Origin: Clostridia bacterium
Lineage (GTDB): Bacteria > Bacillota > Clostridia > Christensenellales > Borkfalkiaceae
DNA length: 64,000 bases
Direction: 5' to 3'
Assembly (NCBI GenBank): GCA_017467345.1
Contig: JAFTSI010000047.1
Location: 2,360-66,359 of the forward strand
Shown: one piece after another, positions 1 to 64,000 of the stretch
How the letters are laid out: each line of letters opens with the position of its first letter
Position numbering within the stretch: position 1 is the stretch's first letter
Notes under the pieces: generated by a model
Told to the model about the DNA's origin: nothing
The model's input: only the letters and a program-made list of their open reading frames with translations
Database searches by the model: none
Translations under genes and position numbers: made by a program

Positions 1-1
1 T

Positions 2-1000
2 ATTCCTACGATATTGGCTTGTCGTTCGGTGGTTTTGATTTATAATGTAATTTTTGTTTTGGAAACTACCCCAATGTGGATTCTTTCGAGAGAAGCAATG
101 ACATTATGTGCTGTATTAGTATTCACATTTGCATATAATTTTACTAGTAAAGAAAGAACGGAATTAAAAATACTTTGTGCATCTATGTCATTTATCATAA
201 GTGCCCAAATTATTTGTACATATATAATCGGTGGAGGGGTAAAGAGCGAAATATATTCATTTATAGGATATCATAATTATTCTATTACCTTTTTAATTTT
301 ATTTACCGCTTATTTGTTGTTTTCTGATACAGATATATTTGGTAAAGTAGTATGTGTGTTGGCTTTATTTGCAACAGTGTTATCGCAATCGTTTGGTGGA
401 ATGTTTGTGATGCTTGGGGTTTGGTTGTTTTTTATTATAAAAAAATTAAATTGGAAAAATAAAAATACCTGTATTTATACGATTCTTGGACTAATTATAT
501 TTACTGTTGTTCTATTTTTAAGTCCAATAAAAGAGAGAATTTTTACGAAAATATCACAATTATTTGAGGGCGATTACCAAAGTTTTGGAACGGGGCGTTT
601 AGGGTTATTTGAATTTAGTTGGGGAAATATTAAAAGAAATATATTTTTGGGAATTTTAGATAACTATAATCCCGAAATTTTTAATACACAATTATATTCT
701 TGGTTTCAACATTACACCACGCATAATCATTTTCTTGAAAGCATGCTTGTTTATGGAATAGTTGGAACTGTTTTTAACGCAACTTCTATCATTTTAATAT
801 TCGTATTAGGGATTAAAAGATGTTTAAAAGATAAAACTAGATGGCCTATATTTTATGGTATTCTTGCTGTTTTTGTGCACGGCTTTGTAGAACCAAGTTT
901 TTTAACAATGTATTTTACATTGTTCTTTTGGTTATTTGCAGGGGTGTTAGTTGCTCCAATAAAGCCATTTAATTGTGGGTATCAACTAGGGGGAAAATAA
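2..1000 (+). CDS. Wzy-type O-antigen/EPS polymerase-like polytopic membrane protein (5' end outside window)
   Basis: Frame is open back to the window edge (the track start at 14 is a TTG, with no in-frame stop upstream). Multi-helix hydrophobic protein. C-terminal motifs THNHFLESMLVYGIVGT and VHGFVEPSF are shared with the adjacent paralog. Lies in a polysaccharide locus. Confidence 0.6.
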   Translation: MPTILACRSVVLIYNVIFVLETTPMWILSREAMTLCAVLVFTFAYNFTSKERTELKILCASMSFIISAQIICTYIIGGGVKSEIYSFIGYHNYSITFLILFTAYLLFSDTDIFGKVVCVLALFATVLSQSFGGMFVMLGVWLFFIIKKLNWKNKNTCIYTILGLIIFTVVLFLSPIKERIFTKISQLFEGDYQSFGTGRLGLFEFSWGNIKRNIFLGILDNYNPEIFNTQLYSWFQHYTTHNHFLESMLVYGIVGTVFNATSIILIFVLGIKRCLKDKTRWPIFYGILAVFVHGFVEPSFLTMYFTLFFWLFAGVLVAPIKPFNCGYQLGGK

Positions 1001-1001
1001 A

Positions 1002-2198
1002 TTGTTAAAGGATATGTCGTTTGAAAAAAACAAAATAGTTTACATTCTAGTAATTTCTATTTATGTGTTGATTACGGTATTTGCGAAAAATTTAGTTGAT
1101 GTATACCACTATGTCTATGTCATATTTTTGTTTGGTGCTACTTGTTTTTTAAGCATAAAAAACAAAATAAAAATTGACATTATTCCTATCTTATTATTAT
1201 TAAGGTCACTCTTTTTTATTGTTAACGGATATGTTTTAGGGGTTGAATTTTTAGTCGTATGGGAACAAGAATTAGTAACTTATGTTGGAGTTCTTGCATA
1301 TATTTTTGCTGTTAATTTTTCTTCCAAAGAAAAAGAAGAAATTAAACATATTTTAATATTTACTACTTTAATAACTTCTTTTCAAATTTTAGAATCAATC
1401 CTTGTAAATGGACTGGATAAAAATTATATTGGAGCAGGAGTTGGAATGTCAAATTATGCTGCCGCATTCTTACTAATGGGATTGACATATCTTCTTTTTT
1501 CTAAAAAAAATCTTTTTGAGAAAGTAGTTTTTGGCTTTTCAATAATTATGTTTCTTCTTGTTCAGTCTTTCGGTGCGTGTTTTGCATTCGCAATAATGGT
1601 TATATGTTACTTGTTAAAATATGTAAATTGGAAACGAAAGGCGGTTTGGGTAACGGTTAGCATTTCGATAGTTTTGTTGACTATAGCACTTTTATTGATG
1701 TTTACATTTGCAAAAGACAATCCAATTATAGATAAAATTATAGTTAAGATTTCGGCCTTACTTTCTGGAGATTTAAATACATTTGGTTCATCAAGGCCGG
1801 CTCTTTATAAGTTTACCATTGAAAATATTTTGAGGAATCCTTGGTTTGGAAATATCTTAAATTATAATTCTTCTTATGATATAGAGTTTAGATGGCAATA
1901 TTTTAGAACGCATAACTTTTTATTTGAGAGTTTGTTGTTGTATGGAATAGTTGGAACTGTAATTAATATTTTTGTTATTATATGTATCGTAAAAAAAATG
2001 GGTAAAGGATTTTTAAATAACAATTTCAACTTTATTTGTTTCCTTATTGTTGTGGGTGCCTTTGTGCACGGTGCTATTGAGCCAAATTTATTTACATTCA
2101 ATTATTCATTGTTTTTTTGGTTGATTGTTGGCGCAATGATAAATAATTGTAATAAAAAATTAAAAAAAATTAGTTATTTTAATGAGTGTGGAAAATAA
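1002..2198 (+). CDS. Wzy-type O-antigen/EPS polymerase-like membrane protein, tandem paralog of the preceding ORF
   Basis: 398-aa polytopic membrane ORF. Motifs THNFLFESLLLYGIVGT and VHGAIEPNLF match the upstream ORF. The start may be the ATG at 1014 rather than the TTG at 1002. Confidence 0.6.
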   Translation: MLKDMSFEKNKIVYILVISIYVLITVFAKNLVDVYHYVYVIFLFGATCFLSIKNKIKIDIIPILLLLRSLFFIVNGYVLGVEFLVVWEQELVTYVGVLAYIFAVNFSSKEKEEIKHILIFTTLITSFQILESILVNGLDKNYIGAGVGMSNYAAAFLLMGLTYLLFSKKNLFEKVVFGFSIIMFLLVQSFGACFAFAIMVICYLLKYVNWKRKAVWVTVSISIVLLTIALLLMFTFAKDNPIIDKIIVKISALLSGDLNTFGSSRPALYKFTIENILRNPWFGNILNYNSSYDIEFRWQYFRTHNFLFESLLLYGIVGTVINIFVIICIVKKMGKGFLNNNFNFICFLIVVGAFVHGAIEPNLFTFNYSLFFWLIVGAMINNCNKKLKKISYFNECGK

Positions 2199-3659
2199 AT
2201 GGCTAAAATTATAACCAATAAAAAAATTGCATCTAATGTAATCATATCTATTTCCGTTCAGGTTATATCGCTTTTGGTTTCATTTGTAGCCAACTTCTTT
2301 ATACCTAAGTTTATTGATAAAAGCCAGTATTCCTTTTGGCAAATGTTTATGCTTTACCAAAGTTATGTTGGTATTATGCATTTCGGTTTGCTTGATGGGC
2401 TTATTTTAAGGTATTCGCAATACGATTTTGAAGAACTTGATAAGGGTAGGCTTCGCTCTCAGTTTAAGTTGCTTATCGCCTTTACTGGTGCTATGGCACT
2501 TGTTATGAGTGGTGTGGTGTTGCTTTCCACAAGTGGCGTTTACAGAATAGTTTTTGTGTTCGTTGCAATAAGTATTGTAACCAAAAACTTTTTTACATAT
2601 TCTTCTTATACCTTCCAAATTACAAATAGAGTAAATAAATATGCCTCTTTGGTAATTTTGCAACGGGGCATATACGGCATAGTAATAGTGGTGCTACTTG
2701 CTCTTGGAGTTAAAGATTTTTATTGGTTTTGTATTGCAGAGTTTTTGGGCGATATACTTTCAAGCCTAATAATGAGTTTCTTTAATAGGGGAATGTATCT
2801 TGGTAAAGGCTTAGGATTAAAGGAAAGTTTTAAAGAACTTAAAGAAAATATCAGCGCTGGTGGATTGTTGCTACTTGCAAACTGGTCTTTTATATTCATA
2901 GTAAGTAGCGCGCGTATGGTAGTGCAATGGAAATTTGGCGAAACAGTTTTTGCAGATGTTTCCTTTGCGTTTAGTGTTTCAAACTTATTTTTAACCTTTG
3001 CAACTGCTATTAGTGTGGTTCTATTCCCATCCCTTAAAAGAGTAGAAAAAGAAAGATTACACTCAATATATGGTTCGTTACGCAATTCTTTGTCAATAGT
3101 GTTGTGCGCAGTTTTGGCGCTTTACTTTCCAGGTTGTAAGTTGCTTGCTTGGTGGTTGCCTAACTATGAAAGTAGTTTGCCATATCTTGGAATAATGCTA
3201 CCGTTAATAGTGTTTTCTTCAAAGGTTAGTCTTTTAACTAATAGTTACCTTAAAGTGTATCGGAAAGAAAAGGCTATGGCTATAATTAACCTTTCTTCAA
3301 TAGCACTTAGTCTTGCAATATCGCTTATAGGCGCCTATTTGTTTCAAAACCTTACTGTGATTTTAATAGGTGTTGTTGCGGTGCTTGCTCTTAACTCTCT
3401 ATGCGCAGAACTTGTTGTAAATAAACTTGTGGGTAGCAAAAATATCGTTGCTATTATAAGCGAACTGGTAGTGGCTTGTGGCTTTATAATTTTTGCGCTT
3501 TTGTTGCCATTATGGTGGGGATTTGTTGCATATATCGCGTTATTTGTGATTTATATAGTTTGCAATTTCAAAAACTTTAAGAGTTTTGTTCTTTTGCTTT
3601 TTAGAAAAAAAGGAAAAACTACCACCGAAATGGGTGCGAAAGAGCAAAGTAAAGGGTAA
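2199..3659 (+). CDS. Polysaccharide flippase (Wzx / MOP-superfamily polysaccharide biosynthesis protein)
   Basis: 486 aa with about 12-14 hydrophobic helices. The N-terminus (KKIASNVIISISVQVISLLVSFVANFFIPKFI) is typical of Wzx-like exporters. Starts directly after the Wzy-like gene. Confidence 0.7.
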   Translation: MAKIITNKKIASNVIISISVQVISLLVSFVANFFIPKFIDKSQYSFWQMFMLYQSYVGIMHFGLLDGLILRYSQYDFEELDKGRLRSQFKLLIAFTGAMALVMSGVVLLSTSGVYRIVFVFVAISIVTKNFFTYSSYTFQITNRVNKYASLVILQRGIYGIVIVVLLALGVKDFYWFCIAEFLGDILSSLIMSFFNRGMYLGKGLGLKESFKELKENISAGGLLLLANWSFIFIVSSARMVVQWKFGETVFADVSFAFSVSNLFLTFATAISVVLFPSLKRVEKERLHSIYGSLRNSLSIVLCAVLALYFPGCKLLAWWLPNYESSLPYLGIMLPLIVFSSKVSLLTNSYLKVYRKEKAMAIINLSSIALSLAISLIGAYLFQNLTVILIGVVAVLALNSLCAELVVNKLVGSKNIVAIISELVVACGFIIFALLLPLWWGFVAYIALFVIYIVCNFKNFKSFVLLLFRKKGKTTTEMGAKEQSKG

Positions 3660-3683
3660 ATAAGCCATTAGAAAAATTCGCTA

Positions 3684-3712
3684 TTGACACTATGGCGATT
3701 ATAGGGTATAAT
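3684..3712 (+). promoter_or_regulatory. Sigma-70-type promoter upstream of ugd
   Basis: TTGACA (3684..3689), 17-nt spacer, TATAAT (3707..3712). Confidence 0.6.
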
Positions 3713-3767
3713 TAATAAGTTAAATTATATGTTTGCGCGATAAAATTAAGTCGCGATGGAGATTTAT

Positions 3768-4982
3768 ATGAAAATCGTTGTTGCTGGAACTGGATACGTT
3801 GGACTTTCACTTGCTGTTTTGCTTTCGCAAAATAACGAAGTGGTGGCTATTGATGTCGTTCCCGAAAAAATTGATTCAATAAATAATAAAAAGTCGCCTA
3901 TTCGCGATAAGGAAATAGAAACTTTCTTAGCAGAAAAAAATCTTAACCTTAAAGCGACTCTTGACCCTAAAGAGGCTTACGAAGGGGCTGATTATGTTAT
4001 TATCGCAACTCCCACTAACTATGATAGTGAGAAAAATGTGTTTGATACTTCTGCCGTGGAATCGGTTATTTCGCTTGTTAAAGAAATTAACGATAAGGCC
4101 TATATTGTTATTAAGTCAACTATTCCTGTAGGCTATACCGAAACCATTAAAAGTAAACTTGGCGTAGAAAACATTATGTTTAGCCCAGAGTTCTTGCGTG
4201 AAGGTAAAGCGCTATACGATAATTTGCACCCTTCAAGAATAATTGTGGGCGCAAATATTGATGATGAAAATTGTAAAAATAAGGCAGAAGAGTTTGCTGC
4301 GCTTTTAAAAGAAGGTAGTGAAGATGAAAATGTTACTGTTTTGATTATGCACACCACCGAAGCAGAAGCAGTTAAACTTTTCTCTAACACCTACTTAGCA
4401 ATGCGTGTTGCTTACTTTAACGAACTTGACACATATTGCGAAATGAAAAATCTTAACTCTAAAGAAATTATTCACGGTGTTAGTTTAGACCCAAGAATAG
4501 GTGATTTTTATAACAACCCGTCGTTTGGTTACGGTGGATACTGTTTGCCAAAAGATACCCGTCAACTTCGCGCTAACTTTGCAGGTGTGCCTAACGAACT
4601 TGTTAAGGCGATAGTTGCGTCTAACCACACCCGTAAAGATTTTATCGCTAAAGAAGTTTTAGATTTTGCTGGGGCAACCGATAACCCTGATGAAAACCAC
4701 GATATAACGGTTGGCGTTTATAGGCTTACTATGAAGGCTAATTCCGATAACTTCCGCGCTTCGGCTATTCAAGGCGTTATGCACAGAATAAGCGCAAAAG
4801 GGGTTAAGGTGGTAGTTTATGAGCCTACCTTAAAAGCCGATTGTTTTGAAGATTACCAAGTGGTTAATGACCTTAATGAGTTTAAGAGTATTTGTAAGGT
4901 TATTATCGCTAACAGGTTTGATAGCGTTCTTAAGGGCGTTAGCGAAAAAGTTTATACCAGAGACCTTTTTGAAAGAGATTAA
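3768..4982 (+). CDS. ugd: UDP-glucose 6-dehydrogenase
   Basis: N-terminal Rossmann motif [14 protein letters not shown] and catalytic motif [18 protein letters not shown] lies 6 nt before the ATG at 3768 (the track ORF starts at 3756). Confidence 0.9.
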
Positions 4983-5041
4983 TTTTTAGTAAAAGTTTTT
5001 TCTTAGCATATGGGCGATATTACTAATGCAGGATTTAGTTT

Positions 5042-5497
5042 ATGAAGATTTTGTTAACTGCATCAAGCGGTGGGCATTTAGAACAACTTAAACAGTTAAA
5101 ATCACTTTGTGGCGAGCACGAAGTTAAGTGGCTTGTTTGCAAAAATCCGGTTAATGAGTCTATGCAAGGCGTTGAGTTTATGCCTGAGTATAGAAACGAA
5201 ACAAAACTGCTTAAGTTTTTTGACTTTTTTAGAATATATTTTGCCACTAAAAAGTTGCTTAAATCCTTTAAGCCAGATGTTGTTATTTCAACTGGCGCAG
5301 GTGCAACTTTTCCTTGTTGCTATCTTCAAAAGAAAAAGTTTAAGAAGAAGGTCATTTTTATAGAGTCGTTTGCAAAACGCAATTCGCCCACTAAAACAGG
5401 TAAAAGGGTATATAAGTTTGCAGATGCTTTTATCGTTCAATGGGAAGAAATGAAAAAGTTTTATCCTAACGCTATCGTAGGGGGTATGATATATTGA
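5042..5497 (+). CDS. Alg14-like glycosyltransferase accessory subunit (Cps14F/EpsE-type)
   Basis: 151 aa with N-terminal MKILLTASSGGHLEQL. Its stop overlaps the start of the Alg13-like partner. This paired split-GT arrangement is typical of capsule loci. Confidence 0.65.
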   Translation: MKILLTASSGGHLEQLKQLKSLCGEHEVKWLVCKNPVNESMQGVEFMPEYRNETKLLKFFDFFRIYFATKKLLKSFKPDVVISTGAGATFPCCYLQKKKFKKKVIFIESFAKRNSPTKTGKRVYKFADAFIVQWEEMKKFYPNAIVGGMIY

Positions 5498-5970
5498 AAA
5501 TATTTGCCAGCGTTGGTAGCACGGGATTTAAATTTGATAGGTTCTTTAAGATTTTAGATGAACTATGCGCTGAAGGGGTTATTAACGGCAACGATTTGAT
5601 AGCCCAAACGGGCAAAACTGATTATGCAATCAAAAACTATGAGCACTTTGATTTTGCACCTTATGAGCGCGTTAACGAACTTATAGGTAATGCTGATGTG
5701 ATTATTTGTCACTCTGGCACAGGCACGGTTATAGGTTCACTTAAAAAGGGAAAAAAGGTTATAGTGTTCCCGCGCCGTAAAAAGTATAATGAGCACGAAA
5801 GCGACCATCAACTTGATTTAGCAGGGACTTTTGAAAGTGATGGATATGTTTTAGTTGCAAGGGATAAAGAAGAACTAAAAAATGCAATTTTAGGTATAGA
5901 TAGTTTTTCGCCTAAAACTTTCGTATCTAACAATTCTAATTTTGTAGAACTTATTAAAGGGCTTTTATAA
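5494..5970 (+). CDS. Alg13-like / GT28 C-terminal-domain glycosyltransferase catalytic subunit (Cps14G-type)
   Basis: 158 aa. The HSGTGTVIGSLKKGKKVIVFPR...HESDHQ pattern resembles the MurG C-terminal/Alg13 fold. The TTG start overlaps the upstream stop (translational coupling). Confidence 0.65.
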   Translation: MKIFASVGSTGFKFDRFFKILDELCAEGVINGNDLIAQTGKTDYAIKNYEHFDFAPYERVNELIGNADVIICHSGTGTVIGSLKKGKKVIVFPRRKKYNEHESDHQLDLAGTFESDGYVLVARDKEELKNAILGIDSFSPKTFVSNNSNFVELIKGLL

Positions 5971-5981
5971 GGGGTATTCTT

Positions 5982-6935
5982 TTGGTTAAAGTAAGTGTTA
6001 TTGTTCCCGTTTATAATGCAGAAAAATATCTTCATAAGTGTTTAGATAGTTTGGTTAATCAAACTTTAGAAGATATTGAAATTGTGCTTGTAAACGACGG
6101 GTCTACCGATAATTCGGGTAGCATCTTAAAAGAATATCAAGATAGGTTTCCTAATAAGGTTAAAGTTTTTAATAAAGAAAACGGTGGTCAAGCCACGGCA
6201 AGAAACCTTGCTATTGAAAAGGCTAACGGTGAATACCTTGCCTTTGTTGATAGTGACGACTATGCCGACACTTCGCTCTGCGAAAAGATGGTTAAAAAGG
6301 CAGAAGAGATGGGCGTAGATATGGTTGTTTGCGACCATTATGAAGTTAGGGGCGACAAACTTGAATATAAAAGGTTTAAAGATTACCTAAATTATAGAGA
6401 CATGTTTGTTGACGCGTTGGTTTCGCCTTGGAATAAACTTATTAGAAAGTCTACCTATGTAAATAGTGGGGTAATTTTTCCAGAAGGGTATATTTATGAA
6501 GATACCGCTTGGTTTGCTAATCTTATTCCACACCTTAAAAACTTTGCAGTTATTCACGAAGCGCTTTTGTTTCACGCCATAAACGAAAACTCTACTATGA
6601 CTAAAAAACAAGAAGAGCGCACGGCAAATATATTTCCTGTTATGGAATATGTTTGGCAATACTTTCATGATAGCGGGCTTTATGAAGAATATAAAACGGA
6701 AGTTGAATATTTTTTTACCCGTATTATGTTTATGAGTTCTTTGCAAAGGATTTCTAAAGTTAAAAATCGCAAACTTAAAAAGAGTTTGTTCAATAAAACC
6801 TATTCTTTAATGAAAGAAAGGTTTCCTAATTATAAAAAGAATAAATACCTTAAGGGCGCAAGAAAGATATATATTAAATTGATAAACTCAGTTACCGCGC
6901 CGATACTTATGTTTTTTATTTCGTTAACAGGTTAA
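5982..6935 (+). CDS. Family 2 glycosyltransferase
   Basis: VSVIVPVYNAEKYL, VNDGSTDNS and FVDSDD motifs (GT-A fold, DXD). Confidence 0.85.
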   Translation: MVKVSVIVPVYNAEKYLHKCLDSLVNQTLEDIEIVLVNDGSTDNSGSILKEYQDRFPNKVKVFNKENGGQATARNLAIEKANGEYLAFVDSDDYADTSLCEKMVKKAEEMGVDMVVCDHYEVRGDKLEYKRFKDYLNYRDMFVDALVSPWNKLIRKSTYVNSGVIFPEGYIYEDTAWFANLIPHLKNFAVIHEALLFHAINENSTMTKKQEERTANIFPVMEYVWQYFHDSGLYEEYKTEVEYFFTRIMFMSSLQRISKVKNRKLKKSLFNKTYSLMKERFPNYKKNKYLKGARKIYIKLINSVTAPILMFFISLTG

Positions 6936-6936
6936 A

Positions 6937-7944
6937 ATGAAAAGTATCGTTTTAATTATTCCCTATTTTGGCAAGTTGCCATATTATTTTGATTTGTGGA
7001 AAGCGTCGGCTAAACATAACTCTACTATTGACTTTATGTTTTTTACCGATATCCCAGAAATTGAAGAAGACGGAAATATAAAGGTAGTTAAAATTAGTTT
7101 TAACGACTTTGCTAATAAGTTTAAAGATAAGTTTGACTTTAATTTGTCGCTTAACTCACCATACAAACTTTGCGATTTTCGCATGGCTTATGGGTATGTA
7201 TTGCAAGAGTATATCAAAAATTATGATTTTTGGGGACATTGCGATATAGACTTAATATTTGGTGATATTAGAAGTTTTATTACCGAAGATGTATTAAACG
7301 CAAACGATAAGATTTTAGAGCACGGGCATTTTACCCTTTATAGAAATACAGAAGAAGTTAATACTCTTTTTATGAAGGAAAAGGGTTTTAAAGATTACGA
7401 TTATAAATATATTTTTGCAACTCCTGAATCTATGTATTTTGATGAGATATTTGGTGCAAGATGGATTTGTAGAAAATTAAATGTTCCAACATATTTAAAC
7501 AAAAACGCGTTTTTTGATGTGTTAGAGAAAGAAAAAGAGTTTACGCATATTAGTGATGATTTTTCTAAATCGGTATTTAAGTATGATAACGGAAAACTTT
7601 TTGCCTTGTCTTTAGCAGGCGATAAGACACAAGAAAAAGAAATTATGTATGCGCATTTTCAAAAGCGAAAAATGGATTATTCGGCATATATATTTGGCGA
7701 AAAGTTTTATATAGTGCCTAATAAACTTGTTTTAGCAAAAAATGTTAAAAGTGAAAGTTCGCTATTTAAGGTTAAGGGCAAAAGGCTATATAAGTTAAAG
7801 AAAAAAATAGAGCATATTAAAACATATCTAAATAGATATTTTAAGGGAAATTATAAATCGTTTAAGGCGTATAGGAAAGAGCGAAAGGCTTTTAGATTAG
7901 ATATGATAAACGCTAAAAACGAACTTAAAAAGTGGGAGAATTAA
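6937..7944 (+). CDS. Capsule-locus protein of unknown function, possibly a glycosyltransferase
   Basis: The N-terminal IPYFGKLPYYFDLWKASAKHN...FFTD pattern recalls an uncharacterised family common in polysaccharide loci (DUF6625-like, from memory). No TM segments. Confidence 0.4.
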   Translation: MKSIVLIIPYFGKLPYYFDLWKASAKHNSTIDFMFFTDIPEIEEDGNIKVVKISFNDFANKFKDKFDFNLSLNSPYKLCDFRMAYGYVLQEYIKNYDFWGHCDIDLIFGDIRSFITEDVLNANDKILEHGHFTLYRNTEEVNTLFMKEKGFKDYDYKYIFATPESMYFDEIFGARWICRKLNVPTYLNKNAFFDVLEKEKEFTHISDDFSKSVFKYDNGKLFALSLAGDKTQEKEIMYAHFQKRKMDYSAYIFGEKFYIVPNKLVLAKNVKSESSLFKVKGKRLYKLKKKIEHIKTYLNRYFKGNYKSFKAYRKERKAFRLDMINAKNELKKWEN

Positions 7945-7945
7945 A

Positions 7946-8869
7946 ATGACTTCAGCGGCAGTAATTGCTACATATAACGGTGAAAAGTATATTATAGAAC
8001 TGTTGCAGTCAATTTTAAATCAATCTATAAAAATAGACGAAGTTGTAATTTGCGATGATTTATCTACTGATAATACCCGTGAATTAGTTAATGAGTTTAT
8101 TAATAAAAACGGACTTGAAAGCAGTTGGCGACTTTTAGTTAACGAAAAAAATCTTGGATATGCCGAAAATTATCGCAAGGGTATTAAAAGCGTTAATGGC
8201 GATATTATCTTTACTGCAGACCAAGATGATATTTGGGAAAAAACGCGCCTTGAAAATATGCTTGCCGTTATGGAGAGTAGTGATGAGATAGGGGTGCTTA
8301 ACACCGATTATTTTGAGTTTAGCGATAATCTTGAAGAGGCAATTCAAATTGTTAACGAACTAAGTTTAGATAATTTTATAAACCTTGGCAAGGTTAAACT
8401 TAACGCAAAAAATAGGTTTTTAAAGTTCCCAGGTTGCGTAATGTGCTTTAGGAAAGATTATTTTGAAAGCATTGAAAAGCACTGGTTTAATGGCTGGGCT
8501 CACGACGAGTTTTTGTGGTGCGTTTCAGTTTTAGATGAAAGGTGTTTTTACGCAAATGTTATAACCCTTTTAAGAAGGGTGCACGAAGGTCAAACTTCAG
8601 GCAAAATCGGTAGAGATAGGTTTAAGCGAATTAAGTATCTTGAAGGGGAACTTAAATGCGTTAATAAACTTATTGAAATCGCAAAAGAAAAGGGTGTAGA
8701 TAAAAAAACCTTAAAAATCTACCAAAAAAACGAAAAAGCAACGGCTTTAAGGCTTGAACTTGTAAAAGAAAGAAAAATATTTAACTTATTTAAGTTATTG
8801 TTCTTATTGAAATACTACAACTCTAAAAAATCCTACTTAGTAGAAGGGTTAATGGCAATTAAAGGCTAA
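7946..8869 (+). CDS. Family 2 glycosyltransferase
   Basis: AVIATYNGEKYI, CDDLSTDNT and ADQDDIW motifs. Confidence 0.8.
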   Translation: MTSAAVIATYNGEKYIIELLQSILNQSIKIDEVVICDDLSTDNTRELVNEFINKNGLESSWRLLVNEKNLGYAENYRKGIKSVNGDIIFTADQDDIWEKTRLENMLAVMESSDEIGVLNTDYFEFSDNLEEAIQIVNELSLDNFINLGKVKLNAKNRFLKFPGCVMCFRKDYFESIEKHWFNGWAHDEFLWCVSVLDERCFYANVITLLRRVHEGQTSGKIGRDRFKRIKYLEGELKCVNKLIEIAKEKGVDKKTLKIYQKNEKATALRLELVKERKIFNLFKLLFLLKYYNSKKSYLVEGLMAIKG

Positions 8870-8871
8870 AA

Positions 8872-10242
8872 ATGGAATTACTAAACAACCAAAAAGTTAA
8901 TTTTAATGTAAAAGCAGGTTCTATATCTGGCGACAAATTTTTCCACATTTGTTGCTGGCTCTTTTTGGTTTGCTTTTTCTTTACTCCCGATGGCTTTGGG
9001 TTTTATTTGGGATTTTTGTTTAATGCAAAACGAATATTTATGTTCATGCTATATGGGATGATTATATTTAACAAAAAACGCTTAAATCAATTTTGGCAGG
9101 ATGTTAAGTCGTATAAAGTGATAAACATAGTTTTAGGGCTGTATATGTTTGTGAGAATATATACTGCGGTATATCGAACTAGTTTAAAATCTTTTACTAA
9201 TGACTTTCTAGATGTAGTATTGGTGCTTTACATATTTTTATATCTTTTAAAACATGAATTAAGTGTTGTAAAATTACAAAAGATTATAGAAAATGGATTA
9301 CTTGTGTTATCTATTTTTGCAGTAATAGAATTTTCAACTGGATTTAATTTCTTTTCTTTGTTAGATACAGCGGATCAGTTTATAACAGAAATTTCAAGAT
9401 TAAATAGTGCAAGAGTAACTTCTATTTGTAGGCATGCAATTATTACTGGCTGGTATTTTTCGTTTCTTGGTTTTTTTACTTGCATTGATTTTGAAAAAAA
9501 TAAGCTATATTTATTTAGAAGACCAATTCATTTCTTACTATCTATGATAGTAATTTTTATGACTGGTTCAAGGGCGCCAATAGGGTTATTCTTTGTTGGT
9601 ATTGTTTTAATATTAATTTTTAGCAACAAGGATCAATTAATAAAAAGTTTAATAATAATTGCCATATTGTTAATAATTTTTTCTTTTGTGATTATTGTAA
9701 CATACAATACTTCATTTGCTCAATATATATTAAGAATGATAACCTCTGCAATTGATGGTGTGTTTGGGACAACGCTGTCCTATCAATTTGGTGGAGAAAG
9801 GTTTATAGCAAGCACTGAATATAGGGAAGCCTTAAAAAAAGTTTTTTATCTTGATTACTTTAATAAATTTATAGGTAGAGGTGTCGGGTATGAATTGTCT
9901 GTTGTAATAGATGGATATTGGCTTATGTCATGTGATAATGCATATGTAGGTATGTACATAATATTTGCCTATCCAGGATTGATAACATTTATCTTATTGC
10001 TGCTCTTATGCTTGATTTATATGGCTATTTGTTTTTTTAAATATAAGAACAGAGCCGCTGCAGGATTGATGGGAATATTTATCCCTTATGTGCTTTTAAT
10101 TTGGAATGTTGCGTTAATGGGGTCTTTTATGTGCATTATGGCAATACGTGCTATAGTATATACTTTATTTAATAATGAAAAACAAAAACGAAAAGGAGAA
10201 GATAATGCAATCGAAAATTATCAAAGACGAATTCGTCATTAA
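8872..10242 (+). CDS. Third Wzy / O-antigen-ligase-like polytopic membrane protein
   Basis: 456 aa with more than 10 hydrophobic helices and a larger loop region (GSRAPIGLFF). Lies in the polysaccharide locus. Confidence 0.55.
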   Translation: MELLNNQKVNFNVKAGSISGDKFFHICCWLFLVCFFFTPDGFGFYLGFLFNAKRIFMFMLYGMIIFNKKRLNQFWQDVKSYKVINIVLGLYMFVRIYTAVYRTSLKSFTNDFLDVVLVLYIFLYLLKHELSVVKLQKIIENGLLVLSIFAVIEFSTGFNFFSLLDTADQFITEISRLNSARVTSICRHAIITGWYFSFLGFFTCIDFEKNKLYLFRRPIHFLLSMIVIFMTGSRAPIGLFFVGIVLILIFSNKDQLIKSLIIIAILLIIFSFVIIVTYNTSFAQYILRMITSAIDGVFGTTLSYQFGGERFIASTEYREALKKVFYLDYFNKFIGRGVGYELSVVIDGYWLMSCDNAYVGMYIIFAYPGLITFILLLLLCLIYMAICFFKYKNRAAAGLMGIFIPYVLLIWNVALMGSFMCIMAIRAIVYTLFNNEKQKRKGEDNAIENYQRRIRH

Positions 10243-11029
10243 TTGGAAAAGGACATTTTTGGCACCACTAAAAAAATGGTGGATTATGTTAATATGCGCA
10301 ATAATTGGTGCGGTGGGCGGATTTTGTGCTGGACTTATAATGTCTAAACCTGTTTATGGGTGTAGTGCAACTTATCTCGTGTCTTTTGAAAGTAGAGATA
10401 GTTTAGGGGATATAGGTGCTCAATTAGGACTTTCTAGTAGTTTACTATATAACTGCCAAGTTGTTGCGAACCAAAATTCTTATTTTTTTGAATTAGAAGA
10501 AGTGATTAATCAAGGGATTGATCAGGAAAGCCCACAATATTTAACAAGGGAATATTTACAAAGTGTTGTTACTACTACAAAGGCAGCGTCTGGAACTTTT
10601 TTATATGTTACAGTGAGGGCTGAAGAAGCTGAAAAAACAAAGAAAATATTAGATGTTGTTACGGCACCAGGAGAGTTGCAAACCGTTGGAGCTGAAAAGA
10701 AAATGGTTTACCCGAAAGGCTCTGTTGTAGGATACATGTCAAAAATGTTTACTTTTGGTACTAACACTACGGTTGGATTTTCTTTAATTAATATTCCAGA
10801 AGTTCCTGAGAAACCAGAAGGAACTGTTTCTAAAAAGATGCTTGCACTAATTGGCGGCGCGGCAGCAGGAGTTGTGGCATATCTTGTAATGTGCTTAGTA
10901 GAACTTATTACTAAACAAGTTAAAGAAGTAGATGACCTTAACAACAAATATAACGCGCCTGTTCTTGGAGTGTTATATAACTTTGAAAATAGCGAATTAA
11001 ATTACGGAGGGGATAAATATGGCTACTAA
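10205..11029 (+). CDS. Chain-length determinant / tyrosine-kinase modulator (CpsC/Wzz-like)
   Basis: N- and C-terminal TM helices flank a soluble domain, and the gene lies directly upstream of a BY-kinase. An AAGGAG RBS sits 6 nt before the ATG at 10205 (the track start 10175 is less likely). Confidence 0.7.
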   Translation: MQSKIIKDEFVINWKRTFLAPLKKWWIMLICAIIGAVGGFCAGLIMSKPVYGCSATYLVSFESRDSLGDIGAQLGLSSSLLYNCQVVANQNSYFFELEEVINQGIDQESPQYLTREYLQSVVTTTKAASGTFLYVTVRAEEAEKTKKILDVVTAPGELQTVGAEKKMVYPKGSVVGYMSKMFTFGTNTTVGFSLINIPEVPEKPEGTVSKKMLALIGGAAAGVVAYLVMCLVELITKQVKEVDDLNNKYNAPVLGVLYNFENSELNYGGDKYGY

Positions 11030-11858
11030 GAATAAAAAATTTATTAGTGATAAAACTCATATTTTAGATGAAAACTCACCCTTTATTTTGACTGAAACTA
11101 TGCGCCACTTGATGTCAAGCATAAGTTTTGCCGTCCCTAAAAAGGAAAATGGTGGGAAGGCTATTTGTATTAGTTCTGCTATTGCTGGTGAAGGTAAAAC
11201 TACCGTTGCAACTAACCTTGCAATTACTTTTGCTACTGCTGGGTATAAAACTGTCATAATTGACTGCGATATGAGAAAACCCCGTATTAAAACTATGTTT
11301 GGTCTTCCAAGGGGGAAGGGGCTTGTAGATTATTTAAGTGGACAAGTATCATTTGAAGATATTTTGAAAAAAGAAGTTAGACCTAATTTAGATGTAGTGC
11401 CTACTTATAAAACTGCGCCTAACCCCGCAGCGTTATTTAATAGTAGAGAGTTTGATGCTATGATGGATTCTTTAATTAAAGAATATGAGTATGTTATAGT
11501 TGATACGCCACCTGTTAATGTAGTGTCTGATGGAATACTTGTTGCAACAAGAACTGATGGTATAGTTTTAATTACAAGGCCATACTATTCTGACCATAAA
11601 AATATTCAAAACGCTCTTAACAGTATTGCATTTGCAGATATTGAATTCTTAGGTTTTGTCGCAAATAATATTGAAATTAAAAAGTCGGGTAAGAAAGGCT
11701 ATTATAATAAGTATTATAAATACGGCTATAGCGATAACGGTAGAAAAAAGCAAGAACTAAAAGAAAATACTGATGATGCTATCTCTAATGACCAAGTAGC
11801 AGAAAATAGCCAAGAAACTACTGAATTAAGTAAAGAAAATAAGCCTATAGTGGAGTAA
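11019..11858 (+). CDS. Capsular tyrosine autokinase (CpsD/BY-kinase)
   Basis: Walker A GEGKTT, Walker A' VIIDCDMRKP and Walker B VIVDTPP. Tyr-rich C-terminal cluster GYYNKYYKYGY. Confidence 0.85.
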   Translation: MATKNKKFISDKTHILDENSPFILTETMRHLMSSISFAVPKKENGGKAICISSAIAGEGKTTVATNLAITFATAGYKTVIIDCDMRKPRIKTMFGLPRGKGLVDYLSGQVSFEDILKKEVRPNLDVVPTYKTAPNPAALFNSREFDAMMDSLIKEYEYVIVDTPPVNVVSDGILVATRTDGIVLITRPYYSDHKNIQNALNSIAFADIEFLGFVANNIEIKKSGKKGYYNKYYKYGYSDNGRKKQELKENTDDAISNDQVAENSQETTELSKENKPIVE

Positions 11859-11859
11859 C

Positions 11860-12834
11860 ATGTATAACGAAAAAGTAAGCATAATTGTTCCAGTTTATAA
11901 CATAGAAAATTATTTGCCACGATGTTTGGATTCTTTGTTAAGGCAAACATATAATAATCTTGAAATCATTTTGGTGGATGACGGGGCTACGGATAGTAGT
12001 GGAAATATATGCGATAATTATGCAAAACAAGACAATAGGATTGTGGTTGTTCACAAACAAAATGGCGGTTTGTCAAGCGCAAGAAATGCAGGGCTTGATG
12101 TTGCTACAGGAGAATATATTGTTACTGTTGATGGGGATGATTTTGTCGCTGAAGATTATGTTGAACATTTATATACTATTTTAAAAGAGAACAATGCTCG
12201 TATAGGATGTTGTGACCATTATATATTAAGGAGTAAAGAACAACCTGTCGAAAAATTTGTTGAGGAAGCAAAATTAAAATTAATTCCAGCAAAAGAGTAT
12301 GAGTTTGGACATGTTACTGCTTGGGCGATTATGTTTCATAAATCTCTTTTAAATGATAATGGTAAGTTGGCAAGATTTGATGTTTTACATAGTAGAACTG
12401 AGGATATGCCATTTTTAGCAATTCTTATATCAAGGCTCCATGAAGATGAGTTTTTTGTAGAATCTAATAAAAGGCTTTATTATTATATTTTTTTTCGCAC
12501 AGACTCTTTGGTGCATGCTCAGAATGAAAAAAAACTATTAGTAACATATGAGCATATGTATGAAACACTAAAAGAGAATTGTAACGGAAGAAAAAAGTTA
12601 TTTCGTTCAAGTGTTGCCTGGCTTGCCGTTAATTATTGTGCAATGCTTAATGCTTTTATTGACAATAAACATTGTTATGGAAAAGATTATAGAAAAGCCA
12701 AAAGAATAGTAAGAAAACACTTATTATCAATTTTATTTTCAAAAGCGCCAGCTTTCTATAAAAAGAGATTGCTTTTAATGGCAATAAGCCCAAAACTTTA
12801 TGGAAAGTTAAAAGCAAGAAAAAAAGATAAGTAA
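11860..12834 (+). CDS. Family 2 glycosyltransferase
   Basis: VSIIVPVYNIENYL, VDDGATDSS, GGLSSARNAG and VDGDD motifs. Tandem paralog of the next ORF. Confidence 0.85.
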   Translation: MYNEKVSIIVPVYNIENYLPRCLDSLLRQTYNNLEIILVDDGATDSSGNICDNYAKQDNRIVVVHKQNGGLSSARNAGLDVATGEYIVTVDGDDFVAEDYVEHLYTILKENNARIGCCDHYILRSKEQPVEKFVEEAKLKLIPAKEYEFGHVTAWAIMFHKSLLNDNGKLARFDVLHSRTEDMPFLAILISRLHEDEFFVESNKRLYYYIFFRTDSLVHAQNEKKLLVTYEHMYETLKENCNGRKKLFRSSVAWLAVNYCAMLNAFIDNKHCYGKDYRKAKRIVRKHLLSILFSKAPAFYKKRLLLMAISPKLYGKLKARKKDK

Positions 12835-12840
12835 AATTAT

Positions 12841-13809
12841 ATGTTTGAAGAAAAGGTAAGTGTTATTGTTCCCATTTATAATGTGGAACAATACTTGGAA
12901 AAATGTGTTGAATCGTTAATTAATCAACACCATAAAAACCTTGAAATTATTTTGGTTGATGATGGCTCTCCCGATAACTGCGGTAAGATGTGTGATGAGT
13001 TTGCTAAAAAAGATGATAGGATTAAGGTTATTCACAAAGAAAACGGTGGTTTGTCAAGTGCAAGAAACGCAGCGCTTGATGTTTTAACAGGTGAGTATAT
13101 CGTTTCGGTTGACCCTGATGACTTTGTTTTTCCTTCATACATTAGCATGATGTATAATGCTCTAAAAGAACATGATGCAAAGATATGCTATTGCGACCAT
13201 TATGAAAGGTATGGCGACGAAGAGTTTAGCGAAGACCTTGAAAATAGAGAAATAGAAACTATAAACCCATATAAGTATGATTTTTGGAAAGGTCATACGC
13301 AGTATTGGTGCTATATGTATCATAAATCGCTTATGATTGATAAAGCCGGCGAAATGATATATTTTAAGCATAACCATATCCGTATGGAAGATGTGCCATA
13401 CTGGGTAAGGGCTATGTCAACTTTAACTGAAGAAGACAAAATACTTCATATTCCCAACAAACTATATGTGTATAAGTGCGAAAGCAAGCCACTTATGAAT
13501 ACCGAAAAGATACTTGCAACCTACGAAGATAACTGGGATGTAGTAAAGAAAGGCTCATTTGACAAGAAGAACTTGTTTAATTCGCTTGTGCCTGTGTATG
13601 CGGTAAATTATTGTTCATTTTTAGCAACATTTATAATTCAAGGCAAGCGCAAAACAAAAGAGTTTAAGCGCGCGAAACAAATTGTTAGAAAACATTATTT
13701 GAGATTAATGTTTTCAAAAGCGTCGCTAAAAATCAAATTAAAGTTAACGGGACTATTGTTATTCCCAAGGCTTTACGAAAAATGGTATAATAAGAAAGGT
13801 AAAGTATGA
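12841..13809 (+). CDS. Family 2 glycosyltransferase (tandem paralog)
   Basis: VSVIVPIYNVEQYL, VDDGSPDNC, GGLSSARNAA and VDPDD motifs. About half the residues match the upstream GT2. Confidence 0.85.
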   Translation: MFEEKVSVIVPIYNVEQYLEKCVESLINQHHKNLEIILVDDGSPDNCGKMCDEFAKKDDRIKVIHKENGGLSSARNAALDVLTGEYIVSVDPDDFVFPSYISMMYNALKEHDAKICYCDHYERYGDEEFSEDLENREIETINPYKYDFWKGHTQYWCYMYHKSLMIDKAGEMIYFKHNHIRMEDVPYWVRAMSTLTEEDKILHIPNKLYVYKCESKPLMNTEKILATYEDNWDVVKKGSFDKKNLFNSLVPVYAVNYCSFLATFIIQGKRKTKEFKRAKQIVRKHYLRLMFSKASLKIKLKLTGLLLFPRLYEKWYNKKGKV

Positions 13810-14513
13810 TAGACTTTCACACCCACCTTTTGCCTAATGTTGATGACGGTTCAAAAAGCATAGAAGAAACAAAACTATTGCTTGATGAACTTTCCCGTCA
13901 AGGCGTAGGCACGGCGGTTTTAACACCCCATTTTTATCCACTTGCCGATACCGTTAAGAAGTTTTTAGAAAGAAGAAATAAGGCAATTACTGAACTATTA
14001 ACGGTTTACGACAAAAAGTTGCACCCTTTGCTTTTTGTTGGCGCAGAGGTCGCATATTTTCACGGTATAAGCAAGGCTGACGAATTGCGTCAGTTATGCG
14101 TAGAAGGGACTGACATATTTTTGTTAGAACTGCCCTTTTGTAAGTGGGATGATGGTGTGGTGCAAGAAGTGTTAGATATTGCCGATAACTTGCAAGTAAA
14201 AGTAGTGCTTGCGCATATCAACAGATATTTACCACATAAAAATGCCAAGTATTTAGACATACTGCAAAAAAACGGCATAATACTTCAAGCCAACGCAGAG
14301 TGGTTTTTAGAAAAGAAAACCTTAAAGAAAGGCATAAAATACATAAAGCAAGAAAAGATAGGTTGTTTAGGGTCTGATGCCCATAACACATTAACCCGCC
14401 CACCAAGGATAAGGGAAGCGGTGGATAATATCGCTATAAAAATAGGCGATAAACCCTTAAATCGCATTTTTGAGTTTAGTAAAAACTTGCTTAAAAAGGC
14501 GAAAAGTTTGTAA
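13806..14513 (+). CDS. PHP-family protein-tyrosine phosphatase (CpsB/YwqE-like)
   Basis: The N-terminal MIDFHTHLLPNVDDGS motif is typical of CpsB. The later GSDAHN motif fits as well. Confidence 0.85.
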   Translation: MIDFHTHLLPNVDDGSKSIEETKLLLDELSRQGVGTAVLTPHFYPLADTVKKFLERRNKAITELLTVYDKKLHPLLFVGAEVAYFHGISKADELRQLCVEGTDIFLLELPFCKWDDGVVQEVLDIADNLQVKVVLAHINRYLPHKNAKYLDILQKNGIILQANAEWFLEKKTLKKGIKYIKQEKIGCLGSDAHNTLTRPPRIREAVDNIAIKIGDKPLNRIFEFSKNLLKKAKSL

Positions 14514-14518
14514 AAGTT

Positions 14519-14555
14519 AACCGATGGTAAAAAACTTATTTGCCATCGGTTATTT
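14519..14555 (+). terminator. Intrinsic terminator after the capsule locus
   Basis: 9-bp stem aaccgatgg/ccatcggtt followed by a T-rich tail. Confidence 0.6.
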
Positions 14556-14597
14556 AACCGATTAGGCTATAAATAATAAAAGAAGGCACTTAAAACT

Positions 14598-16004
14598 ATG
14601 GAAGAATTAAAACCGATAAAAAGAGAAAGATTAGGAAGTAGGCTTGGTTTTATACTACTTAGCGCAGGTTGTGCGATAGGTGTAGGTAATATTTGGAAGT
14701 TCCCATATATGGTAGGTTCATATGGTGGTGGACTATTCGTTTTACTTTACCTTGTAATACTATTATTGCTTGGCATACCTATCTTAACAATGGAGTTTGC
14801 AGTAGGTAGGGCAGGTCAACTATCCCCCTTAAAATCATTTAGGGCATTAGAGCCTAAAAACACCAAATGGCATATTCACGGCTACGCGTCGCTAATAGGT
14901 AGCACCCTTTTAATGATGTTTTACACGGTAGTGTCAGGTTGGATGCTAATATATTTATACAAGATGATTAAGGGAGACTTCCAAAGCGGTATGACGGCAG
15001 AAGTGGTGTCTGGTCAATTTGGCGAAATGCTATCAAACCCCTTGCAACAAATTCTTTTTACAGGCATAATAATATTACTTGGCTTTTTAGTTTGTGGCTT
15101 TGGCGTTCAAAACAGTTTAGAGAAAATAACCAAGTTCATAATGCTCGCAATGCTTGCTATGATGGTAGTTCTTGTTATAAACGGCTTTTTCTTAGACGGC
15201 GCAGGCGAAGGCTTAAAGTTCTATTTAGTTCCTAACTTTGAAGTGTTAGAGAGCCAAAACTTTATGGTAATACTTGGCGCAGCAATGACGCAAGCCTTTT
15301 TCACATTAAGCATAGGCATAGGCTCAATGGCAATCTTTGGCAGTTATATTGGCAAAGACCGTTCGCTTATGGGCGAAGCGGTAACGGTAACTTCGCTTGA
15401 CACCTTTGTAGCATTAATGGCAGGATTAATAATATTCCCTGCTTGTATGACATATGGCGTAGAAGTAAATAAAGGCCCAAGCCTAATTTTTGAAGCCTTG
15501 CCAAATGTATTTATAAATATGCCCGCGGGTAGGATTTGGGGAAGTATCTTCTTTATGTTTATGTGTTTTGCCGCATTATCAACCGTGTTTGCCGTGTTTG
15601 AAAACATAGTTGCTTGCTTGCAAGATTTAACAGGCAAAAAGCGCTGGAAAATATGCTTGGTATCTGGCTTTGCAATGATGGCACTATCACTTCCTTGTAT
15701 ATTTGGTTTCAACCTATTAAAAGAAGTAAACCTATTTGGCAAGTTAGATATTTTAAGTATGGAAGACTTTTTGGTATCTAATGTATTACTTCCCATAGGT
15801 TCATTAATATTCGTGCTATTTTGCACCACCAAAAAGGGTTGGGGCTACGATAACTTTGTTAATGAAGCAAACCAAGGCAAAGGCTTTAAGATTAAGAAAT
15901 GGATGCGTGTATACTTTAAGTATATATTGCCCGTGCTAATGGTAATATTTATAATAGTAAGCGTGTTTATGTTCTTATACGATAACGGATTTATAACACT
16001 ATAA
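14598..16004 (+). CDS. Sodium-dependent transporter, SNF (neurotransmitter:sodium symporter) family
   Basis: GVGNIWKFPYMVGSYGGGLFVLLYL signature and about 11-12 TM helices. Confidence 0.85.
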   Translation: MEELKPIKRERLGSRLGFILLSAGCAIGVGNIWKFPYMVGSYGGGLFVLLYLVILLLLGIPILTMEFAVGRAGQLSPLKSFRALEPKNTKWHIHGYASLIGSTLLMMFYTVVSGWMLIYLYKMIKGDFQSGMTAEVVSGQFGEMLSNPLQQILFTGIIILLGFLVCGFGVQNSLEKITKFIMLAMLAMMVVLVINGFFLDGAGEGLKFYLVPNFEVLESQNFMVILGAAMTQAFFTLSIGIGSMAIFGSYIGKDRSLMGEAVTVTSLDTFVALMAGLIIFPACMTYGVEVNKGPSLIFEALPNVFINMPAGRIWGSIFFMFMCFAALSTVFAVFENIVACLQDLTGKKRWKICLVSGFAMMALSLPCIFGFNLLKEVNLFGKLDILSMEDFLVSNVLLPIGSLIFVLFCTTKKGWGYDNFVNEANQGKGFKIKKWMRVYFKYILPVLMVIFIIVSVFMFLYDNGFITL

Positions 16005-16016
16005 AAAAACTAAAAT

Positions 16017-16056
16017 CCCCAACAAGCGTTTGATAGCGCTTGTCGGGGATATTTTT
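16017..16056 (+). terminator. Intrinsic terminator
   Basis: Stem ccccaacaagcg/cgcttgtcgggg (one mismatch) followed by atattttt. Confidence 0.7.
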
Positions 16057-16076
16057 GTAAATATCAATATTTACAA
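16055..16076. promoter_or_regulatory. Palindromic operator-like site overlapping the -35 of the paralog-pair promoter
   Basis: TTGTAAATAT-ca-ATATTTACAA: perfect 10-bp inverted arms separated by 2 nt. Confidence 0.55.
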
Positions 16077-16098
16077 ATTAATTTAGCCGTGATATAAT
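16070..16098 (+). promoter_or_regulatory. Extended -10 promoter for 16125..19638
   Basis: TTTACA, 17-nt spacer, TGaTATAAT (TATAAT at 16093..16098). Confidence 0.55.
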
Positions 16099-16124
16099 TA
16101 AAAGGCTAAATATAAGGGGGCAAT

Positions 16125-17870
16125 ATGGAACTAAAAAATTATCATATAGACGATATAAACGCCGTTTTAGGCTGTATGCGAAAAGACAAAAAGGCAAATG
16201 TTCACTTTATGCCAATTTATAAGCAATACTATGTTAGAAGTGAAGAGTGGAGTGGTTGGCAACTATTTGAAACTTGGAGCAAGGGCCGTTTGCCTTTAAA
16301 TAATAGCAAAGGCATTTGGTATACTAATATTTTGGTAAGTTATACCGATATAGATGGCAAGTTTAGGCAATTCAACTTTACCAACTTAAGACCCGACTAT
16401 CAAATATTTAAAAACGAAGCATACGACTATATATTTCCAAGGTTTAGTTTGCGTGCAGGTAAATATAAGTTTACTGTAACAAGCCAAATATACGAAGACT
16501 TAATGGAATATTTAAAAAAGCCAGTAAAGGAAGAGTTTACCGATACCCTTGAAGTAATAGTTCCAGAAGAAGGCCCCGTGCTTTTATATTTATGCGCAGG
16601 TGTTAGCGTAGAATACGATAAGTTTCAAGAGTTTGACACAATCTTTTGGAAGTGGGAAACAAAGCGCAAGGTGGTTAGCAAAAACTTTGAACATTGGTTT
16701 TTACAACTAACCCCCGAAGAAGCCGAAAAACTATATAAGTTTTGGCGAGTTAACACCGACAAGGTGGAAGTAATTCCAAAAGGCGAGCCGTGGGGCTTTG
16801 AAAAGGTGGCCACTAAACCCGCCGCCAAAACAACCACTAAAAAGAGTGGCAGTTCGGCAAAACCTGTAAAAAGCGATTATGACGAAAAGGTTAACGCCGT
16901 TAAAGGCAATTCTACTACAAGTAAACTTTTAATAAGCGATACCTATGGCGATAAAGGTGTGTTTCGTGGCGCGCAAGTTTTTGCAGAGCCTAATGGTAAT
17001 TACGAATACATAACCTTACGCGAATCGCAAACCCTTGGCATAGATAAAAAGATGAAAGCCGAAATATATACCGATGGCGATATATTCTTTTACCAAGAGA
17101 ATAAGTATGGCATAGTGGGTGGCGCGATAAGAACAAACAATAACGGTGGAATATATTATACCTATACTGATAGCAACGGCTTAAAACAGCGCTACACTAT
17201 AAGCATTAACCCAAACAACATAAATGTATACGAAATTAAAGATGGCTATTTAACAGGTAAAGCCTATTCTGTAACTGCAAATGATGTGTGTGAATCGCGC
17301 ACAAACGGTGCAAAAATTATGAGTGAAGATAGGCTAATATCAACCCCATTATACGCAAAGTTCCCATCTTGCAAAATTGATATACCAAGCGCATTAACGG
17401 GTAAAAGCCTTTACCTAACCCAAGACCCTAATAATTATAGTTACGCGCAGTTTTCTAATGGCGCAGTAAACGGTTATGGATTATATAGCACTAATATTTC
17501 ATATGCAGGCTCATTAAATAAAAACGGCCCACACGGAGTGGGCATTTGCCGAAACAGTAAAGGGGTTGCGTGTATGGGTGGCTTTAATAATAAGAAAATG
17601 CAAGGCTTAACATTTATGATTAATAATGATGTTGAGTATATTTGCAGTTATAATAACGGTAATGCCGAAGGAATGTTTTTAGAACTAAGAGATGATAGGG
17701 TAATATTTACTAAATACGATTACCCTGGAAAAGTTGCCGATAGAAGTATAGTGATATATAGTGGTAAAAAGGGATTTGGTTTTTATAATTCCATAGATAG
17801 ATACGGCGCATTAAACAATGTTCCAATGGTATATCACAAGGGCGGCGGAGTTACTACAAAACATAAATAA
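16125..17870 (+). CDS. Hypothetical 581-aa protein: conserved N-terminal domain, K/P/T-rich linker, C-terminal MORN-like G-rich repeats
   Basis: Long ORF with a GGGGG RBS and no signal peptide. The C-terminal NGYGLY...GPHGVGI...MQGLTF...AEGMFLE periodicity resembles MORN repeats. Paralog of the next ORF. Confidence 0.8.
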   Translation: MELKNYHIDDINAVLGCMRKDKKANVHFMPIYKQYYVRSEEWSGWQLFETWSKGRLPLNNSKGIWYTNILVSYTDIDGKFRQFNFTNLRPDYQIFKNEAYDYIFPRFSLRAGKYKFTVTSQIYEDLMEYLKKPVKEEFTDTLEVIVPEEGPVLLYLCAGVSVEYDKFQEFDTIFWKWETKRKVVSKNFEHWFLQLTPEEAEKLYKFWRVNTDKVEVIPKGEPWGFEKVATKPAAKTTTKKSGSSAKPVKSDYDEKVNAVKGNSTTSKLLISDTYGDKGVFRGAQVFAEPNGNYEYITLRESQTLGIDKKMKAEIYTDGDIFFYQENKYGIVGGAIRTNNNGGIYYTYTDSNGLKQRYTISINPNNINVYEIKDGYLTGKAYSVTANDVCESRTNGAKIMSEDRLISTPLYAKFPSCKIDIPSALTGKSLYLTQDPNNYSYAQFSNGAVNGYGLYSTNISYAGSLNKNGPHGVGICRNSKGVACMGGFNNKKMQGLTFMINNDVEYICSYNNGNAEGMFLELRDDRVIFTKYDYPGKVADRSIVIYSGKKGFGFYNSIDRYGALNNVPMVYHKGGGVTTKHK

Positions 17871-17892
17871 AGGATAAAGGGGAAGGAATAAT

Positions 17893-19638
17893 ATGTCAGT
17901 TGAAAGATATGTAGATAATGTAGAAGCCGTTTTAGGCTGTATGCGAAAAGATAAAAAGCCAAATGTATATTTTACGCCACTTAAAAAGATGTTTTATGTT
18001 CGTAGTCAAGAGTGGAGCGATATGGTGCTTTTTAACACATCATTGAAGGGAGTGTTGCCTAAAGTATACGGCACAGGCGCGTGGTATACTTCTATAAATG
18101 TATCGTATTACGATAAAAACGGCAAGTTTCAATTTTTTACCTTTTCAACCCTTAAAGGTAGAGATGAATATGATTTTTTGTTTCCAAAGTTTAGTTTGCG
18201 CGCAGGCGTATATAACTTCACCGTAAACTTCGTAGTTTATGAAGACTTAAATAGTAAAACTAACCCCGTTGATGAAACTGTTAGCGAAACGATAGAATTA
18301 ATAGTCCCTGAAGAAGGTGATGTGCCAGTAATATTAGTTTCTTCAATAGGCGCAAAATATAGCGAATATGAAAAGTGGGATGACATTTTAGATAAATGGG
18401 AAACAAAGCGCAGTTTAGTTGGCAATAGGTTCTATTATGCTTTGGTTCAGGCTGACCCTATAAAAGCAACTCAATTTTACAAATACTGGAACCACGATTG
18501 GTGCAGAATTGATGTAATACCTGATGGCGAACCTTGGGGATTTGATGAACCCACTACTTCGTGGTATAGTGAGCCTACGCCCACTTATAGCGCACCCAAG
18601 AAAAGCGCATCAAAACCAAAGCCTGCGCCTAAAAACGATTCAAAAGAAAAGCAAAACGCCATTACCTATTTTGATAGTGATGTAGATTTAGTTATTAGCG
18701 ACGATTACGGCAAAAAAGGGCTATTTGGTGGCGCGCGTATAAACGCAATTAAAGATAGCGACGGAGAGATTGTTAGGTTAGAAGAAACCCGAAATCCATC
18801 TACCGAAAGAAGTATGATAGCCGAAATTAAAGATGGAGGCAATTCCACAATCTTTTTTGAAAATAGTTCTGATAGAATTGGTGGCAAACTTGATACTAAT
18901 AACCGTGGTGGAATATTCTATAAATATACAGATAGTTATGGCTACTATCAGCGCTTTGCAATAAGCATTAACTCAACCCATATTTCCGTTTACCAAGTGG
19001 TTGATGGCTACCTAACAGGAAATGGATATAAAATAGATGATGATGTTAATGAACTTGCTTGCGATAAGTTTAAAGTGTTATCTTCAAGAAGATTAATTAG
19101 TTCGCCTGTGTCTGGTAGTTATTTTACACTTGACTTTTGGAATATACCAAAAGCAGTAACAGGTAAAACCATTAAAACCGATTTTAACGATAGTTATAAT
19201 GTTCACCGCGTTGCTCAATACTCAGGCAGTTCGCTAAACGGCTATGGCTTATATAACTGCTATAATAATGTGTATATAGGCTCTCAAGATAGTGAGGGTT
19301 TTAACGGTGTTGGCATTTATAAAGAAGCGAACGGTAAAGTGTATGGCGGTGGCTTTAGAAATGGCAAGCGCCACGGCTTAATATTTACCACCGAAAATGA
19401 TGTGGATTATATCTATAACTATAAAAATGGCGAACCTCAAGGCACTTTCATAGAAATATATAGCGATAGGGTTATAATAGGCAAAATTGATTATTATGGC
19501 AACATTGCCGATAAAAGCGTTGTAATATATAACGGCAGTAGGGGATTTGGTTTTTATAACTCAATTGATAGAAACGGTGCGCTAAATAATGCTCCAAGGG
19601 TTTACCATAACGGCGGCGGAATAGAAAGAAAGTTGTAA
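17893..19638 (+). CDS. Hypothetical 581-aa protein, tandem paralog of 16125..17870
   Basis: Same length and architecture. Shared blocks include VLGCMRKDKK, FSLRAG, KWETKR, GEPWGF and GFGFYNSIDR.GALNN. Confidence 0.8.
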   Translation: MSVERYVDNVEAVLGCMRKDKKPNVYFTPLKKMFYVRSQEWSDMVLFNTSLKGVLPKVYGTGAWYTSINVSYYDKNGKFQFFTFSTLKGRDEYDFLFPKFSLRAGVYNFTVNFVVYEDLNSKTNPVDETVSETIELIVPEEGDVPVILVSSIGAKYSEYEKWDDILDKWETKRSLVGNRFYYALVQADPIKATQFYKYWNHDWCRIDVIPDGEPWGFDEPTTSWYSEPTPTYSAPKKSASKPKPAPKNDSKEKQNAITYFDSDVDLVISDDYGKKGLFGGARINAIKDSDGEIVRLEETRNPSTERSMIAEIKDGGNSTIFFENSSDRIGGKLDTNNRGGIFYKYTDSYGYYQRFAISINSTHISVYQVVDGYLTGNGYKIDDDVNELACDKFKVLSSRRLISSPVSGSYFTLDFWNIPKAVTGKTIKTDFNDSYNVHRVAQYSGSSLNGYGLYNCYNNVYIGSQDSEGFNGVGIYKEANGKVYGGGFRNGKRHGLIFTTENDVDYIYNYKNGEPQGTFIEIYSDRVIIGKIDYYGNIADKSVVIYNGSRGFGFYNSIDRNGALNNAPRVYHNGGGIERKL

Positions 19639-19651
19639 AATAATTTCAAAT

Positions 19652-19685
19652 AAAAAAATTGACAAGGCTTACTTGTCAATTTTTA
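19652..19685. terminator. Bidirectional intrinsic terminator between convergent genes
   Basis: Stem attgacaag/cttgtcaat, flanked by an A-run and a T-run. Confidence 0.7.
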
Positions 19686-19687
19686 TT

Positions 19688-20116
19688 TTAGTCTTTTTTT
19701 CTAAGATAGTATTCGGTTTTAACTTCGTCGTAATTATTTGGGCTATCGTAAGTGCTTTTACTAACCGTGCTACCCTTGGTAGTTCCATCTATATAAAGTT
19801 CGCAACCATAACTGGTGGTTTCCTTGTTAAGTCCTGCGTTCCAACTTGTGGTAGAAATGTAATGAATATTAACGCCAAAAAATTCGCCGTCTTTAATAAT
19901 GATTGAAAAGTCAATATTATTTTTATTATCTTCGCTCAAATCGTAATAAGTGTAATCGGTATCTTCGCCACTTCTGTCTTCGTCAAGTTTTTCCCAAGTG
20001 ATAGTTTTGCACTTAACTATTTGATAGTTTTTAGCACTCTCTAAAACCCTTTCTTTTGTTTCACTATCAATATCAACTACTTTAAGCGCATTTTTAGTTT
20101 TTTCAAAAAACACCAT
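19688..20116 (-). CDS. Hypothetical acidic 142-aa protein
   Basis: ORF with an AAGGTGG RBS about 10 nt upstream on the minus strand. No recognisable motifs. Preferred over the overlapping + strand ORF 19673..19906. Confidence 0.55.
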   Translation of the reverse strand: MVFFEKTKNALKVVDIDSETKERVLESAKNYQIVKCKTITWEKLDEDRSGEDTDYTYYDLSEDNKNNIDFSIIIKDGEFFGVNIHYISTTSWNAGLNKETTSYGCELYIDGTTKGSTVSKSTYDSPNNYDEVKTEYYLRKKD

Positions 20117-20173
20117 AAAAATAAATCCACCTTTTATATAATAAAAAAATTATAACACGGTTTTATGAATAAT

Positions 20174-20418
20174 GCAAGTGGCTTGTTATATACGCCTAAC
20201 GGCAATGATATACACACTTCGTGTGATGATATACCATTGCTTTCGCTGGTGGATAAAATGACACGAAATAAATCACTGCAAAGCCGTGCATATCATTAAA
20301 ACGCAGTTTTGCATATCACCAAGGCATAAGCCTTGTATATCATCATTGCGAAAGAATGCAACTGTTTGTTGATGATATACACACTTCGTGTGATGATATA
20401 CCATTGCTTTCGCAATGG
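20174..20418. repeat. Motif/hairpin array A (core TGATAT / ATATCA alternating with short stem-loops); contains a 42-bp perfect direct repeat
   Basis: Units are listed in the findings. 20205..20246 is identical to 20372..20413. Confidence 0.7.
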
Positions 20419-20420
20419 AT

Positions 20421-20451
20421 AAAAAAAGAACGATTTTTAATCGTTCTTTTT
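20421..20451 (-). terminator. Terminator downstream of tRNA-Gln
   Basis: Stem gaacga/tcgttc flanked by A7 and T6 runs, directly abutting the tRNA 3' end. Confidence 0.65.
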
Positions 20452-20526
20452 TGGCAGGGGTAGCAGGATTTGAACCTACGAATAACGGAGTCAGAGGCCG
20501 TTGCCTTACCGCTTGGCGATACCCCT
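20452..20526 (-). tRNA. tRNA-Gln (anticodon CUG), CCA encoded
   Basis: The reverse complement reads AGGGGTATCGCCAAGCGGTAAGGCAACGGCCTCTGACTCCGTTATTCGTAGGTTCAAATCCTGCTACCCCTGCCA. It has a 7-bp acceptor stem, a Gln-type D-arm (GCCAAGCGGTAAGGC), anticodon loop CTCTGAC and a GGTTCAAATCC T-arm. Confidence 0.9.
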
Positions 20527-20540
20527 ATAAAACTAAAATT

Positions 20541-20569
20541 ATTTTAGCACTACCAAAAATATTTTTCAA
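20541..20569 (-). promoter_or_regulatory. Promoter of tRNA-Gln
   Basis: Minus strand TTGAAA, 17-nt spacer, TAAAAT, ending about 14 nt before the mature 5' end. Confidence 0.5.
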
Positions 20570-20690
20570 GTAATTTAACGGTGGATTTTTTTAATTTATA
20601 AAATGAACATATTAGCATATATAAATATGAACAAATGAAAATGTGAACATATAATCAAAAAAGGGTAAAAAAGAAAAGTGGGTCAAATGA

Positions 20691-20720
20691 TTGACAAAGC
20701 GGTAAATGTTATGGTATTAT
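20691..20720 (+). promoter_or_regulatory. Promoter of the T-box leader
   Basis: TTGACA (20691..20696), 18-nt spacer, TATTAT (20715..20720). Confidence 0.55.
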
Positions 20721-20743
20721 AGCGATAACTTAATAAAAAAACT

Positions 20744-21003
20744 ATGACGAAGAGTGGTTTGCTAAGTAGTTTCAAAGAGATACGGCGTTTGGTGAAAGTT
20801 CGTAAAACGGTAGGCAAAACCTGTAACTTCCGAGTTGGAAGAAGAAATCGCAAGAGAGTAGAACTTTCCCGTGTGTGCTACGAAAGTGCATAGGAATTGA
20901 TAGATTCCAAAAAGTGGCGTGGGAACGCAATTTGAGTGGTACCGCGGGTGTGATAATAAACAATGCTCCCGTCTCAAAGCAAGTGCTTTGAGGCGGGATT
21001 TTT
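20744..21003 (+). promoter_or_regulatory. T-box riboswitch leader (tRNA-sensing transcription attenuator)
   Basis: K-turn-like TGACGAAG...CTTCCGAG, AG bulge AAAGAGA and distal loop TTGGTGAAAG. The T-box sequence AATTTGAGTGGTACCGCGGG lies at 20929..20948. Terminator stem cccgtctcaaagc/gctttgaggcggg plus a T-run lies at 20968..21003. Confidence 0.85.
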
Positions 21004-21022
21004 CGTTAAAGGAGAAAAGGTA

Positions 21023-23317
21023 ATGAAAGGAAACAGCGAACTTGATTTAAAAATCAAGGAGATGGGCGCGAGAATTAAAGAACTTCGTGAAATTGAAGGC
21101 TTGACCACGGCGCAAATGGCATCAAAAACAGATGTTTCGGTAAGTGAATACGAAGCGTGCGAAAAGGGCGAAATGGATTTAAACTTTGCCTTTATTTATA
21201 GATGTGCAAATGCCCTTTCGGTCAATGTAACCGATATTATTGAAGGTTATAGCCCCACGCTTAAATCATACACTTTAACAAGGTTTGGTAAAGGTCAAAA
21301 AATCGCGCAAGCGCACGGTATGACATACTATAACCTTGCCTATGCTTTTAAAAACCGTATTGCAGAGCCACTTTATGTTCGCTCTACCTATTCTGCCGAA
21401 GCGCAAAATGAAGAGATTGAATGCACTACTCACGCAGGTCAAGAATGCGATATCGTTATTGATGGCTATTTAAAAGTTAAGGTGGGCGACCACGAAGAAG
21501 TGTTAGGCCCAGGCGATAGCATTTACTATGACAGTTCAACTCCACACGGTATGATAGCCGTAAATGGTAAAGACTGTATTTTCTATGCAATCGTATTAAA
21601 CCCCACGGGCGAACCTATTCCAGAGTTTGATGAGAACTTAAAGCCTGTTGAAAAAACCGAAAGCGCGCCTGTTAAAGACGATAAGGAAAGGATTTGGCAT
21701 AAATATATAGATGTAGAAGAAAACGAAAAGGGCACTCCCACCAAGATTGAGTTCAAAAACACCGAAAACTTTAACTTTGCTTTTGACCTTGTTGACGCAC
21801 TTGCCGATAGAGAGCCCGATAAACTTGCAATGCTACACATTTCTAAAGACTTAACGGAACGCCGTATAACCTTTATGGATGTTAAGCGCGAATCTTCAAG
21901 ATGCGCAAACTATTTTAAGTCGTTAGGCATAAAGAAGGGCGATAAGGTAATGCTTGTATTAAAGCGCCATTATCAATTCTGGTATGCTATGATAGGCTTA
22001 AACAAACTTGGCGCGATAGCAATACCTGCAACCAACCAACTCCAAGAACACGATTTTGAGTATAGGTTTAAGTCGGCAGAAGTATCGGCAGTAATTTGCA
22101 CGGCAGATGGCGACACGGCAGAGCAAATTGACCTTGCGTCTAAAACTTGCCCCAACCTTAAACATAAATTAATAGTAAACGGTAGCCGTGATGGTTGGCG
22201 TAATTTTGATGAAGAATGCGCAATGTTCCGTTCGGTATACCCAAGAACGGAAGACGCACCTTGTGGCGACGACCCACTTTTAATGTTCTTCACATCAGGA
22301 ACAAGTGGCTATCCAAAAATGGCACTACACAACCATAAATACCCACTTGGCCATTTCCATACTGCTAAATACTGGCACAATGTTGACACCGAAGGCTTGC
22401 ACTTTACCATAAGTGATACAGGCTGGGCAAAATCAATGTGGGGTAAATTATACGGGCAATGGCTATGCGAAGCGGCAACTTTTGTATTTGACTTTGATAG
22501 GTTTGACGCAAAAGAAATATTGCCTATGTTCGCAAAACATAAAATTACCACTTTCTGCGCTCCACCAACAATGCTCCGTATGCTTATAAAGCAAGATATT
22601 TCGCAATACGATTTTTCTTCTGTTAAGCATATGACAACGGCAGGCGAAGCCCTAAACCCAGAAGTATATTATCAATTTGAAAAACTTACAGGCTTAAAGA
22701 TTATGGAAGGCTTTGGCCAATCTGAAAGCACAATGATGATAGGTAACCTAACAGGCCAAAAGAACAAACTTGGCTCAATGGGTAAGCCTGCGCCTATCTA
22801 TGATATAGATCTAATTGATAGCGACGGCAAGTCAGTTGCCGTAGGTGAAGTAGGCGAAATAGTAGTAAATGTTGAAAAGGGCGCGCCGTGTGGTCTTTTT
22901 GGTGGCTACTATATGGATTTTGATAAAACTATGGAAGTTTGGCACGACGGGTATTACCACACAGGCGATACTGCTTGGCGTGACGAAGATGGCTATTACT
23001 GGTATGTTGGTAGAGTAGATGATGTTATAAAATCAAGTGGCTATCGTATAGGGCCGTTTGAAATTGAAAGCGTTATTATGGAACTACCATATGTATTAGA
23101 ATGCGGTGTTTCGGCAGAGCCCGACGAAGTGAGGGGTCAAGTAGTAAAAGCAAGCATAGTTTTAGTTGAAGGAACTGAAAAAACCGAAGAATTAAAGAAA
23201 GAAATTCAAAACTATGTAAAAGAAAAAACTGCACCCTATAAATACCCAAGAATAGTAGTTTTCCGTGATGAACTTCCCAAAACAACAAGTGGCAAAATCA
23301 TTAGGAATAAACTATAA
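21023..23317 (+). CDS. Fusion protein: XRE-family HTH + cupin domain (about 200 aa) + AMP-forming acyl-CoA synthetase/ligase
   Basis: The N-terminus has an HTH_3-like LREIEGLTTAQMASKTDVSVSEYEACEKG and a cupin H..G.E..V..G...V motif. The C-terminus has FFTSGTSGYPK, TGDTAWRDEDGYYWYVGRVDDVIKSSGYRIGPFEIES and PKTTSGKI (ANL superfamily). A GGAG RBS precedes the ATG at 21023. Confidence 0.85.
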   Translation: MKGNSELDLKIKEMGARIKELREIEGLTTAQMASKTDVSVSEYEACEKGEMDLNFAFIYRCANALSVNVTDIIEGYSPTLKSYTLTRFGKGQKIAQAHGMTYYNLAYAFKNRIAEPLYVRSTYSAEAQNEEIECTTHAGQECDIVIDGYLKVKVGDHEEVLGPGDSIYYDSSTPHGMIAVNGKDCIFYAIVLNPTGEPIPEFDENLKPVEKTESAPVKDDKERIWHKYIDVEENEKGTPTKIEFKNTENFNFAFDLVDALADREPDKLAMLHISKDLTERRITFMDVKRESSRCANYFKSLGIKKGDKVMLVLKRHYQFWYAMIGLNKLGAIAIPATNQLQEHDFEYRFKSAEVSAVICTADGDTAEQIDLASKTCPNLKHKLIVNGSRDGWRNFDEECAMFRSVYPRTEDAPCGDDPLLMFFTSGTSGYPKMALHNHKYPLGHFHTAKYWHNVDTEGLHFTISDTGWAKSMWGKLYGQWLCEAATFVFDFDRFDAKEILPMFAKHKITTFCAPPTMLRMLIKQDISQYDFSSVKHMTTAGEALNPEVYYQFEKLTGLKIMEGFGQSESTMMIGNLTGQKNKLGSMGKPAPIYDIDLIDSDGKSVAVGEVGEIVVNVEKGAPCGLFGGYYMDFDKTMEVWHDGYYHTGDTAWRDEDGYYWYVGRVDDVIKSSGYRIGPFEIESVIMELPYVLECGVSAEPDEVRGQVVKASIVLVEGTEKTEELKKEIQNYVKEKTAPYKYPRIVVFRDELPKTTSGKIIRNKL

Positions 23318-23329
23318 AAAATGGCTTTC

Positions 23330-23359
23330 AAAAACCGTGGCAATCGCCACGGTTTTTTT
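23330..23359 (+). terminator. Intrinsic terminator
   Basis: Stem ccgtggc/gccacgg with flanking A5 and T7. Confidence 0.8.
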
Positions 23360-23444
23360 AGTTATATTTTATTCGCGTTGCTCATAAAAGTTTTGGTGTA
23401 AATTATAATTAAAACCACAACTTTGGCGCAAGCCAAAATATTAC
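23360..23444. repeat. Motif/hairpin element B, an inverted copy of the core of element D
   Basis: 23360..23444 aligns to the reverse complement of 31995..32080 with about 6 differences in about 86 nt. Confidence 0.8.
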
Positions 23445-23704
23445 TCTTTTGCTTTGCGAAATTACCCATTATATATTCTATATATAAAGTTTAACTAAAA
23501 AAGTCATTATTTATTACTCAAAGTATAATAAAAAGGTGTAAACTTTAATATTATACTTGCTTTTAATTTTTTTTGATATAAAATTATTATGATGCAAAAT
23601 ATAAAGTAGGGAAAAGTCTGCATTTTTTCGTAAGCCCAAATGGTTTAAGTAAAACTTAAAAGGCAAAGCCCTATGGCAAATAATTAGTAAAAAGGAGAAA
23701 CCTG

Positions 23705-26700
23705 ATGAACACGAAATTTTCGCTTAATAACAAAACGAGAAATGTTTTGATTATTATTTTATCGTTTCTAATGGTATTATCGGCAAGTATCGGCGCGCTT
23801 TCACTTGTAAACAAGGCAAAAGCCGCTTCATATGACTTCGTTATGGTAAGCGATTCAATGGACACGAAGTATCAAGCCCACTGGCGTATAGGTCAAAACC
23901 AAACTGTAAGTGGTGAAACTTATGGTCTTTGGTCGTTTGGTGTTGGCGATATTGCTGCGGGTGGTAGTTATAGTTACACCCAAGCAACTTTTGATAATTC
24001 GGCTGGGAACTACGGCTATACCACAGGCACTGCTCACTCATTCTACTGGGGCGAAAGTGTAAACACCCGCCTTTATAGCAGTTCAAAAACCCAAAGTATG
24101 TTTAGATACTATGCAAATGCTGCGGGCTCTGTAGTATTCTCTGGCTTGATTTCAAAAGCAACCACCGATAAGCAAGACCTTGGTGGGACTCAAAACGGCT
24201 ACGATAAATTATGGATTGCAGGCCCTAACTGGGGTAACGGCGATTATAACTGGGTAAGTGGTCAAGCATACTCTATCGGTATGTATAAGGTAGATGGTCA
24301 AACTGGCGCAGTTACTGCAATTAACGAAAAATCGTATAGTAGCGAATTCGTTTACCTTGTTCCAAAAGACCCTATCACCGTAAAAGCAGGTGATGAAATA
24401 TACTTCACCTATAAGTGCACGGCAACTTCAGATGAATATAAAACTACTGCTATTGCGCTTTTCACCAGTCAATTCACTCTTGACCCAAGTAGCGGAGAAA
24501 CGGGTGGTTCTACAACCACCACTGGTGGCGACTATGTGTTCTTCAACCAAGCAGGAACTGATGGCCTTAACGATAAGTATATAAGCCACTGGAAAGCAGG
24601 TCAAAGCCAACACATTTCTGGCGAAACCAACGGAACTTGGCAATTTGGTAGTGGTGATGTTTCTACCAGCAAGGCATTGAGTTTTACTGCTGCAAGCGTA
24701 GGCACGGCAGATGCTGATGGAAACCGTGTATATACAAGTGGCTCTAACCACAACTTATATTATCAATCTTGCGCATACAACGCGCTTTACTCAACTGCAA
24801 GCACGCAAACAATGTATGTTTTAACTGCTGAACAAAAAGCGACCTTTGTTTTCTCTGGCTTAATTTCAAAAGCAACAAGCAACAAAGAGCAACTTGCAGG
24901 AACTCAAAACAACTATAACCCTGTATGGATTGCAGGTGTTAACCATACCGATGCTGCTTATAACTGGGCAAACGGTCACTCATACACCGTTGGTATGTAT
25001 AAGGTAGCATCAACAGGAACTGTAACCAAAATTCACGAAAACACCTTTACAAGCGAATATGCTTGGCTTGTTCCACAAACCGAACATGTATTAAACGCAG
25101 GCGATAAGATGGTGTTCACCATTAAATGTAACGCCGCTGCAGATGTAAACGCTACTGGAACATTAGTTCTTTTAAGTAGCAAAGCAGTAGAATATGTAGA
25201 AAACCCTGATGTAGTTGTTCCTGATGAACCAGAAGACACCCGTCCTGAAACTTTAGACGACATTATAACTACAAGTGGCTTTACTAAAATTGCTCACTAC
25301 AAGTTCGCAAACAACGGCACGGTAGCAACCGATAGCCTTGGCAACTACAACTTAACCAACAGTGGTATCGCAGTAGATTCAACTCTTGGTGGCGCAAAAC
25401 TTTCGGGAACATCTTTCATGTATGCTCCTGCAATCGCGCAAGACGGCTCTGATTTTAGTGATGCTGTAAAGGGAAGTTTCTCTGTAAGTTTCAAAGCACG
25501 CGCTATTCTTTCTAACGACGAAACTGGTCATCATATGTTATTCGGCACAGGCCTTAACGCAGATGGAGATGAATGTTTTGGTGTTTCTTGGCAAGGTAAC
25601 GACTTAGTAGTTATTGCAAGTGGCCAAGAATATAGGATAGACAATGCAAAAATTGAAAACGATATGGGTGAAACCGAAACCCTTAAAATGCTTGATGAAA
25701 CGGCATCTTGGTATCGCTATACCATTATCTATAACGAAAACAATAACGGTGCAATTACCTTAACTATTCGCGTTGATAGATTTACCGACGCAGGTATGTA
25801 TGGCACAATGACTGTTATTACCCAAAAAACCTTAAAAAATAAAATATCGTTTGGTGGTAGTTTAGAATACGGCTTTGCGATCGGCGCATCAACAACCCTT
25901 GGTGCATATCAAGAAAACTTTGCAAGTGGCTATGATTTTGAAGGCAACGCATTCTCTCCAAACATTGCAGATTTGCGCATTTATTCAGGTGTAATTGATG
26001 ATGCTGAAATACTACAAATTTGGAAAGATGATGAAGGTGCTAACTGGTTTGACCGTTCTGCAACCTATTCAATGACCATTGAAAACGACGCTAACGGTGG
26101 TATCATTACCGGTGTAAAGAACAATGTTAACTACGGTGTAAACACCAGCCTTAACATTAGTGTTCAAGCAAACACAGGTTACACTATTGCAAGCATTACT
26201 TGGAACGGAACAATGGTTCCTGTAACCAACACTTCTACAATGACCTTTACCAAACAAGTAAAGCAAGATACCACTCTTAGAGTAACCTATAACCGTATTA
26301 AACACCAAGTAACCGTTAAAGAAAACGGAGTTGTTAATAACGAATTAAGTGGCGAATACGGATATATGTCTAAGTTCAGTATCGCAGTTGATGCCGTTCA
26401 AGGTAGCAAAATTACAGGTTGCTATGTAAATGGCGAAGAAATCACACTTGAAGATAGCAGAAGTTTTGCATATGAATTCTATATTCAAGAAGATACTGTT
26501 GTTGAACTCACCTTTGAAAAGATTAAGTATAACCTTAACTTCAAAATCGCTAAAACCACTATTGAAGATGCTGATGAAAACGGCGAAATCGGTAAGATTT
26601 CAAACAGTCAATACAAAAACGATAGAGATAACTTCCCACAAGTTAAATGTGAACTTGGCGAAGAAATGACTATTGAACTTGTTGCTCCAGAAGGAAACGA

Positions 26701-26983
26701 AATAAGGGCAATTACTTGGGGTAAAGAAGTTATTGACTTAACTGAAGATAGTGATGGCGTTGAAATTACTAAAACGGGCGAATTTGTAACTGCTGTAAAA
26801 CTTACCAAAGTTATTGAAGGCAACACTGACCTTAAAATCCACTTCAACCAAGTTGCAGGTGGTGGCGCAGAAGAAGTTGAAATGGCAGGTTGCGAATCTG
26901 GTATTCTTACTATGGAATTAGGTTTAGCAATGTGCTTTATGGCAGGCGCACTTTTAGTTATTAAAAAGGCTAAAAAGAACTAA
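23705..26983 (+). CDS. Large cell-surface protein (1092 aa): signal peptide, 2x novel about 220-aa domain, LamG/concanavalin-like domain, InlB-B-repeat-like modules, C-terminal TM anchor
   Basis: N-terminal hydrophobic signal ending in ...KAKAAS. An internal duplication carries HW[RK].GQ.Q..SGE..G.W.FG.GD and FSGLISKA. The ADLRIYSGVIDDAEI pattern is LamG-like. The C-terminus LGLAMCFMAGALLVIKKAKKN is a TM helix plus basic tail, with no LPXTG. Confidence 0.75.
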   Translation: MNTKFSLNNKTRNVLIIILSFLMVLSASIGALSLVNKAKAASYDFVMVSDSMDTKYQAHWRIGQNQTVSGETYGLWSFGVGDIAAGGSYSYTQATFDNSAGNYGYTTGTAHSFYWGESVNTRLYSSSKTQSMFRYYANAAGSVVFSGLISKATTDKQDLGGTQNGYDKLWIAGPNWGNGDYNWVSGQAYSIGMYKVDGQTGAVTAINEKSYSSEFVYLVPKDPITVKAGDEIYFTYKCTATSDEYKTTAIALFTSQFTLDPSSGETGGSTTTTGGDYVFFNQAGTDGLNDKYISHWKAGQSQHISGETNGTWQFGSGDVSTSKALSFTAASVGTADADGNRVYTSGSNHNLYYQSCAYNALYSTASTQTMYVLTAEQKATFVFSGLISKATSNKEQLAGTQNNYNPVWIAGVNHTDAAYNWANGHSYTVGMYKVASTGTVTKIHENTFTSEYAWLVPQTEHVLNAGDKMVFTIKCNAAADVNATGTLVLLSSKAVEYVENPDVVVPDEPEDTRPETLDDIITTSGFTKIAHYKFANNGTVATDSLGNYNLTNSGIAVDSTLGGAKLSGTSFMYAPAIAQDGSDFSDAVKGSFSVSFKARAILSNDETGHHMLFGTGLNADGDECFGVSWQGNDLVVIASGQEYRIDNAKIENDMGETETLKMLDETASWYRYTIIYNENNNGAITLTIRVDRFTDAGMYGTMTVITQKTLKNKISFGGSLEYGFAIGASTTLGAYQENFASGYDFEGNAFSPNIADLRIYSGVIDDAEILQIWKDDEGANWFDRSATYSMTIENDANGGIITGVKNNVNYGVNTSLNISVQANTGYTIASITWNGTMVPVTNTSTMTFTKQVKQDTTLRVTYNRIKHQVTVKENGVVNNELSGEYGYMSKFSIAVDAVQGSKITGCYVNGEEITLEDSRSFAYEFYIQEDTVVELTFEKIKYNLNFKIAKTTIEDADENGEIGKISNSQYKNDRDNFPQVKCELGEEMTIELVAPEGNEIRAITWGKEVIDLTEDSDGVEITKTGEFVTAVKLTKVIEGNTDLKIHFNQVAGGGAEEVEMAGCESGILTMELGLAMCFMAGALLVIKKAKKN

Positions 26984-26996
26984 TTAAAATCTAACG

Positions 26997-27026
26997 AAAA
27001 ACACGGCGAAATCGCCGTGTTTTTTT
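26997..27026 (+). terminator. Intrinsic terminator
   Basis: Stem acacggcg/cgccgtgt followed by a T-run. Confidence 0.8.
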
Positions 27027-27027
27027 G

Positions 27028-27152
27028 TTTGCCTTTCGGCAAATAAAAGGTGATATGCAAAACTTGTTTTGCGTTCAAAACAGAATATAACTTTTTATCT
27101 TTTGATAAAAAATATAACTTAAAAAATGCCACGCATTTTTGCCAAATATCGC
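27028..27152. repeat. Motif/hairpin array C
   Basis: Reads: hairpin tttgcc/ggcaaa, GTGATAT, hairpin gcaaaac/gttttgc, AATATAACT, hairpin ttttatc/gataaaa, AATATAACT, hairpin aaaaatgc/gcattttt, AATATCGC. Confidence 0.7.
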
Positions 27153-27267
27153 CATAATTTTCGCACCATAAAAAGCATAAAAACAACCCTAAAAAATTAT
27201 TTATAAATAAAGGCAATTTTTATAAGTAAAAATTAAACAAAAAATGAAAATATTTTTTAAATATTTA

Positions 27268-27296
27268 TTGACAAGTTTTTCCCCTTATATTATAAT
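27268..27296 (+). promoter_or_regulatory. Consensus sigma-70 promoter for the esterase surface protein
   Basis: TTGACA (27268..27273), 17-nt spacer, TATAAT (27291..27296). Confidence 0.65.
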
Positions 27297-27396
27297 GTTT
27301 AGTGAATAATAGGGAATAGTATCACTATGCTTATTTTTAGTGCTTGATATTTTTTAGGTGAATACTTAACCAAAAAAATTGTAAAAGGAGTTTATT

Positions 27397-30300
27397 ATGA
27401 GCTTCAAGGCAAAAAGAACAAGTTTAATAGTTCTTATCGTTCTTTTAGTTGTATCGCTTTTTGGCGCAGTTTGTTTTGGCTTAACTGGCAAAACCAACAC
27501 TGCTGATGCGTATGTAAAAACGATAAGATATGGTTCTAACGGTGTTTATGACTATAACATAAACCATTGGAAAAATGGTCAAGGTCAACGCGTTTCTGGT
27601 CAACCTGAAAATGGTGGAACTTGGTGGTTTGGTTATGGCGACATAAATACAACATCATCAAGTTGGACGCAAACTGCAACTTTCAATAGTGGCAATATCG
27701 GTTTTTATGACCCTGCATCTGGTGGAAGTGGTGCCCAACACGCGCATAATTATTTTTGGGGTTTTAATGCGGCAACCCGTTCATATGCAAGTGCAAGCAC
27801 ACAAACTATGTTTAAGTATCTTGCAGAGGCAGATGGTTTTGTTAAACTTTCTGGCATAATAAGTAAGCATGTGTATAATGGCGTTCATCAATTTGGTTTA
27901 AATAATGAAGGAACGGATGCGGTATGGCTTAACTTTGACTGGGGTGCTCAGGCATCATCTTGGACTTGGAACGATGGCGCAAGTTTTACTATAGGTATTT
28001 GGCGTGTAACTTCTGCTGGTAAAGTTGCTTGTGTTGATGAACAAACCTTTACTTCTGCTTTCCGTTATGATGTTAACCCAAACGGTAATTCTATTGCAGT
28101 AGAAACAGGCGATATTTTATATGTTACAATTAAGTGTAATAATCCTGGAACTGGTAAAGGCGATTGGGATAACACCTGCTTAACACTTTTATCTTCAGAG
28201 TTTACTGAATATACTGCACCTTCTACTGCTTATGCAGATACCGCAGTTGCTGGTTCTACATACTATTCGCATATGACTGGACAAAAGGTTCGTAACGAAG
28301 GCGAAACCAGTGGTTACTGGCGTTATGGCTACGGTGATGCTACAAATGGTGGAACTTACACCTTTACTGAAATGACTTATGGTGCAAGTGGAACTGATAC
28401 ATATAGATATACAAGTTCTACTTCTCATAATATCTTTTGGGCATATCAAGTTAAAACGGGTTTGTATTCTACTTCAAATACTCAAACTTTTTATGAGTGG
28501 ACTGCAGAAGCAGATGGCGCAGTATCATTTACTGGTCTTGTAAAGAAAGCAGATAGTAACACTCGCGTTTTAACTTCTTATCAAAACAACACTGCTAAGA
28601 TAAGCACTTCAGTTCAATTTGACCAAAATCAATTTGGTTGGACAAATGGTGATTCATATACATTAACTATGTATCAAGTTACCAAGGCAGGTGCTGTAAG
28701 TGTTCTATTTGAACAAACCTTTACTAAAGAGTTTGCACTTTTAATCCCAACCGTTTCTATTCATGTTGCAACAGGCGATAGAATAGTATTCGGTTATAAA
28801 TGTAATGCTTTAGTAGGCACCGATACAAGCGCAGTTATCGCTATTAAGGCAAAGGTTACCGACGCAGCTCCCGCACTCGCACAAACCTACTTAAATAAAA
28901 TGGTATTGCAAGCAAATGCAAACACCAAGATTAACGGATTTGGTATTGCAGACAAAACTGTTGAAGTAACTGTTAAAGATTCATCTTCAAATACAATTCA
29001 AACCAAAACTGGTGTTGTTGCAAGCAGTGGCGATTGGACTGTAACCCTTGACCCAATGGCATCTTCTTTTGATAGCAAAACTGTTGAAATTAAGTATACA
29101 GATGGAACTATTGTTAAAACATTAACTGATGTTAGAACTGGTCAAGTATGGCTTTGCTCTGGTCAATCTAATATGGCATACACCTTGGCTGCTCTTATTA
29201 CCGATAGAAAAACTGGCGCAGACCCTTGGCATATGACTAATGATGAAGTTAAGGCAGCAGGTCTTGGCGAATATATTGATAACTACTCAACTGATGTTTA
29301 TAGCAAAGTTCGTTTATATCAAGTAGGTTATAACTCTAAACCTAACGGCGTTGATAAAACTGGAACGCCATATCAATACACTTCAACTCAATGGGCAGAA
29401 AGTGAAACCTTACAACAATGGATGGGCTACTCTGCATACGCTTTAGGCTTTGCATTTAGATTGCAACAAGCATCTGGCGAACCTGTTGGTGTTATTGTTT
29501 CGGCAGTAGGTGGCTCTTCTATTGAAGAATGGTTGTCATCTTCTACCATTACTAACGAAGGCTTATCTGGTGAAATCTATCATAGCCAAACTTCTAAACC
29601 ACAATCACACTTATATAATGGTATGATGTATCCTATTAGAAACTCTACCGTATCTGGTTTGGTTTGGTATCAAGGTTGTGCTGATAGAGGTTGGAATGAT
29701 GATGATACTGCAACGGCAGCACAAGGTAGCGTAAAGGTATGGACCACAAGTTATAGCAAAAAGATGGTTGCTTTTGCTAAACAAGTTCGTAGCGAATTTG
29801 GTGAAAACTTACCTATAATCGTTCAACAATTAGCACAAGATAAAGCATCTTCTAATATTAAGAGAATGTGGCAAACTCAATGGGATTTACAAAATAAAGT
29901 ATCTAACCTTTATGTTTCTACTGGTGTAGGTGCAGGTCTTCCATATTCATATGCTTTAGGTGGCGACCCAACTGATTATGCTAACACTATTCACCCAATG
30001 GATAAATATGGCATTTCTAAAAACGCTGCTAACATTGCAATGAGATATGTTTATGGCGATTTAACTTCTCCAGGTGTTGCTGCATATCCATCAGCAATTT
30101 ATAAATCTGGTAGCAATGTAATTATTGACTACGGCGCAAGCGAAAGTGATGCAGGTTATAAGTTAGTTCTTAAAAATTATTCTACTGTAACTAACCTTGA
30201 AGCATATAACGGCTCTGCTTGGGTTAAAGTTTCTGGCGCTACTATTGATGGAACAAGGGTTATTATTCCTAACGGCTCTTCTTACACCAAAGTAAGATAT

Positions 30301-31368
30301 GCTTGTTACAATGTAATGTGCTATGGCTCTACTAACGCAACAAGTGGTGGCCCAATGTATGATGGTGGCAACACTACATACACCAAAAACAACAGCGAAG
30401 ACCAAATTAGTCTTTACACCGAAAACGGTGTTCCTGCTGCTCCATTTAACGAAATTGCAATAGGTAGTGGTAGTTCTGGTGTTAATATGACTTTGGGTGA
30501 AGACTTATCTTTCTCTTATAAGTTCATTCTTAAAACTGGCTATACTAACCCTGTAGTTCACTATTCGTTCAATGGTAGAAATGTTGAAACTACTGCAACT
30601 CAAAATAGTGATGGTAGTTACACTGCAAGATTTACTGGTATTGCTCCTCAAGACCTTAACGATACATTAACCGTAAGCAAGGTCGTTGCAAAAGATGCTT
30701 TGGGTAACAGTGTTAATTTAAGGCTCTACTGGGCTAAAGAATCTTATGTTCCAATGAATTACCTTACCGAATTAAAGGCAAGCGATAGTTCAGTAAAAAC
30801 TCAAAAGATTGTTGTTAACTTGCTCAACTACGGCGCAGCAGCACAAACATATTTAGGTCACGATACAACAAACCTTGCAAATGCAGGCTTGTCAAGTGCA
30901 GACCAAACTAATTACGCTATCGCATATGATGCTAATGCAGTATCTGCAAGCGCAGTTCGTTCGCTTACTGGAACGGCAGTAAATAGTGTTAAGTTTGATA
31001 GCGCAAGAATTTACTACTCAAATAAACTTGGCTTTGGTATAATCTTTAAGGTTGCTAACGGCACAAGTGGAGCAGTTGCTCTTAATGTTACAAACGGTAG
31101 TGTAAATGTTGATATTACTGACTTTGTTCAATCTTGGGACGACGGTGCTTACACTTACTATGTAGCAATTTACGAAGGTGTTAATCCAAATGCCCTTGCC
31201 ACGGAGTTTAACTTTACCGTTAAAATTGATGGTGTGGCAGTAGGTCAAGTGCTTAACTACAATGTATACGCAAATATGGCAATGCTTGCAGGTGCAAACG
31301 ATAACAACGCTAAATTGCTCAAAGCGCTTTACTCTTATAGTGAAGCAGTAAAAGCATATAATGCTTAA
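27397..31368 (+). CDS. Large secreted protein (1323 aa): 2x novel about 220-aa domain + SGNH/SASA-type carbohydrate (sialate-like) O-acetylesterase domain + C-terminal beta-sandwich modules
   Basis: Signal peptide present. The domain pair is homologous to 23705..26983. The motifs GQVWLCSGQSNM, GLVWYQGCAD and NTIHPMDK are characteristic of the SASA/DUF303 9-O-acetylesterase family. Confidence 0.8.
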   Translation: MSFKAKRTSLIVLIVLLVVSLFGAVCFGLTGKTNTADAYVKTIRYGSNGVYDYNINHWKNGQGQRVSGQPENGGTWWFGYGDINTTSSSWTQTATFNSGNIGFYDPASGGSGAQHAHNYFWGFNAATRSYASASTQTMFKYLAEADGFVKLSGIISKHVYNGVHQFGLNNEGTDAVWLNFDWGAQASSWTWNDGASFTIGIWRVTSAGKVACVDEQTFTSAFRYDVNPNGNSIAVETGDILYVTIKCNNPGTGKGDWDNTCLTLLSSEFTEYTAPSTAYADTAVAGSTYYSHMTGQKVRNEGETSGYWRYGYGDATNGGTYTFTEMTYGASGTDTYRYTSSTSHNIFWAYQVKTGLYSTSNTQTFYEWTAEADGAVSFTGLVKKADSNTRVLTSYQNNTAKISTSVQFDQNQFGWTNGDSYTLTMYQVTKAGAVSVLFEQTFTKEFALLIPTVSIHVATGDRIVFGYKCNALVGTDTSAVIAIKAKVTDAAPALAQTYLNKMVLQANANTKINGFGIADKTVEVTVKDSSSNTIQTKTGVVASSGDWTVTLDPMASSFDSKTVEIKYTDGTIVKTLTDVRTGQVWLCSGQSNMAYTLAALITDRKTGADPWHMTNDEVKAAGLGEYIDNYSTDVYSKVRLYQVGYNSKPNGVDKTGTPYQYTSTQWAESETLQQWMGYSAYALGFAFRLQQASGEPVGVIVSAVGGSSIEEWLSSSTITNEGLSGEIYHSQTSKPQSHLYNGMMYPIRNSTVSGLVWYQGCADRGWNDDDTATAAQGSVKVWTTSYSKKMVAFAKQVRSEFGENLPIIVQQLAQDKASSNIKRMWQTQWDLQNKVSNLYVSTGVGAGLPYSYALGGDPTDYANTIHPMDKYGISKNAANIAMRYVYGDLTSPGVAAYPSAIYKSGSNVIIDYGASESDAGYKLVLKNYSTVTNLEAYNGSAWVKVSGATIDGTRVIIPNGSSYTKVRYACYNVMCYGSTNATSGGPMYDGGNTTYTKNNSEDQISLYTENGVPAAPFNEIAIGSGSSGVNMTLGEDLSFSYKFILKTGYTNPVVHYSFNGRNVETTATQNSDGSYTARFTGIAPQDLNDTLTVSKVVAKDALGNSVNLRLYWAKESYVPMNYLTELKASDSSVKTQKIVVNLLNYGAAAQTYLGHDTTNLANAGLSSADQTNYAIAYDANAVSASAVRSLTGTAVNSVKFDSARIYYSNKLGFGIIFKVANGTSGAVALNVTNGSVNVDITDFVQSWDDGAYTYYVAIYEGVNPNALATEFNFTVKIDGVAVGQVLNYNVYANMAMLAGANDNNAKLLKALYSYSEAVKAYNA

Positions 31369-31382
31369 TAGGAGGCAAAGTT

Positions 31383-31529
31383 ATGAACAAGAAAATGTAT
31401 GAAACTTGTGAAATTGAAATCTTAACATTTACTGACGAAGATGTTATGGGCGCAAGTGGTTTCGTTGGCGAAGGTGACGATTTAACTTCTGCAGGCGAAC
31501 AAACTCTTAACGGTTGGAGCAATTTATAA
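31383..31529 (+). CDS. Unannotated small ORF, 48-aa acidic peptide (MNKKMYETCEIEILTFTDEDVMGASGFVGEGDDLTSAGEQTLNGWSNL)
   Basis: An AGGAGG RBS lies 8 nt upstream, immediately after the esterase stop codon. A strong terminator follows. Too short for the ORF track. Confidence 0.45.
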   Translation: MNKKMYETCEIEILTFTDEDVMGASGFVGEGDDLTSAGEQTLNGWSNL

Positions 31530-31547
31530 GTTTAAACTAAATTAAGG

Positions 31548-31581
31548 TTTCCGCCCGAATTTCGGGCGGAAACTGTGTTTT
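31548..31581 (+). terminator. Intrinsic terminator
   Basis: 10-bp stem tttccgcccg/cgggcggaaa followed by a T-rich tail. Confidence 0.75.
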
Positions 31582-31668
31582 AAGGCCGTTTGTATAATTT
31601 TTTATTGATAGTAAATAATATCAATATTGTATAAACGCGCTTAAAACCCATTTTTTAAGGATTTAATT

Positions 31669-31839
31669 ATGAAAAAACTACTTATTTTGATTTTAGCATT
31701 AATGCTTTCCTTATCGCTTTTCGCGTGTGATAAGCCTAAGGGTAACGGAAACGGTGGTGGTGAAAACGGCACTACTCAAGAACAACCAAGCGATACTGGT
31801 AATCCTGATATTGAGTTGCCATTTTTACCTGCACTTTAA
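31669..31839 (+). CDS. Unannotated small lipoprotein, 56 aa (MKKLLILILALMLSLSLFAC|DKPKGNGNGGG...)
   Basis: Signal peptide with lipobox LFAC and a Gly/Asn-rich mature part. It has its own terminator at 31871..31901. The RBS is weak (AAGGA). Confidence 0.5.
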   Translation: MKKLLILILALMLSLSLFACDKPKGNGNGGGENGTTQEQPSDTGNPDIELPFLPAL

Positions 31840-31870
31840 TATTTTAAAAGTTAATAAATAGTTTTATATC

Positions 31871-31901
31871 AAAAAGCCGTGGCATTTTGCCACGGCTTTT
31901 T
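31871..31901 (+). terminator. Intrinsic terminator
   Basis: Stem aaaaagccgtggca/tgccacggcttttt. Confidence 0.8.
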
Positions 31902-31928
31902 AGTTTTGTTTTTTATCTAACTATAAAA

Positions 31929-32153
31929 AGTTATATTTGCCTTTCGGCAAGTGATATGCAAAACAAGTTTTGCGTGATATTCACCTTATGGTGAGTGATA
32001 TTTTGGCTTGCGCCAAAGTTGTGGTTTAAATTATAATTTATACCAAAACTTTTATGAGGAAAGCGAATAAAAATATAACTCCGTTTTGCTTGCAAAACGG
32101 AATATAACTGTGCGTAGCACAATATCACTTTTTCTTTTAGAAAAAATATAACT
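31929..32153. repeat. Motif/hairpin array D: mirror-symmetric, 4 forward motifs + central hairpin + 4 reverse motifs
   Basis: See the findings for the unit-by-unit parse with coordinates. Confidence 0.8.
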
Positions 32154-32182
32154 AAAAAACGCATCCATTTCGGTTGCGTTTT
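32154..32182 (-). terminator. Terminator of the AraC-family gene
   Basis: Stem aaaacgca/tgcgtttt with a T-run on the minus strand. Confidence 0.6.
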
Positions 32183-32185
32183 ATT

Positions 32186-33115
32186 CTATTTAAGTCCACC
32201 TATAAAACTTCTGTTTAAGAACTCATCACGGAAAGCAGATGGGGTAGTGCCCGTTTGAGTTTTGAATTCGTATATTAGGTGCTGGCGGTTATTAAAACCT
32301 GCCCTTGCGCATATTTCGTTAATGGTAAGGTTTGTGTCAATTAATAACTGTTTGCACTTTTCAATACGGAAGTTATTGAGCGATTGAATAACACTCATAC
32401 CAACATGCGCTTTGAAAAGCCTTTGTAAGTATGCCTTATTAATTCCTGCCGCCTTTGCCACATCATCAACGGTAACATTTTTATGGAAATTGTTTTTAAT
32501 ATAGTCTTGCGCCTTTTTAATGTAAATAATACCAGTTGAAACGGTAGAGGGGAGCAAGCACTTATCAAGTTCAATAAGCGCTTGTAAAAAGTTAGTTAAA
32601 TCGTTTATTTCGCGCGCCATATCTTGTTCGTTTCCAACTAAACCATGCAAATATTTTACAAGTGTGTTTTCAAGGTTTCCAGAGTCAAGCGCAGAAACAT
32701 AGCAATCACTATTATAAGTAAAGCGTTTAAGCCCTTCAAGTTTATCAAAAAAGCCCCTAATATCAACGCTTATAAGTGCGCCTGCGTTGTATTCATACTC
32801 TTTAACGGGAACAAGTTTCAACCTAATAGATAAAACTACTGATGGCTCTAAAGATTTAACTTGGTATTTATACTTAACACCTGCATCAATAATCGCAAAT
32901 TGCTTTTGACCAAGTTCAATAACAGTTTTGTTTTTCTTTGATTTGCCGTTCTCACCAAGTATTTCAAGGTCAATTAAACCACTTCTGCAATATATAAGGT
33001 CAACAGTTTCGTTATATAGTATAGAAGATGAATAATTTGGCTCAAATTTAGAGTTTGAATAGTCAATCGGCACAAAGTAGACATTTTGAAACGTATGCAT
33101 CCTATCGTATGTCAT
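32186..33115 (-). CDS. AraC-family transcriptional regulator (cupin-like N-domain + AraC HTH)
   Basis: The C-terminal double HTH reads VTVDDVAKAAGINKAYLQRLFK...INEICARAGFNNRQHLIYEFK..TG.TPSAFR. Confidence 0.85.
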   Translation of the reverse strand: MTYDRMHTFQNVYFVPIDYSNSKFEPNYSSSILYNETVDLIYCRSGLIDLEILGENGKSKKNKTVIELGQKQFAIIDAGVKYKYQVKSLEPSVVLSIRLKLVPVKEYEYNAGALISVDIRGFFDKLEGLKRFTYNSDCYVSALDSGNLENTLVKYLHGLVGNEQDMAREINDLTNFLQALIELDKCLLPSTVSTGIIYIKKAQDYIKNNFHKNVTVDDVAKAAGINKAYLQRLFKAHVGMSVIQSLNNFRIEKCKQLLIDTNLTINEICARAGFNNRQHLIYEFKTQTGTTPSAFRDEFLNRSFIGGLK

Positions 33116-33461
33116 TTTTTATCACCTATTCTTTTGATTTTTTAACGGAAAAAAGCCGTTTTTATTAGTATACATCATATTTTTTTGCTTGTCTATACTT
33201 TTTGATTAAAAAGTTGATTTTTTTATTACAAATCACTTTAATTTTGCGATTTTTTCTTACACGGGCTAACTTTTTTTGTCAATTTTTTGCCAAAAGTTTG
33301 TGCAAAAAGTTTAAGTGTGTTTTTTATTGTTTATGTATGAATAAATGACATTATTATTTAAATAATGTTGACTATGTTGACTGTATAATATAAAATATTA
33401 TAAGAAATGGAGTATTTTGCTCTTTTTAAAAAAACACTAAATGCATTAGGGGGTAAAACTT

Positions 33462-34451
33462 TTGAAAAAGACTAACGAAATTGCAATTCCAGAAGTAGTC
33501 GCAGAAGCTCGTAAGCATAAGTGGAAACGCCTTGGAAAAAAGATATGGGAATACAAACTCATCTACTTTATGATGTTGCCTGTAATTATCTCATATTTGC
33601 TTTTTTCTTACTATCCTATGTATGGTATCTTGCTTGCATGGAAAGAAAAACTTTCGCCAAGTAAAGGTATATTAGGCAGTAAGTGGGCAGACCCATTATG
33701 GCACAACTTTACCGACTTGTTTAAAACACAAGCATTCTTAACGGCTATTAAGAACACCCTTGTAATCAGTTTGCTTAAAATTTGTTTCATGTTCCCAGCA
33801 CCTATCGTTGTTGGACTATTAATGAACGAATGTAAAGCAGAGGGCTACAAGAAAGGTATCCAAACCGTTATTTATCTACCTAACTTCTTATCGTGGGTTA
33901 TAATCGGAACTATCGTTAAAGATATCTTTGGTTACGACGGCGTTATAAGCAGTTTAAGAGAGATGTTTGGTATAGGTTCACGGGTAGACTATATGGAAAA
34001 CAGCGATATGTATTATTTCGTGCTGATAGCCGTGTCTATAATCAAGGAAACTGGTTGGAACACCATCATCTATATGGCGGCAATATCTGCGGTATCGCCC
34101 ACGCTTTACGAAGCAGGCACTATTGACGGATGCGGAAGATTTAGATTGATGTGGAATGTTACGATACCTTGTATAATGCCAGTTATAATTCTTCAATTCT
34201 TGCTTGCTATCGGTAATATTATGAACGCAGGTTTTGACGCAGTATTTAACACATACCGTGAAGATACTTGGGAAGTGAGTGATATTCTTGATACATACAT
34301 CTACCGTGAAGGTATTTTACAAGCAACCAACTGGCCGTTCGGTACTGCAGCAGGCTTGTTTAAGTCAATTATCAACTTTGCATTGCTTATGACTGCTAAC
34401 ACTATCGTTAAGAAGATTAACGGTCAAGGTATTTACGATTTGGGTGACTAA
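33462..34451 (+). CDS. Carbohydrate ABC transporter permease (LplB-type)
   Basis: 6-TM MalF-like permease with EAA loop EAGTIDGCGRFRLMWNVTIP. TTG start with a GGGGG RBS. Confidence 0.85.
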   Translation: MKKTNEIAIPEVVAEARKHKWKRLGKKIWEYKLIYFMMLPVIISYLLFSYYPMYGILLAWKEKLSPSKGILGSKWADPLWHNFTDLFKTQAFLTAIKNTLVISLLKICFMFPAPIVVGLLMNECKAEGYKKGIQTVIYLPNFLSWVIIGTIVKDIFGYDGVISSLREMFGIGSRVDYMENSDMYYFVLIAVSIIKETGWNTIIYMAAISAVSPTLYEAGTIDGCGRFRLMWNVTIPCIMPVIILQFLLAIGNIMNAGFDAVFNTYREDTWEVSDILDTYIYREGILQATNWPFGTAAGLFKSIINFALLMTANTIVKKINGQGIYDLGD

Positions 34452-34465
34452 GGAGGGAAAGTGAT

Positions 34466-35395
34466 ATGGCAAAGAAACAAAAAAGAATTCCTATTACCGT
34501 AGCTCCTGATGGAGCAATACTTCATACTGACGGTGTTGTAAAGCCCAAAACTGACTGGTTTGACTATGTAAACTATGTAATCTTATTCGTGTTTGCCTTC
34601 TTGTGTTTATTCCCAGTTATAAATGTTGTGCTTACATCATTTGCAACTGAAGAAGACTATTTTAAGTATAGTTTCTTAGTAATTCCCGAACATTTCTGTA
34701 TTGATGCATATAGATTTATGTTCCAAAAGGGAATAGGTAGGTCGCTTATCAACTCTTTAATGGTAACTGCAATCGGTGTTTTGTATAACATGCTTATGAC
34801 ATCACTTGGCGCGTATGCAATGACCAAAAAGGATTTACCATTTAGAAAACCTTTCTTAACGCTCATACTTATCACCATGTTCTTTGGTGGTGGCGTAATC
34901 CCCTTCTACATTGTATTAGAAGACTTAGGTTTCGTTGATAACTTACTTGGCGTAGTAATACCTTTCGGTATCAATACCTTTAATATGATACTTTTAAGGA
35001 ACTTCTTCTCAAATGTTCCTGAAGAAGTTATAGAATCTGCAAAGATTGACGGGTCAGGCGAAACCAGAATCCTATTCGGTATGGTTATTCCACTATCTCT
35101 TGCAGGTATGGCAACCATCGCGCTCTTCTATTTCGTAGAACGCTGGAACGACTGGTATTGGCCACTTCTCTTATTAACGAAAGACGAACTTAAAACCTTA
35201 CCACTCCGTTTGAGAGAGTTTATGGAAAAATCTGAAAACCAAAACTACGCAGACGGTGCAGACGGTGGCTTGAGTTTTGAATTAAGTAGAAACTACGCAA
35301 CGGTAGTTATAACCATTATTCCTATCTTCTGCGTATATCCATTCGTTCAAAAGTATTTCGTTAAAGGCGTTATGCTTGGCTCTGTAAAGAGTTAA
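34466..35395 (+). CDS. Carbohydrate ABC transporter permease (LplC-type)
   Basis: EAA loop ESAKIDGSGETRILFGMVIPLS in a MalG-like permease. Confidence 0.85.
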   Translation: MAKKQKRIPITVAPDGAILHTDGVVKPKTDWFDYVNYVILFVFAFLCLFPVINVVLTSFATEEDYFKYSFLVIPEHFCIDAYRFMFQKGIGRSLINSLMVTAIGVLYNMLMTSLGAYAMTKKDLPFRKPFLTLILITMFFGGGVIPFYIVLEDLGFVDNLLGVVIPFGINTFNMILLRNFFSNVPEEVIESAKIDGSGETRILFGMVIPLSLAGMATIALFYFVERWNDWYWPLLLLTKDELKTLPLRLREFMEKSENQNYADGADGGLSFELSRNYATVVITIIPIFCVYPFVQKYFVKGVMLGSVKS

Positions 35396-35447
35396 TAAAA
35401 AAAATAAAAAAAATTAATTTTTGTAAATAATTTGGAGGTAACTTTAT

Positions 35448-37316
35448 ATGAGTAAACTTTGGAAAAAAATACTCGGTATTGGTTGTGCAGCTGTAATTGG
35501 CTGTTCTGCACTCGTTGGCTGCGGTGGCGGCGGCGGTGGCGGCGGTTCAAACGCTGGTAATGCTGGTAGCATTGAAAACTATCAATGGGTAGATGACCCT
35601 GATTTTGAAGCAATTGATATTATGGATAGAAACGTTTACGACGGTGGTAAGGGTATGGACGACGGAAAGTTGACCATATATCACTGGATGGTAAACTCAC
35701 TTGGTAGTGTTGATAAGGCAAACATGCCTATCTACAATATCTTAAAAGAAGCAAACGGTGGTTTTGATATGGAAGCAACTTCTATTTCTGACTGGGAAAC
35801 CAACCTTGCAACCCTTTACGGAACTGGAAACCTTCCTGATATCTTCGTTCATATGGGACCTGAAAGACCTGAAGACTATCAACAATTTATTGAAGAAGGT
35901 GTTTTACTTCCTATTTCAGACTTCGTAGATGAAGACAACTGGCCTAACATTGCTAATCACTTAAAGAAATTTGACTACTTGCGTGGTAACCTTCCATATG
36001 CAGAAGGTAGACACTGGTCAATCCCTGTTGATTGGACTTTGGAACACACAATGTATGTTCGTTTAGACTGGATTGCAAACCTTAACAAAACTGCTAAACT
36101 TACCGAAATACTTACTGATGAATTAGGTCATGCACCAAATGCACAAGAACTTGCTCAAGGTAAGTTTACTGAAACTGGTCCTAAGGATTTACTTGAATTC
36201 TACAGACTCAGCCGTGCATTTACTTTATATGACCCTGATGAAGATGGTGATGATAATACCTATGGTTATACCGATTCTCGTTACGAAGACTTCTTTGCAG
36301 ACTGCTGGATTTTTGAAGCATTTGACGCAGGTTATGACCGTATGGTTAACTTTGGAACAGAAGACGAACCCGACTTTAAGTCAAGCTGGGCAAACGACAA
36401 CACCAAGAAAGCAGTTGCTTTCATGAACAACCTCTTCAAGAACGGCTATATGGACCCTGCTTTCGCATCTAACTCTATGGCTGACAAGCAAGACAAGTTC
36501 TGCAAAGGCGAAGTTGGTATGATTGAAGGTCACGCATGGTATAACACCATCTTAACTTCTTTCTTATCTGCAAACAACTCTAAGGGTTGGACTATTGAAC
36601 AAGCAAGTGAAAAGATTGGCGTATTCAATCCTCCTAAGGGCGAAAACGGCACTTATGGTATTAAGGGTAACCCCAACTTCTGGACTGTTATGTGTATCAA
36701 CGCAGGTCTTTCTGACGACGAAGTAGTTGCTGCTCTTGACTTATTTGATTTCCTTTTAAGTGATGAAGGTGGCGACATTATGCGTTACGGCGTAGAAGGA
36801 ACTCACTACACCTTAGATAACACCAAATCAGATTACACCAAGTATGTAGCAAAGGGCGCTTTATTACAAAAAGACACTAAGGGCTTTAACTACACACTTC
36901 AACAAGTAGACTACGCTGCACAACTCAGCGCAATCTGCAACCTTTCTGACGGTTACTACAGCCCATATCAAACCAACGCTGGTAAGATTATCGACCTTAT
37001 GGATTCTGCAGATGAATATGCAACATACGAAGAATATCCATTCTTATCACCAGACTTATATGTAGAACACTGGCAAGAACTTAAGAGCGAAGCACAAAAA
37101 GACTTCTTAACCATGATTAAAACTCCAGCAGGAACTGCAGCAGTAAAAGGCGCAGGATTAACATGGCCTGCTCTTAACAATATGGCATCAAGTGGATTTA
37201 ATTCTTCTTGGAACACCTATATGAATAAGTTTGACAGCCTTGGCGGAAACGACATGGTTGAAGAATACAACGAAACTGTAACTCCTACCACGGCAGTAAG
37301 ATTCGTTAAAGCGTAA
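35448..37316 (+). CDS. Large extracellular solute-binding lipoprotein (LplA-type, 622 aa)
   Basis: Lipobox ALVGC followed by a Gly run. Its size and position after the two permeases are typical of LplABC glycan importers. Confidence 0.8.
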   Translation: MSKLWKKILGIGCAAVIGCSALVGCGGGGGGGGSNAGNAGSIENYQWVDDPDFEAIDIMDRNVYDGGKGMDDGKLTIYHWMVNSLGSVDKANMPIYNILKEANGGFDMEATSISDWETNLATLYGTGNLPDIFVHMGPERPEDYQQFIEEGVLLPISDFVDEDNWPNIANHLKKFDYLRGNLPYAEGRHWSIPVDWTLEHTMYVRLDWIANLNKTAKLTEILTDELGHAPNAQELAQGKFTETGPKDLLEFYRLSRAFTLYDPDEDGDDNTYGYTDSRYEDFFADCWIFEAFDAGYDRMVNFGTEDEPDFKSSWANDNTKKAVAFMNNLFKNGYMDPAFASNSMADKQDKFCKGEVGMIEGHAWYNTILTSFLSANNSKGWTIEQASEKIGVFNPPKGENGTYGIKGNPNFWTVMCINAGLSDDEVVAALDLFDFLLSDEGGDIMRYGVEGTHYTLDNTKSDYTKYVAKGALLQKDTKGFNYTLQQVDYAAQLSAICNLSDGYYSPYQTNAGKIIDLMDSADEYATYEEYPFLSPDLYVEHWQELKSEAQKDFLTMIKTPAGTAAVKGAGLTWPALNNMASSGFNSSWNTYMNKFDSLGGNDMVEEYNETVTPTTAVRFVKA

Positions 37317-37399
37317 TTTAAGCAACGGCTTAATTAAGTAACATACAAAACAAATTAACAACAAGGGCAAGGTTCAAAGCCTTGCCCAAGGAGGATATT

Positions 37400-39064
37400 A
37401 TGAGCAAAAAACGATTGATTCCATCAATAGTTCTTGCCATATGCTTATTATTTGGGGCTATATTCGGCGTGGCGTTAGGCGCAAAGCCCAACAAAGCGTC
37501 GGCAGCGCCAAAAACGCAATACGACTTCACTAATAAAATATCCCAACAAGGCGATAATAACATTTATTATGCTTGGGGAACTCCAGAGCATTATGTTCTT
37601 ATGGAATATAGTGTTTGGGGCTCAGGTTTTTCTTGGATTGGACCTTTTGAAATGTATACCCAAGTAACCACTTGGCAAAACACTAGTGGAAGAACCTTTC
37701 TTGTTCTTCACCCAGGTGTTTTATGGTCTGCAATGGTAGTTTGGGTTGCCGATAGAACAGGAACTATATCTCTTGAAGCCAGTTTTCTAAGAAATAAGGC
37801 TGTAGACGGCCAAGAAGAAAACGGTGATGGAACTGAAGTATTAGTTCATCATAGGTCTGGTAATTCAAAAACAGAGTTGTATCAATATTGGTGCAAAACT
37901 GCTACTGAAACGGCTATGCCTACTAAAAATCTAAATGTTAATAAAGGTGATAGAATAATTATTTCTGTTAACTCAGGACCATCTCGTCACCAAAAGAACG
38001 ATAAGATTTTAGGTGATGTTGTTATTGAGTATACTGCAACTACTGGAACAGATTATGTTGAAGGCGAAGATTTATCTAAGTTCTTAGATGTAACAGATGC
38101 AGGCGCAGTTGCAGGTTACAGAGATGTTTCTATTGCATTTGAGGCAGACGACCTTGCCGCAGACGAAACCATTGATAGCGATAAAACTGAAGTTATCATT
38201 AGAGGTCAAAGCGCATTAAATGTTCTTGGTGCAGATGGCGTTATAACAGGCGTTGAAGCATCACTTCCTATTGCTATTGTTGCTATTACTTGCCTTGGCG
38301 CAGCATTATTCGTAATGTATCCAAGCCTTGCAGGTAAGGGAATGATTAGTGGTGCAATTTCAAACAAATCACAAATGAGAAGAATGCTTGTTTGTATTTT
38401 ATGTTTGATTATGGCAGCAACTGGTTTAGTGTTCATTGGCAACGGCAAAACTGGTTATACCGAAACAAATACTGTTCAAACCGAAACTGAACTTGAAGCC
38501 GCTGCAAGTGGCGATAACTATCAAAAGTATTTGAATAAACCTTTCAACAGCACTGCTGATAGGGCAAATGTTCAAGGCTATAACGGTTGGCACTATGTAT
38601 GTGGTAAGCCAGGCGCAATAATTGAAATGGCTTATAATCATAACTCTGGTAGATGGTGTAGTTTATATCAACAACTTTACTACTACACCTATATTTGGGG
38701 CGATTGGTATCCAGATGGTCAAACTGGTCAAGGTATTGGTATGACATTTGAAGCACCTGCAACTGGCAAAATGACTATCACCATCAAGTTAAAGTTAAAA
38801 TGTGATAGAACAGCAGGTCTTAACTCAAACGGTGTAACCTTAAAAACTACATCTACTGATGGAAGAACTACTTACACAAACTTACAATATGCACTTAACT
38901 CATCAAATACAAATAAGTTCAACACCGAAATTACATTGCAAGATACTAATGTAAAACTTGTTAAGGGTGAAGAAATTGTATTCTTGTTATATGCTAACAA
39001 CGGTAACGACACAACATATACCAGTGTTGATATAAATGTTCAATATACTGGCGCATATGTTTAA
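37400..39064 (+). CDS. Surface/membrane protein with two divergent copies of the novel domain separated by a TM hairpin
   Basis: An AAGGAGG RBS precedes the ATG at 37400. Signal peptide present. Two central hydrophobic helices (LPIAIVAITCLGAALFVM and LVCILCLIMAATGLVFI). The blocks GTISLEASF / GKMTITIKLK and KGDRIIISVNSG / KGEEIVFLLYANNG parallel the domain in the giant proteins. Confidence 0.65.
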   Translation: MSKKRLIPSIVLAICLLFGAIFGVALGAKPNKASAAPKTQYDFTNKISQQGDNNIYYAWGTPEHYVLMEYSVWGSGFSWIGPFEMYTQVTTWQNTSGRTFLVLHPGVLWSAMVVWVADRTGTISLEASFLRNKAVDGQEENGDGTEVLVHHRSGNSKTELYQYWCKTATETAMPTKNLNVNKGDRIIISVNSGPSRHQKNDKILGDVVIEYTATTGTDYVEGEDLSKFLDVTDAGAVAGYRDVSIAFEADDLAADETIDSDKTEVIIRGQSALNVLGADGVITGVEASLPIAIVAITCLGAALFVMYPSLAGKGMISGAISNKSQMRRMLVCILCLIMAATGLVFIGNGKTGYTETNTVQTETELEAAASGDNYQKYLNKPFNSTADRANVQGYNGWHYVCGKPGAIIEMAYNHNSGRWCSLYQQLYYYTYIWGDWYPDGQTGQGIGMTFEAPATGKMTITIKLKLKCDRTAGLNSNGVTLKTTSTDGRTTYTNLQYALNSSNTNKFNTEITLQDTNVKLVKGEEIVFLLYANNGNDTTYTSVDINVQYTGAYV

Positions 39065-39097
39065 TATTAGAACTTAAACGACATAAAAACGATTGCT

Positions 39098-41218
39098 ATG
39101 ATTATTCATAAGTTTAATAAAATTAGTGCAATATATACAACGGATGAAAGAACGGGGGTAACTACTTTTACGGTAGTTCCCGCAGGAACTGAAGAAAAGG
39201 TAAAAGAAGAAAAATTAACCTGTTCTTTCTATCCTAATTTTACACACATTATTCCCGACGCAATGATTCAAGCCGCTTTTAGTGGAGATGTATTAACATC
39301 TGACTTAACTGCTGGCTTGAGTTTAAGGAATACTGAAACTTCAATAGGTCTTAAACTTATTAAGCAAGATGTTATTGAAAACGAAAATGGTAAAGAAGTA
39401 ATTTCTTACCTTGAAGACAAAAAGCGTGGCACAAAAGCAACGCACCATGTTTTCCAAAAAAAGGGATGTGAAGGTTTAGAACTTTATAACACAATAACTA
39501 ACACTTCAAAAAATCCTAAAACTTTAGAGTTTATAGATACTTTTTCTTTAGACTGTTTATCGCCATATATGCTTGATAACGACCCAGATAACTTGATTAT
39601 GCACCGCATAAGAAATAACTGGTCGGGCGAAGGTAGGCTTGATTCGTTGCCTATATCACATTTCAATATGGAATGTAGTTGGTCGCACTTAGGCGCAAGA
39701 TATGAGCGATTTGGCCAAGTAGGAACAATGACTGCAAGGCAGTTTATTCCTTTCGTGGCATTAGAAGATAAAATCAACAAAGTTGTTTGGGCTGTTTCAA
39801 TGGAATCGCCTATGTCGTGGCAAATGGAATGTGGGCATAGAAACCTTGCAATGCATTTGTCAGGTGGTATAGCCGACTATAACTATGGTCATTGGCGTAA
39901 AGAACTTAAAAAGGGCGAAACCTTTAAAACTCATAAGGCTTTCGTTTCAGCAGTTCAAGGTGATTTACTTGATGCTTGCCGTATCGTTACCGAAACCACG
40001 GCATCATATAGGAACTACCCACAAAGCGAAGAAGATATGCCTATTCTATACAACGAATATATGTATAGTGATGGCAATCCTACTATTGAACTTGTTAAAG
40101 AACAACTTGATGTTTGCAAAAAACTCGGCGCAGATTACTTTGTAGTTGATGCAGGTTGGTATACCGACCCAGAATCTATTACTTGGAATGTTCAAGGCGA
40201 CTGGGATGTTAATAAAAAGCGTTTCCCAAAAGGCTTAACTGAACTTAACGAAGTTTGCGCAAAAGAAAATATGCTTACGGGCGTATGGTTTGAGTTTGAA
40301 AATGTAAATGTTGATTCAAAACTTTACAAAAACAAAAAAGATTGGTTACTCACCTTAGACGGCAAGATTATAAGACACGGCAACACTTGTTTCCTTGATT
40401 TTAGAAAACCAGAAGTTATTGAATACTTAACTAAAAAGGTTATAACTCAAGTTAAGAAAAGTGGCCTTAAATATATGAAAGTGGATTATAACGAAAATGT
40501 CGGCATCGGTGTAGATGGCGCTGAATCAATAGGCGAAGGCTTGCGTCAACATATAGAAGGTGTTAAAGCGTTCTATGAAAAGATTAAAGCCGAAATCCCC
40601 GATTTAGTGTTGGAAATGTGTTCATCTGGTGGTATGCGCCACGAACCTATGTTTAGTTCGTTTGGCTCAATGGTATCGTTTAGTGATTTACACTTCGTTC
40701 CAGAAGGCGCAGTTTCTGCTTGTGATTTGCATAGGGTATTCTTACCAAGAAATATGCAAGTTTGGGCAACAATGTATACCCACTATGATGAAGAACGCAC
40801 CATTTACACAATGGCAGAAGGTATGCTTGGTAGATTATGTTTATCTGGTAAAATCTCTGCACTTGGTGATAACATTATTAAATTAATTAAAGAAGGTTGC
40901 GATTTCTATAAGGATATCAAACACATCATTAAAGATGGCAACACCATTGATATAAACACATCAAAGGTAACATCTTTAAGAAATATCCACAACGCATTTT
41001 CTTTAACAAGAGTTTCTAAAGATGGGGATAGCGCATTATTCTACGCTTTCCGTGTTAATGGAACAGAAAAAACTATCGTAGGCACATTACCTGCTAATTA
41101 CGAAGTCGCTAAGGTTTACGGCAACGGCAAGGTAAAAGTAAAGGGCAAAAAGGTTATAGTTAAACCAACTAAAACTAACACCTTTGCAACGGTAGTATTA
41201 CTAAAAAAAGTAAAGTAA
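39098..41218 (+). CDS. GH36-family alpha-galactosidase (intracellular)
   Basis: YFVVDAGWY, LKYMKVDYN (nucleophile region) and CSSGGMR motifs. No signal peptide. Confidence 0.75.
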   Translation: MIIHKFNKISAIYTTDERTGVTTFTVVPAGTEEKVKEEKLTCSFYPNFTHIIPDAMIQAAFSGDVLTSDLTAGLSLRNTETSIGLKLIKQDVIENENGKEVISYLEDKKRGTKATHHVFQKKGCEGLELYNTITNTSKNPKTLEFIDTFSLDCLSPYMLDNDPDNLIMHRIRNNWSGEGRLDSLPISHFNMECSWSHLGARYERFGQVGTMTARQFIPFVALEDKINKVVWAVSMESPMSWQMECGHRNLAMHLSGGIADYNYGHWRKELKKGETFKTHKAFVSAVQGDLLDACRIVTETTASYRNYPQSEEDMPILYNEYMYSDGNPTIELVKEQLDVCKKLGADYFVVDAGWYTDPESITWNVQGDWDVNKKRFPKGLTELNEVCAKENMLTGVWFEFENVNVDSKLYKNKKDWLLTLDGKIIRHGNTCFLDFRKPEVIEYLTKKVITQVKKSGLKYMKVDYNENVGIGVDGAESIGEGLRQHIEGVKAFYEKIKAEIPDLVLEMCSSGGMRHEPMFSSFGSMVSFSDLHFVPEGAVSACDLHRVFLPRNMQVWATMYTHYDEERTIYTMAEGMLGRLCLSGKISALGDNIIKLIKEGCDFYKDIKHIIKDGNTIDINTSKVTSLRNIHNAFSLTRVSKDGDSALFYAFRVNGTEKTIVGTLPANYEVAKVYGNGKVKVKGKKVIVKPTKTNTFATVVLLKKVK

Positions 41219-41283
41219 CTTAAATCGCACTAAACTGTGCGAAAGGGATTTCCCCTAAAAAGCAAAAAAACAGGAGAAACGAA

Positions 41284-43614
41284 ATGAAAAAAATACTTTC
41301 ATTGATATTAGTATTTATCATGGCGTTAGGCACTATTGGTTGTGCAGGCGGTGGCTCGCTTTCTACTGGCGGTGGTGAAAACGGTTCAGTAGATGTAGGC
41401 TCTGGCGGAAGCGACCCTGCAAGTGGAAATGTTTCAGGTAGCACTACTGACCCTGATGCATCAACCGGTGGCGTTGAAGACGGTGAAGGTGGAACAGAAG
41501 GTGGCGGAACGGGTGGTTCATCAAGTTCAGAAAGCGAAAAGTATGAAAAGGGTGAACTTTATCTTACCAACGGTGTTTATAAAATTACCGAAGCAAAAGA
41601 TACTGATGCCGCTAACATTACTATTGACTTTGGCAACAAATTAGGTAGCCAAGTTCAAAACACCAAGAAAATTGATATATTCTCACCAACTTGGAACTTC
41701 GGTTATTCAGAAGGTCTTAACCAAGAATCATTAAAAACCTTAGAATATTTAAGTCAATTTAAGGCAGAAGCCTTCCGTTTTGACATGATGTTCGGTGGCG
41801 TTGATTCAAGTATGACTGGTGCATTAAATAGCGGTGCTGTAACTGACGCTAAATCTTGGGCAAAAATTGATGCTTTTGCAAACGCTTTAAGAGATAATAA
41901 TGTTATTCCATACTTCGTTATGGTAGGTATTCCAGGCTATGTTCAAGGTAGTGGACAAATGGGTATTCCTACTTCTAACTACTACACCGATTTCTGCGTA
42001 AAGGCTACTCAATATTTCAAAAACTCTAATAGGCGTGTTATTTACGAAACATGGAACGAACCTGACCTTGGCCCATCATACTGGTCAAGCCAAGATATGC
42101 AAGCATTCGTTGACCTTAACTGTAAAGCAACTTATTACTTTAAGCAAGGTAACAAAGATGCGTATGTTGCAGAGGGCGGACTTTGTTGGCCATTAAGAAC
42201 ATATTCAACTTACTGGAGCAATTGGATTTCGCAAACTAACAGTTATCAAAACCATATTGACGCATTAAGTTGGCACTTCTACGGCGATAATATGGGCGAC
42301 CTTAACTATGGTATGGACAGTAGTTATACAATTGATAAAGGTAACTTACAATACTACGCACAAAAAGTTAGAGACTTTATGAACGGCACTTCTAACTACG
42401 ATTTCCATACTACAACAATGCACATTTCAGAGTTTGCAGGCGCAAAAACTTTTGGTAACAAGCAAACTAACGAAGTTCAAGTAAGTTGGCTTCCTAAGTT
42501 ATACGATACACTTCGTCAACTTAAAGATTTACCAGATGTAACCCGTATTTCATACGCGTGCTGGATGCTTGATATTAAAGAGTTCACTATTATTGACCCA
42601 TTCTTGTTCGTTAAGAACCCTGTATACAATGTATTATGGTCAAACGGTAGATTACCACTTGCACCTGTTGCAGTAACTAATAGTAATACAACTGATTTCT
42701 ATGTAAACACTGGTGTAGATAACCACCGTGCAGCAGCAGTTATATTAAACAAAAACCTTAACACAAGCAATCCGTTGCGTAACTCTTTAGATGGTTATAT
42801 TTCAACCGGTAAAAACAGAAACGCAACCGTATTGTTCAAAAATATACCTTTCAATGCTAAAAACGCAAAGATATATTTAATTGACACTCAAAATGTTTCG
42901 CGTAGCACTCTTGATGATAAGCCATACTTAATTATGGATTTACCAGAAACCCAAGTTAAGCAAGGCGAAATGAAGTTCAACTTCACCATTCCTGAAAATG
43001 CTGCATTCCATGTAGAGTTTAGTGATGGCGCAACTGATGCAAAGGGCGAACTCATTTGTGATACCGATTTAGAAAGCGCACTCTATGACCATGTAGTTAG
43101 AAAAGACTACTATTATGATGACCATAGAGCAAATATGCCTTGGGGCGATATTTACGAAGTGTCGCAATCTGTATCACTCACTATGATGAACAACAACAGT
43201 GGTAAAGCAGCAGTTATGGTTACCTATGATGATATGAATGAGTTTACTAACTTAAAACTCAACTGGGATATTTGGGATTTAGGCACGGCTCAATCAAATA
43301 AGGGTATCGGTGTAAGAATTGATTATCACACTTCAAGTGGATATACTTCACCCAAGTATTATTACTATGGTAATTACAGCAACTGTTTCGCATATAAGTA
43401 TAACCAAGCAAATGCAAACGGTTATTGTTGGGGAACTGGCACAGCACCTGCATTAAGCGCAGGAACAAGTTTTGGAACAGAACTAAGTGGTAGTTACACA
43501 ATTCCTCTTGCATCAAGCGCACCAAGTGGTTGGGACGGAAGAGTTCAAATAACCTACTATATGATGGACGCAGGCGCAAATGCAAACGCAATCTTAACAA
43601 TGAACGCTGCTTAA
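41284..43614 (+). CDS. Lipoprotein glycoside hydrolase, clan GH-A TIM-barrel (family unassigned) with C-terminal beta-sandwich region
   Basis: Lipobox-like GTIGC followed by a G/S-rich linker. VIYETWNEPDL provides the acid/base NEP motif, and MHISEF is a candidate nucleophile. Confidence 0.65.
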   Translation: MKKILSLILVFIMALGTIGCAGGGSLSTGGGENGSVDVGSGGSDPASGNVSGSTTDPDASTGGVEDGEGGTEGGGTGGSSSSESEKYEKGELYLTNGVYKITEAKDTDAANITIDFGNKLGSQVQNTKKIDIFSPTWNFGYSEGLNQESLKTLEYLSQFKAEAFRFDMMFGGVDSSMTGALNSGAVTDAKSWAKIDAFANALRDNNVIPYFVMVGIPGYVQGSGQMGIPTSNYYTDFCVKATQYFKNSNRRVIYETWNEPDLGPSYWSSQDMQAFVDLNCKATYYFKQGNKDAYVAEGGLCWPLRTYSTYWSNWISQTNSYQNHIDALSWHFYGDNMGDLNYGMDSSYTIDKGNLQYYAQKVRDFMNGTSNYDFHTTTMHISEFAGAKTFGNKQTNEVQVSWLPKLYDTLRQLKDLPDVTRISYACWMLDIKEFTIIDPFLFVKNPVYNVLWSNGRLPLAPVAVTNSNTTDFYVNTGVDNHRAAAVILNKNLNTSNPLRNSLDGYISTGKNRNATVLFKNIPFNAKNAKIYLIDTQNVSRSTLDDKPYLIMDLPETQVKQGEMKFNFTIPENAAFHVEFSDGATDAKGELICDTDLESALYDHVVRKDYYYDDHRANMPWGDIYEVSQSVSLTMMNNNSGKAAVMVTYDDMNEFTNLKLNWDIWDLGTAQSNKGIGVRIDYHTSSGYTSPKYYYYGNYSNCFAYKYNQANANGYCWGTGTAPALSAGTSFGTELSGSYTIPLASSAPSGWDGRVQITYYMMDAGANANAILTMNAA

Positions 43615-43627
43615 TCAAAACAACAAA

Positions 43628-43651
43628 TAAGGCTACCAAGTTTGGTAGCCT
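43628..43651 (+). terminator. Intrinsic terminator hairpin
   Basis: Stem aaggctacca/tggtagcctt followed by atcaatttt. Confidence 0.6.
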
Positions 43652-43671
43652 TATCAATTTTAAATTAAAAT

Positions 43672-43702
43672 TAAAAGCCCAAGCAAATTGCTTGGGCTTT
43701 TT
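43672..43702. terminator. Bidirectional terminator between convergent genes
   Basis: Stem aaaagcccaagc/gcttgggctttt with flanking A and T runs. Confidence 0.75.
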
Positions 43703-43715
43703 TGTTTATCATATA

Positions 43716-44633
43716 TTATTCAACTTCAATTTCTAAACTAAAATTGATTTTTTCGCTTGCCTTAATGGGTGAATACTTAAAGTAATCATCAAGGTAAGTG
43801 GTGGTAGGCTCAATGCCTAACGCATAGTCTTGCGTTGCAGGGCTATTCCATTGAACAAACTTTGGCAAAGTATCTTTAGAATACCTTAAAGTAAAGGTTT
43901 TATTGAGTTTATCATTAATAACCTTAACTTCTGGCTTACTATGTGTTATAAAGTAGCAACGCTCTTCTTCATTGTCTATGGGCTTTTCAAAGATTTTACG
44001 GCTTTCTTGGTGCTTTTTAGCCCAAGGAGTGCGCGCTATAACTTCTTCTTCATCCATAACAATTTTAGCCCCCTCATCAAGCATAGGATAGCCTAAATTG
44101 ATGTGGTATAGCAAGCAATACTTATCATCTTTAGTGCCAAGGTTGGTAAGAGTATCTTCAACTTTAAAAGTGTTTAATAAGGGTGCAGTTGTAATTTTTC
44201 GCTCTAATAAAAGGTTGCCACCAAAAAGGGAAGTAACTTCTGTTTTAGATATAACTTCAATTTTATCTTCTTGGCAAATAGTTGAAATAACGGTGGCAGG
44301 GTAGTTATGTAAACTGCCGTGCAGTTCAAAGCCCTCTCTACCGCCCAAACTGTCTAAACCACAGGTGTAAATCATTCCACCCTCAAAACGGTTTAGAAAG
44401 GGGATTTCACGCGCTGTAAAGCCGTTTTTACTAACAAAAGAAAGGTTTACACCTTTATGGAACACTTGCATAACATCAAGGTTTTTGCTTTCGTTAAGTA
44501 ATATCCTTAAAACACCGTTATCAATTTCTACAACTCTAATTCCGTTTTCCTTACCGCCAGATAGCGTGTATCGTTTGATACACGCTATCTGCATAAGGTT
44601 TGATAATTGACCTTTCATATTATTTTCCTGCAA
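43716..44633 (-). CDS. Aldose-1-epimerase-superfamily protein (DUF4432-like)
   Basis: The GGMIYTCGLDSLGG...LHGSLHNYPA pattern fits the mutarotase fold. Last gene of a sugar-catabolic operon. Confidence 0.5.
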   Translation of the reverse strand: MQENNMKGQLSNLMQIACIKRYTLSGGKENGIRVVEIDNGVLRILLNESKNLDVMQVFHKGVNLSFVSKNGFTAREIPFLNRFEGGMIYTCGLDSLGGREGFELHGSLHNYPATVISTICQEDKIEVISKTEVTSLFGGNLLLERKITTAPLLNTFKVEDTLTNLGTKDDKYCLLYHINLGYPMLDEGAKIVMDEEEVIARTPWAKKHQESRKIFEKPIDNEEERCYFITHSKPEVKVINDKLNKTFTLRYSKDTLPKFVQWNSPATQDYALGIEPTTTYLDDYFKYSPIKASEKINFSLEIEVE

Positions 44634-45462
44634 AAACTTTCATAGTTTCGTATGCTTTTTCATACATAGCGTCTTCTGCAATTTTGGTTAATTCGTGAAC
44701 AAAATCGGCATCTTTTTTATCGGTATATTCTTTAATAGCCTTATAGCCTGCATAAGACATATAGGTATAGTAGTTAATTTTAGTGATACCGCGTTTAATA
44801 ACTTCACGGTATTCTTCGTGAGAAATACCACTACCGCCGTGCATAACAAGTGGAACATCAGTTTTAGCAGCCACTTGGCTAACTATATCCATACAAAGCA
44901 CAGGTTTAACCTTATATATGCCGTGTGCCGTGCCGAAAGCGATTGCCAAAGCATCAACACCCGTTCTATCAATATAATCGTTAACAAGGTTAGGGTCGGT
45001 ATAAAGGTCGTTAGGATTGCCTTCTACTGCGCCACCAGTTTCACGGTTGGGGAGCATACCAAGTTCTGCTTCAACATCAACGCCTTTTGCGTGAGCATAT
45101 TTGACGAAATCTGCAGTAATAGCAACATTTTCTTCATAGGGAAGGTGTGATTTATCAATCATAACCGAAGTAAAGCCTAAATCAATGGCTTTCTTTAAGT
45201 ATTCAACATCTTCGCCGTGGTCTAAGTGCACGCAAACATTAACCTTTGCTAATTTAGCAAGTTCAATCATAATCTTGCCCATTTTGTCAATGGGGGTGTA
45301 AGCGTCGTGGCCTTGGAAGTGTGCAATAATAACAGGCACATCAAGGTCTTCGGCAGCCCTTAAAACTGCTAACAAGCACTCTAAGGTGGGGGTGTTGAAC
45401 GCGCCAACTGCTATATTTTTCTTTTTGCCTTCTGCAAGTATTTCTTTTAATCCTACTAACAT
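44620..45462 (-). CDS. Class II ketose-bisphosphate aldolase (FBA/tagatose-bisphosphate aldolase family)
   Basis: GAFN, HLDHG, MIDKSHLPYEENV, GTAHG and HGGSG motifs. Confidence 0.85.
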   Translation of the reverse strand: MLVGLKEILAEGKKKNIAVGAFNTPTLECLLAVLRAAEDLDVPVIIAHFQGHDAYTPIDKMGKIMIELAKLAKVNVCVHLDHGEDVEYLKKAIDLGFTSVMIDKSHLPYEENVAITADFVKYAHAKGVDVEAELGMLPNRETGGAVEGNPNDLYTDPNLVNDYIDRTGVDALAIAFGTAHGIYKVKPVLCMDIVSQVAAKTDVPLVMHGGSGISHEEYREVIKRGITKINYYTYMSYAGYKAIKEYTDKKDADFVHELTKIAEDAMYEKAYETMKVFAGK

Positions 45463-45489
45463 AATTCTATTCTCCTAATCAATTATAAA

Positions 45490-46881
45490 TTAGTCTATAT
45501 CAATGATATCGTATCCAAGATAGGTGGTAAATGCTTCTAAAAGCACATCTTTAACATTGCCGATACTGATAGCGGTGTGGTGTTTATAACCCTTTTTAGC
45601 AAGGTTGATAAGTTTCTTTTGTAAGTTATCAGTTTCAAGCACGCCACAGCAACCAAAGAAAGCATCTTCAACTTTATCATCAGTCATTTTACCTGTGCTT
45701 ACATAGAACTTAATCTTACCATCTTCGGTAAAGCAGTTAGTAAAGGTGGTGGGGAACGCGCCAATTCTACCTTCGTTTACACCCCAACCACAACCAGGGT
45801 CGTTTTTAATGAACATTTTGTGTTCGGTAACTTGACCTTTGCCAGCCATAAGAGTTTGAGCAACAGGACCACAGTGGAAAAGTATTGCCTTATTTTCTTC
45901 TTCGCCAAAGTTGTTGTTAACATCAAGGCAAGCAGCAGGTTTTTCGGTAGCAAGTGAAACTGCACGCATTGCGATTGCAGAGCATACATCAATTTCACAA
46001 GATGCAGGAATGCCTCTATCATTGAGTTCGCTAAGAAGAACGCAAGGGCAAACCCTTAAAATGGTTTCCATTTCGTTCCAGCAACGGAGCGATACAGCAT
46101 CTAAATGGTAGTTTTCAATGTATTCATCAATAACAACTGATATTTTAGCAAGGGTAATAAAGTTTTTGGTGGGAACTTTAGAGAAGTCGCTATAATTTTT
46201 AAGCGATTCCATTTTAGCAATAACCTTAGCATCATCATCAGCCTTATGTTGAACTTCGTAAACAAGTTCAGAAAGGTCAAAACTTTCTACATTGATGCCA
46301 TAGCGTTGCATAGTAACTTCATCAAAGCGCACCGTTTTGAAAGCAGTAGTTCTTGCGCCGATAACACCGATATTAAATCTCTTCATACCCTTAACTACAC
46401 GGCAGATTGCTGCGAAGTCGCGAAGATTTTCTTGGAACTTATCGCTTGATGGGTGAACTACATGTGGCTCAAGACAAGTAAAGGGGATTTGTGCTTGATA
46501 GAAAACATCTGTAACAGCGAACTTACCACAGAAAGCATCACGGCGTTGCTTAAAGTCCATTTTGCCGATTTCATCTGGGTATGCTTGCATTAAGATAGGC
46601 ACATTAGCATCTCTTAAAGCATAGAACGCACCGTTTTCATCAACGAATATAGGCATACAAAGAATAACACCATCATATTCGCCTTCGTGAGATTTTAACC
46701 AGTCGTGGTAAAGTAAACCTTCATCACGGGTTTCAACTGCGCCAAAACGGGTTAAGTTTTCATCCATAACTAAGTATTCGTGGCCTGCTTTGGTAACTGC
46801 TTCAATCATTTCTTTTCTTGCGCTTGCAAGAAGTTCACCCGGCATAAAGCCACGGTTTCCAAAATATAATGCAAATTTCAT
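45490..46881 (-). CDS. L-fucose/L-arabinose-isomerase-family sugar isomerase (short form)
   Basis: 463 aa. N-terminal MKFALYFGNRGFMPGEL and the later CEIDVCSAIAM and LFHCGPV patterns recall the FucI-like family. Lies between the kinase and aldolase genes. Confidence 0.6.
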   Translation of the reverse strand: MKFALYFGNRGFMPGELLASARKEMIEAVTKAGHEYLVMDENLTRFGAVETRDEGLLYHDWLKSHEGEYDGVILCMPIFVDENGAFYALRDANVPILMQAYPDEIGKMDFKQRRDAFCGKFAVTDVFYQAQIPFTCLEPHVVHPSSDKFQENLRDFAAICRVVKGMKRFNIGVIGARTTAFKTVRFDEVTMQRYGINVESFDLSELVYEVQHKADDDAKVIAKMESLKNYSDFSKVPTKNFITLAKISVVIDEYIENYHLDAVSLRCWNEMETILRVCPCVLLSELNDRGIPASCEIDVCSAIAMRAVSLATEKPAACLDVNNNFGEEENKAILFHCGPVAQTLMAGKGQVTEHKMFIKNDPGCGWGVNEGRIGAFPTTFTNCFTEDGKIKFYVSTGKMTDDKVEDAFFGCCGVLETDNLQKKLINLAKKGYKHHTAISIGNVKDVLLEAFTTYLGYDIIDID

Positions 46882-46882
46882 A

Positions 46883-48352
46883 TTAGTAAATCTCCTTTAT
46901 AGTTTTATATAATTTTTTATATTGATTTATTTTGTTTTCGTAAAGTTTAGTTTTTTCAGGGTTTGGGCTAATTTCATCTTTAATCTTAACGAATATTTTT
47001 GCGCCCTCTTTAAAGGTTTTAACAAGCCCCATAGCCTTTGCTTGAATAATAGCCGTTCCACAAAGCCCGCCCTCACTTGAACGAAGTGTTGAAAGTTTTA
47101 AGCCTGTGATGTCAGCCTTAATTTGTAGCCAACGCTTAGAGTTTGAACCACCACCAGTAGCAACTGCGCTTTTAACATTTACGCCAAACTTCTTAACGGT
47201 ATCAAGGTTTAACTTAACTTCAAGCGAAGTGCTTTCTAAAATGGCTTGATAAATCTCTGCGTCGGTAGTGTTTAGTGTTAAGCCCAAGATTGCGCCTTTT
47301 GCGTTAGGGTCTTGGAAAGGTGTTGACGCGCCACCAAAATAGGGTAGTATAAGTAAATCGGTTGGCTTTTCGCTAAACCTTTTTTCGGCATAACTAAAGA
47401 AGTTATTTTCTTCGCCCGTGTAATCGTGTAAAATATCCTTTCTAAACCAGTTAACAAGCGAACCGTTTGCATAACTTAAAATATAAGTGCAGTAAAGCCC
47501 GTCAACAAAGGGAGCGATAGGGTAGCCACAATGCCCCATTTCTACATTTTCAGGGAAATCCTTAAACACGGTGGTAACGCAACTAACAGTTCCCATACCG
47601 TCGCAAGACTCTCCGTCTTCTAAAGCACCTGCGCCTATGGTTGTGCAAACTTGGTCGTGCGAGCCTAAAACCAACACACAGTCTTTGTTAAGTCCTAATT
47701 CGCTTGCGATATCATCTTTAATTTCACCAACTATTGTGCCTGCTTCCATAGGAGTAGAAAATAGTGAATAGTCAATGCCAAGTTCAGTAATTAGTTCTTT
47801 TGCGAAAACTTTGTTCTTAACATCTAAAACACCCGTTCTTGATGCAAGTGAATAGTCAATAACGCGCTTGCCTGAAAGCACATAACCAACATATTCGCCA
47901 ACTAAAAACAACTTAACAGCCTTTTTAAGTTTTTCAGGCTCATTGTTTTTAATCCACAAAAGTTTAGATATAGAAAACATAGCATTAGGCATAACACCTG
48001 TTAACTTGTAAAGGTTATCGCACCCAAACTTTTCGCCCATTTCTTTTGCTTCTAAATCGCCACGGGGGTCGGTGTAAAGCATAGGGTAAGAAATAACTTC
48101 ATCATTTTCATCTAATAAAACAAATGCTTCGCCAAGCGAAGAAATAGCAATAGAAGTTACGGTAAAGTTTTTCGCTACATTTTTAATTAGTTCTTTAATG
48201 GTGCTAATAATATAACCGATATCAACATAAGAATACGCGCCGTCTTTTTTAAGTGGACAATCTTTTGCTTCATAGTAAAGTATTTCGCCAGTCTCACTAA
48301 AAAGTTGACATTTACAGCAAGTTGTTCCAATATCAATTCCTAAAAAATTCAT
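46883..48352 (-). CDS. FGGY-family carbohydrate kinase (xylulokinase-like)
   Basis: LGIDIGTTCCK near the N-terminus and GGGSNSKRWLQIKADITG in the C-terminal half. Confidence 0.85.
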   Translation of the reverse strand: MNFLGIDIGTTCCKCQLFSETGEILYYEAKDCPLKKDGAYSYVDIGYIISTIKELIKNVAKNFTVTSIAISSLGEAFVLLDENDEVISYPMLYTDPRGDLEAKEMGEKFGCDNLYKLTGVMPNAMFSISKLLWIKNNEPEKLKKAVKLFLVGEYVGYVLSGKRVIDYSLASRTGVLDVKNKVFAKELITELGIDYSLFSTPMEAGTIVGEIKDDIASELGLNKDCVLVLGSHDQVCTTIGAGALEDGESCDGMGTVSCVTTVFKDFPENVEMGHCGYPIAPFVDGLYCTYILSYANGSLVNWFRKDILHDYTGEENNFFSYAEKRFSEKPTDLLILPYFGGASTPFQDPNAKGAILGLTLNTTDAEIYQAILESTSLEVKLNLDTVKKFGVNVKSAVATGGGSNSKRWLQIKADITGLKLSTLRSSEGGLCGTAIIQAKAMGLVKTFKEGAKIFVKIKDEISPNPEKTKLYENKINQYKKLYKTIKEIY

Positions 48353-48458
48353 ACTTTCGCCTCCTTTGACTAAATTGTAATTGACAACCCAAAGTATTTA
48401 TAGTATTATAAATACAAAAATATGGTAATTTTGTATTTTTTTTACAACAAGGTAAGAT

Positions 48459-49298
48459 ATGGAAAGAATTAGTGAAGAGATAAAAAGTCTTTTAAAAGAC
48501 TTTTATGAACTTATGGGAATGAAGATAAGCGTGTTTGATTTAGAAGGCAACGAACTTGCATATTATCCTGATAAGTATAATCCATTTTGCGAAAGGGTAA
48601 GAAGTAATAGCGAACTTGATAAAGAGTGTATGCTATGCGACAAAAAGGCTATGGAAAAATGCCTAAAAACAGGCGAGCCTTGTATATATTCTTGCCACGC
48701 AGGGCTTTATGAGTGTTGGATTCCACTTAACTCTATAGACGGCATATCTGGGTTTATGACGCTTGGTCAAATAAAACGCCAAGATATATCGGTAGATGAA
48801 ATAATAAACTACCTAAAACCCTTTGGTGTTGGCGATAGTGAAGACATTAAAAAGGATTTAAGCCACCTTATAACTGTTGGCGAAGAAAAAATTAAGGCAA
48901 GCGCACACATACTATCGGCGTGTGTTTCGTATAGTAGCCTTAAAGAGTTTGTGGGTGGTGGAAACAAAACGCTTAAACACAGTATTGAAAGGTATATAAA
49001 AGAAAATCTTAATGGCGATTTATCCGTTGACAATTTAGAGCGCGTGTTTAGAATATCAAGGGTTTCACTTTATGGGCTTTTTAACGAATATTTTTCAACC
49101 ACTCCTGCAGAGTTTGTTAAGAGTAAAAGGCTTTACCACGCGAAAAAACTTATACTTACAACCGATATGCCTATAAGCAAGGTGGCAGAAGAGTGTGGAA
49201 TAGGTGATTACAACTACTTTTCAAAACTATTCAAAAAAGAGTTTAATGTTTCGCCAAGGCAACTTAAAAAAGATAAATTGTTAAAAAATGATAAATAA
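48459..49298 (+). CDS. PocR-sensor / AraC-HTH transcriptional regulator
   Basis: Cys-rich PocR-like N-domain (CERV...CMLCDKKAMEKC...IYSCHAGLYECWIPL) plus a C-terminal AraC HTH. Divergent from the sugar operon. Confidence 0.8.
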   Translation: MERISEEIKSLLKDFYELMGMKISVFDLEGNELAYYPDKYNPFCERVRSNSELDKECMLCDKKAMEKCLKTGEPCIYSCHAGLYECWIPLNSIDGISGFMTLGQIKRQDISVDEIINYLKPFGVGDSEDIKKDLSHLITVGEEKIKASAHILSACVSYSSLKEFVGGGNKTLKHSIERYIKENLNGDLSVDNLERVFRISRVSLYGLFNEYFSTTPAEFVKSKRLYHAKKLILTTDMPISKVAEECGIGDYNYFSKLFKKEFNVSPRQLKKDKLLKNDK

Positions 49299-49368
49299 TT
49301 AGCATATAGCCTTGAACGGCTAAAAATATTGTGCTACAATATTAATCTAAAATTAAGAAGGTAAAAAA

Positions 49369-50100
49369 ATGAACACATATTTACTTATCGCGTTAATAGT
49401 TTTAGGGGTAGTAATAGGTATTCCATTACTGTTTATCTTAACGCTTTTAATAAGTTCACTATTTATAAGCAAGAAAAAAGAATATTCAAAGCCAAGCAAG
49501 TTCTACACATTTATGATGCTAACAGCGCATAAGTTTGTATCGTGGTTTAGTGGCGCAAGAATAAAGGTTAGTGGATTAGAAAAGTTGCCAAAAGGCAGGT
49601 TTTTAATGGTATCAAACCACCGTTCAAACTTTGACCCTATTATAACTTACACCGTGCTTGGTAAATATGGCCTTGCATTTATCTCTAAGGAAGCAAACTT
49701 TAAAATACCATTTGTGGGTAGGCTAATAACAAGGCTATGTTATTTACCCATTAACCGTGAAGACCCAAGAAAGGCAATAACTGCCATAAATAAATCGGCA
49801 GGGCTAATTAAAAGTGATGCAGTTTCAATGCTTGTTTACCCAGAGGGAACAAGGAGCAAAACTTGTGAACTACTTCCTTTTCACGACGCGGTGTTTAAGA
49901 TTGCCCAAAAGGCACAAGTTCCCGTTGTTGTAATAACGGTTAAAAATACCGAAAAAATCCGTTCAAGATTTTTCTTTAGAAAAACAATTATTGAACTTGA
50001 TATTTTAGAAACTTTCCCCGTAGATTTTGTTAAAGAAAACAAAACTGTGGTGCTTGGCGAAAGGGCAAAAGAATTAATGCTAAATAACCTTGGCAAATAA
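49369..50100 (+). CDS. plsC: 1-acyl-sn-glycerol-3-phosphate acyltransferase
   Basis: N-terminal TM helix, NHRSNFDP (HX4D) and YPEGTRS motifs. Confidence 0.85.
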   Translation: MNTYLLIALIVLGVVIGIPLLFILTLLISSLFISKKKEYSKPSKFYTFMMLTAHKFVSWFSGARIKVSGLEKLPKGRFLMVSNHRSNFDPIITYTVLGKYGLAFISKEANFKIPFVGRLITRLCYLPINREDPRKAITAINKSAGLIKSDAVSMLVYPEGTRSKTCELLPFHDAVFKIAQKAQVPVVVITVKNTEKIRSRFFFRKTIIELDILETFPVDFVKENKTVVLGERAKELMLNNLGK

Positions 50101-50109
50101 AAAGTAAAT

Positions 50110-50143
50110 AAAAAAGCACTTGCATTTTGCAAGTGCTTTTTTT
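50110..50143. terminator. Bidirectional terminator
   Basis: Stem gcacttgc/gcaagtgc flanked by A6 and T7. Confidence 0.75.
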
Positions 50144-50154
50144 GTTTAGTTAAA

Positions 50155-52770
50155 TTACGATTTTTTTCTTAAAAGCAAGAATAACGAAGTTACGCAAATT
50201 GAAACGGTTATCGCTAATATGATTAAAACATTTCGCAATGTGTTGTTGCTAACACTTAAAAAACTATCTGCGCTAACATACCCTATAATATAATCGCCAT
50301 TAGAAAGGTATGCAATTTTTGCGTATGCATCAGTTTTTTCTAAAACCCTAACTTCCGTGCCTTCGGTAAGAGTGGTAAGTAGGGTAGTAAACCCACTTTC
50401 TAAATATACATTAGTGTTTTTAACCTTTCTAACAGTAAAGGTTGTTTCTGGGTAGTTTTGCGAAAGCACTTTCGCAGTAAACTTAACGGGTATGTATCCA
50501 GAATAGTTAGTTCCGTTTACATTTACCGTAGCATAATAAAAACTTGTTCCAAGAAACTCTATTGCACCGTTAACGGTAATTTTTGTGCCTTTATCTAATG
50601 TCAATATTTCGCTGTTTGCTTTAAGGGTGAATAACGCGTCTTGAGTGATAATAGGTAGGTAGTAAGCCCTAACACCTGTGGTGGTGTAAGCCGTGTTGGT
50701 GTTTGGGTCAAAGGTCTGCTTTTGCACGGCAAGTGCGTCAAGATTATTCATTAAATATATTTGAGTAAAACCACTTATGTCTTTACCTACAAGCAAAATA
50801 AAGTTTTCTTGCCTTGCGCCTAAACCTAAACTACTTTCAAAACTTTTAGAGTATTGATAGCCACATATAAACGCACCGTAAATGCTTTCATCTTGAATTA
50901 ACCCTTTATAGTTAAATGCGTTTCCATCTTGTTCAAGTGAATAAATGTTTGCGCCATCTTTTGCGCTATAAACTGCTAAGTCGTTAAGCGCAACACCATT
51001 TTCGCCGTCAATAACAAATTCGGTGGGAACGGTTATTTCATCAAGTGATAATGTGGGCAAATTTGATGAGTATGCCGTGTATTCTAAATCATCATAAATA
51101 AAGAACACTTTATTGCTTTCAAAACTCATTGCAAAAGAGTTTGCTTTAAGAGAAGTTTCAAGGCTAAACTCGTGCGCCTTGTTTTCTACTTGGTCGTAGT
51201 ATATAACCGAACTTTCTTTAAGTGCAAACAATCCACCTGTAAGGTCGGTAGCAAGTTTTTTAATGCCTGTGGGTGAGAGCGAAAGTTCCGTTCCTACCGT
51301 GTAGTCGGTTTTAGAATACTTAAAAATACAATTATCGTATTCGCTTGTTACAAAAACATTTTCAAACACGTCAACTGCAATTAACGGATAGTTAATGCTA
51401 TTAATGGTGGTGTCTATAATCTTATCAAAATCGGTAGAGAGTTCATTTGCAGAGTAAACTAACAATTTAAACTCTGGGTCGTCCCACTTTCTTTGTGAAA
51501 TAAAGTATTTTCCGTTTTGCCAAGTTACATCAGTAATTTGCGAATCGGTTGCGTTTTCGGTAAAACTAATAATATCCGAAAGCATTTTGTTTTCAAAATT
51601 ATATATTCTTGCCGTTTTAGCCGTTTTGTTAACAAGTAGCGCGCTGTTTTCGCCAAGCGCGAAAGTATCGGGAATAAAGGTATCGCCACTACTAAAAATT
51701 AAGTTTAGCGCAAAGTTTTCTCTATCAAACAAATTGCCGTTAATATCGTTTACAACAGTTAAAATCTTTTTAGAGTTATTAAGCACGGCAACTCTACCTG
51801 CATTAAACTCAATTTCGTTTGCCGATTTACCTATACGGTTATAAGCAGTTTTGCCAGTTGCAACTGCATATCCTGTGAATACTAAAGTGTTTTCGCTAAT
51901 CTTAAACTCTTGCAAAGTGTTTTCGGTGCTATCGCTAATAAGTAGGTTGCCACCCTTAAAGCATAAGCCAGAAGGAGTGGTAAGTTTGCCTAAATCGTAG
52001 CCCTCATCAATATCAACAACAAGTTTAACCGAAGTTTTGTTTTCAATGTCAACCCTATAAATACCATCAGAGCAAAGCGCGTAAATAAAGTTACCGTCGG
52101 TAATCATTTTTTGTGGCACAAGTGAAACAAGTTCGGTTTCAGTTTGCGATAAATCGGTTGACCTTTTGCAAAGTTTAGAAGAAGTGTTTACATAATAAAT
52201 AAACCCTTGGTTAATGCAAACAGGAGTTCCTGCAAGCACACCTGCCATAGTAGATTTATTTACTGCAACGCCGTTTTCAATAACATAAAGCAAGGTGTTT
52301 GATGAATAGTTTCCAACCAAAATACCATCTTTATAATCAAAAAGGTTACAAGTAACATTTTCTGCCTGATAGTTTAACACTTCTTTGGGGTAGCCATCAG
52401 TAGATAGGTCAATTTTATAAATCTTTGCTTCATCACTAATTAAAAGTGTGTTTTCATCAAGCCTTTTAATTTGTTGAAGAGAAGTAAAGGTTTCGCTTGA
52501 CTGAATAAATGCGCCACCATTTTTGCTAATTAAAAGTTCGTTGTTGTTTTGAATAACAGCGCAAATGCCGTTATCATACAAAACTTCTTGTGGTGAGTTG
52601 AGCGAAATATCGTATTCTAACTCAGTAGTAGGCAAAAACAATGTGCTATCAACAGAGTTAGTAGCATAAGCCTTTTGCCAGTTAAAGGCAAAAATAAACG
52701 ATAGGGCGCAAAGCACCGTTAAAATAGCAATAAATAAACTTTTTTTCTTAAACATATATATAGTATTCAT
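50155..52770 (-). CDS. Secreted 871-aa protein: beta-propeller-like repeats, two SH3b-like domains, C-terminal TM anchor
   Basis: Signal peptide MNTIYMFKKKSLFIAILTVLCALSFIFA. Repetitive beta-strand-rich body. C-terminal SH3b-like segments (...GYIPVKF, ...IGYVSADSF) are followed by ILAITVSICVTSLFLLLRKKS. Confidence 0.65.
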   Translation of the reverse strand: MNTIYMFKKKSLFIAILTVLCALSFIFAFNWQKAYATNSVDSTLFLPTTELEYDISLNSPQEVLYDNGICAVIQNNNELLISKNGGAFIQSSETFTSLQQIKRLDENTLLISDEAKIYKIDLSTDGYPKEVLNYQAENVTCNLFDYKDGILVGNYSSNTLLYVIENGVAVNKSTMAGVLAGTPVCINQGFIYYVNTSSKLCKRSTDLSQTETELVSLVPQKMITDGNFIYALCSDGIYRVDIENKTSVKLVVDIDEGYDLGKLTTPSGLCFKGGNLLISDSTENTLQEFKISENTLVFTGYAVATGKTAYNRIGKSANEIEFNAGRVAVLNNSKKILTVVNDINGNLFDRENFALNLIFSSGDTFIPDTFALGENSALLVNKTAKTARIYNFENKMLSDIISFTENATDSQITDVTWQNGKYFISQRKWDDPEFKLLVYSANELSTDFDKIIDTTINSINYPLIAVDVFENVFVTSEYDNCIFKYSKTDYTVGTELSLSPTGIKKLATDLTGGLFALKESSVIYYDQVENKAHEFSLETSLKANSFAMSFESNKVFFIYDDLEYTAYSSNLPTLSLDEITVPTEFVIDGENGVALNDLAVYSAKDGANIYSLEQDGNAFNYKGLIQDESIYGAFICGYQYSKSFESSLGLGARQENFILLVGKDISGFTQIYLMNNLDALAVQKQTFDPNTNTAYTTTGVRAYYLPIITQDALFTLKANSEILTLDKGTKITVNGAIEFLGTSFYYATVNVNGTNYSGYIPVKFTAKVLSQNYPETTFTVRKVKNTNVYLESGFTTLLTTLTEGTEVRVLEKTDAYAKIAYLSNGDYIIGYVSADSFLSVSNNTLRNVLIILAITVSICVTSLFLLLRKKS

Positions 52771-52974
52771 ACCCTTTATTTTACCATATAATTTAATATT
52801 TGTATATAATTTTCGTCAATTTTTTCTATTTTTCGCTTATTTTCCTTATAAATTAAAAATCCACCCCAAAAACCCAAAAAAACTCAAAAAATATTTGAAT
52901 TGTTGACTACCATATGTCATAAATAGCCGTTATTATATAGACAAAAAAGCGAACAAATGTTCGTAAAATCACAA

Positions 52975-53016
52975 ATTGTATTGCAAAAGGGGTGATTAGT
53001 CAAGTAGTATATGACA
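52975..53016 (-). promoter_or_regulatory. Minus-strand promoter with upstream TGTCATATACTAC element (drives 50155..52770)
   Basis: The minus strand reads TGTCATATACTAC-TTGACT, 17-nt spacer, TACAAT. Confidence 0.55.
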
Positions 53017-53026
53017 TAAAAATTGG

Positions 53027-53062
53027 TATTTTTGAACAAAAATATATTTTTGAACAAAAATA
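53027..53062. promoter_or_regulatory. Two perfect tandem copies of an 18-bp palindrome-containing unit (operator-like)
   Basis: TATTTTTGAACAAAAATA occurs twice (53027..53044 and 53045..53062). The arms ATTTTTG/CAAAAAT are inverted. The site lies just upstream of the -35 for 53149..53655. Confidence 0.6.
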
Positions 53063-53073
53063 GACATATATCG

Positions 53074-53103
53074 TTGACTTAATGAAAAAAACAATTTTAT
53101 AAT
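53074..53103 (+). promoter_or_regulatory. Promoter of 53149..53655
   Basis: TTGACT, 18-nt spacer, TATAAT. Confidence 0.55.
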
Positions 53104-53148
53104 TAGGCTAAAACTTTAAAAGTTAAGGGAAAAGGAAAGGTAAACATT

Positions 53149-53655
53149 ATGAACATTTACTACGCAAAATCTATATTATACGCATACTCATCTATTGATA
53201 AACTCACGGCTCAAATTGACGATATAGTTTTAAAGCACGCGTTGGCATCAATGAACAATTGTTCGCCCTGCTTTAAGCAATGCGATAAGATTGTGGCGTT
53301 TACAAATAAGAAGATTAGGCTAATGGAAATGAAAGATTTAGTTGAAAGAGCGCTTAACGAATATACGCAAGAAGAAATCACATTACTTGACTATAAGTAT
53401 TTTAGAATTAAGCCAAGAAGTGTATATAAAGATTTTGATTGCCATAGTAGGTCATATTTTAGAAAGCAAAACAAGTTAAGCCGAAAGTTTGCCGAAAATA
53501 TGGAAAGGTTTGGGCTAAACGATAAAAGGTATAAAGAGATTTATCTTTCAATGGATTTTTTCAAAGAACTATTAAAGCGCGTGATAGAACACGACTTAAT
53601 GAACAACAAAAACAAAAAAGCGCCTGTTAAAATGGCGCTTAAAAAATCGGCATAA
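53149..53655 (+). CDS. Hypothetical 168-aa protein; possible phage late-gene regulator (ArpU / sigma region-4-like)
   Basis: The size, the position upstream of the packaging genes and the C-terminal basic helical segment (SRSYFRKQNKLSRKFAENM) suggest this function. No firm motif. Confidence 0.35.
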   Translation: MNIYYAKSILYAYSSIDKLTAQIDDIVLKHALASMNNCSPCFKQCDKIVAFTNKKIRLMEMKDLVERALNEYTQEEITLLDYKYFRIKPRSVYKDFDCHSRSYFRKQNKLSRKFAENMERFGLNDKRYKEIYLSMDFFKELLKRVIEHDLMNNKNKKAPVKMALKKSA

Positions 53656-54378
53656 TTATTCGTATTCGTTTTCGTCATAGTAGTTAGTTTTTTCCTTTTG
53701 CCGTTTAGGTTTAAGGGCAACTACTAAGGCGATAATCCCAGCAAGCGCAAGGCAGGCGTAAACTGCAACTTTAAGCCCAAAATAATTATTTGGCTCATCA
53801 CTTTCAATCTTTTCTTCGCTTATATCTGGTTTAACTGTGGGCGTTTCAATAGAGTTAGGGTGGTTAGGGATAGAAAAGGGCAAAAGGGCATCTTCCTTAA
53901 TATACCCAAGTTTGCCGTTATAAGAAACAAAATAAACAGTAGGCGAATCGCCATTTTTATAGAAACCGTAGTAGTTCATACTGCGGTTTTTAAATAGGTA
54001 TTGAATAGGGTTAGAAAGTAAATGGTCGCTATAAAGTGTTGCGCTATCGCTTGTAGTTAAAGTTAAAAGTGGATAGCAATCGCTATCATCATCAAGGCTA
54101 TCTGGCGATAAAAACTCTTTTGGCACAAACCCATCAATTTTCGGCAAAGTGCTTGCGCCAAACTCTATGTGGTAGGCGTTTAAAGTTTCGCCAAGTTTCT
54201 TAACATAATAGGTTTTAGGCATATAGCAAATTAGGTTAGAAAGTTCTTGGTCATAGTAAACGGGCGCGTTGTCAAGGCTTATTAGTAGGTATTCGGCTTT
54301 ACCAACTGCTTTAACCGAAACACTTGAAAAGTTTAATGGCAAAAACACGGCTAAAAAAAATAAGAGTAGTTTTTTCAT
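53656..54378 (-). CDS. Secreted 240-aa protein with two SH3b-like segments and a C-terminal TM anchor
   Basis: Signal peptide MKKLLLFFLAVFLPLNFSSVSVKA and C-terminal helix VAVYACLALAGIIALVVAL. The GFVPKEFL and LGYIKEDAL ends resemble SH3b domains. Confidence 0.6.
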   Translation of the reverse strand: MKKLLLFFLAVFLPLNFSSVSVKAVGKAEYLLISLDNAPVYYDQELSNLICYMPKTYYVKKLGETLNAYHIEFGASTLPKIDGFVPKEFLSPDSLDDDSDCYPLLTLTTSDSATLYSDHLLSNPIQYLFKNRSMNYYGFYKNGDSPTVYFVSYNGKLGYIKEDALLPFSIPNHPNSIETPTVKPDISEEKIESDEPNNYFGLKVAVYACLALAGIIALVVALKPKRQKEKTNYYDENEYE

Positions 54379-54497
54379 AAGAGTTCCTTTTTTTAAAAAG
54401 TGATTAAACCTAATTATAAAAAAGTCAAAGTTAAATATAGTGCAATATTAAACGGAAAAAGGGTGATAATTGTCAAAATAAAAAATTAAAAATTGCT

Positions 54498-54538
54498 TGT
54501 CATATACCACTTGAAATACAAAAACCGTTTGATAAAAT
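54498..54538 (+). promoter_or_regulatory. Promoter of the terminase-capsid operon with upstream TGTCATATACCAC element
   Basis: TGTCATATACCAC-TTGAAA, 16-nt spacer, TAAAAT. Confidence 0.5.
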
Positions 54539-54555
54539 TCGGCTAAAGGTGAAAT

Positions 54556-55998
54556 ATGTTAGAAGTTAAAGGGTTAATCCAAAGAATAAACGATATAGAT
54601 AAAATACTTTCGGCAAGGAAATCGCTTGGCAACCTATCTAACTATAACTCTGGCGAAAAGGTTCACCAAAAGCAACTTGCCTTTCACAAATGCAAAAAGA
54701 AAAACCGTTGGGTATTCGGTGGCAACCGAAGTGGCAAAACAGAGTGTGGCGCAGTTGAAGTGGTGTATATGGCAAGGGGAATACACCCGTATAGAAAGAA
54801 GAAAGATGGAGTGTTTGGTTGTGTGGTATCGCTATCGCACCAAGTTCAAAGAGATGTGGAGCAAGCAAAAATACTGCATTACCTAAACCCATCTTGGATA
54901 GTAGATGTGAGTATGCTATCGGGCAAAAAAGAGAGTATGGAATATGGCGTAATAGACCAAATTCGCATACGCAATGTGTTTGGTGGAATAAGTGTTATAG
55001 GCTTTAAATCGTGCGACCAAGGCAGAGAAAAGTTTCAAGGCAGTTCGCTTGATTTTGTGTGGTTTGATGAAGAGCCACCAAAAGATATCTATGATGAGTG
55101 CCGTATGCGACTACTTGATAAAAAGGGCGAAATGTTCGGCACAATGACGCCACTTAAAGGGCTAACCTACATATATAACGAAATATACCTAAACGAAAGT
55201 GGTTCTAAAGAAGTGTGGTGTGAGTTTATGGAGTGGGCAGACAACCCCTTTTTAGACCAAGCCGAAGTGGAAAGCGTTTCAAGTTCGCTACCCGAAGATG
55301 AACTTGAAAGCAGAAGATATGGCAGGTTTAAATCGGGCACAGGGCTTGTGTATCCAGAGTTTGATGAAAACTTTCATGTGATTGACCCCATATCACTTCC
55401 AAAAGACTGGCAAGACACCTTGTCTATTGACCCAGGCTTAAATAACCCCCTATCTGCGCATTGGTATTCGGTTGACTATGACGGAAATATATATGTTGTT
55501 GCCGAACACTATCAAGCAGGCAAAGATGTGTTTTACCACGCCGAAAGAATTAAAGAGATATCGCGAAAGTTAGGCTGGAAAACAGATGGCAAGGGTAGAA
55601 TAAGCGCGCTAATTGATAGCGCGGCAAACCAAAAGACCTTGGCAGGCGTAAAAAGTGTTAGCGAACTGTTTTACGATTGCGGAATACTTGTAAACCCAAA
55701 TGTGAATAAAGATTTATTTAGTGGAATAGAGCGTGTTAAACGATATTTTAACAAAAAAAAGGGCTTGCCAAAAATATTCATATTTAAGTGTTGCGTAAAC
55801 CTTATTCGTGAACTTAAAGGCTACTTTTGGGGGAGTGGCGATAACCCTGTAAAAAAAGACGACCACTCACTTGATGAGTTAAGATACTATGTAATGACTA
55901 AACCTTCATTAGAGATGAAACCTACTGCAAAAACGGTGATACAAAAAGATAAGGAAAGGCTAATAAGGAAGATAGTAAATGAAAAGAAAAGAAGATAA
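54556..55998 (+). CDS. terL: Phage terminase large subunit
   Basis: Walker A GGNRSGKTECGA and Walker B DFVWFDEEP. C-terminal RNaseH-like nuclease region (LSIDPG..., ALIDSAA, DDHSLDELRY). Confidence 0.9.
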   Translation: MLEVKGLIQRINDIDKILSARKSLGNLSNYNSGEKVHQKQLAFHKCKKKNRWVFGGNRSGKTECGAVEVVYMARGIHPYRKKKDGVFGCVVSLSHQVQRDVEQAKILHYLNPSWIVDVSMLSGKKESMEYGVIDQIRIRNVFGGISVIGFKSCDQGREKFQGSSLDFVWFDEEPPKDIYDECRMRLLDKKGEMFGTMTPLKGLTYIYNEIYLNESGSKEVWCEFMEWADNPFLDQAEVESVSSSLPEDELESRRYGRFKSGTGLVYPEFDENFHVIDPISLPKDWQDTLSIDPGLNNPLSAHWYSVDYDGNIYVVAEHYQAGKDVFYHAERIKEISRKLGWKTDGKGRISALIDSAANQKTLAGVKSVSELFYDCGILVNPNVNKDLFSGIERVKRYFNKKKGLPKIFIFKCCVNLIRELKGYFWGSGDNPVKKDDHSLDELRYYVMTKPSLEMKPTAKTVIQKDKERLIRKIVNEKKRR

Positions 55999-56275
55999 AC
56001 AGGTAAAAGAGAAAGAAGATATCAACCGTGCGCTAATGAAAAAGGCGCTTGGCTACACGGCAGAAGAAACGGTGGAAGAATATTCAATGAAAGAAGATGG
56101 CGAAGTGTTGCTATCAAAAAAGAAGGTAACCAAAAAAAATGTTCCACCAGACATTACTGCCTTAAAGATTTTATTAGAAAGCAAAGAGCCAGAATTAAAC
56201 GAAATGACTGATGAACAACTTGAACAAGAGAAAATACGGCTCTTAAAAATATTAAGAGAAATTGAAAAGGCTTAA
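55979..56275 (+). CDS. Small charged 98-aa protein, possibly small-terminase-like
   Basis: Overlaps the terL stop. The KKVTKKNVPPDITALKILLESK segment resembles the ...PPD..A..FWLKNR motif of some Firmicute phage small terminases. Weak. Confidence 0.35.
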   Translation: MKRKEDKQVKEKEDINRALMKKALGYTAEETVEEYSMKEDGEVLLSKKKVTKKNVPPDITALKILLESKEPELNEMTDEQLEQEKIRLLKILREIEKA

Positions 56276-56286
56276 AAGGAGAAGAA

Positions 56287-58152
56287 ATGCAAGAAAACAA
56301 CGGTAAAATTACCAAATCACTTGAACAAAAAGCCAAGGAAAAGGCTCAAAAAGAACTTGTTGCTTTTGTCAAGGCAGATTTTGAAAGGCGCAGAAAAGAA
56401 AGGGTTGCGTTAGAGCGACAATGGGAACTAAACCTAAACTTTTTAAAGGGCAATCAACATTGTAGAATAGGTCTATCTGGCAATGTAGAAAAGGAAGAAA
56501 AGGAATACTTTTGGCAATCAAAAGAAGTGTTTAATCACATATCGCCCATAATGGAAACGCGCCTTGCAAGGCTATCAAGGGTTCACCCAGAAATATCGGT
56601 GCGCCCAAAATCAGATGATGATGAAGATGTTTCAAAGGCAAGCATTGCCGAAAAGTTGCTATCAGGCGCATTTAAGTCGGCAGGTCTAACAGAAACGGTA
56701 AGGCGCGCAAACACTTGGAGCGAAACTTGTGGAACGGCATTTTACAAGGTGGTATGGAATAGCAAAAGTGGTATGAAAACAGGCATTGTTGATGGCGAAG
56801 AAGTAAGGGAAGGGGAAGTGGAAATATCGGTTGTATCCCCCTTTGAAATATTCCCCGATAACTTGTATGCCGAAAAGATTACCGACCTAAAAAGCATAAT
56901 CCACGCAAAAGCCGTGCCCGTTTCGGTAATAAGGGAAAGGTATGGCGTAAGTTTAGCAGGTGGCGATATTGATGTGTTTGGTTTAACCCCACTAAATAAC
57001 TACAACTCTCAAAATGACGAAAGAAAGATACAAGACGCAGTTATCGTTATAGAGCGATACGACGCGCCAAGTTTAGAATACCCAAAAGGTAGGTTAATAA
57101 CAGTTGCAGGCGATAAACTTTTATATAACGGTGAATTGCCATACCTAAACGGTGAAAATGGCGCAAGAACATTTCCTTTTGTAAAGCAAGATTCCTTGCC
57201 CATAGCAGGAAGTTTTTTTAGTGCAAGCATAGTAGAGCGTATGATACCTGTTCAACGCGCATTTAATGCCGTTAAAAACAGAAAACACGAATTTTTGAAT
57301 AGGCTATGCACGGGTGTATTAACTGTGGAAGATGGCGCAGTTGACCTTGACGATTTAGAGGGCGAAGGCTTATCACCGGGTAAGGTATTAGTGTATAGGC
57401 AAGGCTCAAAAGCGCCCGAAATGATGGATGAATCTGCAATGCCACCAGATTTTGATTTAGAAGAAGAAAAACTACTCAATGAGTTTATAAGCATAAGTGG
57501 TGTTAGCGAAGTTTCAACGGCATCAAAGAACGCAAATCTATCAAGTGGTTCTGCGCTTGAATTGCTTGTTGAACAAGATAACGAAAGGCTTGTAATGAAC
57601 GCAGAGTCTATTAGAAACTGTTATTTAGAAATGGCGCGCCAAACATTAAGGCTATACGCACAGTTTATATCAGGGCTTAAAGCAGTGAGTTATAAAGATG
57701 CCTTTGGCAGAACCAAAATATGCTATGCCGATAAATCAACTGCACTTGCAGATGATGTGTATTTAGAGAGCGAAAACGAACTGTCATCAACACCAAACAA
57801 GCAAAAGGAAACTTTGTTTAGATTATACGATAGTGGCTTATTGTTTGATAATGATGGAAAACTTCGCCCAACCACAAAAGAGAAGTTGTTATCACTTCTT
57901 GGCTACAAAGACCTTGACTACCAAAAAGGGCTTTCAAGGTTGCACGAAGAAAAGGCTCAAAACGAAAACGAAAAGATAAGAGAGTTTGGTGTAGAAGTTG
58001 ATGAAATTGACGACCACGGCATACATATTGACGAACATATACGCTATGCGTTAAGCGAATATGAAGAACTTAGTGAAGAAGAAAAAAAGCGAATATTTAA
58101 TCACATAAACACACACAAGCAAATAATAAAAGAGTCGGCAAAAGCCGAATAG
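56287..58152 (+). CDS. Phage portal protein (621 aa)
   Basis: Called from its position between the terminase and scaffold/capsid genes, its size and its acidic C-terminal tail. No search possible. Confidence 0.65.
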   Translation: MQENNGKITKSLEQKAKEKAQKELVAFVKADFERRRKERVALERQWELNLNFLKGNQHCRIGLSGNVEKEEKEYFWQSKEVFNHISPIMETRLARLSRVHPEISVRPKSDDDEDVSKASIAEKLLSGAFKSAGLTETVRRANTWSETCGTAFYKVVWNSKSGMKTGIVDGEEVREGEVEISVVSPFEIFPDNLYAEKITDLKSIIHAKAVPVSVIRERYGVSLAGGDIDVFGLTPLNNYNSQNDERKIQDAVIVIERYDAPSLEYPKGRLITVAGDKLLYNGELPYLNGENGARTFPFVKQDSLPIAGSFFSASIVERMIPVQRAFNAVKNRKHEFLNRLCTGVLTVEDGAVDLDDLEGEGLSPGKVLVYRQGSKAPEMMDESAMPPDFDLEEEKLLNEFISISGVSEVSTASKNANLSSGSALELLVEQDNERLVMNAESIRNCYLEMARQTLRLYAQFISGLKAVSYKDAFGRTKICYADKSTALADDVYLESENELSSTPNKQKETLFRLYDSGLLFDNDGKLRPTTKEKLLSLLGYKDLDYQKGLSRLHEEKAQNENEKIREFGVEVDEIDDHGIHIDEHIRYALSEYEELSEEEKKRIFNHINTHKQIIKESAKAE

Positions 58153-58171
58153 AATAAGGGAGGGAAAACAA

Positions 58172-58615
58172 ATGGAAAACGGAAACGGTGAACAAATGGA
58201 AGTTAAAGCGCAACCCGTAGCGACGGAAGAAAATAAAGGCGAAGAAAAAACTGAAATCTCATTGGGAAAGTTTAAAGATGTAAACGCGCTACTTAGCGCA
58301 TATAACTCTTTGCAGTCTGAGTTTACCAAACGCTGTCAGCGCATCAAAGAGTTGGAGGGTAATTTAAGTGCAAACGATAATGCAGGCAAAAGCCAAACCG
58401 AAAGCACGGAAGTTGCTTGTAAAAGTAATGAAAATGTAAAAGATGAACCCTTATCCAAAGAGCAGGTTATAAAGGAGTATCTTAAAGGGTTACTTGAAAA
58501 CAAGAAAACGGCAATAATTATGGAAAGTGGTGGAGTGGGCTTAAAGACCCCTACCGATAAACCCAAAAGCATTGCCGAAGCGGGCAAACTCGCAATAGAA
58601 ATTTTAAAAAAATAA
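58172..58615 (+). CDS. Phage scaffolding protein (147 aa)
   Basis: Small, helical, charged protein directly upstream of the major capsid gene. Confidence 0.55.
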   Translation: MENGNGEQMEVKAQPVATEENKGEEKTEISLGKFKDVNALLSAYNSLQSEFTKRCQRIKELEGNLSANDNAGKSQTESTEVACKSNENVKDEPLSKEQVIKEYLKGLLENKKTAIIMESGGVGLKTPTDKPKSIAEAGKLAIEILKK

Positions 58616-58637
58616 AAAGGATTAAAAAGGAAAAATT

Positions 58638-59798
58638 ATGGCAGTAACTTTAACTAATGCGGATAAAGCGCTTAAAACTTTATATTTAGATGTAGTAGCA
58701 TCACAACTCAACACAGAAATCAACCCCTTTTTATCGGCAGTAAAACAAAGCACAGATGATGTATGGGGAAAAGAAGTTCGTAAACTTGCTATTTACGGTG
58801 TAAACGGTGGTATCGGTGCAGGCACGGAAGATGGCGACCTTCCCGACGCAACAGGCAACAACTACGAACAATTTGTTCTTACTCTTAAAAACCTTTACGG
58901 CACTATTGAAATTAGCGACAAGGCAATTCGCGCAAGTGAAAACAATTCTGGCGCGTTTGTAAGTTTACTCAATGCCGAAATGGAAGGACTTTTAAAAGCA
59001 AGCAGTTTCAACTTTGGCAGAATGCTTTTTGGTGATGGCTCTGGCGAACTTGCAAAAATTGTTTCAGTATCAGAAAATGTTGCAGTTTTAGACACCGTTA
59101 AAAACCTTATTGAAGGTATGGTAATTGATGTAAGAAAAAATAGTGGCGAAACCGTTCACGGTGCAAAGCGCATTGTATCGGTTGATAGAAAGAACAAATC
59201 GGTAGTATTAAGTGGTAGTGTAGAAGATGCAGTAGAAGGCGATATCGTAACCGTTCAAGGCTCATATAACAACGAAATCACAGGTCTTAAAGCAATCTTT
59301 GGCGAAGGCAACACTCTCTACGGCTTAAACAAAGAAACTCACGGTTGGCTCAACCCCTACAAAAAGGAAGTTGAAGGCGAAATCACCGAACTTGATATTC
59401 AAACTGCACTTGACACCATTGAAGAACAATCTGGTGGCGCAGTAAACTTTATCATTTGTTCGTGGGGTGTGCGCCGTGCCCTTCAAAAACTCTTTGCCGA
59501 AAACAAACGCAACATTGACACCGAAGTTTTGGCAGGTGGTTATAGAGCAATGACCTATAACGGTATTCCTATCGTAGCAGATAGATTTTGCCCAGAGGGA
59601 ACTATGTATTTACTCAACACCAACGACTTTACCTTATGTCAACTTTGCGACTGGCAATGGCTTGAAGGCGAAGATGGAAAGGTGTTAAAACAAATTGCAG
59701 GTAAGCCTGTATACACGGCTACCTTGGTAAAATATGCCGACCTTATTTGCGCAAGACCAATCGGTCAAGGTATGATAAGCGGTATCACCGAAGCGTAA
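58638..59798 (+). CDS. Phage major capsid protein (386 aa)
   Basis: Called from its position and size. The N-terminal ...ALKTLYLDVV...INPFL pattern is typical of major capsid families. A strong RBS precedes it and a hairpin follows directly. Confidence 0.65.
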   Translation: MAVTLTNADKALKTLYLDVVASQLNTEINPFLSAVKQSTDDVWGKEVRKLAIYGVNGGIGAGTEDGDLPDATGNNYEQFVLTLKNLYGTIEISDKAIRASENNSGAFVSLLNAEMEGLLKASSFNFGRMLFGDGSGELAKIVSVSENVAVLDTVKNLIEGMVIDVRKNSGETVHGAKRIVSVDRKNKSVVLSGSVEDAVEGDIVTVQGSYNNEITGLKAIFGEGNTLYGLNKETHGWLNPYKKEVEGEITELDIQTALDTIEEQSGGAVNFIICSWGVRRALQKLFAENKRNIDTEVLAGGYRAMTYNGIPIVADRFCPEGTMYLLNTNDFTLCQLCDWQWLEGEDGKVLKQIAGKPVYTATLVKYADLICARPIGQGMISGITEA

Positions 59799-59812
59799 AC
59801 CTAAAATTACTT

Positions 59813-59848
59813 TTGCCGAGTTTAGAAGTTAAACTCGGCAAATTTTAT
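59813..59848 (+). terminator. Hairpin/terminator immediately after the capsid gene
   Basis: 12-bp stem ttgccgagttta/taaactcggcaa followed by atttt. Confidence 0.6.
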
Positions 59849-59863
59849 AATAAGGAGAAGAGT

Positions 59864-60418
59864 ATGAAAATAAGCGATATAGTAAATTGCGTAGCCACCT
59901 ACTTGGCGCGCGAAAATGTGCTTAAATACCTTAACGGCGAAACGGAAAATATAGGCGACGCAAAAGAGCAAATAGACACTATGGTTCGCGCTTGCAACTT
60001 GGTTATAGGCGAACTTGCAAGTTCGTATATTCCTATGGTAAAACGCGAAAAGGTTATTCCTACCGATAGCAAAGTTTACTATGGCAGTTTAACAGAAACT
60101 GCTGTGGAAATACTTGCAGTAGAAAACGAAAGTGGCAAATCGGCAGTTTACGATTTTAGCCCCGAATACTTAAAAACAGGTGTTAGCCCTGCCGTTATAG
60201 TTTATAAATACTTGCCTGCAAACTACGATTTAAACGACACCGTTGGCTTTGACGCAAAGGTAAGCGCAAGAATACTTGCCTACGGCGTGGCGGCGGAAAT
60301 AACCTTAATAGAGCGCAACTTTGATGAAAGTGTAAACTGGCGCAAACGCTACACTAATGCCGTTTCCTTACTTACAGAGCCAAAGAGTTTTGTAATGGCA
60401 AAAAGGAGATGGCTATAA
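59864..60418 (+). CDS. Hypothetical 184-aa phage structural-module protein (possible head completion/adaptor)
   Basis: An AAGGAG RBS precedes the ATG at 59864 (the track ORF start 59747 overlaps the capsid gene). The stop overlaps the next start (TAATG). Confidence 0.5.
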   Translation: MKISDIVNCVATYLARENVLKYLNGETENIGDAKEQIDTMVRACNLVIGELASSYIPMVKREKVIPTDSKVYYGSLTETAVEILAVENESGKSAVYDFSPEYLKTGVSPAVIVYKYLPANYDLNDTVGFDAKVSARILAYGVAAEITLIERNFDESVNWRKRYTNAVSLLTEPKSFVMAKRRWL

Positions 60419-61629
60419 TGAAATTACACGGCTTTAACAAGGTGAGTTTGAAAGTAAATAAACACCTGTTAAACTTTAAAAATGACCAAGCGTTTGAAAG
60501 TGGTTGTAAGGTAGAAGAAGATAAACTATTTTCTGGCATAGGCTTAATAGAGTTAGAAAACTCACTTAATAATTTAGCGCCTATTGAATATTTTTCTTGT
60601 GCAAAAAATGAGTATGTGTATTGCGCCGATAATAACATTTATTCCATTACTAAAAGTGGCTATGAAAGGGTGGGTATGCTTAACTTTAAGGGTAAGCCAA
60701 AGTTTGTTGAACTATCTTTTTATGGCAAACCTAACCCTTACGCATTATATGATGGCTCACTATATCCTTTAACCGATATAGGCGCAGAAATAGGCATAAT
60801 TAAGTGCGATAACTGTCAAACGGAAAAGGGCTACTTTTTTTGCGAAAAGGGTTATGAACTATATTTTGCCCCTGCAATAGATATATACGAAAAGGGTTAT
60901 GACGCAATCAATGTAAACTGCGCCATTTTTGATATTAACGACGGCAAAGTTTTAGGTGTTTATAAGGTTAATGATGAACTAAAAATCATCACCGAAAATC
61001 GCGCCTACTCATTAAACTTAACAAACGATTTAAGTAGGGCAGAAATCAAGTGCGAAAAGTTTTTTTGCGAAAGGGTAAGTGGCGCAATAACTGTTAACGG
61101 CGCACTCTATTTAATAGGCAAAACCCAAATACTTGAATACTCAAATAGCGATAAAGGCGGAGTGCCTCTACCTTTTGAAATTGAAAGTGTTTTAAGTTTA
61201 GGAAAATACCAAAACAATTTAGTGGTGCATTTACTATCAAACGGCAAAGAAAAAATTATAGTTTTATCAAAAGATAAAAGTATAAAAGTAATATGTGTTG
61301 ATGGGCTAATTCATAACGGAAATGGCAAGTTTATATGTAAACAAAACAATATGTTTTATGAGTTAGGTTTAGCAAAAAATTGCTACTATGAAAGCAAAAA
61401 AATACCCCTTAAATTAGATAAAGAAAAGTGCCATTTAATAGCAGTATCTTTTAACTCTAAAACCAAAGGCGTATTTTCAGTTTTTGGCGATTTTGGTAGC
61501 AAAGAATATAACATTAACGCAGGCGAAAACTACATAAAACTAAACGCCTTTTCAAAGCACTTTACCTTTAAGTTTTATTTAGAAAGTGGCGCAGAAATAA
61601 CTGAGTTTAGCGCGCAATATACCGAATAG
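60418..61629 (+). CDS. Hypothetical 403-aa beta-rich protein
   Basis: ATG at 60418, 9 nt after a GGAG, overlapping the upstream stop (alternative ATG at 60409). No recognisable motif. Confidence 0.55.
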   Translation: MKLHGFNKVSLKVNKHLLNFKNDQAFESGCKVEEDKLFSGIGLIELENSLNNLAPIEYFSCAKNEYVYCADNNIYSITKSGYERVGMLNFKGKPKFVELSFYGKPNPYALYDGSLYPLTDIGAEIGIIKCDNCQTEKGYFFCEKGYELYFAPAIDIYEKGYDAINVNCAIFDINDGKVLGVYKVNDELKIITENRAYSLNLTNDLSRAEIKCEKFFCERVSGAITVNGALYLIGKTQILEYSNSDKGGVPLPFEIESVLSLGKYQNNLVVHLLSNGKEKIIVLSKDKSIKVICVDGLIHNGNGKFICKQNNMFYELGLAKNCYYESKKIPLKLDKEKCHLIAVSFNSKTKGVFSVFGDFGSKEYNINAGENYIKLNAFSKHFTFKFYLESGAEITEFSAQYTE

Positions 61630-61646
61630 AATATAGGAGAATAAAA

Positions 61647-62543
61647 ATGGAATATGTAACCCCAACTTCTCACGAAGAATTAATAAACACCTTGCGCGAT
61701 ATATTTGTGTATTATCGCATACAAAAGCAAGATTTTTACCCAGAAGAGATGCAAAAGATTTCGCTTGAAAAACTACCCGATATAAATAGAAGCGAAAGTG
61801 AACTTTTTGAACTTGCTAAAACCCTTTTAAGTGGCGCGCACGAAAAGGAAATATTTAACTATAAACAAGGTATTGCATTAGAGATTGAAAACATAGAAAA
61901 ATCTTTGCAACAATTAGAAGAAACATTTGAAAAAAAGGTTAGCGCACTAAATGTTAGCCACGCAAACGCCATTGAAGAATATAAAATTTTAGCAAGCAAA
62001 AACGGTATTATGAACACCGATATCTTTATTGAAAAGGTATCAACCCTAAAAGCCGATTTTGAAATGGAAATATCTAAACTAAATAGCGAAAAGCAGTTAG
62101 AAATACAAGAATTGAACTCAAAAAAAGAAGAATTAATAATTAAAAAAGAAAATGCAAAAAGCCACTTTGAAATGGTGCATACTGCAGAAGTCAATTCTAA
62201 AACGGCAGAACTTATGGAACTTGAAACCCAAAACCATTACGACATTTTAAGGTATAACAATAGTGTTGATGAAAAAAACATTAAATACTCTAACTATGTT
62301 GACCAACTTCGCGCATCACTCTTGCTTAGGTATTTAGAAATCCGTAGTGAGCCACTTAGCAAAGATGAACTTGTAAATCTTGGCTACTATACTGATGTAA
62401 TAGAGTGCATTGATGCATATTATTCAACCTTAACGCCTACTGAGGCATATGAAGATATGATAGGCGACCCAACGATAGGAATGTATTTAGAAGATTACTA
62501 TCAAATAATTTTAATGCACTATAAAACTGCGGCAAACGCATAA
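61647..62543 (+). CDS. Hypothetical 298-aa coiled-coil protein
   Basis: GGAG RBS. The central region is rich in heptad-like E/K/L repeats. Confidence 0.55.
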   Translation: MEYVTPTSHEELINTLRDIFVYYRIQKQDFYPEEMQKISLEKLPDINRSESELFELAKTLLSGAHEKEIFNYKQGIALEIENIEKSLQQLEETFEKKVSALNVSHANAIEEYKILASKNGIMNTDIFIEKVSTLKADFEMEISKLNSEKQLEIQELNSKKEELIIKKENAKSHFEMVHTAEVNSKTAELMELETQNHYDILRYNNSVDEKNIKYSNYVDQLRASLLLRYLEIRSEPLSKDELVNLGYYTDVIECIDAYYSTLTPTEAYEDMIGDPTIGMYLEDYYQIILMHYKTAANA

Positions 62544-62549
62544 AAAACA

Positions 62550-62576
62550 AAAAAACCCTGTTTTCAGGGTTTTTTT
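62550..62576 (+). terminator. Intrinsic terminator ending the phage-like operon
   Basis: Stem aaaccctg/cagggttt with a T7 run. Confidence 0.8.
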
Positions 62577-62810
62577 GACTAAAAAGGAAATTTGTAAAAA
62601 AATGAAAATTAACAAAAATTAGAAACGGCGACCAAACTTCCTATAAATAGGCATCAGCCCGCTTCAATGAAGCGCCGTTTTTAACATTTATAATACTAAA
62701 TAAAACCCAAAAAGTCAATGCATTTAATTAAAAACTAAAAAATATTTCACTTTACTTAAACAAAAATATATGTTATTATATAGTTTAGAAAAAAATGTGG
62801 GCGAAAGGCT

Positions 62811-63851
62811 ATGAGTAAAATTGTTAAAATAGGGAACATAAATATCGGTGGTGGCAATAAAATTGCCGTGCAATCAATGTCAACACTTCGTTTAAGTGAT
62901 GAAAAAAGGGCTATTCTTCAAACGCTTGAACTTGAAAAGGCAGGTTGCGATATTATAAGATTTTCGGTGCTTGATGAGTTAGATGCAAAAAGCATTTCAA
63001 ACATTAAAAAAAGCATAAACATACCACTTGTTGCCGACATACATTTTGATTATAAGTTAGCCCTTTTAGCCATAGAAAACGGCGCAGATAAAATAAGGAT
63101 TAACCCAGGAAATATCGGTGGCGAAGAAAATGTTAAAGCCGTTGCCAAAGCCTTAAAAGAGTATAATGTGCCTGTAAGGGTAGGCTCAAACACAGGCAGT
63201 ATTGAAAAAGAGTTTTTAAGTAAGTATGGCAAAAACGAAATATCGCTTGGCGAAAGCGCGCTAAAAAATGTTAGTTATTTAGAAAAATACGGTGTAGAAA
63301 ACATTGTAATATCGGTTAAAGCATCAAGTGTTCCACTAATGGTAAAGGCATACGAATATGTTGCAAAGCGCACCGATTACCCATTACATTTAGGGGTAAC
63401 CGAAGCAGGCACAGAATATAGTGGAATAATAAAAAACTCTGCGGGCATAGGCGCGCTACTAATAAAGGGCATAGGCGATACAATTAGGGTAAGTTTATCG
63501 GCAGAGCCTATTCGCGAAGTATTGTGCGCTAAAACCTTGCTAAACTCACTTGAACTGGCTTCCGATATGGTAGATGTTATTGCTTGCCCAACTTGTGGCA
63601 GATGCGCTTGGGATTGTATGGCATTTGCAAACGAAGTTAGCGAATATGTAAAGAACATAAACAAAAAACTAAAAATAGCCGTTATGGGTTGTGTAGTAAA
63701 CGGCCCAGGCGAAGGCAAAGATGCCGATATAGGTATTGCAGGTGGCGTAGATAGTTGCGTAATTTTTAAGAAAGGCGAAATAATTCAAAAAGTATCGTTT
63801 GATAAGGTTAAAGAAGTATTTTTTAAGGAAATTGATAAATGTATACAGTAA
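62811..63851 (+). CDS. ispG: 4-hydroxy-3-methylbut-2-en-1-yl diphosphate synthase (flavodoxin)
   Basis: IGNINIGGGNKIAVQSM at the N-terminus, RINPGNIG, and the CPTCGRC ... GCVVNGPGE Fe-S cluster motifs. Confidence 0.92.
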   Translation: MSKIVKIGNINIGGGNKIAVQSMSTLRLSDEKRAILQTLELEKAGCDIIRFSVLDELDAKSISNIKKSINIPLVADIHFDYKLALLAIENGADKIRINPGNIGGEENVKAVAKALKEYNVPVRVGSNTGSIEKEFLSKYGKNEISLGESALKNVSYLEKYGVENIVISVKASSVPLMVKAYEYVAKRTDYPLHLGVTEAGTEYSGIIKNSAGIGALLIKGIGDTIRVSLSAEPIREVLCAKTLLNSLELASDMVDVIACPTCGRCAWDCMAFANEVSEYVKNINKKLKIAVMGCVVNGPGEGKDADIGIAGGVDSCVIFKKGEIIQKVSFDKVKEVFFKEIDKCIQ

Positions 63852-64000
63852 AAACAAGTGATGAGTTTATAGCCGATATAAGGGGTATAGATGAAAGGCT
63901 TAAAAGAATAAGGTTATCGGGCATAGAAGTTGAAAGAAAAACTCAATCAATTCGCTACCATTTTATATGCGATAGTGTTGTTGACGATATTTTGCAAAGC
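63839..64000 (+). CDS. 5' end of an ORF running off the window (possibly the PolC-type DNA polymerase III N-terminus)
   Basis: The ATG at 63839 overlaps the ispG end by 13 nt, and the frame stays open to 64000 (MYTVKTSDEFIADIRGIDERLKRIRLSGIEVERKTQSIRYHFICD...). ispG-polC adjacency is common in Firmicutes. The function call is weak. Confidence 0.3.
   Translation, partial: MYTVKTSDEFIADIRGIDERLKRIRLSGIEVERKTQSIRYHFICDSVVDDILQS

Follow-up and report, generated by a model that had tools for sequence, protein, structure and literature searches.

The ligase gene and its T-box leader

Analysis of a 64-kb stretch of DNA (the window) revealed a T-box leader on the forward strand, followed by a single gene encoding a 764-amino-acid (aa) fusion protein. 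The following leader features were assigned.

20691..20720, plus strand: sigma-70-type promoter, TTGACA, 18 nt, TG-extended TATTAT (11/12 matches)
20735..21003, plus strand: complete transcriptional T-box leader (full RF00230 model, nhmmer with a leader profile, covariation tests)
20741..20837, plus strand: Stem I with base helix, K-turn, specifier-framing helix, AG bulge and distal loop (sequence and covariation)
20744-20747 and 20831-20834, plus strand: Stem I K-turn, AUGA/CGAG
20749-20752 and 20827-20830, plus strand: specifier-framing helix, GAAG paired with CUUC (sequence)
20776-20780, plus strand: AG bulge AGAGA (sequence)
20791-20798, plus strand: distal loop GGUGAAAG (sequence)
20823..20826, plus strand: specifier codon GUA (Val) and conserved 3' purine A (RF00230 alignment, leader comparison)
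20838..20928, plus strand: Stem II, IIA/B region and Stem III (compensatory changes in all helices)
20929..20947, plus strand: T-box sequence AAUUUGAGUGGUACCGCGG, with UGGU (20937-20940) proposed to pair with the tRNA 3' ACCA
20931..20978, plus strand: antiterminator, 20931-20936/20973-20978 and 20944-20948/20968-20972, with the 7-nt bulge UGGUACC
20967..21003, plus strand: intrinsic terminator, 14-bp stem (20967-20998), 4-nt loop and U run to 21003
21010..21014, plus strand: ribosome-binding site AGGAG, 8 nt 5' of the ATG (sequence)

The covariance model RF00230 matched positions 20735-20979 over its whole length (model positions 1-219) with 71.7 bits (E=1.2e-15). This is below the Rfam gathering score of 93, a curated annotation threshold and not a biological feature, and the leader was absent from the default whole-window Rfam scan. 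A profile built from homologous leaders matched the window leader in nhmmer with E=2e-47. When the leaders of 18 relatives were scored with RF00230, 8 passed the gathering threshold, at 95-102 bits; as a class, the ligase leaders score at or below this threshold. Of 88 homologous leaders, 63 carry the promoter word TTGACAA at the equivalent position.

Comparison of 53 homologous leaders revealed 96% pairing in the fold and compensatory changes at 31 of its 43 pairs; none of 500 shuffles reached the observed values, and slid controls gave only 35-49%. The specifier-framing helix is paired in 100% of these leaders and shows both-side changes at three of its four pairs. The Stem I helices are 93-100% paired with compensatory changes, the antiterminator is 97-99% paired, and the terminator is likewise kept with compensatory changes. 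Folding of the window leader by itself was less uniform in strength. The minimum free energy fold of its Stem I pairs GAAG with CUUC, with a folding energy no better than that of shuffled sequence; the 20838..20928 region gave z=-2.2. The antiterminator is exactly the centroid fold of positions 20929-20980 (about -9.5 kcal/mol), and the terminator (-29.4 kcal/mol; z=-4.3; 0 of 200 shuffles folded as well) is far stronger. The two structures are mutually exclusive, as in T-box leaders. Positions 20735-21003 are a canonical class-I transcriptional T-box leader; tRNA-dependent antitermination itself is inferred, without in vitro or reporter data.

Specifier and tRNA specificity

The RF00230 alignment sets the consensus specifier "uuc" and its following "a" on GUA and A of the window. 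Over 91 homologous leaders, the specifier was GUA in 55, GUC in 5 and AUC in 29-30, with 2 pattern-matching miscalls. A valine specifier (GUA/GUC) with a purine 3' of the codon is thus present in 60 of the 91. The base 5' of GUA/GUC varies among orthologs (U, C or A), whereas GUA/GUC and the purine are kept, which rules out the alternative register UGU (Cys). As a positive control, Leu T-boxes on adjoining LeuA-like genes carry CUC or CUG at the specifier position.

The UGGU bulge is invariant among ortholog leaders, and GUGGUACCGCG is identical in 65 of 76 of them. The tRNA-Val of a relative (L071 508-583) ends in ...GCGTCC-A-CCA and has the discriminator A73; the tRNA-Val of the window's own genome was not included. 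The comparative analysis shows that the window T-box is specific for tRNA-Val, and its response to uncharged tRNA is inferred.

An earlier note, made from the sequence alone, had described this leader, and its account held. The GAAG/CUUC helix, K-turn, AG bulge, distal loop, GUA-A, T-box sequence and terminator all lie where it had placed them; only the start of the terminator, given there as 20968..21003, is set here at 20967. Its valine specifier was confirmed and its alternative cysteine register failed. Its inference that UGGU predicts A73 and fits tRNA-Val agrees with the invariant bulge and with A73 in the relative's tRNA-Val.

The fusion gene is intact

The downstream gene and its domains are as follows.

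21023..23317, plus strand: 764-aa fusion joining an HTH-like domain and a cupin to a short branched-chain acyl-CoA synthetase of the MacS/MbcS type (Val-type paralog)
21065..21253, plus strand: XRE-type HTH-like domain, aa 15-77 (Pfam HTH_19, 34.3 bits, cutoff 30.2)
21410..21592, plus strand: cupin barrel, aa 130-190 (Pfam Cupin_2; H137, E141 and H175 invariant)
21803..23296, plus strand: ANL ligase, AMP-binding at aa 261-630 (208.3 bits) and AMP-binding_C at aa 680-758 (76 bits)
22373-22375, 22427-22429 and 22715-22717, plus strand: codons of pocket residues W451, A469 and G565, with A540 as a further pocket residue (alignment)

Both AMP-binding domains score above their Pfam cutoffs. The gene presently carries the labels "AMP-binding protein" or "cupin domain-containing protein." A sequencing frameshift joining two separate genes had been named beforehand as a finding that would refute the fusion. 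This was rejected: over 120 relatives have the full length of 760-765 aa, and independent metagenome contigs span the domain junction without gaps (X2, 20984-22014; X3, 21084-21672). The claimed 764-aa fusion is therefore intact. The locus was found in DNA metagenomes only and in no RNA runs, so that transcript evidence is lacking.

The ligase domain resembles branched-chain acyl-CoA synthetases

Searching the Protein Data Bank revealed MacsMa (3ETC) as the best match (616 bits, against 353 for the next), with aa 246-761 aligned to residues 51-570; any Acs structure reached at most 277 bits. The best NCBIfam match was MbcS (NF047394) with 432.9 bits, short of the equivalog cutoff of 850, and the second best was the acetate-CoA ligase PRK04319 (375 bits). 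The enzyme is inferred from homology to work like MbcS but is not classed as an MbcS ortholog.

Alignment to Escherichia coli Acs revealed the replacements V310 to A469, T311 to K470, V386 to A540 and W414 to G565. Glycine at the position of Acs Trp414 is invariant in 110 copies. Trp414 restricts Acs to acetate, and glycine there opens the pocket (criterion AcsSe W414; PMC10455477). The preferred substrate of MacsMa is 2-methylbutyrate (PMC10455477). Position 469 separates the paralogs completely (100%/100%), with Ala in Val-type and Gly in Ile-type proteins; it is the sole fully discriminating ligase residue, and MacsMa also has Gly there. Position 310 of Acs, equivalent to A469, is one that we take to line the acyl pocket (Gulick 2003; Ingram-Smith 2006). 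Judged by alignment, Ala469 in place of the Gly of MacsMa and the Ile-type proteins would fit a substrate one carbon smaller. A preference for branched C4/C5 acids, with isobutyrate as the most likely substrate, is inferred from homology, 3ETC similarity, the A469/G469 split and gene context, without kinetics.

The N-terminal HTH-like/cupin module

The HTH segment is acidic (net charge -5, pI 4.6; family median -7), and the net charge of its recognition-helix region is -4. The domain is modeled with five helices (pLDDT 87-95), and the cupin with pLDDT 81-92. Top fold matches of the module were the enzymes HppE, HEPD, MPnS and Psf4 and the XRE-cupin regulator 1Y9Q, at the level of architecture only (TM about 0.3, 14-20% identity). 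The alpha-domains of HppE, HEPD, MPnS and Psf4 are not known to bind DNA. The cupin has an H-x3-E ... H spacing like that of a 2-His-1-carboxylate site. Of 20 residues separating Val-type from Ile-type proteins, 17 fall within this module, among them HTH positions 46, 59 and 60.

A k-mer search upstream of 88 leaders revealed no shared operator-like word except the promoter TTGACAA(A), and three ATGAACA words of the window (20600-20654) are not conserved. No close stand-alone homolog of the module was found; 542 short matches were nearly all fusion fragments on short contigs. The earlier note had proposed that the DNA-binding domain adds a second regulatory layer. This is doubtful, because the HTH is acidic, no conserved operator was found, and HppE and HEPD, both of them enzymes, are among the nearest folds. 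We infer that a metal- or ligand-binding sensor or partner domain is more likely than a DNA-binding repressor.

Gene neighborhoods of relatives and of the window

Of 80 related loci, 40 have a P-loop gene immediately downstream of the ligase gene. From there, 35 of these 40 extend to the alpha gene of 2-ketoisovalerate:ferredoxin oxidoreductase (VOR) and 23 to IlvE, with all genes on one strand. The VOR alpha of relatives scores 542.7 bits for VorB (NCBI cutoff, 399), and IlvE scores 479 (cutoff, 307) and 399.6 (cutoff, 250). A 71-aa open reading frame with two 4Fe-4S motifs in relatives fits the VOR delta subunit. At about 30 loci, ligase paralogs with an Ile T-box and a Val T-box stand in tandem, and the copies with an AUC specifier all fall into one clade (SH-aLRT 96).

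The 64-kb window lacks VOR and IlvE, as well as a P-loop gene and a second ligase; the ligase unit stands alone among capsule and carbohydrate genes. We infer that VOR and IlvE are encoded elsewhere in the genome. Leader and gene move as one self-contained regulatory unit, apparently transferred from Clostridia to Spirochaetota.

A tRNA-Val-gated isobutyrate ligase as the proposed function

The favored reading, to which we give a probability of about 0.74, is that a Val T-box gates an isobutyrate-type ligase for valine salvage. Accumulating uncharged tRNA-Val would pair through its anticodon with the GUA specifier in Stem I and through its free ACCA end with UGGU in the T-box bulge. This would stabilize the weak antiterminator over the much stronger terminator and let RNA polymerase enter the single downstream gene. 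The ligase would activate isobutyrate to isobutyryl-CoA, VOR would reductively carboxylate isobutyryl-CoA to 2-ketoisovalerate, and IlvE would transaminate the latter to valine. The unit would represent the entry step, switched on by demand, of a route that salvages valine from an abundant fermentation acid of the gut. The T-box anatomy, the Val specificity by comparison, the intact fusion and the VOR/IlvE linkage in relatives are shown; substrate and direction of flux are inferred from homology and context, without an assay.

The isobutyrate-to-valine route had been a speculative suggestion of the earlier note. It now has strong comparative support from the neighborhoods of relatives, the Ile/Val paralog pairs and the pocket residues, with the substrate still inferred. 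The 2-ketoisovalerate:ferredoxin oxidoreductase that the note had proposed to look for is present at the loci of relatives and absent from the 64-kb window. One statement of the note is corrected, namely, that the target is unlike the usual T-box genes. T-boxes gate aminoacyl-tRNA synthetases, de novo biosynthesis genes and transporters. Under the salvage reading, the ligase gene is an amino acid biosynthesis gene, so that the T-box acts in its usual role, only on a target of a new kind.

A bolder reading is possible, in which isoacid assimilation is under two inputs: the T-box reports demand, and the N-terminal module gates the ligase posttranslationally. The HTH-like/cupin module might then be a paralog-specific small-molecule or metal sensor rather than a DNA-binding repressor, with feedback by Val versus Ile, by the acid or by its CoA ester as conceivable signals. 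If true, this arrangement, taken with the Leu T-box of the LeuA-like gene, would amount to a tRNA-gated regulon that has escaped annotation and that would be the genetic basis of the branched-chain volatile fatty acid requirement of gut and rumen anaerobes.

Alternative explanations

Isobutyryl-CoA might instead prime iso-even membrane fatty acids, with the Val T-box as a proxy for primer shortage. In Staphylococcus aureus, MbcS helps to make branched-chain fatty acids from isobutyrate and 2-methylbutyrate (PMC10026030, PMC11167679); MbcS is the best NCBIfam match of the ligase, and the window gene stands without VOR or IlvE. We consider this unlikely. The ligase of relatives is colinear with VOR and IlvE and not with fab genes, the Val and Ile T-boxes sit on different paralogs and follow amino acid demand, and the Leu T-box on the LeuA-like gene completes the branched-chain amino acid set. 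The MbcS equivalog cutoff is also widely missed (432.9 against 850). A generic acetate/propionate-CoA ligase unconnected to valine, with a T-box that merely signals starvation in general, is less likely still. It could draw on PRK04319 as the second-best NCBIfam match and on one source that names a fragment "acetyl-CoA synthetase," but the Gly565 that stands in place of Trp414 widens the pocket (PMC10455477), and the similarity of the enzyme to MacsMa (616 bits) far exceeds that to any Acs (277 bits at most). The strict Val/Ile specifiers and the VOR/IlvE linkage would be left unexplained.

The protein could also be a trigger enzyme of the BirA-like kind, in which the HTH-cupin binds DNA and transcription is set by substrate, acyl-AMP or product. 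The HTH_19 score above its cutoff (34.3 against 30.2), the architecture shared with XRE-cupin regulators such as 1Y9Q and the concentration of paralog-separating residues (17 of 20) in the N-terminal module speak for it. The acidic HTH with its negative recognition-helix region, the lack of a shared operator-like word upstream of 88 leaders beyond the promoter, the enzymes HppE, HEPD, MPnS and Psf4 as top folds and the failure to find a close stand-alone module homolog among short matches that are fragments speak against it and make it improbable. Valine salvage through a tRNA-Val-gated ligase remains the preferred reading.

Comparison with known systems

The N-terminal module resembles XRE-cupin proteins (1Y9Q; PuuR-type) and the HppE/HEPD enzymes in its alpha-domain and cupin barrel. 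Unlike these, it is part of a ligase fusion and is acidic, and neither a DNA target nor a ligand has been identified for it. The ligase aligns end to end with MacsMa (3ETC), the medium-chain acyl-CoA synthetase of Methanosarcina acetivorans, and shares with it Gly at the Acs Trp414 position and the conserved "AKYW" tryptophan. MacsMa lacks the HTH-cupin module and is not known to be under T-box control. The closest NCBIfam family is that of S. aureus MbcS (NF047394), which converts isobutyrate and 2-methylbutyrate to CoA esters (PMC10026030, PMC11167679). In contrast to the window enzyme, MbcS feeds fatty acid primers and has no N-terminal module, and T-box control of it has not been reported.

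The leader resembles Firmicutes T-boxes (RF00230; Bacillus subtilis tyrS, glyQS; valS, ileS and ilv-leu leaders) in its Stem I parts, Stem II, IIA/B and Stem III, its 14-nt T-box with UGGN, its mutually exclusive antiterminator and terminator and its Val codon followed by a purine. It differs from them in its target, a fusion with an AMP-forming acyl-CoA ligase. This target class is not mentioned in the T-box surveys of Wels 2008 (PMC2494555) and Sun 2013 (PMC3766115) or in TBDB (PMC7778990). A T-box on an acyl-CoA ligase or VOR gene was not described in the literature searched; a mention in Vitreschak 2008 (PMC2271356) or Gutierrez-Preciado 2009 (PMC2650889) is not excluded. An acyl-CoA ligase that starts salvage from fermentation acids, in Val-tuned and Ile-tuned copies, would constitute a new T-box target class. 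If this is true, the substrate could be assigned by a sequence rule combining the specifier codon with pocket residue 469. Metabolic models of gut and rumen communities could then include isoacid cross-feeding and branched-chain amino acid supply, and genome annotation would improve for the ligase gene and for its leader, which is often below the Rfam threshold.

Rumen and gut anaerobes reportedly form branched-chain amino acids by reductive carboxylation of branched-chain volatile fatty acids via VOR (Allison, Bryant and Robinson, 1960s-80s). This pathway accounts for the dependence of many rumen and hindgut bacteria on isobutyrate and 2-methylbutyrate. It is known from labeling and growth requirements, and no activating enzyme or regulation was found assigned to it. 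The gene set of the relatives (ligase, VorDABC-type oxidoreductase and IlvE) corresponds to its three steps, from acid to acyl-CoA, to 2-keto acid and to amino acid. If the salvage reading is true, the long-missing activating enzymes of this pathway are named. Unlike in the classical description, each acid-specific ligase here would be gated by its matching tRNA.

T-box leader upstream of the ligase fusion

Analysis of the region 20735-21003 revealed a T-box leader in front of a 764-aa ORF. All T-box parts that the earlier note had listed for this region were upheld by reading of the sequence, and a strong promoter lies immediately 5' of the leader.

Features of the leader and its flanks
20691-20720, promoter, TTGACA and a TG-extended TATTAT separated by 18 nt
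20749-20752 and 20827-20830, framing helix GAAG/CUUC
20776-20780, AGAGA (AG bulge)
20791-20798, distal loop GGUGAAAG
20823-20825 and 20826, GUA followed by A
20929-20947, T-box sequence AAUUUGAGUGGUACCGCGG, with UGGU at 20937-20940
20967-20998, terminator with a 14-bp stem, U run up to 21003
8 nt 5' of the ATG at 21023, ribosome-binding site AGGAG

A default Rfam scan of the whole window did not report the T-box model RF00230. A permissive scan of the leader matched the full model with 71.7 bits (E=1.2e-15), which falls under the gathering score of 93. This full-length, sub-threshold match aligned the consensus specifier to GUA and the conserved following purine to A20826, upholding the specifier proposed earlier. 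At the gathering score, 8 of 18 ligase T-boxes in ten relatives were found (95 to 102 bits versus 93), and that of the window was missed. The ligase T-box class sits at the annotation threshold and is probably under-reported by pipeline annotation.

The terminator (-29.4 kcal/mol, z=-4.3) is far stronger than the canonical antiterminator (about -9.5 kcal/mol), in which UGGUACC is bulged; this is the imbalance expected for a switch that needs tRNA for read-through. The folding energy of Stem I alone was no better than that of shuffled sequence, and support for Stem I therefore rests on comparison.

Two further elements were observed upstream. A tRNA-Gln(CUG) gene (20452-20526, minus strand), on the strand opposite to the T-box, immediately precedes the region of the T-box promoter. 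The word (A)TGAACA(T)AT is present three times as a direct repeat (20600-20654) ahead of the promoter and is not conserved in orthologous loci.

Conservation and specifier of the leader

A scan taking one genome per species yielded 80 loci from gut and rumen Clostridia (Acutalibacteraceae, Christensenellaceae, Oscillospiraceae, and Lachnospiraceae), Sphaerochaetaceae, and other Spirochaetota. The core GUGGUACCGCG was identical in 65 of 76 upstream regions. An nhmmer profile placed the leader before every copy of the two fusion paralogs, the Val-type (specifier GUA or GUC) and the Ile-type (AUC). When the canonical T-box architecture was imposed on an alignment of 53 leaders, 96% of the cells were paired and 31 of 43 pairs had changed on both sides. 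None of 500 shuffles matched the observed pairing and covariation values, and sliding the partners reduced the paired fraction to 35 to 49%. Terminator and antiterminator were both kept across the 53 leaders.

In 91 full-length leaders, the codon beside the framing helix was GUA (55), GUC (5), or AUC (29); the remaining two were regex miscalls, one of them AUC. The framing helix co-varies (GAAG/CUUC, GGAG/CUCC, and AAAG/CUUU), and the tRNA-Val 3' end of a relative, A-CCA, is compatible with UGGU. Five loci carry an extra Leu T-box (CUC or CUG) before a short LeuA-like gene, which serves as a positive control for the specifier reading.

Leu-specifier T-boxes in five related loci (Rfam, 117 to 129 bits)
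L009 12740-12973
L020 12644-12875
L022 12727-12963
L062 1358-1577, minus strand
L069 2576-2808, minus strand

The LeuA-like gene (about 426 aa, HMGL-like and LeuA_dimer domains) adjoins the Ile/Val ligase cluster. The comparative analysis shows that the leader is a genuine T-box with specificity for Val; its response to tRNA is inferred.

Alternative readings of the locus

The earlier note had preferred a valine specifier and left UGU (Cys) as an alternative register. The Cys register is not conserved, since the base 5' of the specifier G varies (U, C, or A); the Val specifier held in the leader comparison. The same note had described the downstream gene as a single fusion, with a sequencing frameshift between two separate genes as the alternative. 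Pfam recognized HTH_19, Cupin_2, AMP-binding, and AMP-binding_C domains in the ORF (21023-23317, 764 aa). This four-domain architecture recurs in more than 120 relatives of full length (760 to 765 aa, about 80% identity), and independent gut metagenome contigs span the cupin/ligase junction with substitutions and zero gaps. These results indicate that the fusion is real, and the frameshift alternative failed. In three DNA metagenome runs that hold the locus (X1-X3), contig depth spikes at 20926-21017, with many apparent joints beginning at 20948-20951. These arise because the T-box core is common to leaders of other organisms in the same metagenomes, and they do not reflect a rearrangement.

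Gene neighborhoods and paralogs

In 40 of the 80 loci, the next gene after the ligase, in the same orientation, encodes a CbiA/MinD-like P-loop protein of about 221 aa. Oxidoreductase genes are reached before the contig end in 35 of these loci and an aminotransferase gene in 23. The partner genes encode a 71-aa protein with two 4Fe-4S motifs, an alpha subunit matching the NCBI model for VorB of 3-methyl-2-oxobutanoate (2-ketoisovalerate) dehydrogenase (542.7 bits versus a cutoff of 399), beta and gamma oxidoreductase subunits, and a branched-chain aminotransferase (IlvE) that clears two equivalog cutoffs. The P-loop protein (L071 8323-8988, L003 8292-8954, and 38 other loci) carries a GHYGSGKTN motif, is always encoded between the ligase and the delta subunit of 2-ketoisovalerate:ferredoxin oxidoreductase (VOR), and had zero NCBIfam matches; it might be an Fe-S or maturation factor.

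A tblastn search of the 64-kb window turned up neither VOR nor IlvE, and neither the P-loop gene nor another ligase. The nearby VOR that the earlier note proposed to look for is absent from the window and lies near the ligase in some relatives. The neighbors in the window are a capsule/exopolysaccharide cluster, an NSS transporter, large proteins of unknown kind, and carbohydrate genes. The ligase with its promoter and T-box is thus a self-contained unit of one gene, an arrangement shared by 39 of the 80 loci. Flanks of the full 6 kb are available for at least a dozen of these 39, which indicates that the solitary arrangement is genuine.

Other ORFs near the ligase
16125-17870 and 17893-19638, tandem, each exactly 581 aa, zero Pfam matches, probably paralogs
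23705-26983, downstream, 1092 aa, zero Pfam/NCBIfam matches
27397-31368, downstream, 1323 aa, SASA carbohydrate-esterase domain only

In about 30 loci, the fusion occurs as a tandem pair of paralogs, and both members have a separate promoter and T-box. The specifier is AUC in every upstream member and GUA or GUC in the downstream one. Maximum-likelihood phylogeny united all AUC copies in one clade (SH-aLRT 96), and the window protein clusters with Christensenellaceae GUA copies. A third, very divergent paralog of about 820 aa without a T-box lies upstream of the Ile/Val pair (L016 579-3044, L017 581-3046, L058 519-2975, L040 1218-3692, L048 1240-3717). Its ligase part spans aa 279-817, its best NCBIfam match is the fatty-acid CoA ligase family PRK12583, and it adjoins a LeuA-like gene in two loci; it is a candidate ligase for isovalerate or another acid. 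One relative has a cobalamin riboswitch (L027 215-437; RF00174, 78.3 bits) ahead of its ligase cluster.

T-boxes are uncommon in the spirochete phylum. The Val T-box with the fusion ligase was also found in Sphaerochaetaceae/Spirochaetales MAGs (L024-L026, L042-L043, L046-L047, L052, L067), and the spirochete proteins nest within the Clostridia Val group, suggesting that riboswitch and gene moved jointly into that phylum. Some spirochete copies lack a T-box (L023, L032, L050, L059, L065).

Acyl pocket and proposed function

The nearest solved structure to the ligase is MacsMa from Methanosarcina acetivorans (Protein Data Bank entry: 3ETC), which aligned end to end with 616 bits versus 353 for the next entry. 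MacsMa prefers 2-methylbutyrate, and medium-chain enzymes have Gly in place of the Trp that restricts Acs to acetate (PMC10455477). The top NCBIfam family was MbcS, with a score under its cutoff. Alignment with Escherichia coli Acs revealed the pocket correspondences V310 to A469, T311 to K470, V386 to A540, and W414 to G565. Only three ligase residues discriminate Val-type from Ile-type copies, all inside pocket segments: residue 469, which is Ala in the Val-type and Gly in the Ile-type (100% of copies in both cases), and the differences M472L and M571L. At position 469, MacsMa shares the Gly of the Ile-type, unlike the Ala of the window protein. The bulk of one extra methyl in the Val-type would fit isobutyrate, versus 2-methylbutyrate for the Ile-type; this is inferred without an assay.

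We consider it likely (probability about 0.74) that the unit is a demand-gated first step of isobutyrate-to-valine salvage. Demand sensed through uncharged tRNA-Val would open the T-box, and the ligase would perform the first step. The earlier note had guessed this pathway, and it is supported by the VOR/IlvE neighborhoods in relatives, the Ile/Val paralogs, and the pocket residues; the substrate, the flux direction, and VOR and IlvE elsewhere in the genome are inferred.

N-terminal module and comparison with known systems

Of 20 paralog-discriminating residues, 17 fall in the N-terminal HTH-cupin module, which indicates paralog-specific selection on it. The HTH segment is acidic (net -5 and pI 4.6 in the window protein, family median -7), with a net negative recognition region, and an operator search upstream of 88 leaders revealed nothing in common beyond the promoter word. 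The HTH domain noted earlier is present, and the DNA-binding second regulatory layer proposed for it is unsupported. From sequence and model, we lean toward a sensor or partner role over a repressor role, and the choice remains undecided. The AlphaFold model is confident for HTH and cupin and poor for the linker between them. It matches HppE, HEPD, MPnS, Psf4, and the putative regulator 1Y9Q at the architecture level only. Cupin residues H137, E141, and H175 are invariant, and their spacing resembles a 2-His-1-carboxylate site; HppE, HEPD, MPnS, and Psf4 are Fe(II) enzymes that share the two-module build.

An acyl-CoA ligase target class was not mentioned in the full-text literature, T-box surveys, and databases searched, which left some older reviews uncovered. 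Within this literature, the acyl-CoA ligase fusion is likely a new kind of T-box target.

Follow-up and report, generated by a model that had tools for sequence, protein, structure and literature searches.

What kind of element lies between the convergent genes at 31929-32153 of the window (the whole 64-kb stretch of DNA analyzed here), where a short conserved tag alternates with small hairpins in two facing arms, and does it belong to any class of repeat or RNA that has already been described? We approached this question through the anatomy of the array, its copies in the window and in other genomes, and the known elements that it resembles.

Anatomy of the Array

On reading the sequence, we found, as the initial annotation had reported, four RTKATAT tags facing four ATATMAY tags between two terminators, with short perfect hairpins as the spacers between them (31937-31950, 31958-31973, 31981-31994, 32002-32017, 32081-32100, 32110-32120, and 32129-32145) and a looser hairpin at 32050-32072. 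The features of the locus are as follows.

31871-31901, forward strand: intrinsic terminator of 14 pairs, 7 of them GC, with a T-tail (terminator scan)
31902-31928, forward strand: decayed outermost unit, AGTTTTGT followed by ttttatc-taac-tataaaa
31929-32017, forward strand: Gut-1-like left arm of four forward tags (read from the sequence as AGTTATAT at 31929-31936 and GTGATAT at 31951, 31974, and 31995), each followed by a perfect 5-7 bp hairpin
32018-32049, no strand: central AT-rich near-palindrome with 22-nt arms, 91% complementary
32050-32153, reverse strand: Gut-1-like right arm of four reverse tags with hairpins, ATATAACT at 32073, AATATAACT at 32101, AATATCAC at 32121, and ATATAACT at 32146
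32153-32181, reverse strand: terminator-like hairpin of the convergent AraC-family gene (32186-33115, reverse strand)

The gene to the left encodes a 56-aa lipoprotein and ends at 31840; the terminator at 31871-31901 belongs to it, and its T-run directly precedes the array. On the right, where AraC domains were detected in the convergent gene product, the A-run of the 32153-32181 hairpin abuts the last tag, and the stem of that hairpin is perfect in two near-identical metagenome contigs (L121 and L122). The stretch at 31902-31928 is 85% complementary over 41 nt to the right end of a related copy at 27028-27119 (copy C, below); since the two are homologous, the array starts at 31902, earlier than first noted, and thus fills the whole space from the T-run of one terminator to the A-run of the other. 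AGTTATAT and ATATAACT give the array 8-nt terminal inverted repeats of the kind expected of a MITE. A 77-aa ORF over the array had no Pfam match, and no gene is called there in independent assemblies.

The tag RTKATAT occurs 94 times in the window, compared with 61 +/- 9 times in shuffles, and its clusters are confined, within the window, to the array and three further loci. The array folds far more stably than shuffles, with z-scores of -6.0 as RNA and -7.3 as DNA.

Related Copies in the Window

The three more copies that had been noticed within 12 kb, each beside a terminator, were confirmed at these positions.

20185-20419, no strand: copy A, with three forward, three reverse, and two forward tags of the ATGATAT subtype
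23360-23445, reverse strand: copy B, core-only and inverted relative to the array, comprising AGTTATAT, a hairpin, a near-palindrome, a hairpin, and ATATTACT
27028-27119, forward strand: copy C, collinear with the array through four segments and lacking the core and two whole units

Copy A contains an exact 42-nt internal duplication and abuts the terminator downstream of a tRNA-Gln (20452-20526, reverse strand); copy B lies directly 3' of a terminator at 23330-23357; and copy C directly follows a terminator at 26996-27025, with a consensus promoter downstream at 27268. The initial annotation had called the hairpins of the array unrelated to one another, and this did not survive comparison. 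An 80-nt core, 31993-32072, consists of the near-palindrome (32018-32049) with its neighboring segments 31993-32017 and 32050-32072 and recurs inverted, at 94%, at 23367-23446 in copy B; the array and copy C have in common ttgcctttcggcaa, GTGATAT-gcaaaac-NN-gttttgc, and the outer AT-rich hairpin; GTGATATGCAAAAC of the array is found again at 20306-20319 in copy A; and these modules are found in dozens of other genomes as well. Because modules are held in common while whole units have been gained or are missing, the four loci in the window are mosaic relatives. These are the four copies known from the source genome, and the 10 kb added to the source contig on either side held no further arrays.

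Two details of copy C are recorded here as side observations. At 27057-27083, gttttgc has two possible partners, one upstream (gcaaaac-tt-gttttgc) and one downstream (gttttg-cgtt-caaaac), in mutually exclusive hairpins, which are probably the leftover of a deletion between two units and not a switch. Also, the AT-rich hairpin ttttatcttttgataaaa (27093-27110) has an 18-nt exact match at 61262-61279, inside an ORF of a phage-like cluster; as ttttatcttttgataaaa is an AT-rich palindrome, this match is probably due to chance.

Identity With Rfam Gut-1

The initial annotation did not recognize the array as a described class of element, yet both arms are full-length matches to the Rfam family Gut-1 (RF01706; PMC2864571). 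Against the Gut-1 covariance model, the left arm (31928-32006, forward strand) scored 49.8 bits (E 1.5e-7) and the right arm (32068-32154, reverse strand) 41.4 bits (E 2.1e-5), each over model positions 1-77 of 77. These scores come from a relaxed-threshold scan and are to be read against the curated gathering threshold of 50 bits: the left arm falls 0.2 bits and the right arm 8.6 bits under it, and a default gathering scan lists neither. The tags and stems of both arms are nevertheless in register with the Gut-1 structure line, which has four GUGAAAU-like tags and three variable short hairpins, and at related loci seeded by the module GTGATATGCAAAAC-NN-GTTTTGC the arrays score 51-57 bits for Gut-1 (Rfam scan), over the threshold.

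Gut-1 was described as a candidate non-coding RNA, found in human gut metagenomes only and without known host or function, and was rated “Y” for RNA (Weinberg et al., 2010, Genome Biol 11:R31, PMC2864571). As published, it models one arm, is named an sRNA, and comes with neither host nor function. The array resembles it in having four heptamer tags (GUGAAAU in the Gut-1 consensus, GUGAUAU or GUUAUAU in the array) alternating with three short variable hairpins and in its gut metagenome origin. In the flanks of the published seed alignment (Weinberg et al., 2010, PMC2864571), the mirror layout behind a stop codon and terminator is already visible. Our literature search for Gut-1 follow-up yielded nothing beyond that paper (PMC2864571).

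Judged by these model matches, the array belongs to the Gut-1 family as a divergent copy; the class is catalogued but unexplained, and the array is no new kind of element. The present analysis adds that Gut-1 arms occur in mirror pairs, that the elements are multi-copy mosaics associated with terminators, and that their hosts are of the Christensenellales type; no searchable paper was found to report this.

Distribution and Grammar of the Family

A family scan with the module GTGATATGCAAAAC-N2-3-GTTTT as query returned at least 117 loci. About 105 of the at least 117 loci listed come from gut MAGs labeled Christensenellaceae, Clostridia, Clostridiales, Pumilibacteraceae, Ca. Scatosoma, or Catabacter, and the host guts are those of humans, goats, sheep, deer, yaks, and horses. 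There are multiple loci per MAG (up to about 9 among the matches listed), and at least 17 of the first 80 module matches lie within 300 nt of a contig end. The core of the array (TTGGT.TAAATTATAATT.AAACCAC), used as a separate query, was absent from the GTDB species representatives and gave only chance matches in coding DNA in the JGI metagenomes, and the phage and plasmid collections held no match to the window array or to the 330-nt relative described below. Two other candidates were set aside: a generic three-tag pattern on viral contigs, which mostly found giant-virus coding tandem repeats and was too unspecific, and kinship with the TAACTGA heptamer repeats, which was ruled out as TAACTGA copies are directly tandem.

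Across these loci a common grammar emerges, in which a unit consists of the heptamer tag (RTKATAT) and a short hairpin, an arm consists of three to five co-oriented units, and two arms, with their tags facing inward, flank a core. Among 487 adjacent tag pairs of the same orientation, an end-anchored perfect stem of at least 4 bp is present in 71% of spacers, compared with 2% in shuffled sequence, while in the window itself such units (tag, end-anchored stem of at least 4 bp, tag) number 10, against 0 in 100 first-order Markov simulations; the enrichment over shuffled controls that the initial annotation implied is therefore present at both scales. The 487 units contain 259 distinct spacer sequences in many stem families, with a frequent theme of T-GC-rich...A. 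Tags are most commonly spaced 21, 23, or 27 nt apart, within a range of 16-40 nt. The forward tags come before the reverse tags in 69 arrays and after them in 4, and 24 have a single orientation. The family sites are downstream of genes, mainly between convergent pairs, with none seen between divergent genes, and the number of units differs among homologous copies (L140, L192, L220, L239, and L243).

The hairpins are polar as well: loops of 3 and 4 nt take the form TNC or TNNC on the tag-forward strand (TAAC, TTGT, TTTC, TATC, TAC, TTC, and others), and none of the reverse complements of these loops was seen on the tag-forward strand of related arrays; thus, the opposite strand has GNA or GNNA loops closed by C-G. 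The window hairpins obey the same polarity. Departures from standard pairing included both G.T and A.C wobble pairs, whose strand signs conflict and point to neither strand as the one that folds.

A 330-nt Relative in Terminator Loops

Another relative is a conserved non-coding element of about 330 nt with Gut-1 arms, of which we collected 60 copies (loci within L131-L246; for example, L200:768-1162, reverse strand). Its left part comprises an imperfect inverted end, a long hairpin, four forward units, and AGTTATAT-TAAATAAATCC; its right part, after AGTTATAT-TAAATAAATCC, comprises three reverse units, AAATCC...GGATTTATTTAG, and the other inverted end. The inverted ends are imperfect, about 19 nt long, and co-differ in two variants. 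There are two size classes, of about 296 and about 337 nt, which differ by an extra hairpin within the third unit's loop. Homologous copies diverge through the presence or absence of whole units or of inserts nested within hairpin loops.

In the alignment of all 60 copies, 95% of the cells are paired, and compensatory changes occur in 30 of the 64 designated pairs, a number that was reached in none of 500 shuffles; the covariation score was 0.204, compared with 0.03-0.065 for slid controls. The earlier proposal that pairing is kept, rather than sequence, is borne out by these compensatory changes.

Each copy is bracketed by its own A-run and stem on one side and by the complementary stem and a T-run on the other, and these matching stem halves place each copy in the loop of a different terminator-like hairpin. 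A copy's own flanks were complementary over at least 10 nt in 14 of 37 cases, compared with 1.6% of mismatched flank pairs. A consistent target-site duplication was not seen at the junctions; in a few copies, 5-10 nt of the terminator stem occur twice. In co-directional gene settings, the element had the same orientation as the genes in six cases and the opposite one in five. The end-to-end distance was 289-340 nt in all 31 copies measured, and a search, in a limited sample, for an autonomous version in which an ORF parts the arms or ends met only a membrane protein, PFOR, and small membrane proteins. The ORFs that flank related arrays are diverse, with no linked gene family.

Orthologous Sites and Genomic Setting

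Homologues of the AraC-family gene next to the array are labeled Christensenellales and Ca. Scatosoma, and they allowed orthologous sites to be compared, with a divided result for the presence/absence polymorphism that had been suggested. The near-identical metagenome contigs L121 and L122 carry an identical array and hence no strain polymorphism, whereas L127 (AraC 76% identical) lacks the array, the orthologous site being occupied by a bidirectional terminator alone. L128 (AraC 71% identical) has unrelated sequence there, and in L129 (AraC 57% identical) two orthologous intergenic sites (10990-11470 and 16300-16640) are occupied by another palindromic repeat, which consists of GTCATTGCGAGC, a variable inner hairpin, and GCGTGGCAATCT and is present in several copies and both orientations. 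The intergenic positions are thus conserved as repeat havens; their occupants are not. No pair of filled and empty sites with identical flanks was recovered among the loci compared, and mobility is therefore deduced from distribution and not observed.

The window is ordinary chromosome, with an exopolysaccharide cluster, sugar ABC transporters, AraC regulators, and large surface proteins. The hairpin-recognizing enzyme that might have been expected to accompany the array did not appear: neither the 64-kb window nor the sequence beside the arrays in the sampled related loci yielded a transposase, RAYT, or other HUH gene. There were likewise no cas genes in the 64-kb window.

Three other features of the window are noted in their own right. 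First, a match resembling a T-box leader (71.7 bits, against an Rfam threshold of 93) lies at 20735-20979 on the forward strand, upstream of an ORF for an HTH-cupin-AMP-binding fusion protein (20963-23317); the T-box-like terminator at 20967-20998 overlaps the listed start of this ORF, so the true start is probably further downstream. Second, a compact phage-like cluster at about 54556-62543 (forward strand), directly upstream of ispG/gcpE, encodes a terminase large subunit, a P22-like portal, and an SU10-like major capsid protein (from Pfam matches of the identical genes in L247 and L248); a cryptic prophage, a satellite, and a GTA-like unit are all possible identities. Third, the ORF for a 1092-aa surface protein, without Pfam match, contains a duplication (24134-24293 and 24848-25007) with a 714-nt period and 73-82% identity.

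Comparison With Known Repeats

The initial annotation had held that the array was neither CRISPR nor classical REP, and both exclusions stand, on account of the 7-nt tag, the palindromic spacers, the missing cas genes, and the diversity of the palindromes. The REP/BIME elements are nonetheless close in kind. They too are short palindromic units with an unpaired conserved tag at one end, clustered and with many inverted pairs, and they lie downstream of ORFs, between convergent or co-directional genes (Di Nocera et al., 2013, PMC3733652). Tagged REPs have GTAG or CGTC heads (Di Nocera et al., 2013, PMC3733652), whereas the tag here is the heptamer RTKATAT. Both kinds are species-specific and multi-copy. 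Unlike the one to three conserved palindrome types of REP/BIME, the family has hundreds of distinct spacers (259 in 487 units), with modules recurring at homologous positions, and its units do not alternate but are co-oriented within an arm, with the two arms inverted. REP/BIME elements number more than 100 per genome; four loci are found here in 64 kb, and up to about 9 per MAG among the matches listed. Unlike for the RAYT-mobilized REPINs, no RAYT was found in the window or beside the sampled arrays, the hosts being Firmicutes-type Clostridia.

As for MITEs, an autonomous partner with the same ends and a transposase was not found in the limited sample covered by the 31 distances and the flanking ORFs. 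The pneumococcal BOX elements are modular, MITE-like repeats built of boxA, a repeated boxB, and boxC, and the family shares several of their traits: they are non-coding, 100-350 nt long, intergenic, and dispersed, with inverted ends, a variable number of internal modules, and a strong predicted fold. The sequence, however, is unrelated, and the internal modules here are tag-and-hairpin units of about 21-23 nt; compared with BOX, moreover, no target-site duplication or partner transposase was seen, and the 330-nt relatives sit in terminator loops. With CRISPR, the array shares only the regular interspersion of short conserved elements with variable ones. CRISPR repeats of 24-48 nt with unique, non-palindromic spacers and cas genes differ from a 7-nt tag with recurring palindromes in two inverted arms.

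Taken together, it seems probable, if not assured, that the array is one copy of a dispersed, non-coding palindromic-unit repeat of the REP/BIME or MITE kind, whose arms are what Rfam calls Gut-1. The family is multi-copy and mosaic, variable in unit number, and limited to terminator-proximal DNA 3' of genes; it is present or absent at orthologous sites and placed independently of the orientation of the flanking genes.

Alternative Explanations

The main rival to a dispersed repeat is a functional structured RNA of the Rfam sRNA type, in which single-stranded GUGAUAU tags would bind or titrate an RNA-binding protein or RNase, or in which the stacked hairpins would work in cis at the 3' ends of the neighboring mRNAs, either blocking 3' exonucleases or insulating against convergent read-through. 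We consider this explanation rather unlikely, although several points favor it. The very stable predicted RNA fold (z of -6.0) agrees with it, and the strong covariation fits RNA as well as it fits the dispersed repeat. The mirror design would present the forward arm first to transcripts from both sides, and incoming transcription from each side does always meet that arm. Placement 3' of genes is also that of REPs, which act on mRNA 3' ends. Both arms match a family that was itself rated “Y” for RNA (Weinberg et al., 2010, PMC2864571). On the other hand, strong intrinsic terminators precede the arrays and the next promoter comes only after them, which puts them mostly outside the predicted transcripts; a promoter scan found none inside the window arrays. 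The 330-nt relatives occur in either orientation to co-directional genes, at a ratio of 6 to 5, and have unique flanks, unlike duplicated sRNA genes. In addition, the loop types of the tag-forward strand are not stable RNA tetraloops, and the element is present in many copies per genome and breaks assemblies.

A second alternative, which we regard as improbable, is that the array is read as double-stranded DNA, with the heptamers, about two helical turns apart and inverted between the arms, serving as multiple sites for a protein such as a transposase (compare the ends of Tn7 and Mu and the subterminal repeats of Ac and En), a nucleoid protein, or an iteron-type initiator. The commonest spacings (21, 23, and 27 nt), the opposition of four sites to four in inverted order, and the inverted ends of the 330-nt relatives would all suit such an array. 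But the spacing varies from 16 to 40 nt, the tag numbers of the two arms are mostly unequal, the setting is not one of replication or partition, and the plasmid and phage collections contain no match. Binding to duplex DNA would also leave unexplained the 71% of spacers that are palindromic, the compensatory changes, and the strand polarity of the loops.

The array might also form a single long cruciform or “ladder,” in which each forward tag pairs with its mirror reverse tag to give stacked four-way junctions flanked by side hairpins. Two of the tag pairs of the window array, the outermost, are perfectly complementary, and the minus-strand DNA fold forms part of such a ladder; the RNA minimum-energy fold, however, consists of local hairpins only. 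In the 69 mirror arrays, moreover, the variable tag position equals that of its mirror partner in 56-58% of cases, compared with an expected 50-52%, and the arms mostly differ in tag number. In the absence of covariation between mirror tags, and given the unequal arms, the tags are recognition motifs and not pairing partners, which makes the ladder a very improbable structure. Finally, although the tag is short and the region AT-rich, chance or low complexity is practically dismissed by the absence of any such unit from every one of the 100 simulations, against the 10 observed, and by the identical grammar in about 105 other loci among the matches listed.

Proposed Mechanism and Significance

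For a dispersed repeat, which we favor, the tag and hairpin unit would be read in single-stranded form, as ssDNA or RNA, by a trans-acting enzyme whose putative role would be analogous to that of RAYT in reading GTAG and the REP hairpin. Arrays could grow and shrink via recombination or slippage between identical tags. Because the insert folds on itself, the flanking or host terminators would be spared and the copies could persist. A side effect would be the added stable 3' structure on read-through transcripts from both flanking genes.

More specifically, and only tentatively, Gut-1 arrays could be the cis recognition modules of an unrecognized ssDNA-hairpin transposition system in gut Clostridia, a Firmicutes counterpart to REP/RAYT. 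The heptamer tag and the mini-hairpins with GNA or GNNA loops would be its signals, and insertion would take place into or beside terminator hairpins, where the insert would refold and termination would survive.

Taken alone, the window array is a further divergent copy of a catalogued motif. For the family, the findings reach further. Gut-1, a candidate sRNA in Rfam since 2010 without a host, is now placed in uncultured Christensenellales-type Clostridia of human and ruminant guts; its model covers just one arm of a mirror-symmetric element; and that element, a dispersed repeat, breaks assemblies and is tied to intrinsic terminators, with relatives inside terminator loops. This shifts the focus from sRNA targets to insertion polymorphism, the partner enzyme, and terminator function, and it is of practical value for MAG assembly and annotation in the Christensenellales-type clade. 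If the arrays do prove to serve ssDNA transposition, then an orphan “sRNA” of Rfam would be the signature of mobile DNA.

What the first reader, a model, noticed from the sequence alone, without database searches (positions are those of the whole stretch)
50155..62576. Phage-derived head-only island between plsC and ispG: terminase, portal, scaffold and capsid, but no recognisable integrase, replication, tail or lysis genes
The 12.4-kb interval is bounded by the housekeeping genes plsC and ispG. It contains a possible ArpU/sigma-like regulator (53149..53655), TerL, a small TerS-like ORF placed after TerL, a portal, a scaffold, a major capsid and three unknown proteins (184, 403 and 298 aa). 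It also holds two secreted SH3b-containing, membrane-anchored proteins (871 aa and 240 aa). I see no integrase or recombinase, no repressor/antirepressor switch, no primase or helicase, no tape measure, sheath or tube, and no holin or endolysin. No att-like direct repeats are visible at the borders. The ORFs are intact and tightly coupled (TAATG overlap at 60416..60420), with good RBSs, promoters and terminators. That argues against simple decay. Options include a domesticated capsid system (GTA-like or capsid-forming-satellite-like packaging module), a minimal podovirus-like particle whose three unknown genes are the adaptor/nozzle, or a remnant.
Basis: partly seen in the sequence, partly recalled or inferred. 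Interest (0 to 1): 0.62.

Follow-up and report, generated by a model that had tools for sequence, protein, structure and literature searches.

The report
Inherited short-tailed phage particle genes
This block is a phage-derived gene set for a DNA-filled capsid with a stub tail, inherited like a housekeeping locus across gut Christensenellales, and it is the best candidate for the unidentified genes behind the small capsids of random bacterial DNA recently seen for this group in human stool.

Summary
An acyltransferase (plsC-like) and ispG flank TerL, a small TerS-like ORF, portal, scaffold and capsid genes, and no integrase, replication, lysogeny or lysis genes were detected. "Head-only" is wrong. 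AlphaFold2 plus Foldseek show the 184-aa protein is a podovirus head-to-tail adaptor and the 403/406-aa protein a P22 gp10-type tail nozzle. The gene order matches P22.

The core TerL–TerS-like–portal–scaffold–capsid–adaptor–nozzle is colinear in all 80 retrieved loci, out of 115 species genomes that hit, all Christensenellales-like MAGs. Its tree matches the ispG+neighbour tree in 8 of 11 splits. TerL and capsid diverge about as slowly as ispG. Close species pairs give dN/dS of 0.03–0.2 for every gene, unknowns included.

The 168-aa protein belongs to a sigma-70 region-4-like family. A perfect LexA box (52950–52963) lies in its control region, as do all 14 perfect boxes found in 1.27 Mb of window and related DNA.

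Best reading: a host-owned, probably DNA-damage-linked, gene-transfer-agent-like short-tailed particle system. It resembles FpGTA of Faecalibacterium in kind but probably not in descent. Particle production and DNA content are untested.

The parts
50155..52770 (-). 871-aa surface protein: signal peptide/anchor, large all-beta (propeller-like) region, two SH3b-like repeats, C-terminal membrane anchor. Sits at this position in 20 related loci. Its role in the system is unknown.
   Evidence: SH3_3 3.4e-4; one member hits DUF5050. Position conserved.
52950..52963 (.). Perfect LexA (Cheo) box CGAACAAATGTTCG in the divergent control region between the 871-aa gene and the regulator gene
   Evidence: Only perfect box in the 64-kb window (expected 0.02). 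All 14 perfect boxes in 1.27 Mb of window and related loci lie in the control region at the regulator gene (13 upstream of its called start, 1 just inside it). 21 of 35 loci have a box with at most 1 mismatch.
52975..53003 (-). Promoter-like site TTGACT-17-TACAAT reading towards the 871-aa gene. The LexA box lies about +5 to +18 of it. The upstream element TGTCATATACTAC is shared with the TerL promoter.
   Evidence: Consensus match only, function inferred.
53027..53062 (.). Two perfect tandem 18-bp dyad units TATTTTTGAACAAAAATA just upstream of the regulator's -35. Candidate operator.
   Evidence: D20, I4. Related TTTTGTACAAAA words are enriched in the same region of relatives (13 of 33 loci, expected 0.67).
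53074..53103 (+). Best sigma-70-like promoter of the island (TTGACT-18-TATAAT, 11 of 12) in front of the regulator gene
53149..53655 (+). 168-aa sigma-70 region-4-like (RinA/ArpU/DUF1492-type) putative activator of the particle operon
   Evidence: Conserved in front of TerL in 35 loci.
53656..54378 (-). 240-aa extracytoplasmic protein: signal peptide, two SH3b-like repeats, C-terminal membrane anchor. Lies antisense between regulator and TerL at every locus where the stretch upstream of TerL holds the regulator.
   Evidence: SH3_3 in 6 of 27 orthologues. Position in 36 loci. dN/dS 0.15 in a close pair.
54498..54538 (+). Promoter-like site for the particle operon: TGTCATATACCAC element, TTGAAA-16-TAAAAT with TG
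   Evidence: The shared element is not recurrent in relatives.
54556..55998 (+). Large terminase (Terminase_6 type) with Walker A GGNRSGKT
55979..56275 (+). 98-aa small-terminase-like protein that matches only the C-terminal part of TerS profiles. No DNA-binding N-domain.
56287..58152 (+). Portal protein (P22/SU10 type)
58172..58615 (+). 147-aa scaffold-like protein by position. About half the length of the scaffold-position proteins in phage relatives (282 and 320 aa).
   Evidence: No family hit.
58638..59798 (+). Major capsid protein (SU10_MCP / phrog_14242, HK97 type)
59812..59842 (+). 14-bp-stem terminator-like hairpin directly after the capsid gene. Likely attenuator between head and tail genes.
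59864..60418 (+). 184-aa head-to-tail adaptor (podovirus type)
   Evidence: AF2 pLDDT 91.9. Foldseek hits: P1 connector 2.7e-6, then adaptors of Pa223, KHP30, PhiM1, SU10 and T7 gp11. phrog_2377 adaptor hit in 2 of 33 members.
60409..61629 (+). Tail nozzle / tail hub (P22 gp10 type): beta-propeller plus beta-sandwich. The ATG at 60418 (TAATG overlap) gives the 403-aa form.
   Evidence: AF2 pLDDT 89.5. Foldseek hits: Pa223 tail 1.9e-15 (TMq 0.66), P22 gp10 4e-12, Sf6 gp8, Pam1, T7, SU10. phrog_3287 virion structural protein in 16 of 33 members.
61647..62543 (+). 298-aa helical protein of unknown fold in the position of P22 gp26 (needle/plug). Present in 41 loci and replaced by unrelated proteins in others.
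   Evidence: Role inferred from position only.
62548..62577 (.). Palindromic terminator-like hairpin closing the operon

Best explanation
The island is a domesticated descendant of a short-tailed (P22/SU10-like) phage, kept by the host as a particle-making cassette.

Shown here:
- It encodes a large terminase, a truncated TerS-like protein, portal, scaffold, HK97-type capsid protein, head-to-tail adaptor and tail nozzle, plus a sigma-region-4-like regulator.
- No integration, replication, immunity or (in this lineage) lysis function was detected.
- The core is colinear across the Christensenellales species retrieved, co-diverges with neighbouring housekeeping genes, and is under purifying selection.
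- A LexA box is conserved in the regulator's control region.

Inferred mechanism:
- DNA damage, or another signal that removes LexA, de-represses the control region.
- The sigma-like protein then turns on the TerL-to-tail operon.
- Procapsids assemble on the short scaffold.
- The Terminase_6-type TerL, with a TerS-like partner that lacks a DNA-recognition domain, fills them by headful packaging with more or less random host DNA.
- Adaptor and nozzle close the portal.
- Particles are released by lysis functions encoded elsewhere in this lineage. Holins sit at the cassette end in some distant lineages.

This makes it a gene-transfer-agent-like system. It is the best candidate for the unidentified locus behind the 4-6-kb GTA-like packaging reported for Christensenellaceae in human stool.
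For: Gene identities come, and from structure matches for the nozzle and adaptor.

Conservation:
- 115 species genomes encode a capsid relative (53-85% identity).
- All 80 loci kept show the same order.
- IMG/VR holds only short contigs with the same cassette and the same host flanks, and no complete phage.

Vertical descent:
- The TerL+portal+capsid tree shares 8 of 11 splits with the ispG+neighbour tree. None of 10,000 label permutations reached more than 6.
- dN of TerL and capsid is 0.91 and 1.00 times that of ispG over the same genome pairs.

Selection in close pairs (dN/dS):
- Portal 0.04, capsid 0.04, nozzle 0.08 (L021/L024).
- TerL 0.03, regulator 0.13, SH3b protein 0.15 (L052/L053).
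- The 298-aa protein 0.075 (L061/L063).

LexA box.

Non-autonomy: no integrase, replication or att.

The same family in a real phage context has a longer scaffold and portal and many extra genes.

Literature (PMC12946183): GTA-like packaging of about 4.1 kb (HGM11616) and 6.3 kb (QANA01) in Christensenellaceae, with no gene cluster named for them. FpGTA in Faecalibacterium has the same kind of layout.
Against: - No particle, transcript or packaged DNA was observed for this organism. No RNA or virome run holds the stretch.
- No receptor-binding protein, tail fibre, ejection proteins or endolysin were identified in the window, and no holin in this lineage.
- The rest of the genome could not be searched.
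- It was not shown that the two packaging taxa of the paper carry this cassette.
- In this window the LexA box sits best on the promoter reading towards the 871-aa gene, 199 nt from the regulator's start. The LexA-to-regulator link is therefore inferred.
- One sub-clade lacks TerL, the regulator and the SH3b gene at the locus.
- The tree comparison uses genes adjacent to the cassette, so it shows co-divergence with the neighbourhood, not with the whole genome.
Confidence: 0.6

Rival explanations
1. The particles are made but serve something other than gene transfer. Possible roles are a PBSX-like killer or lysis particle, DNA release for the community, or an anti-phage decoy. Packaging of host DNA would then be incidental.
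For: SOS-linked control is typical of PBSX-type defective phages. No receptor-binding or ejection proteins were identified. PMC12946183 itself leaves open whether FpGTA delivers DNA.
Against: Killing particles described so far rely on contractile or long tails, and this one has only a nozzle (from general knowledge). Terminase, TerS-like protein and portal are under strong purifying selection, so DNA filling matters.
Confidence: 0.2
2. It is a capsid-forming satellite (cf-PICI-like) or otherwise helper-dependent element. It would borrow fibres, lysis and replication from a resident phage and mobilise itself.
For: It has its own capsid, portal and terminase but no fibre or lysis genes. IMG/VR classifies fragments of it as viral.
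Against: No integrase, primase/replication, att or excision functions. It is at a fixed locus with the same host flanks in distant species, and it co-diverges with those flanks. It has its own adaptor and nozzle. Depth is even with the flanks, and no excised or empty form appears in metagenome contigs.
Confidence: 0.07
3. It is a decaying prophage remnant with no present function. It looks conserved only because the lineage is young or the region is protected by neighbours.
For: It lacks most phage modules. One sub-clade has lost TerL at the locus.
Against: All ORFs are intact across species whose capsid proteins are only 53-85% identical. dN/dS is 0.03-0.2 for every gene, including the unknowns. 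Rates equal those of ispG.
Confidence: 0.05

Closest known systems
FpGTA (operon I) of Faecalibacterium prausnitzii, Nat Commun 2026;17:2046 (PMC12946183)
   Same: Both are gut Bacillota chromosomal operons of about 8-10 kb. Both carry a TerS without a DNA-binding domain, TerL, portal, capsid and short-tailed-phage proteins, and neither has integration or replication genes. Both are near-ubiquitous in their clade. FpGTA has been shown to make roughly 40-nm tailless-looking capsids holding about 8.5-9 kb of random host DNA.
   Different: The FpGTA capsid protein is named 'N4-gp56 family', and a Prp-like protease lies between portal and capsid. Here the capsid is SU10_MCP / phrog_14242 and the equivalent gene is a scaffold-like one. 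This points to a separate domestication, but only from names, with no direct sequence comparison. FpGTA has a second locus with fibre, RBP, holin and endolysin; none could be sought here. TerS-like follows TerL here. The LexA box, sigma-like regulator and antisense SH3b gene are not described for FpGTA.
RcGTA-type gene transfer agents of Alphaproteobacteria
   Same: Both are domesticated, vertically inherited head-and-packaging clusters under host regulators. Both have a TerS lacking sequence-specific DNA binding, and accessory loci elsewhere (general knowledge; PMC6363796, PMC10883770 listed).
   Different: RcGTA is siphovirus-like with tape measure and tail tube, uses CtrA/GafA/quorum control, and occurs in a different phylum. 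The two are not homologous beyond folds: GTA neck proteins appear only at E around 0.4.
P22 / Sf6 / SU10 / Pa223 podovirus tail machines
   Same: Gene order TerL, portal, scaffold, coat, adaptor (gp4), nozzle (gp10), then a protein at the gp26 position. Adaptor and nozzle folds match.
   Different: No tailspike, ejection proteins or recognisable needle. No replication, lysis or lysogeny modules. Sequence identity is about 10%.
Jasminevirus podophages of Arthrobacter (about 46 kb), and an uncultured Clostridiales phage-like region (L096)
   Same: These are the closest phage relatives of TerL, portal and capsid together, at 24-30% identity. L096 shows the same capsid, adaptor, nozzle order.
   Different: They are full phages with tail spike, endolysin and many early genes. 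Their scaffold is 282-320 aa against 147 aa here, and their portal 681-716 aa against 621 aa.
PBSX of Bacillus subtilis
   Same: An SOS-induced, host-fixed defective phage that packages random 13-kb host DNA (general knowledge).
   Different: PBSX is myovirus-like with a contractile tail and acts as a killer particle. It is unrelated in sequence.

Membership tests
Gene transfer agent (functional class) | Phage-derived structural and packaging genes fixed in the host chromosome, without functions for autonomous replication, integration or excision | tested here: met
   No integrase, replication or att. Same result in 80 related loci.
Gene transfer agent (functional class) | Vertical inheritance with purifying selection over long evolutionary time | tested here: met
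Gene transfer agent (functional class) | Particles package random host DNA rather than the element's own genome, in pieces too short to carry the whole gene set | not testable with these tools
   Only indirect support. 4.1- and 6.3-kb host fragments were reported for two Christensenellaceae taxa. The TerL-to-last-gene operon is 8.0 kb. Whether those taxa carry this cassette was not checked.
Gene transfer agent (functional class) | Expression under host regulatory control | tested here: inconclusive
   A conserved LexA box lies in the control region. Which promoter it governs, and whether LexA binds it, are not shown.
Gene transfer agent (functional class) | Delivery of packaged DNA to recipient cells | not testable with these tools
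   No receptor-binding or ejection proteins identified
FpGTA lineage (homology) | N4-gp56-family capsid protein with a Prp-like protease gene between portal and capsid | tested here: inconclusive
   No Prp-like gene here. The capsid is named differently by the same annotation pipeline. FpGTA sequences could not be fetched for a direct comparison.
Podovirus (P22/SU10-type) tail machine | Dodecameric adaptor and hexameric beta-propeller nozzle encoded after the capsid gene | tested here: met
   Fold matches. Oligomeric state not tested.
Podovirus (P22/SU10-type) tail machine | Tail needle/plug, tailspikes or fibres, and ejection proteins | tested here: not met
   No match for the 298-aa protein. 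No other candidates in the island.
Capsid-forming satellite (cf-PICI) | Integrase, replication/primase module, att sites, variable presence among strains, no tail genes | tested here: not met
Functional or recently inactivated prophage | Integrase/att, lysogeny switch, replication and lysis modules; patchy distribution | tested here: not met

The most novel reading that the evidence does not exclude
This cassette would be a second, independently domesticated podovirus-type gene transfer agent. It would predate much of the Christensenellales radiation and be unrelated in capsid lineage to FpGTA. It would produce the 4-6-kb host-DNA capsids seen in stool. A LexA-then-sigma-like-activator cascade would switch it on. 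The always-linked membrane-anchored SH3b proteins would be a dedicated host-side partner for release of the particles or for their uptake by kin.
Probability: 0.35. Interest if true: 0.8.

Novelty: new variant of a known kind. Interest (0 to 1): 0.66.

Why it matters
Very few gene transfer agents have a known gene cluster, and until 2026 none was known in gut commensals. The 2026 stool study saw GTA-like packaging in Christensenellaceae but named no genes for it.

A defined, order-wide cassette with an apparent DNA-damage switch gives that observation a testable genetic basis. It points to a second origin of podovirus-type GTAs. It also suggests that Christensenellales, a heritable and health-associated gut group, routinely export chromosomal DNA in capsids.

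There is a practical consequence too. Virus-prediction pipelines file fragments of this host locus as viral contigs: 15 IMG/VR entries are in fact this cassette.

Tried and rejected
- Whole-genome tools (genome search, the fetch from genomes) were shut. I could not look for a second tail-fibre/lysis locus, for TerL in the TerL-less sub-clade, for empty sites, or for the share of Christensenellales that carry the cassette.
- RNA and virome run searches found nothing. DNA metagenome contigs show only even depth and no credible excision joint; the joints listed have 21-nt sides.
- I tested whether the 17-nt element shared by the TerL and 871-aa-gene promoters recurs in relatives. It does not exceed shuffles. 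I treat it as window-specific.
- NG86 dN/dS over all pairs was discarded because dS is saturated. Only close pairs and dN ratios to ispG are used.
- The 298-aa protein gave nothing with Pfam (a weak DUF7934 hit below cut-off), PHROGs, a PDB profile search, or hhalign against the proteins that replace it in other lineages.
- I tried to reach FpGTA relatives through capsid representatives and cluster names. This yielded no organism names.
- The 98-aa protein does not match the small ORF after TerL in phage Jasmine.
- Encapsulin was considered and dropped, because portal and terminase are present.


Full report
**1. What is in the sequence**

- An acyltransferase (49369-50100, PF01553) and GcpE/IspG (62811-63851) bound the interval.
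- On the + strand lie TerL (54556-55998; Terminase_6N 2e-13, phrog_2 2e-29), a 98-aa ORF, the portal (56287-58152; phrog_156 1.3e-30), a 147-aa ORF, and the capsid protein (58638-59798; phrog_14242 2.1e-61, SU10_MCP).
- Three ORFs without hits follow: 59864-60418, 60409/60418-61629 and 61647-62543.
- Upstream are a 168-aa ORF (+), a 240-aa ORF (-) and an 871-aa ORF (-).
- No integrase, repressor, replication, tape-measure, sheath, holin or endolysin family was hit.
- No att-like border repeats exist.
- GC content is host-like throughout.
- A strong hairpin terminator follows the capsid gene (59812-59842) and another closes the operon (62548-62577).

**2. The 'unknowns' are tail parts**

I built alignments of orthologues from related loci and used them for AlphaFold2.
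- *The 403/406-aa protein.* The model is confident (pLDDT 89.5). It is a beta-propeller plus beta-sandwich. Its best PDB matches are podovirus nozzle / tail-hub proteins: Pa223 (1.9e-15, TMq 0.66), P22 gp10 (4e-12), Sf6 gp8, Pam1, Pan3, T7 gp12 and SU10. Sixteen of 33 orthologues also hit phrog_3287 'virion structural protein'.
- *The 184-aa protein.* The model (pLDDT 91.9) matches head-to-tail adaptors of Pa223, KHP30, PhiM1, SU10, GP4 and T7 gp11, and the P1 connector.
- *Gene order.* TerL, portal, scaffold, coat, adaptor, nozzle is the order of P22 genes 2, 1, 8, 5, 4, 10. The 298-aa protein therefore sits where gp26 (needle) would be.
- *The 298-aa protein.* It is helical and gave no significant match anywhere. 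Its role is inferred from position only.
- *The 98-aa ORF.* It is TerS-like in 22 of 27 orthologues. It matches only positions 200-250 of a 319-position TerS profile, so it has no DNA-binding N-domain.
- *The 168-aa ORF.* Its family carries a sigma-70 region-4 helix-turn-helix: Sigma70_r4_2 in 9 of 28 members, DUF1492 in 4 of 28, and weak PDB sigma hits.

The block is therefore not head-only. It encodes a capsid with a minimal stub tail.

**3. Distribution and inheritance**

A scan of one genome per species found capsid relatives in 115 genomes. The 80 loci kept are all Christensenellales-like MAGs (Christensenella, Borkfalkia, Onthoplasma, Scatosoma and others) at 53-85% capsid identity.

tblastn and ORF clustering give the conserved layout:
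- Core: [871-aa gene <] regulator > SH3b-240 < TerL > TerS-like > portal > scaffold > capsid > adaptor > nozzle > [298-aa].
- Small lineage-specific extras occur: c18 after TerS-like and c10 after the capsid gene.
- ispG and its neighbours follow in about 20 closer species.
- A polysaccharide deacetylase and an SSB gene precede the cassette in both near and distant species.
- None of the loci holds an integrase.

IMG/VR holds only 15 short contigs with the same cassette and the same host flanks, and no complete phage.

Co-divergence was tested on 14 taxa. A TerL+portal+capsid tree and an ispG+neighbour tree share 8 of 11 splits. The conflicts are confined to poorly supported nodes. None of 10,000 label permutations gave more than 6 shared splits. 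Branch lengths are similar.

Rates match housekeeping genes. Over the same genome pairs, dN of TerL and capsid is 0.91 and 1.00 times dN of ispG.

Synonymous sites are saturated for most pairs. Close species pairs give dN/dS as follows:
- Portal 0.04, capsid 0.04, nozzle 0.08 (L021/L024).
- TerL 0.03, capsid 0.06, regulator 0.13, SH3b-240 0.15 (L052/L053).
- The 298-aa protein 0.075 (L061/L063).

In metagenome contigs the island has the same depth as its flanks. It is present in a roughly 97%-identical strain. No credible empty-site or excision joint appears.

Caveat: the housekeeping genes used are physically adjacent to the cassette, so the trees show co-divergence with the neighbourhood only.

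**4. Origin**

The same capsid family is large: 328 clusters at 50% identity with E <= 1e-30. It includes real phages.
- A 36%-identical capsid lies in a Clostridiales phage-like region with many small early genes and an Acb2/Tad1-like gene. That region has a 681-aa portal, a 320-aa scaffold-position protein, then capsid, a 127-aa protein, a 172-aa protein and a 580-aa protein.
- The 172-aa and 580-aa proteins are remote matches of the adaptor and nozzle families (hhalign E 4.7e-4 and 2.9e-5).
- The nearest cultured phages for TerL, portal and capsid together are 46-kb Arthrobacter podophages (Jasminevirus) at 24-30% identity.
- Against these relatives the cassette's scaffold is about half as long (147 aa against 282-320 aa) and its portal is shorter. 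A shortened scaffold would fit a smaller capsid, but this is inference.

**5. Regulation**

A lead from earlier notes of this scan (an 'SOS box' at related loci) was tested here.
- The window has exactly one perfect Firmicutes-type LexA box, CGAACAAATGTTCG, at 52950-52963. The chance expectation is 0.02.
- In 1.27 Mb of window and related loci there are 14 perfect boxes. All 14 lie in the control region at the regulator gene: 13 upstream of its called start and 1 just inside it. Twenty-one of 35 loci have a box with at most 1 mismatch.
- In this window the box lies about +5 to +18 of a minus-strand promoter-like site (53003-52975) that reads towards the 871-aa gene. It is 199 nt upstream of the regulator's ATG.
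- In lineages without the 871-aa gene the box is still upstream of the regulator.
- The same region holds two perfect 18-bp dyad units (53027-53062). Words such as TATGACA (16 of 33 loci, expected 0.66) and TTGTACA (13 of 33) are enriched in relatives.
- LexA control of the unit is therefore likely. Which promoter it governs is unresolved.

**6. The SH3b proteins**

The 240-aa protein has a signal peptide, two SH3b-like repeats, a C-terminal membrane anchor and a short tail (SH3_3 in 6 of 27 orthologues). Its gene lies antisense between the regulator and TerL at every locus where the stretch upstream of TerL holds the regulator.

The 871-aa protein has the same ends around a large all-beta region. 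It keeps its position in 20 loci.

Both proteins are exported and membrane-anchored, so they are unlikely to be virion parts. Their tight linkage suggests a host-side role such as wall binding for release or a receptor. I found no evidence to choose between these.

**7. Lysis and distal tail**

In more distant lineages the cassette ends with one or two holin genes (Phage_holin_1, BhlA). Unrelated 337-661-aa proteins replace or precede the 298-aa protein after the nozzle.

The window's lineage has no holin and no room for one before ispG. No endolysin or fibre was seen in any locus.

By analogy with FpGTA, which keeps fibre, RBP, holin and endolysin in a second locus 125 kb away, such genes may lie elsewhere.

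**8. Comparison with what is known**

The closest described system is FpGTA of Faecalibacterium (PMC12946183).
- It is a 10.5-kb operon with a TerS lacking a DNA-binding domain, TerL, portal, capsid and short-tailed-phage proteins.
- It is ubiquitous in its genus.
- It has been shown to yield roughly 40-nm capsids holding about 8.5-9 kb of random host DNA.
- The same study recorded GTA-like packaging in Christensenellaceae: HGM11616, peak 4.07 kb, and QANA01, 6.3 kb (supplement). It searched for gene clusters only in Faecalibacterium, Gemmiger and Onthomonas MAGs.
- The FpGTA capsid is named 'N4-gp56 family', and a Prp-like protease lies between portal and capsid. Here the capsid is of SU10_MCP type and the corresponding gene is scaffold-like.
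- The two are therefore probably separate domestications. I could not fetch FpGTA sequences to test this directly.

Literature searches found no description of the Christensenellales cassette.

**9. Verdict**

- Domestication (fixed locus, vertical descent, selection, non-autonomy) is well supported. I put it near 0.9.
- That the cassette makes particles which package host DNA in a GTA-like way is the most likely function. It is untested, at about 0.6.
- Earlier agents of this scan reached the same reading on sister loci. Those are not independent evidence.

Noticed in passing
window 52965-53150 and 54378-54558: The two bidirectional promoter regions that bracket the regulator/SH3b-240 gene pair are imperfect inverted copies. 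One block is TCAAGT(A/G)GTATATGACA with its -10, shared by the 871-aa-gene and TerL promoters. The other is TTTTATAATTAGG(C/T)T, shared by the regulator and SH3b-240 promoters. This suggests two co-regulated pairs. The first block is not recurrent in relatives.
   Followed up: partly
window 50110-50142: The hairpin terminator between the acyltransferase and the 871-aa gene has contig word depth of 200-540 in gut metagenomes, against about 7 for its surroundings. It also has many loose ends, so it belongs to a high-copy hairpin repeat family. This may be the Gut-1-type family noted elsewhere in this window.
   Followed up: no
L044, L048, L050, L054, L059, L061-L063, L073, L075, L076, L086, L088: In one sub-clade the locus starts at the TerS-like gene, with housekeeping genes (Tex, pseudouridine synthase, PGI) directly upstream. 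TerL, the regulator and SH3b-240 are absent there, yet portal and capsid stay under strong purifying selection. TerL may have moved to another locus.
   Followed up: partly
L040-L080 (for example L060:13636-14400, L059:14618-14860): Distant lineages end the cassette with holin genes (Phage_holin_1 and/or BhlA family). They also carry an extra conserved roughly 110-aa gene between capsid and adaptor and a roughly 70-aa gene after the TerS-like gene. None of these is present in the window.
   Followed up: partly
L041:13510-16747, L071:13727-14917, L045:13636-15120: The slot after the nozzle gene is variable. Unrelated 337-, 661-, 396- and 494-aa proteins with no family hits replace or precede the 298-aa protein. 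That pattern is expected for distal-tail or receptor-binding parts.
   Followed up: partly
L096 (GCA_030156665.1 contig JASGMB010000002.1, 99826-115719): A bona fide phage-like region in a Clostridiales MAG carries the same capsid family at 36% identity. It also holds an Acb2/Tad1-hairpin (anti-defence) gene, a phage metallopeptidase and an Rv2179c-like exonuclease.
   Followed up: no
L081-L095 (IMG/VR): Fifteen IMG/VR 'viral' contigs are fragments of this host cassette with host flanks (polysaccharide deacetylase, SSB). They are likely false viral calls.
   Followed up: yes
window 53252-53265: A second near-LexA box (TGAACAATTGTTCG, one mismatch) lies inside the regulator's coding region. It may be chance.
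   Followed up: no
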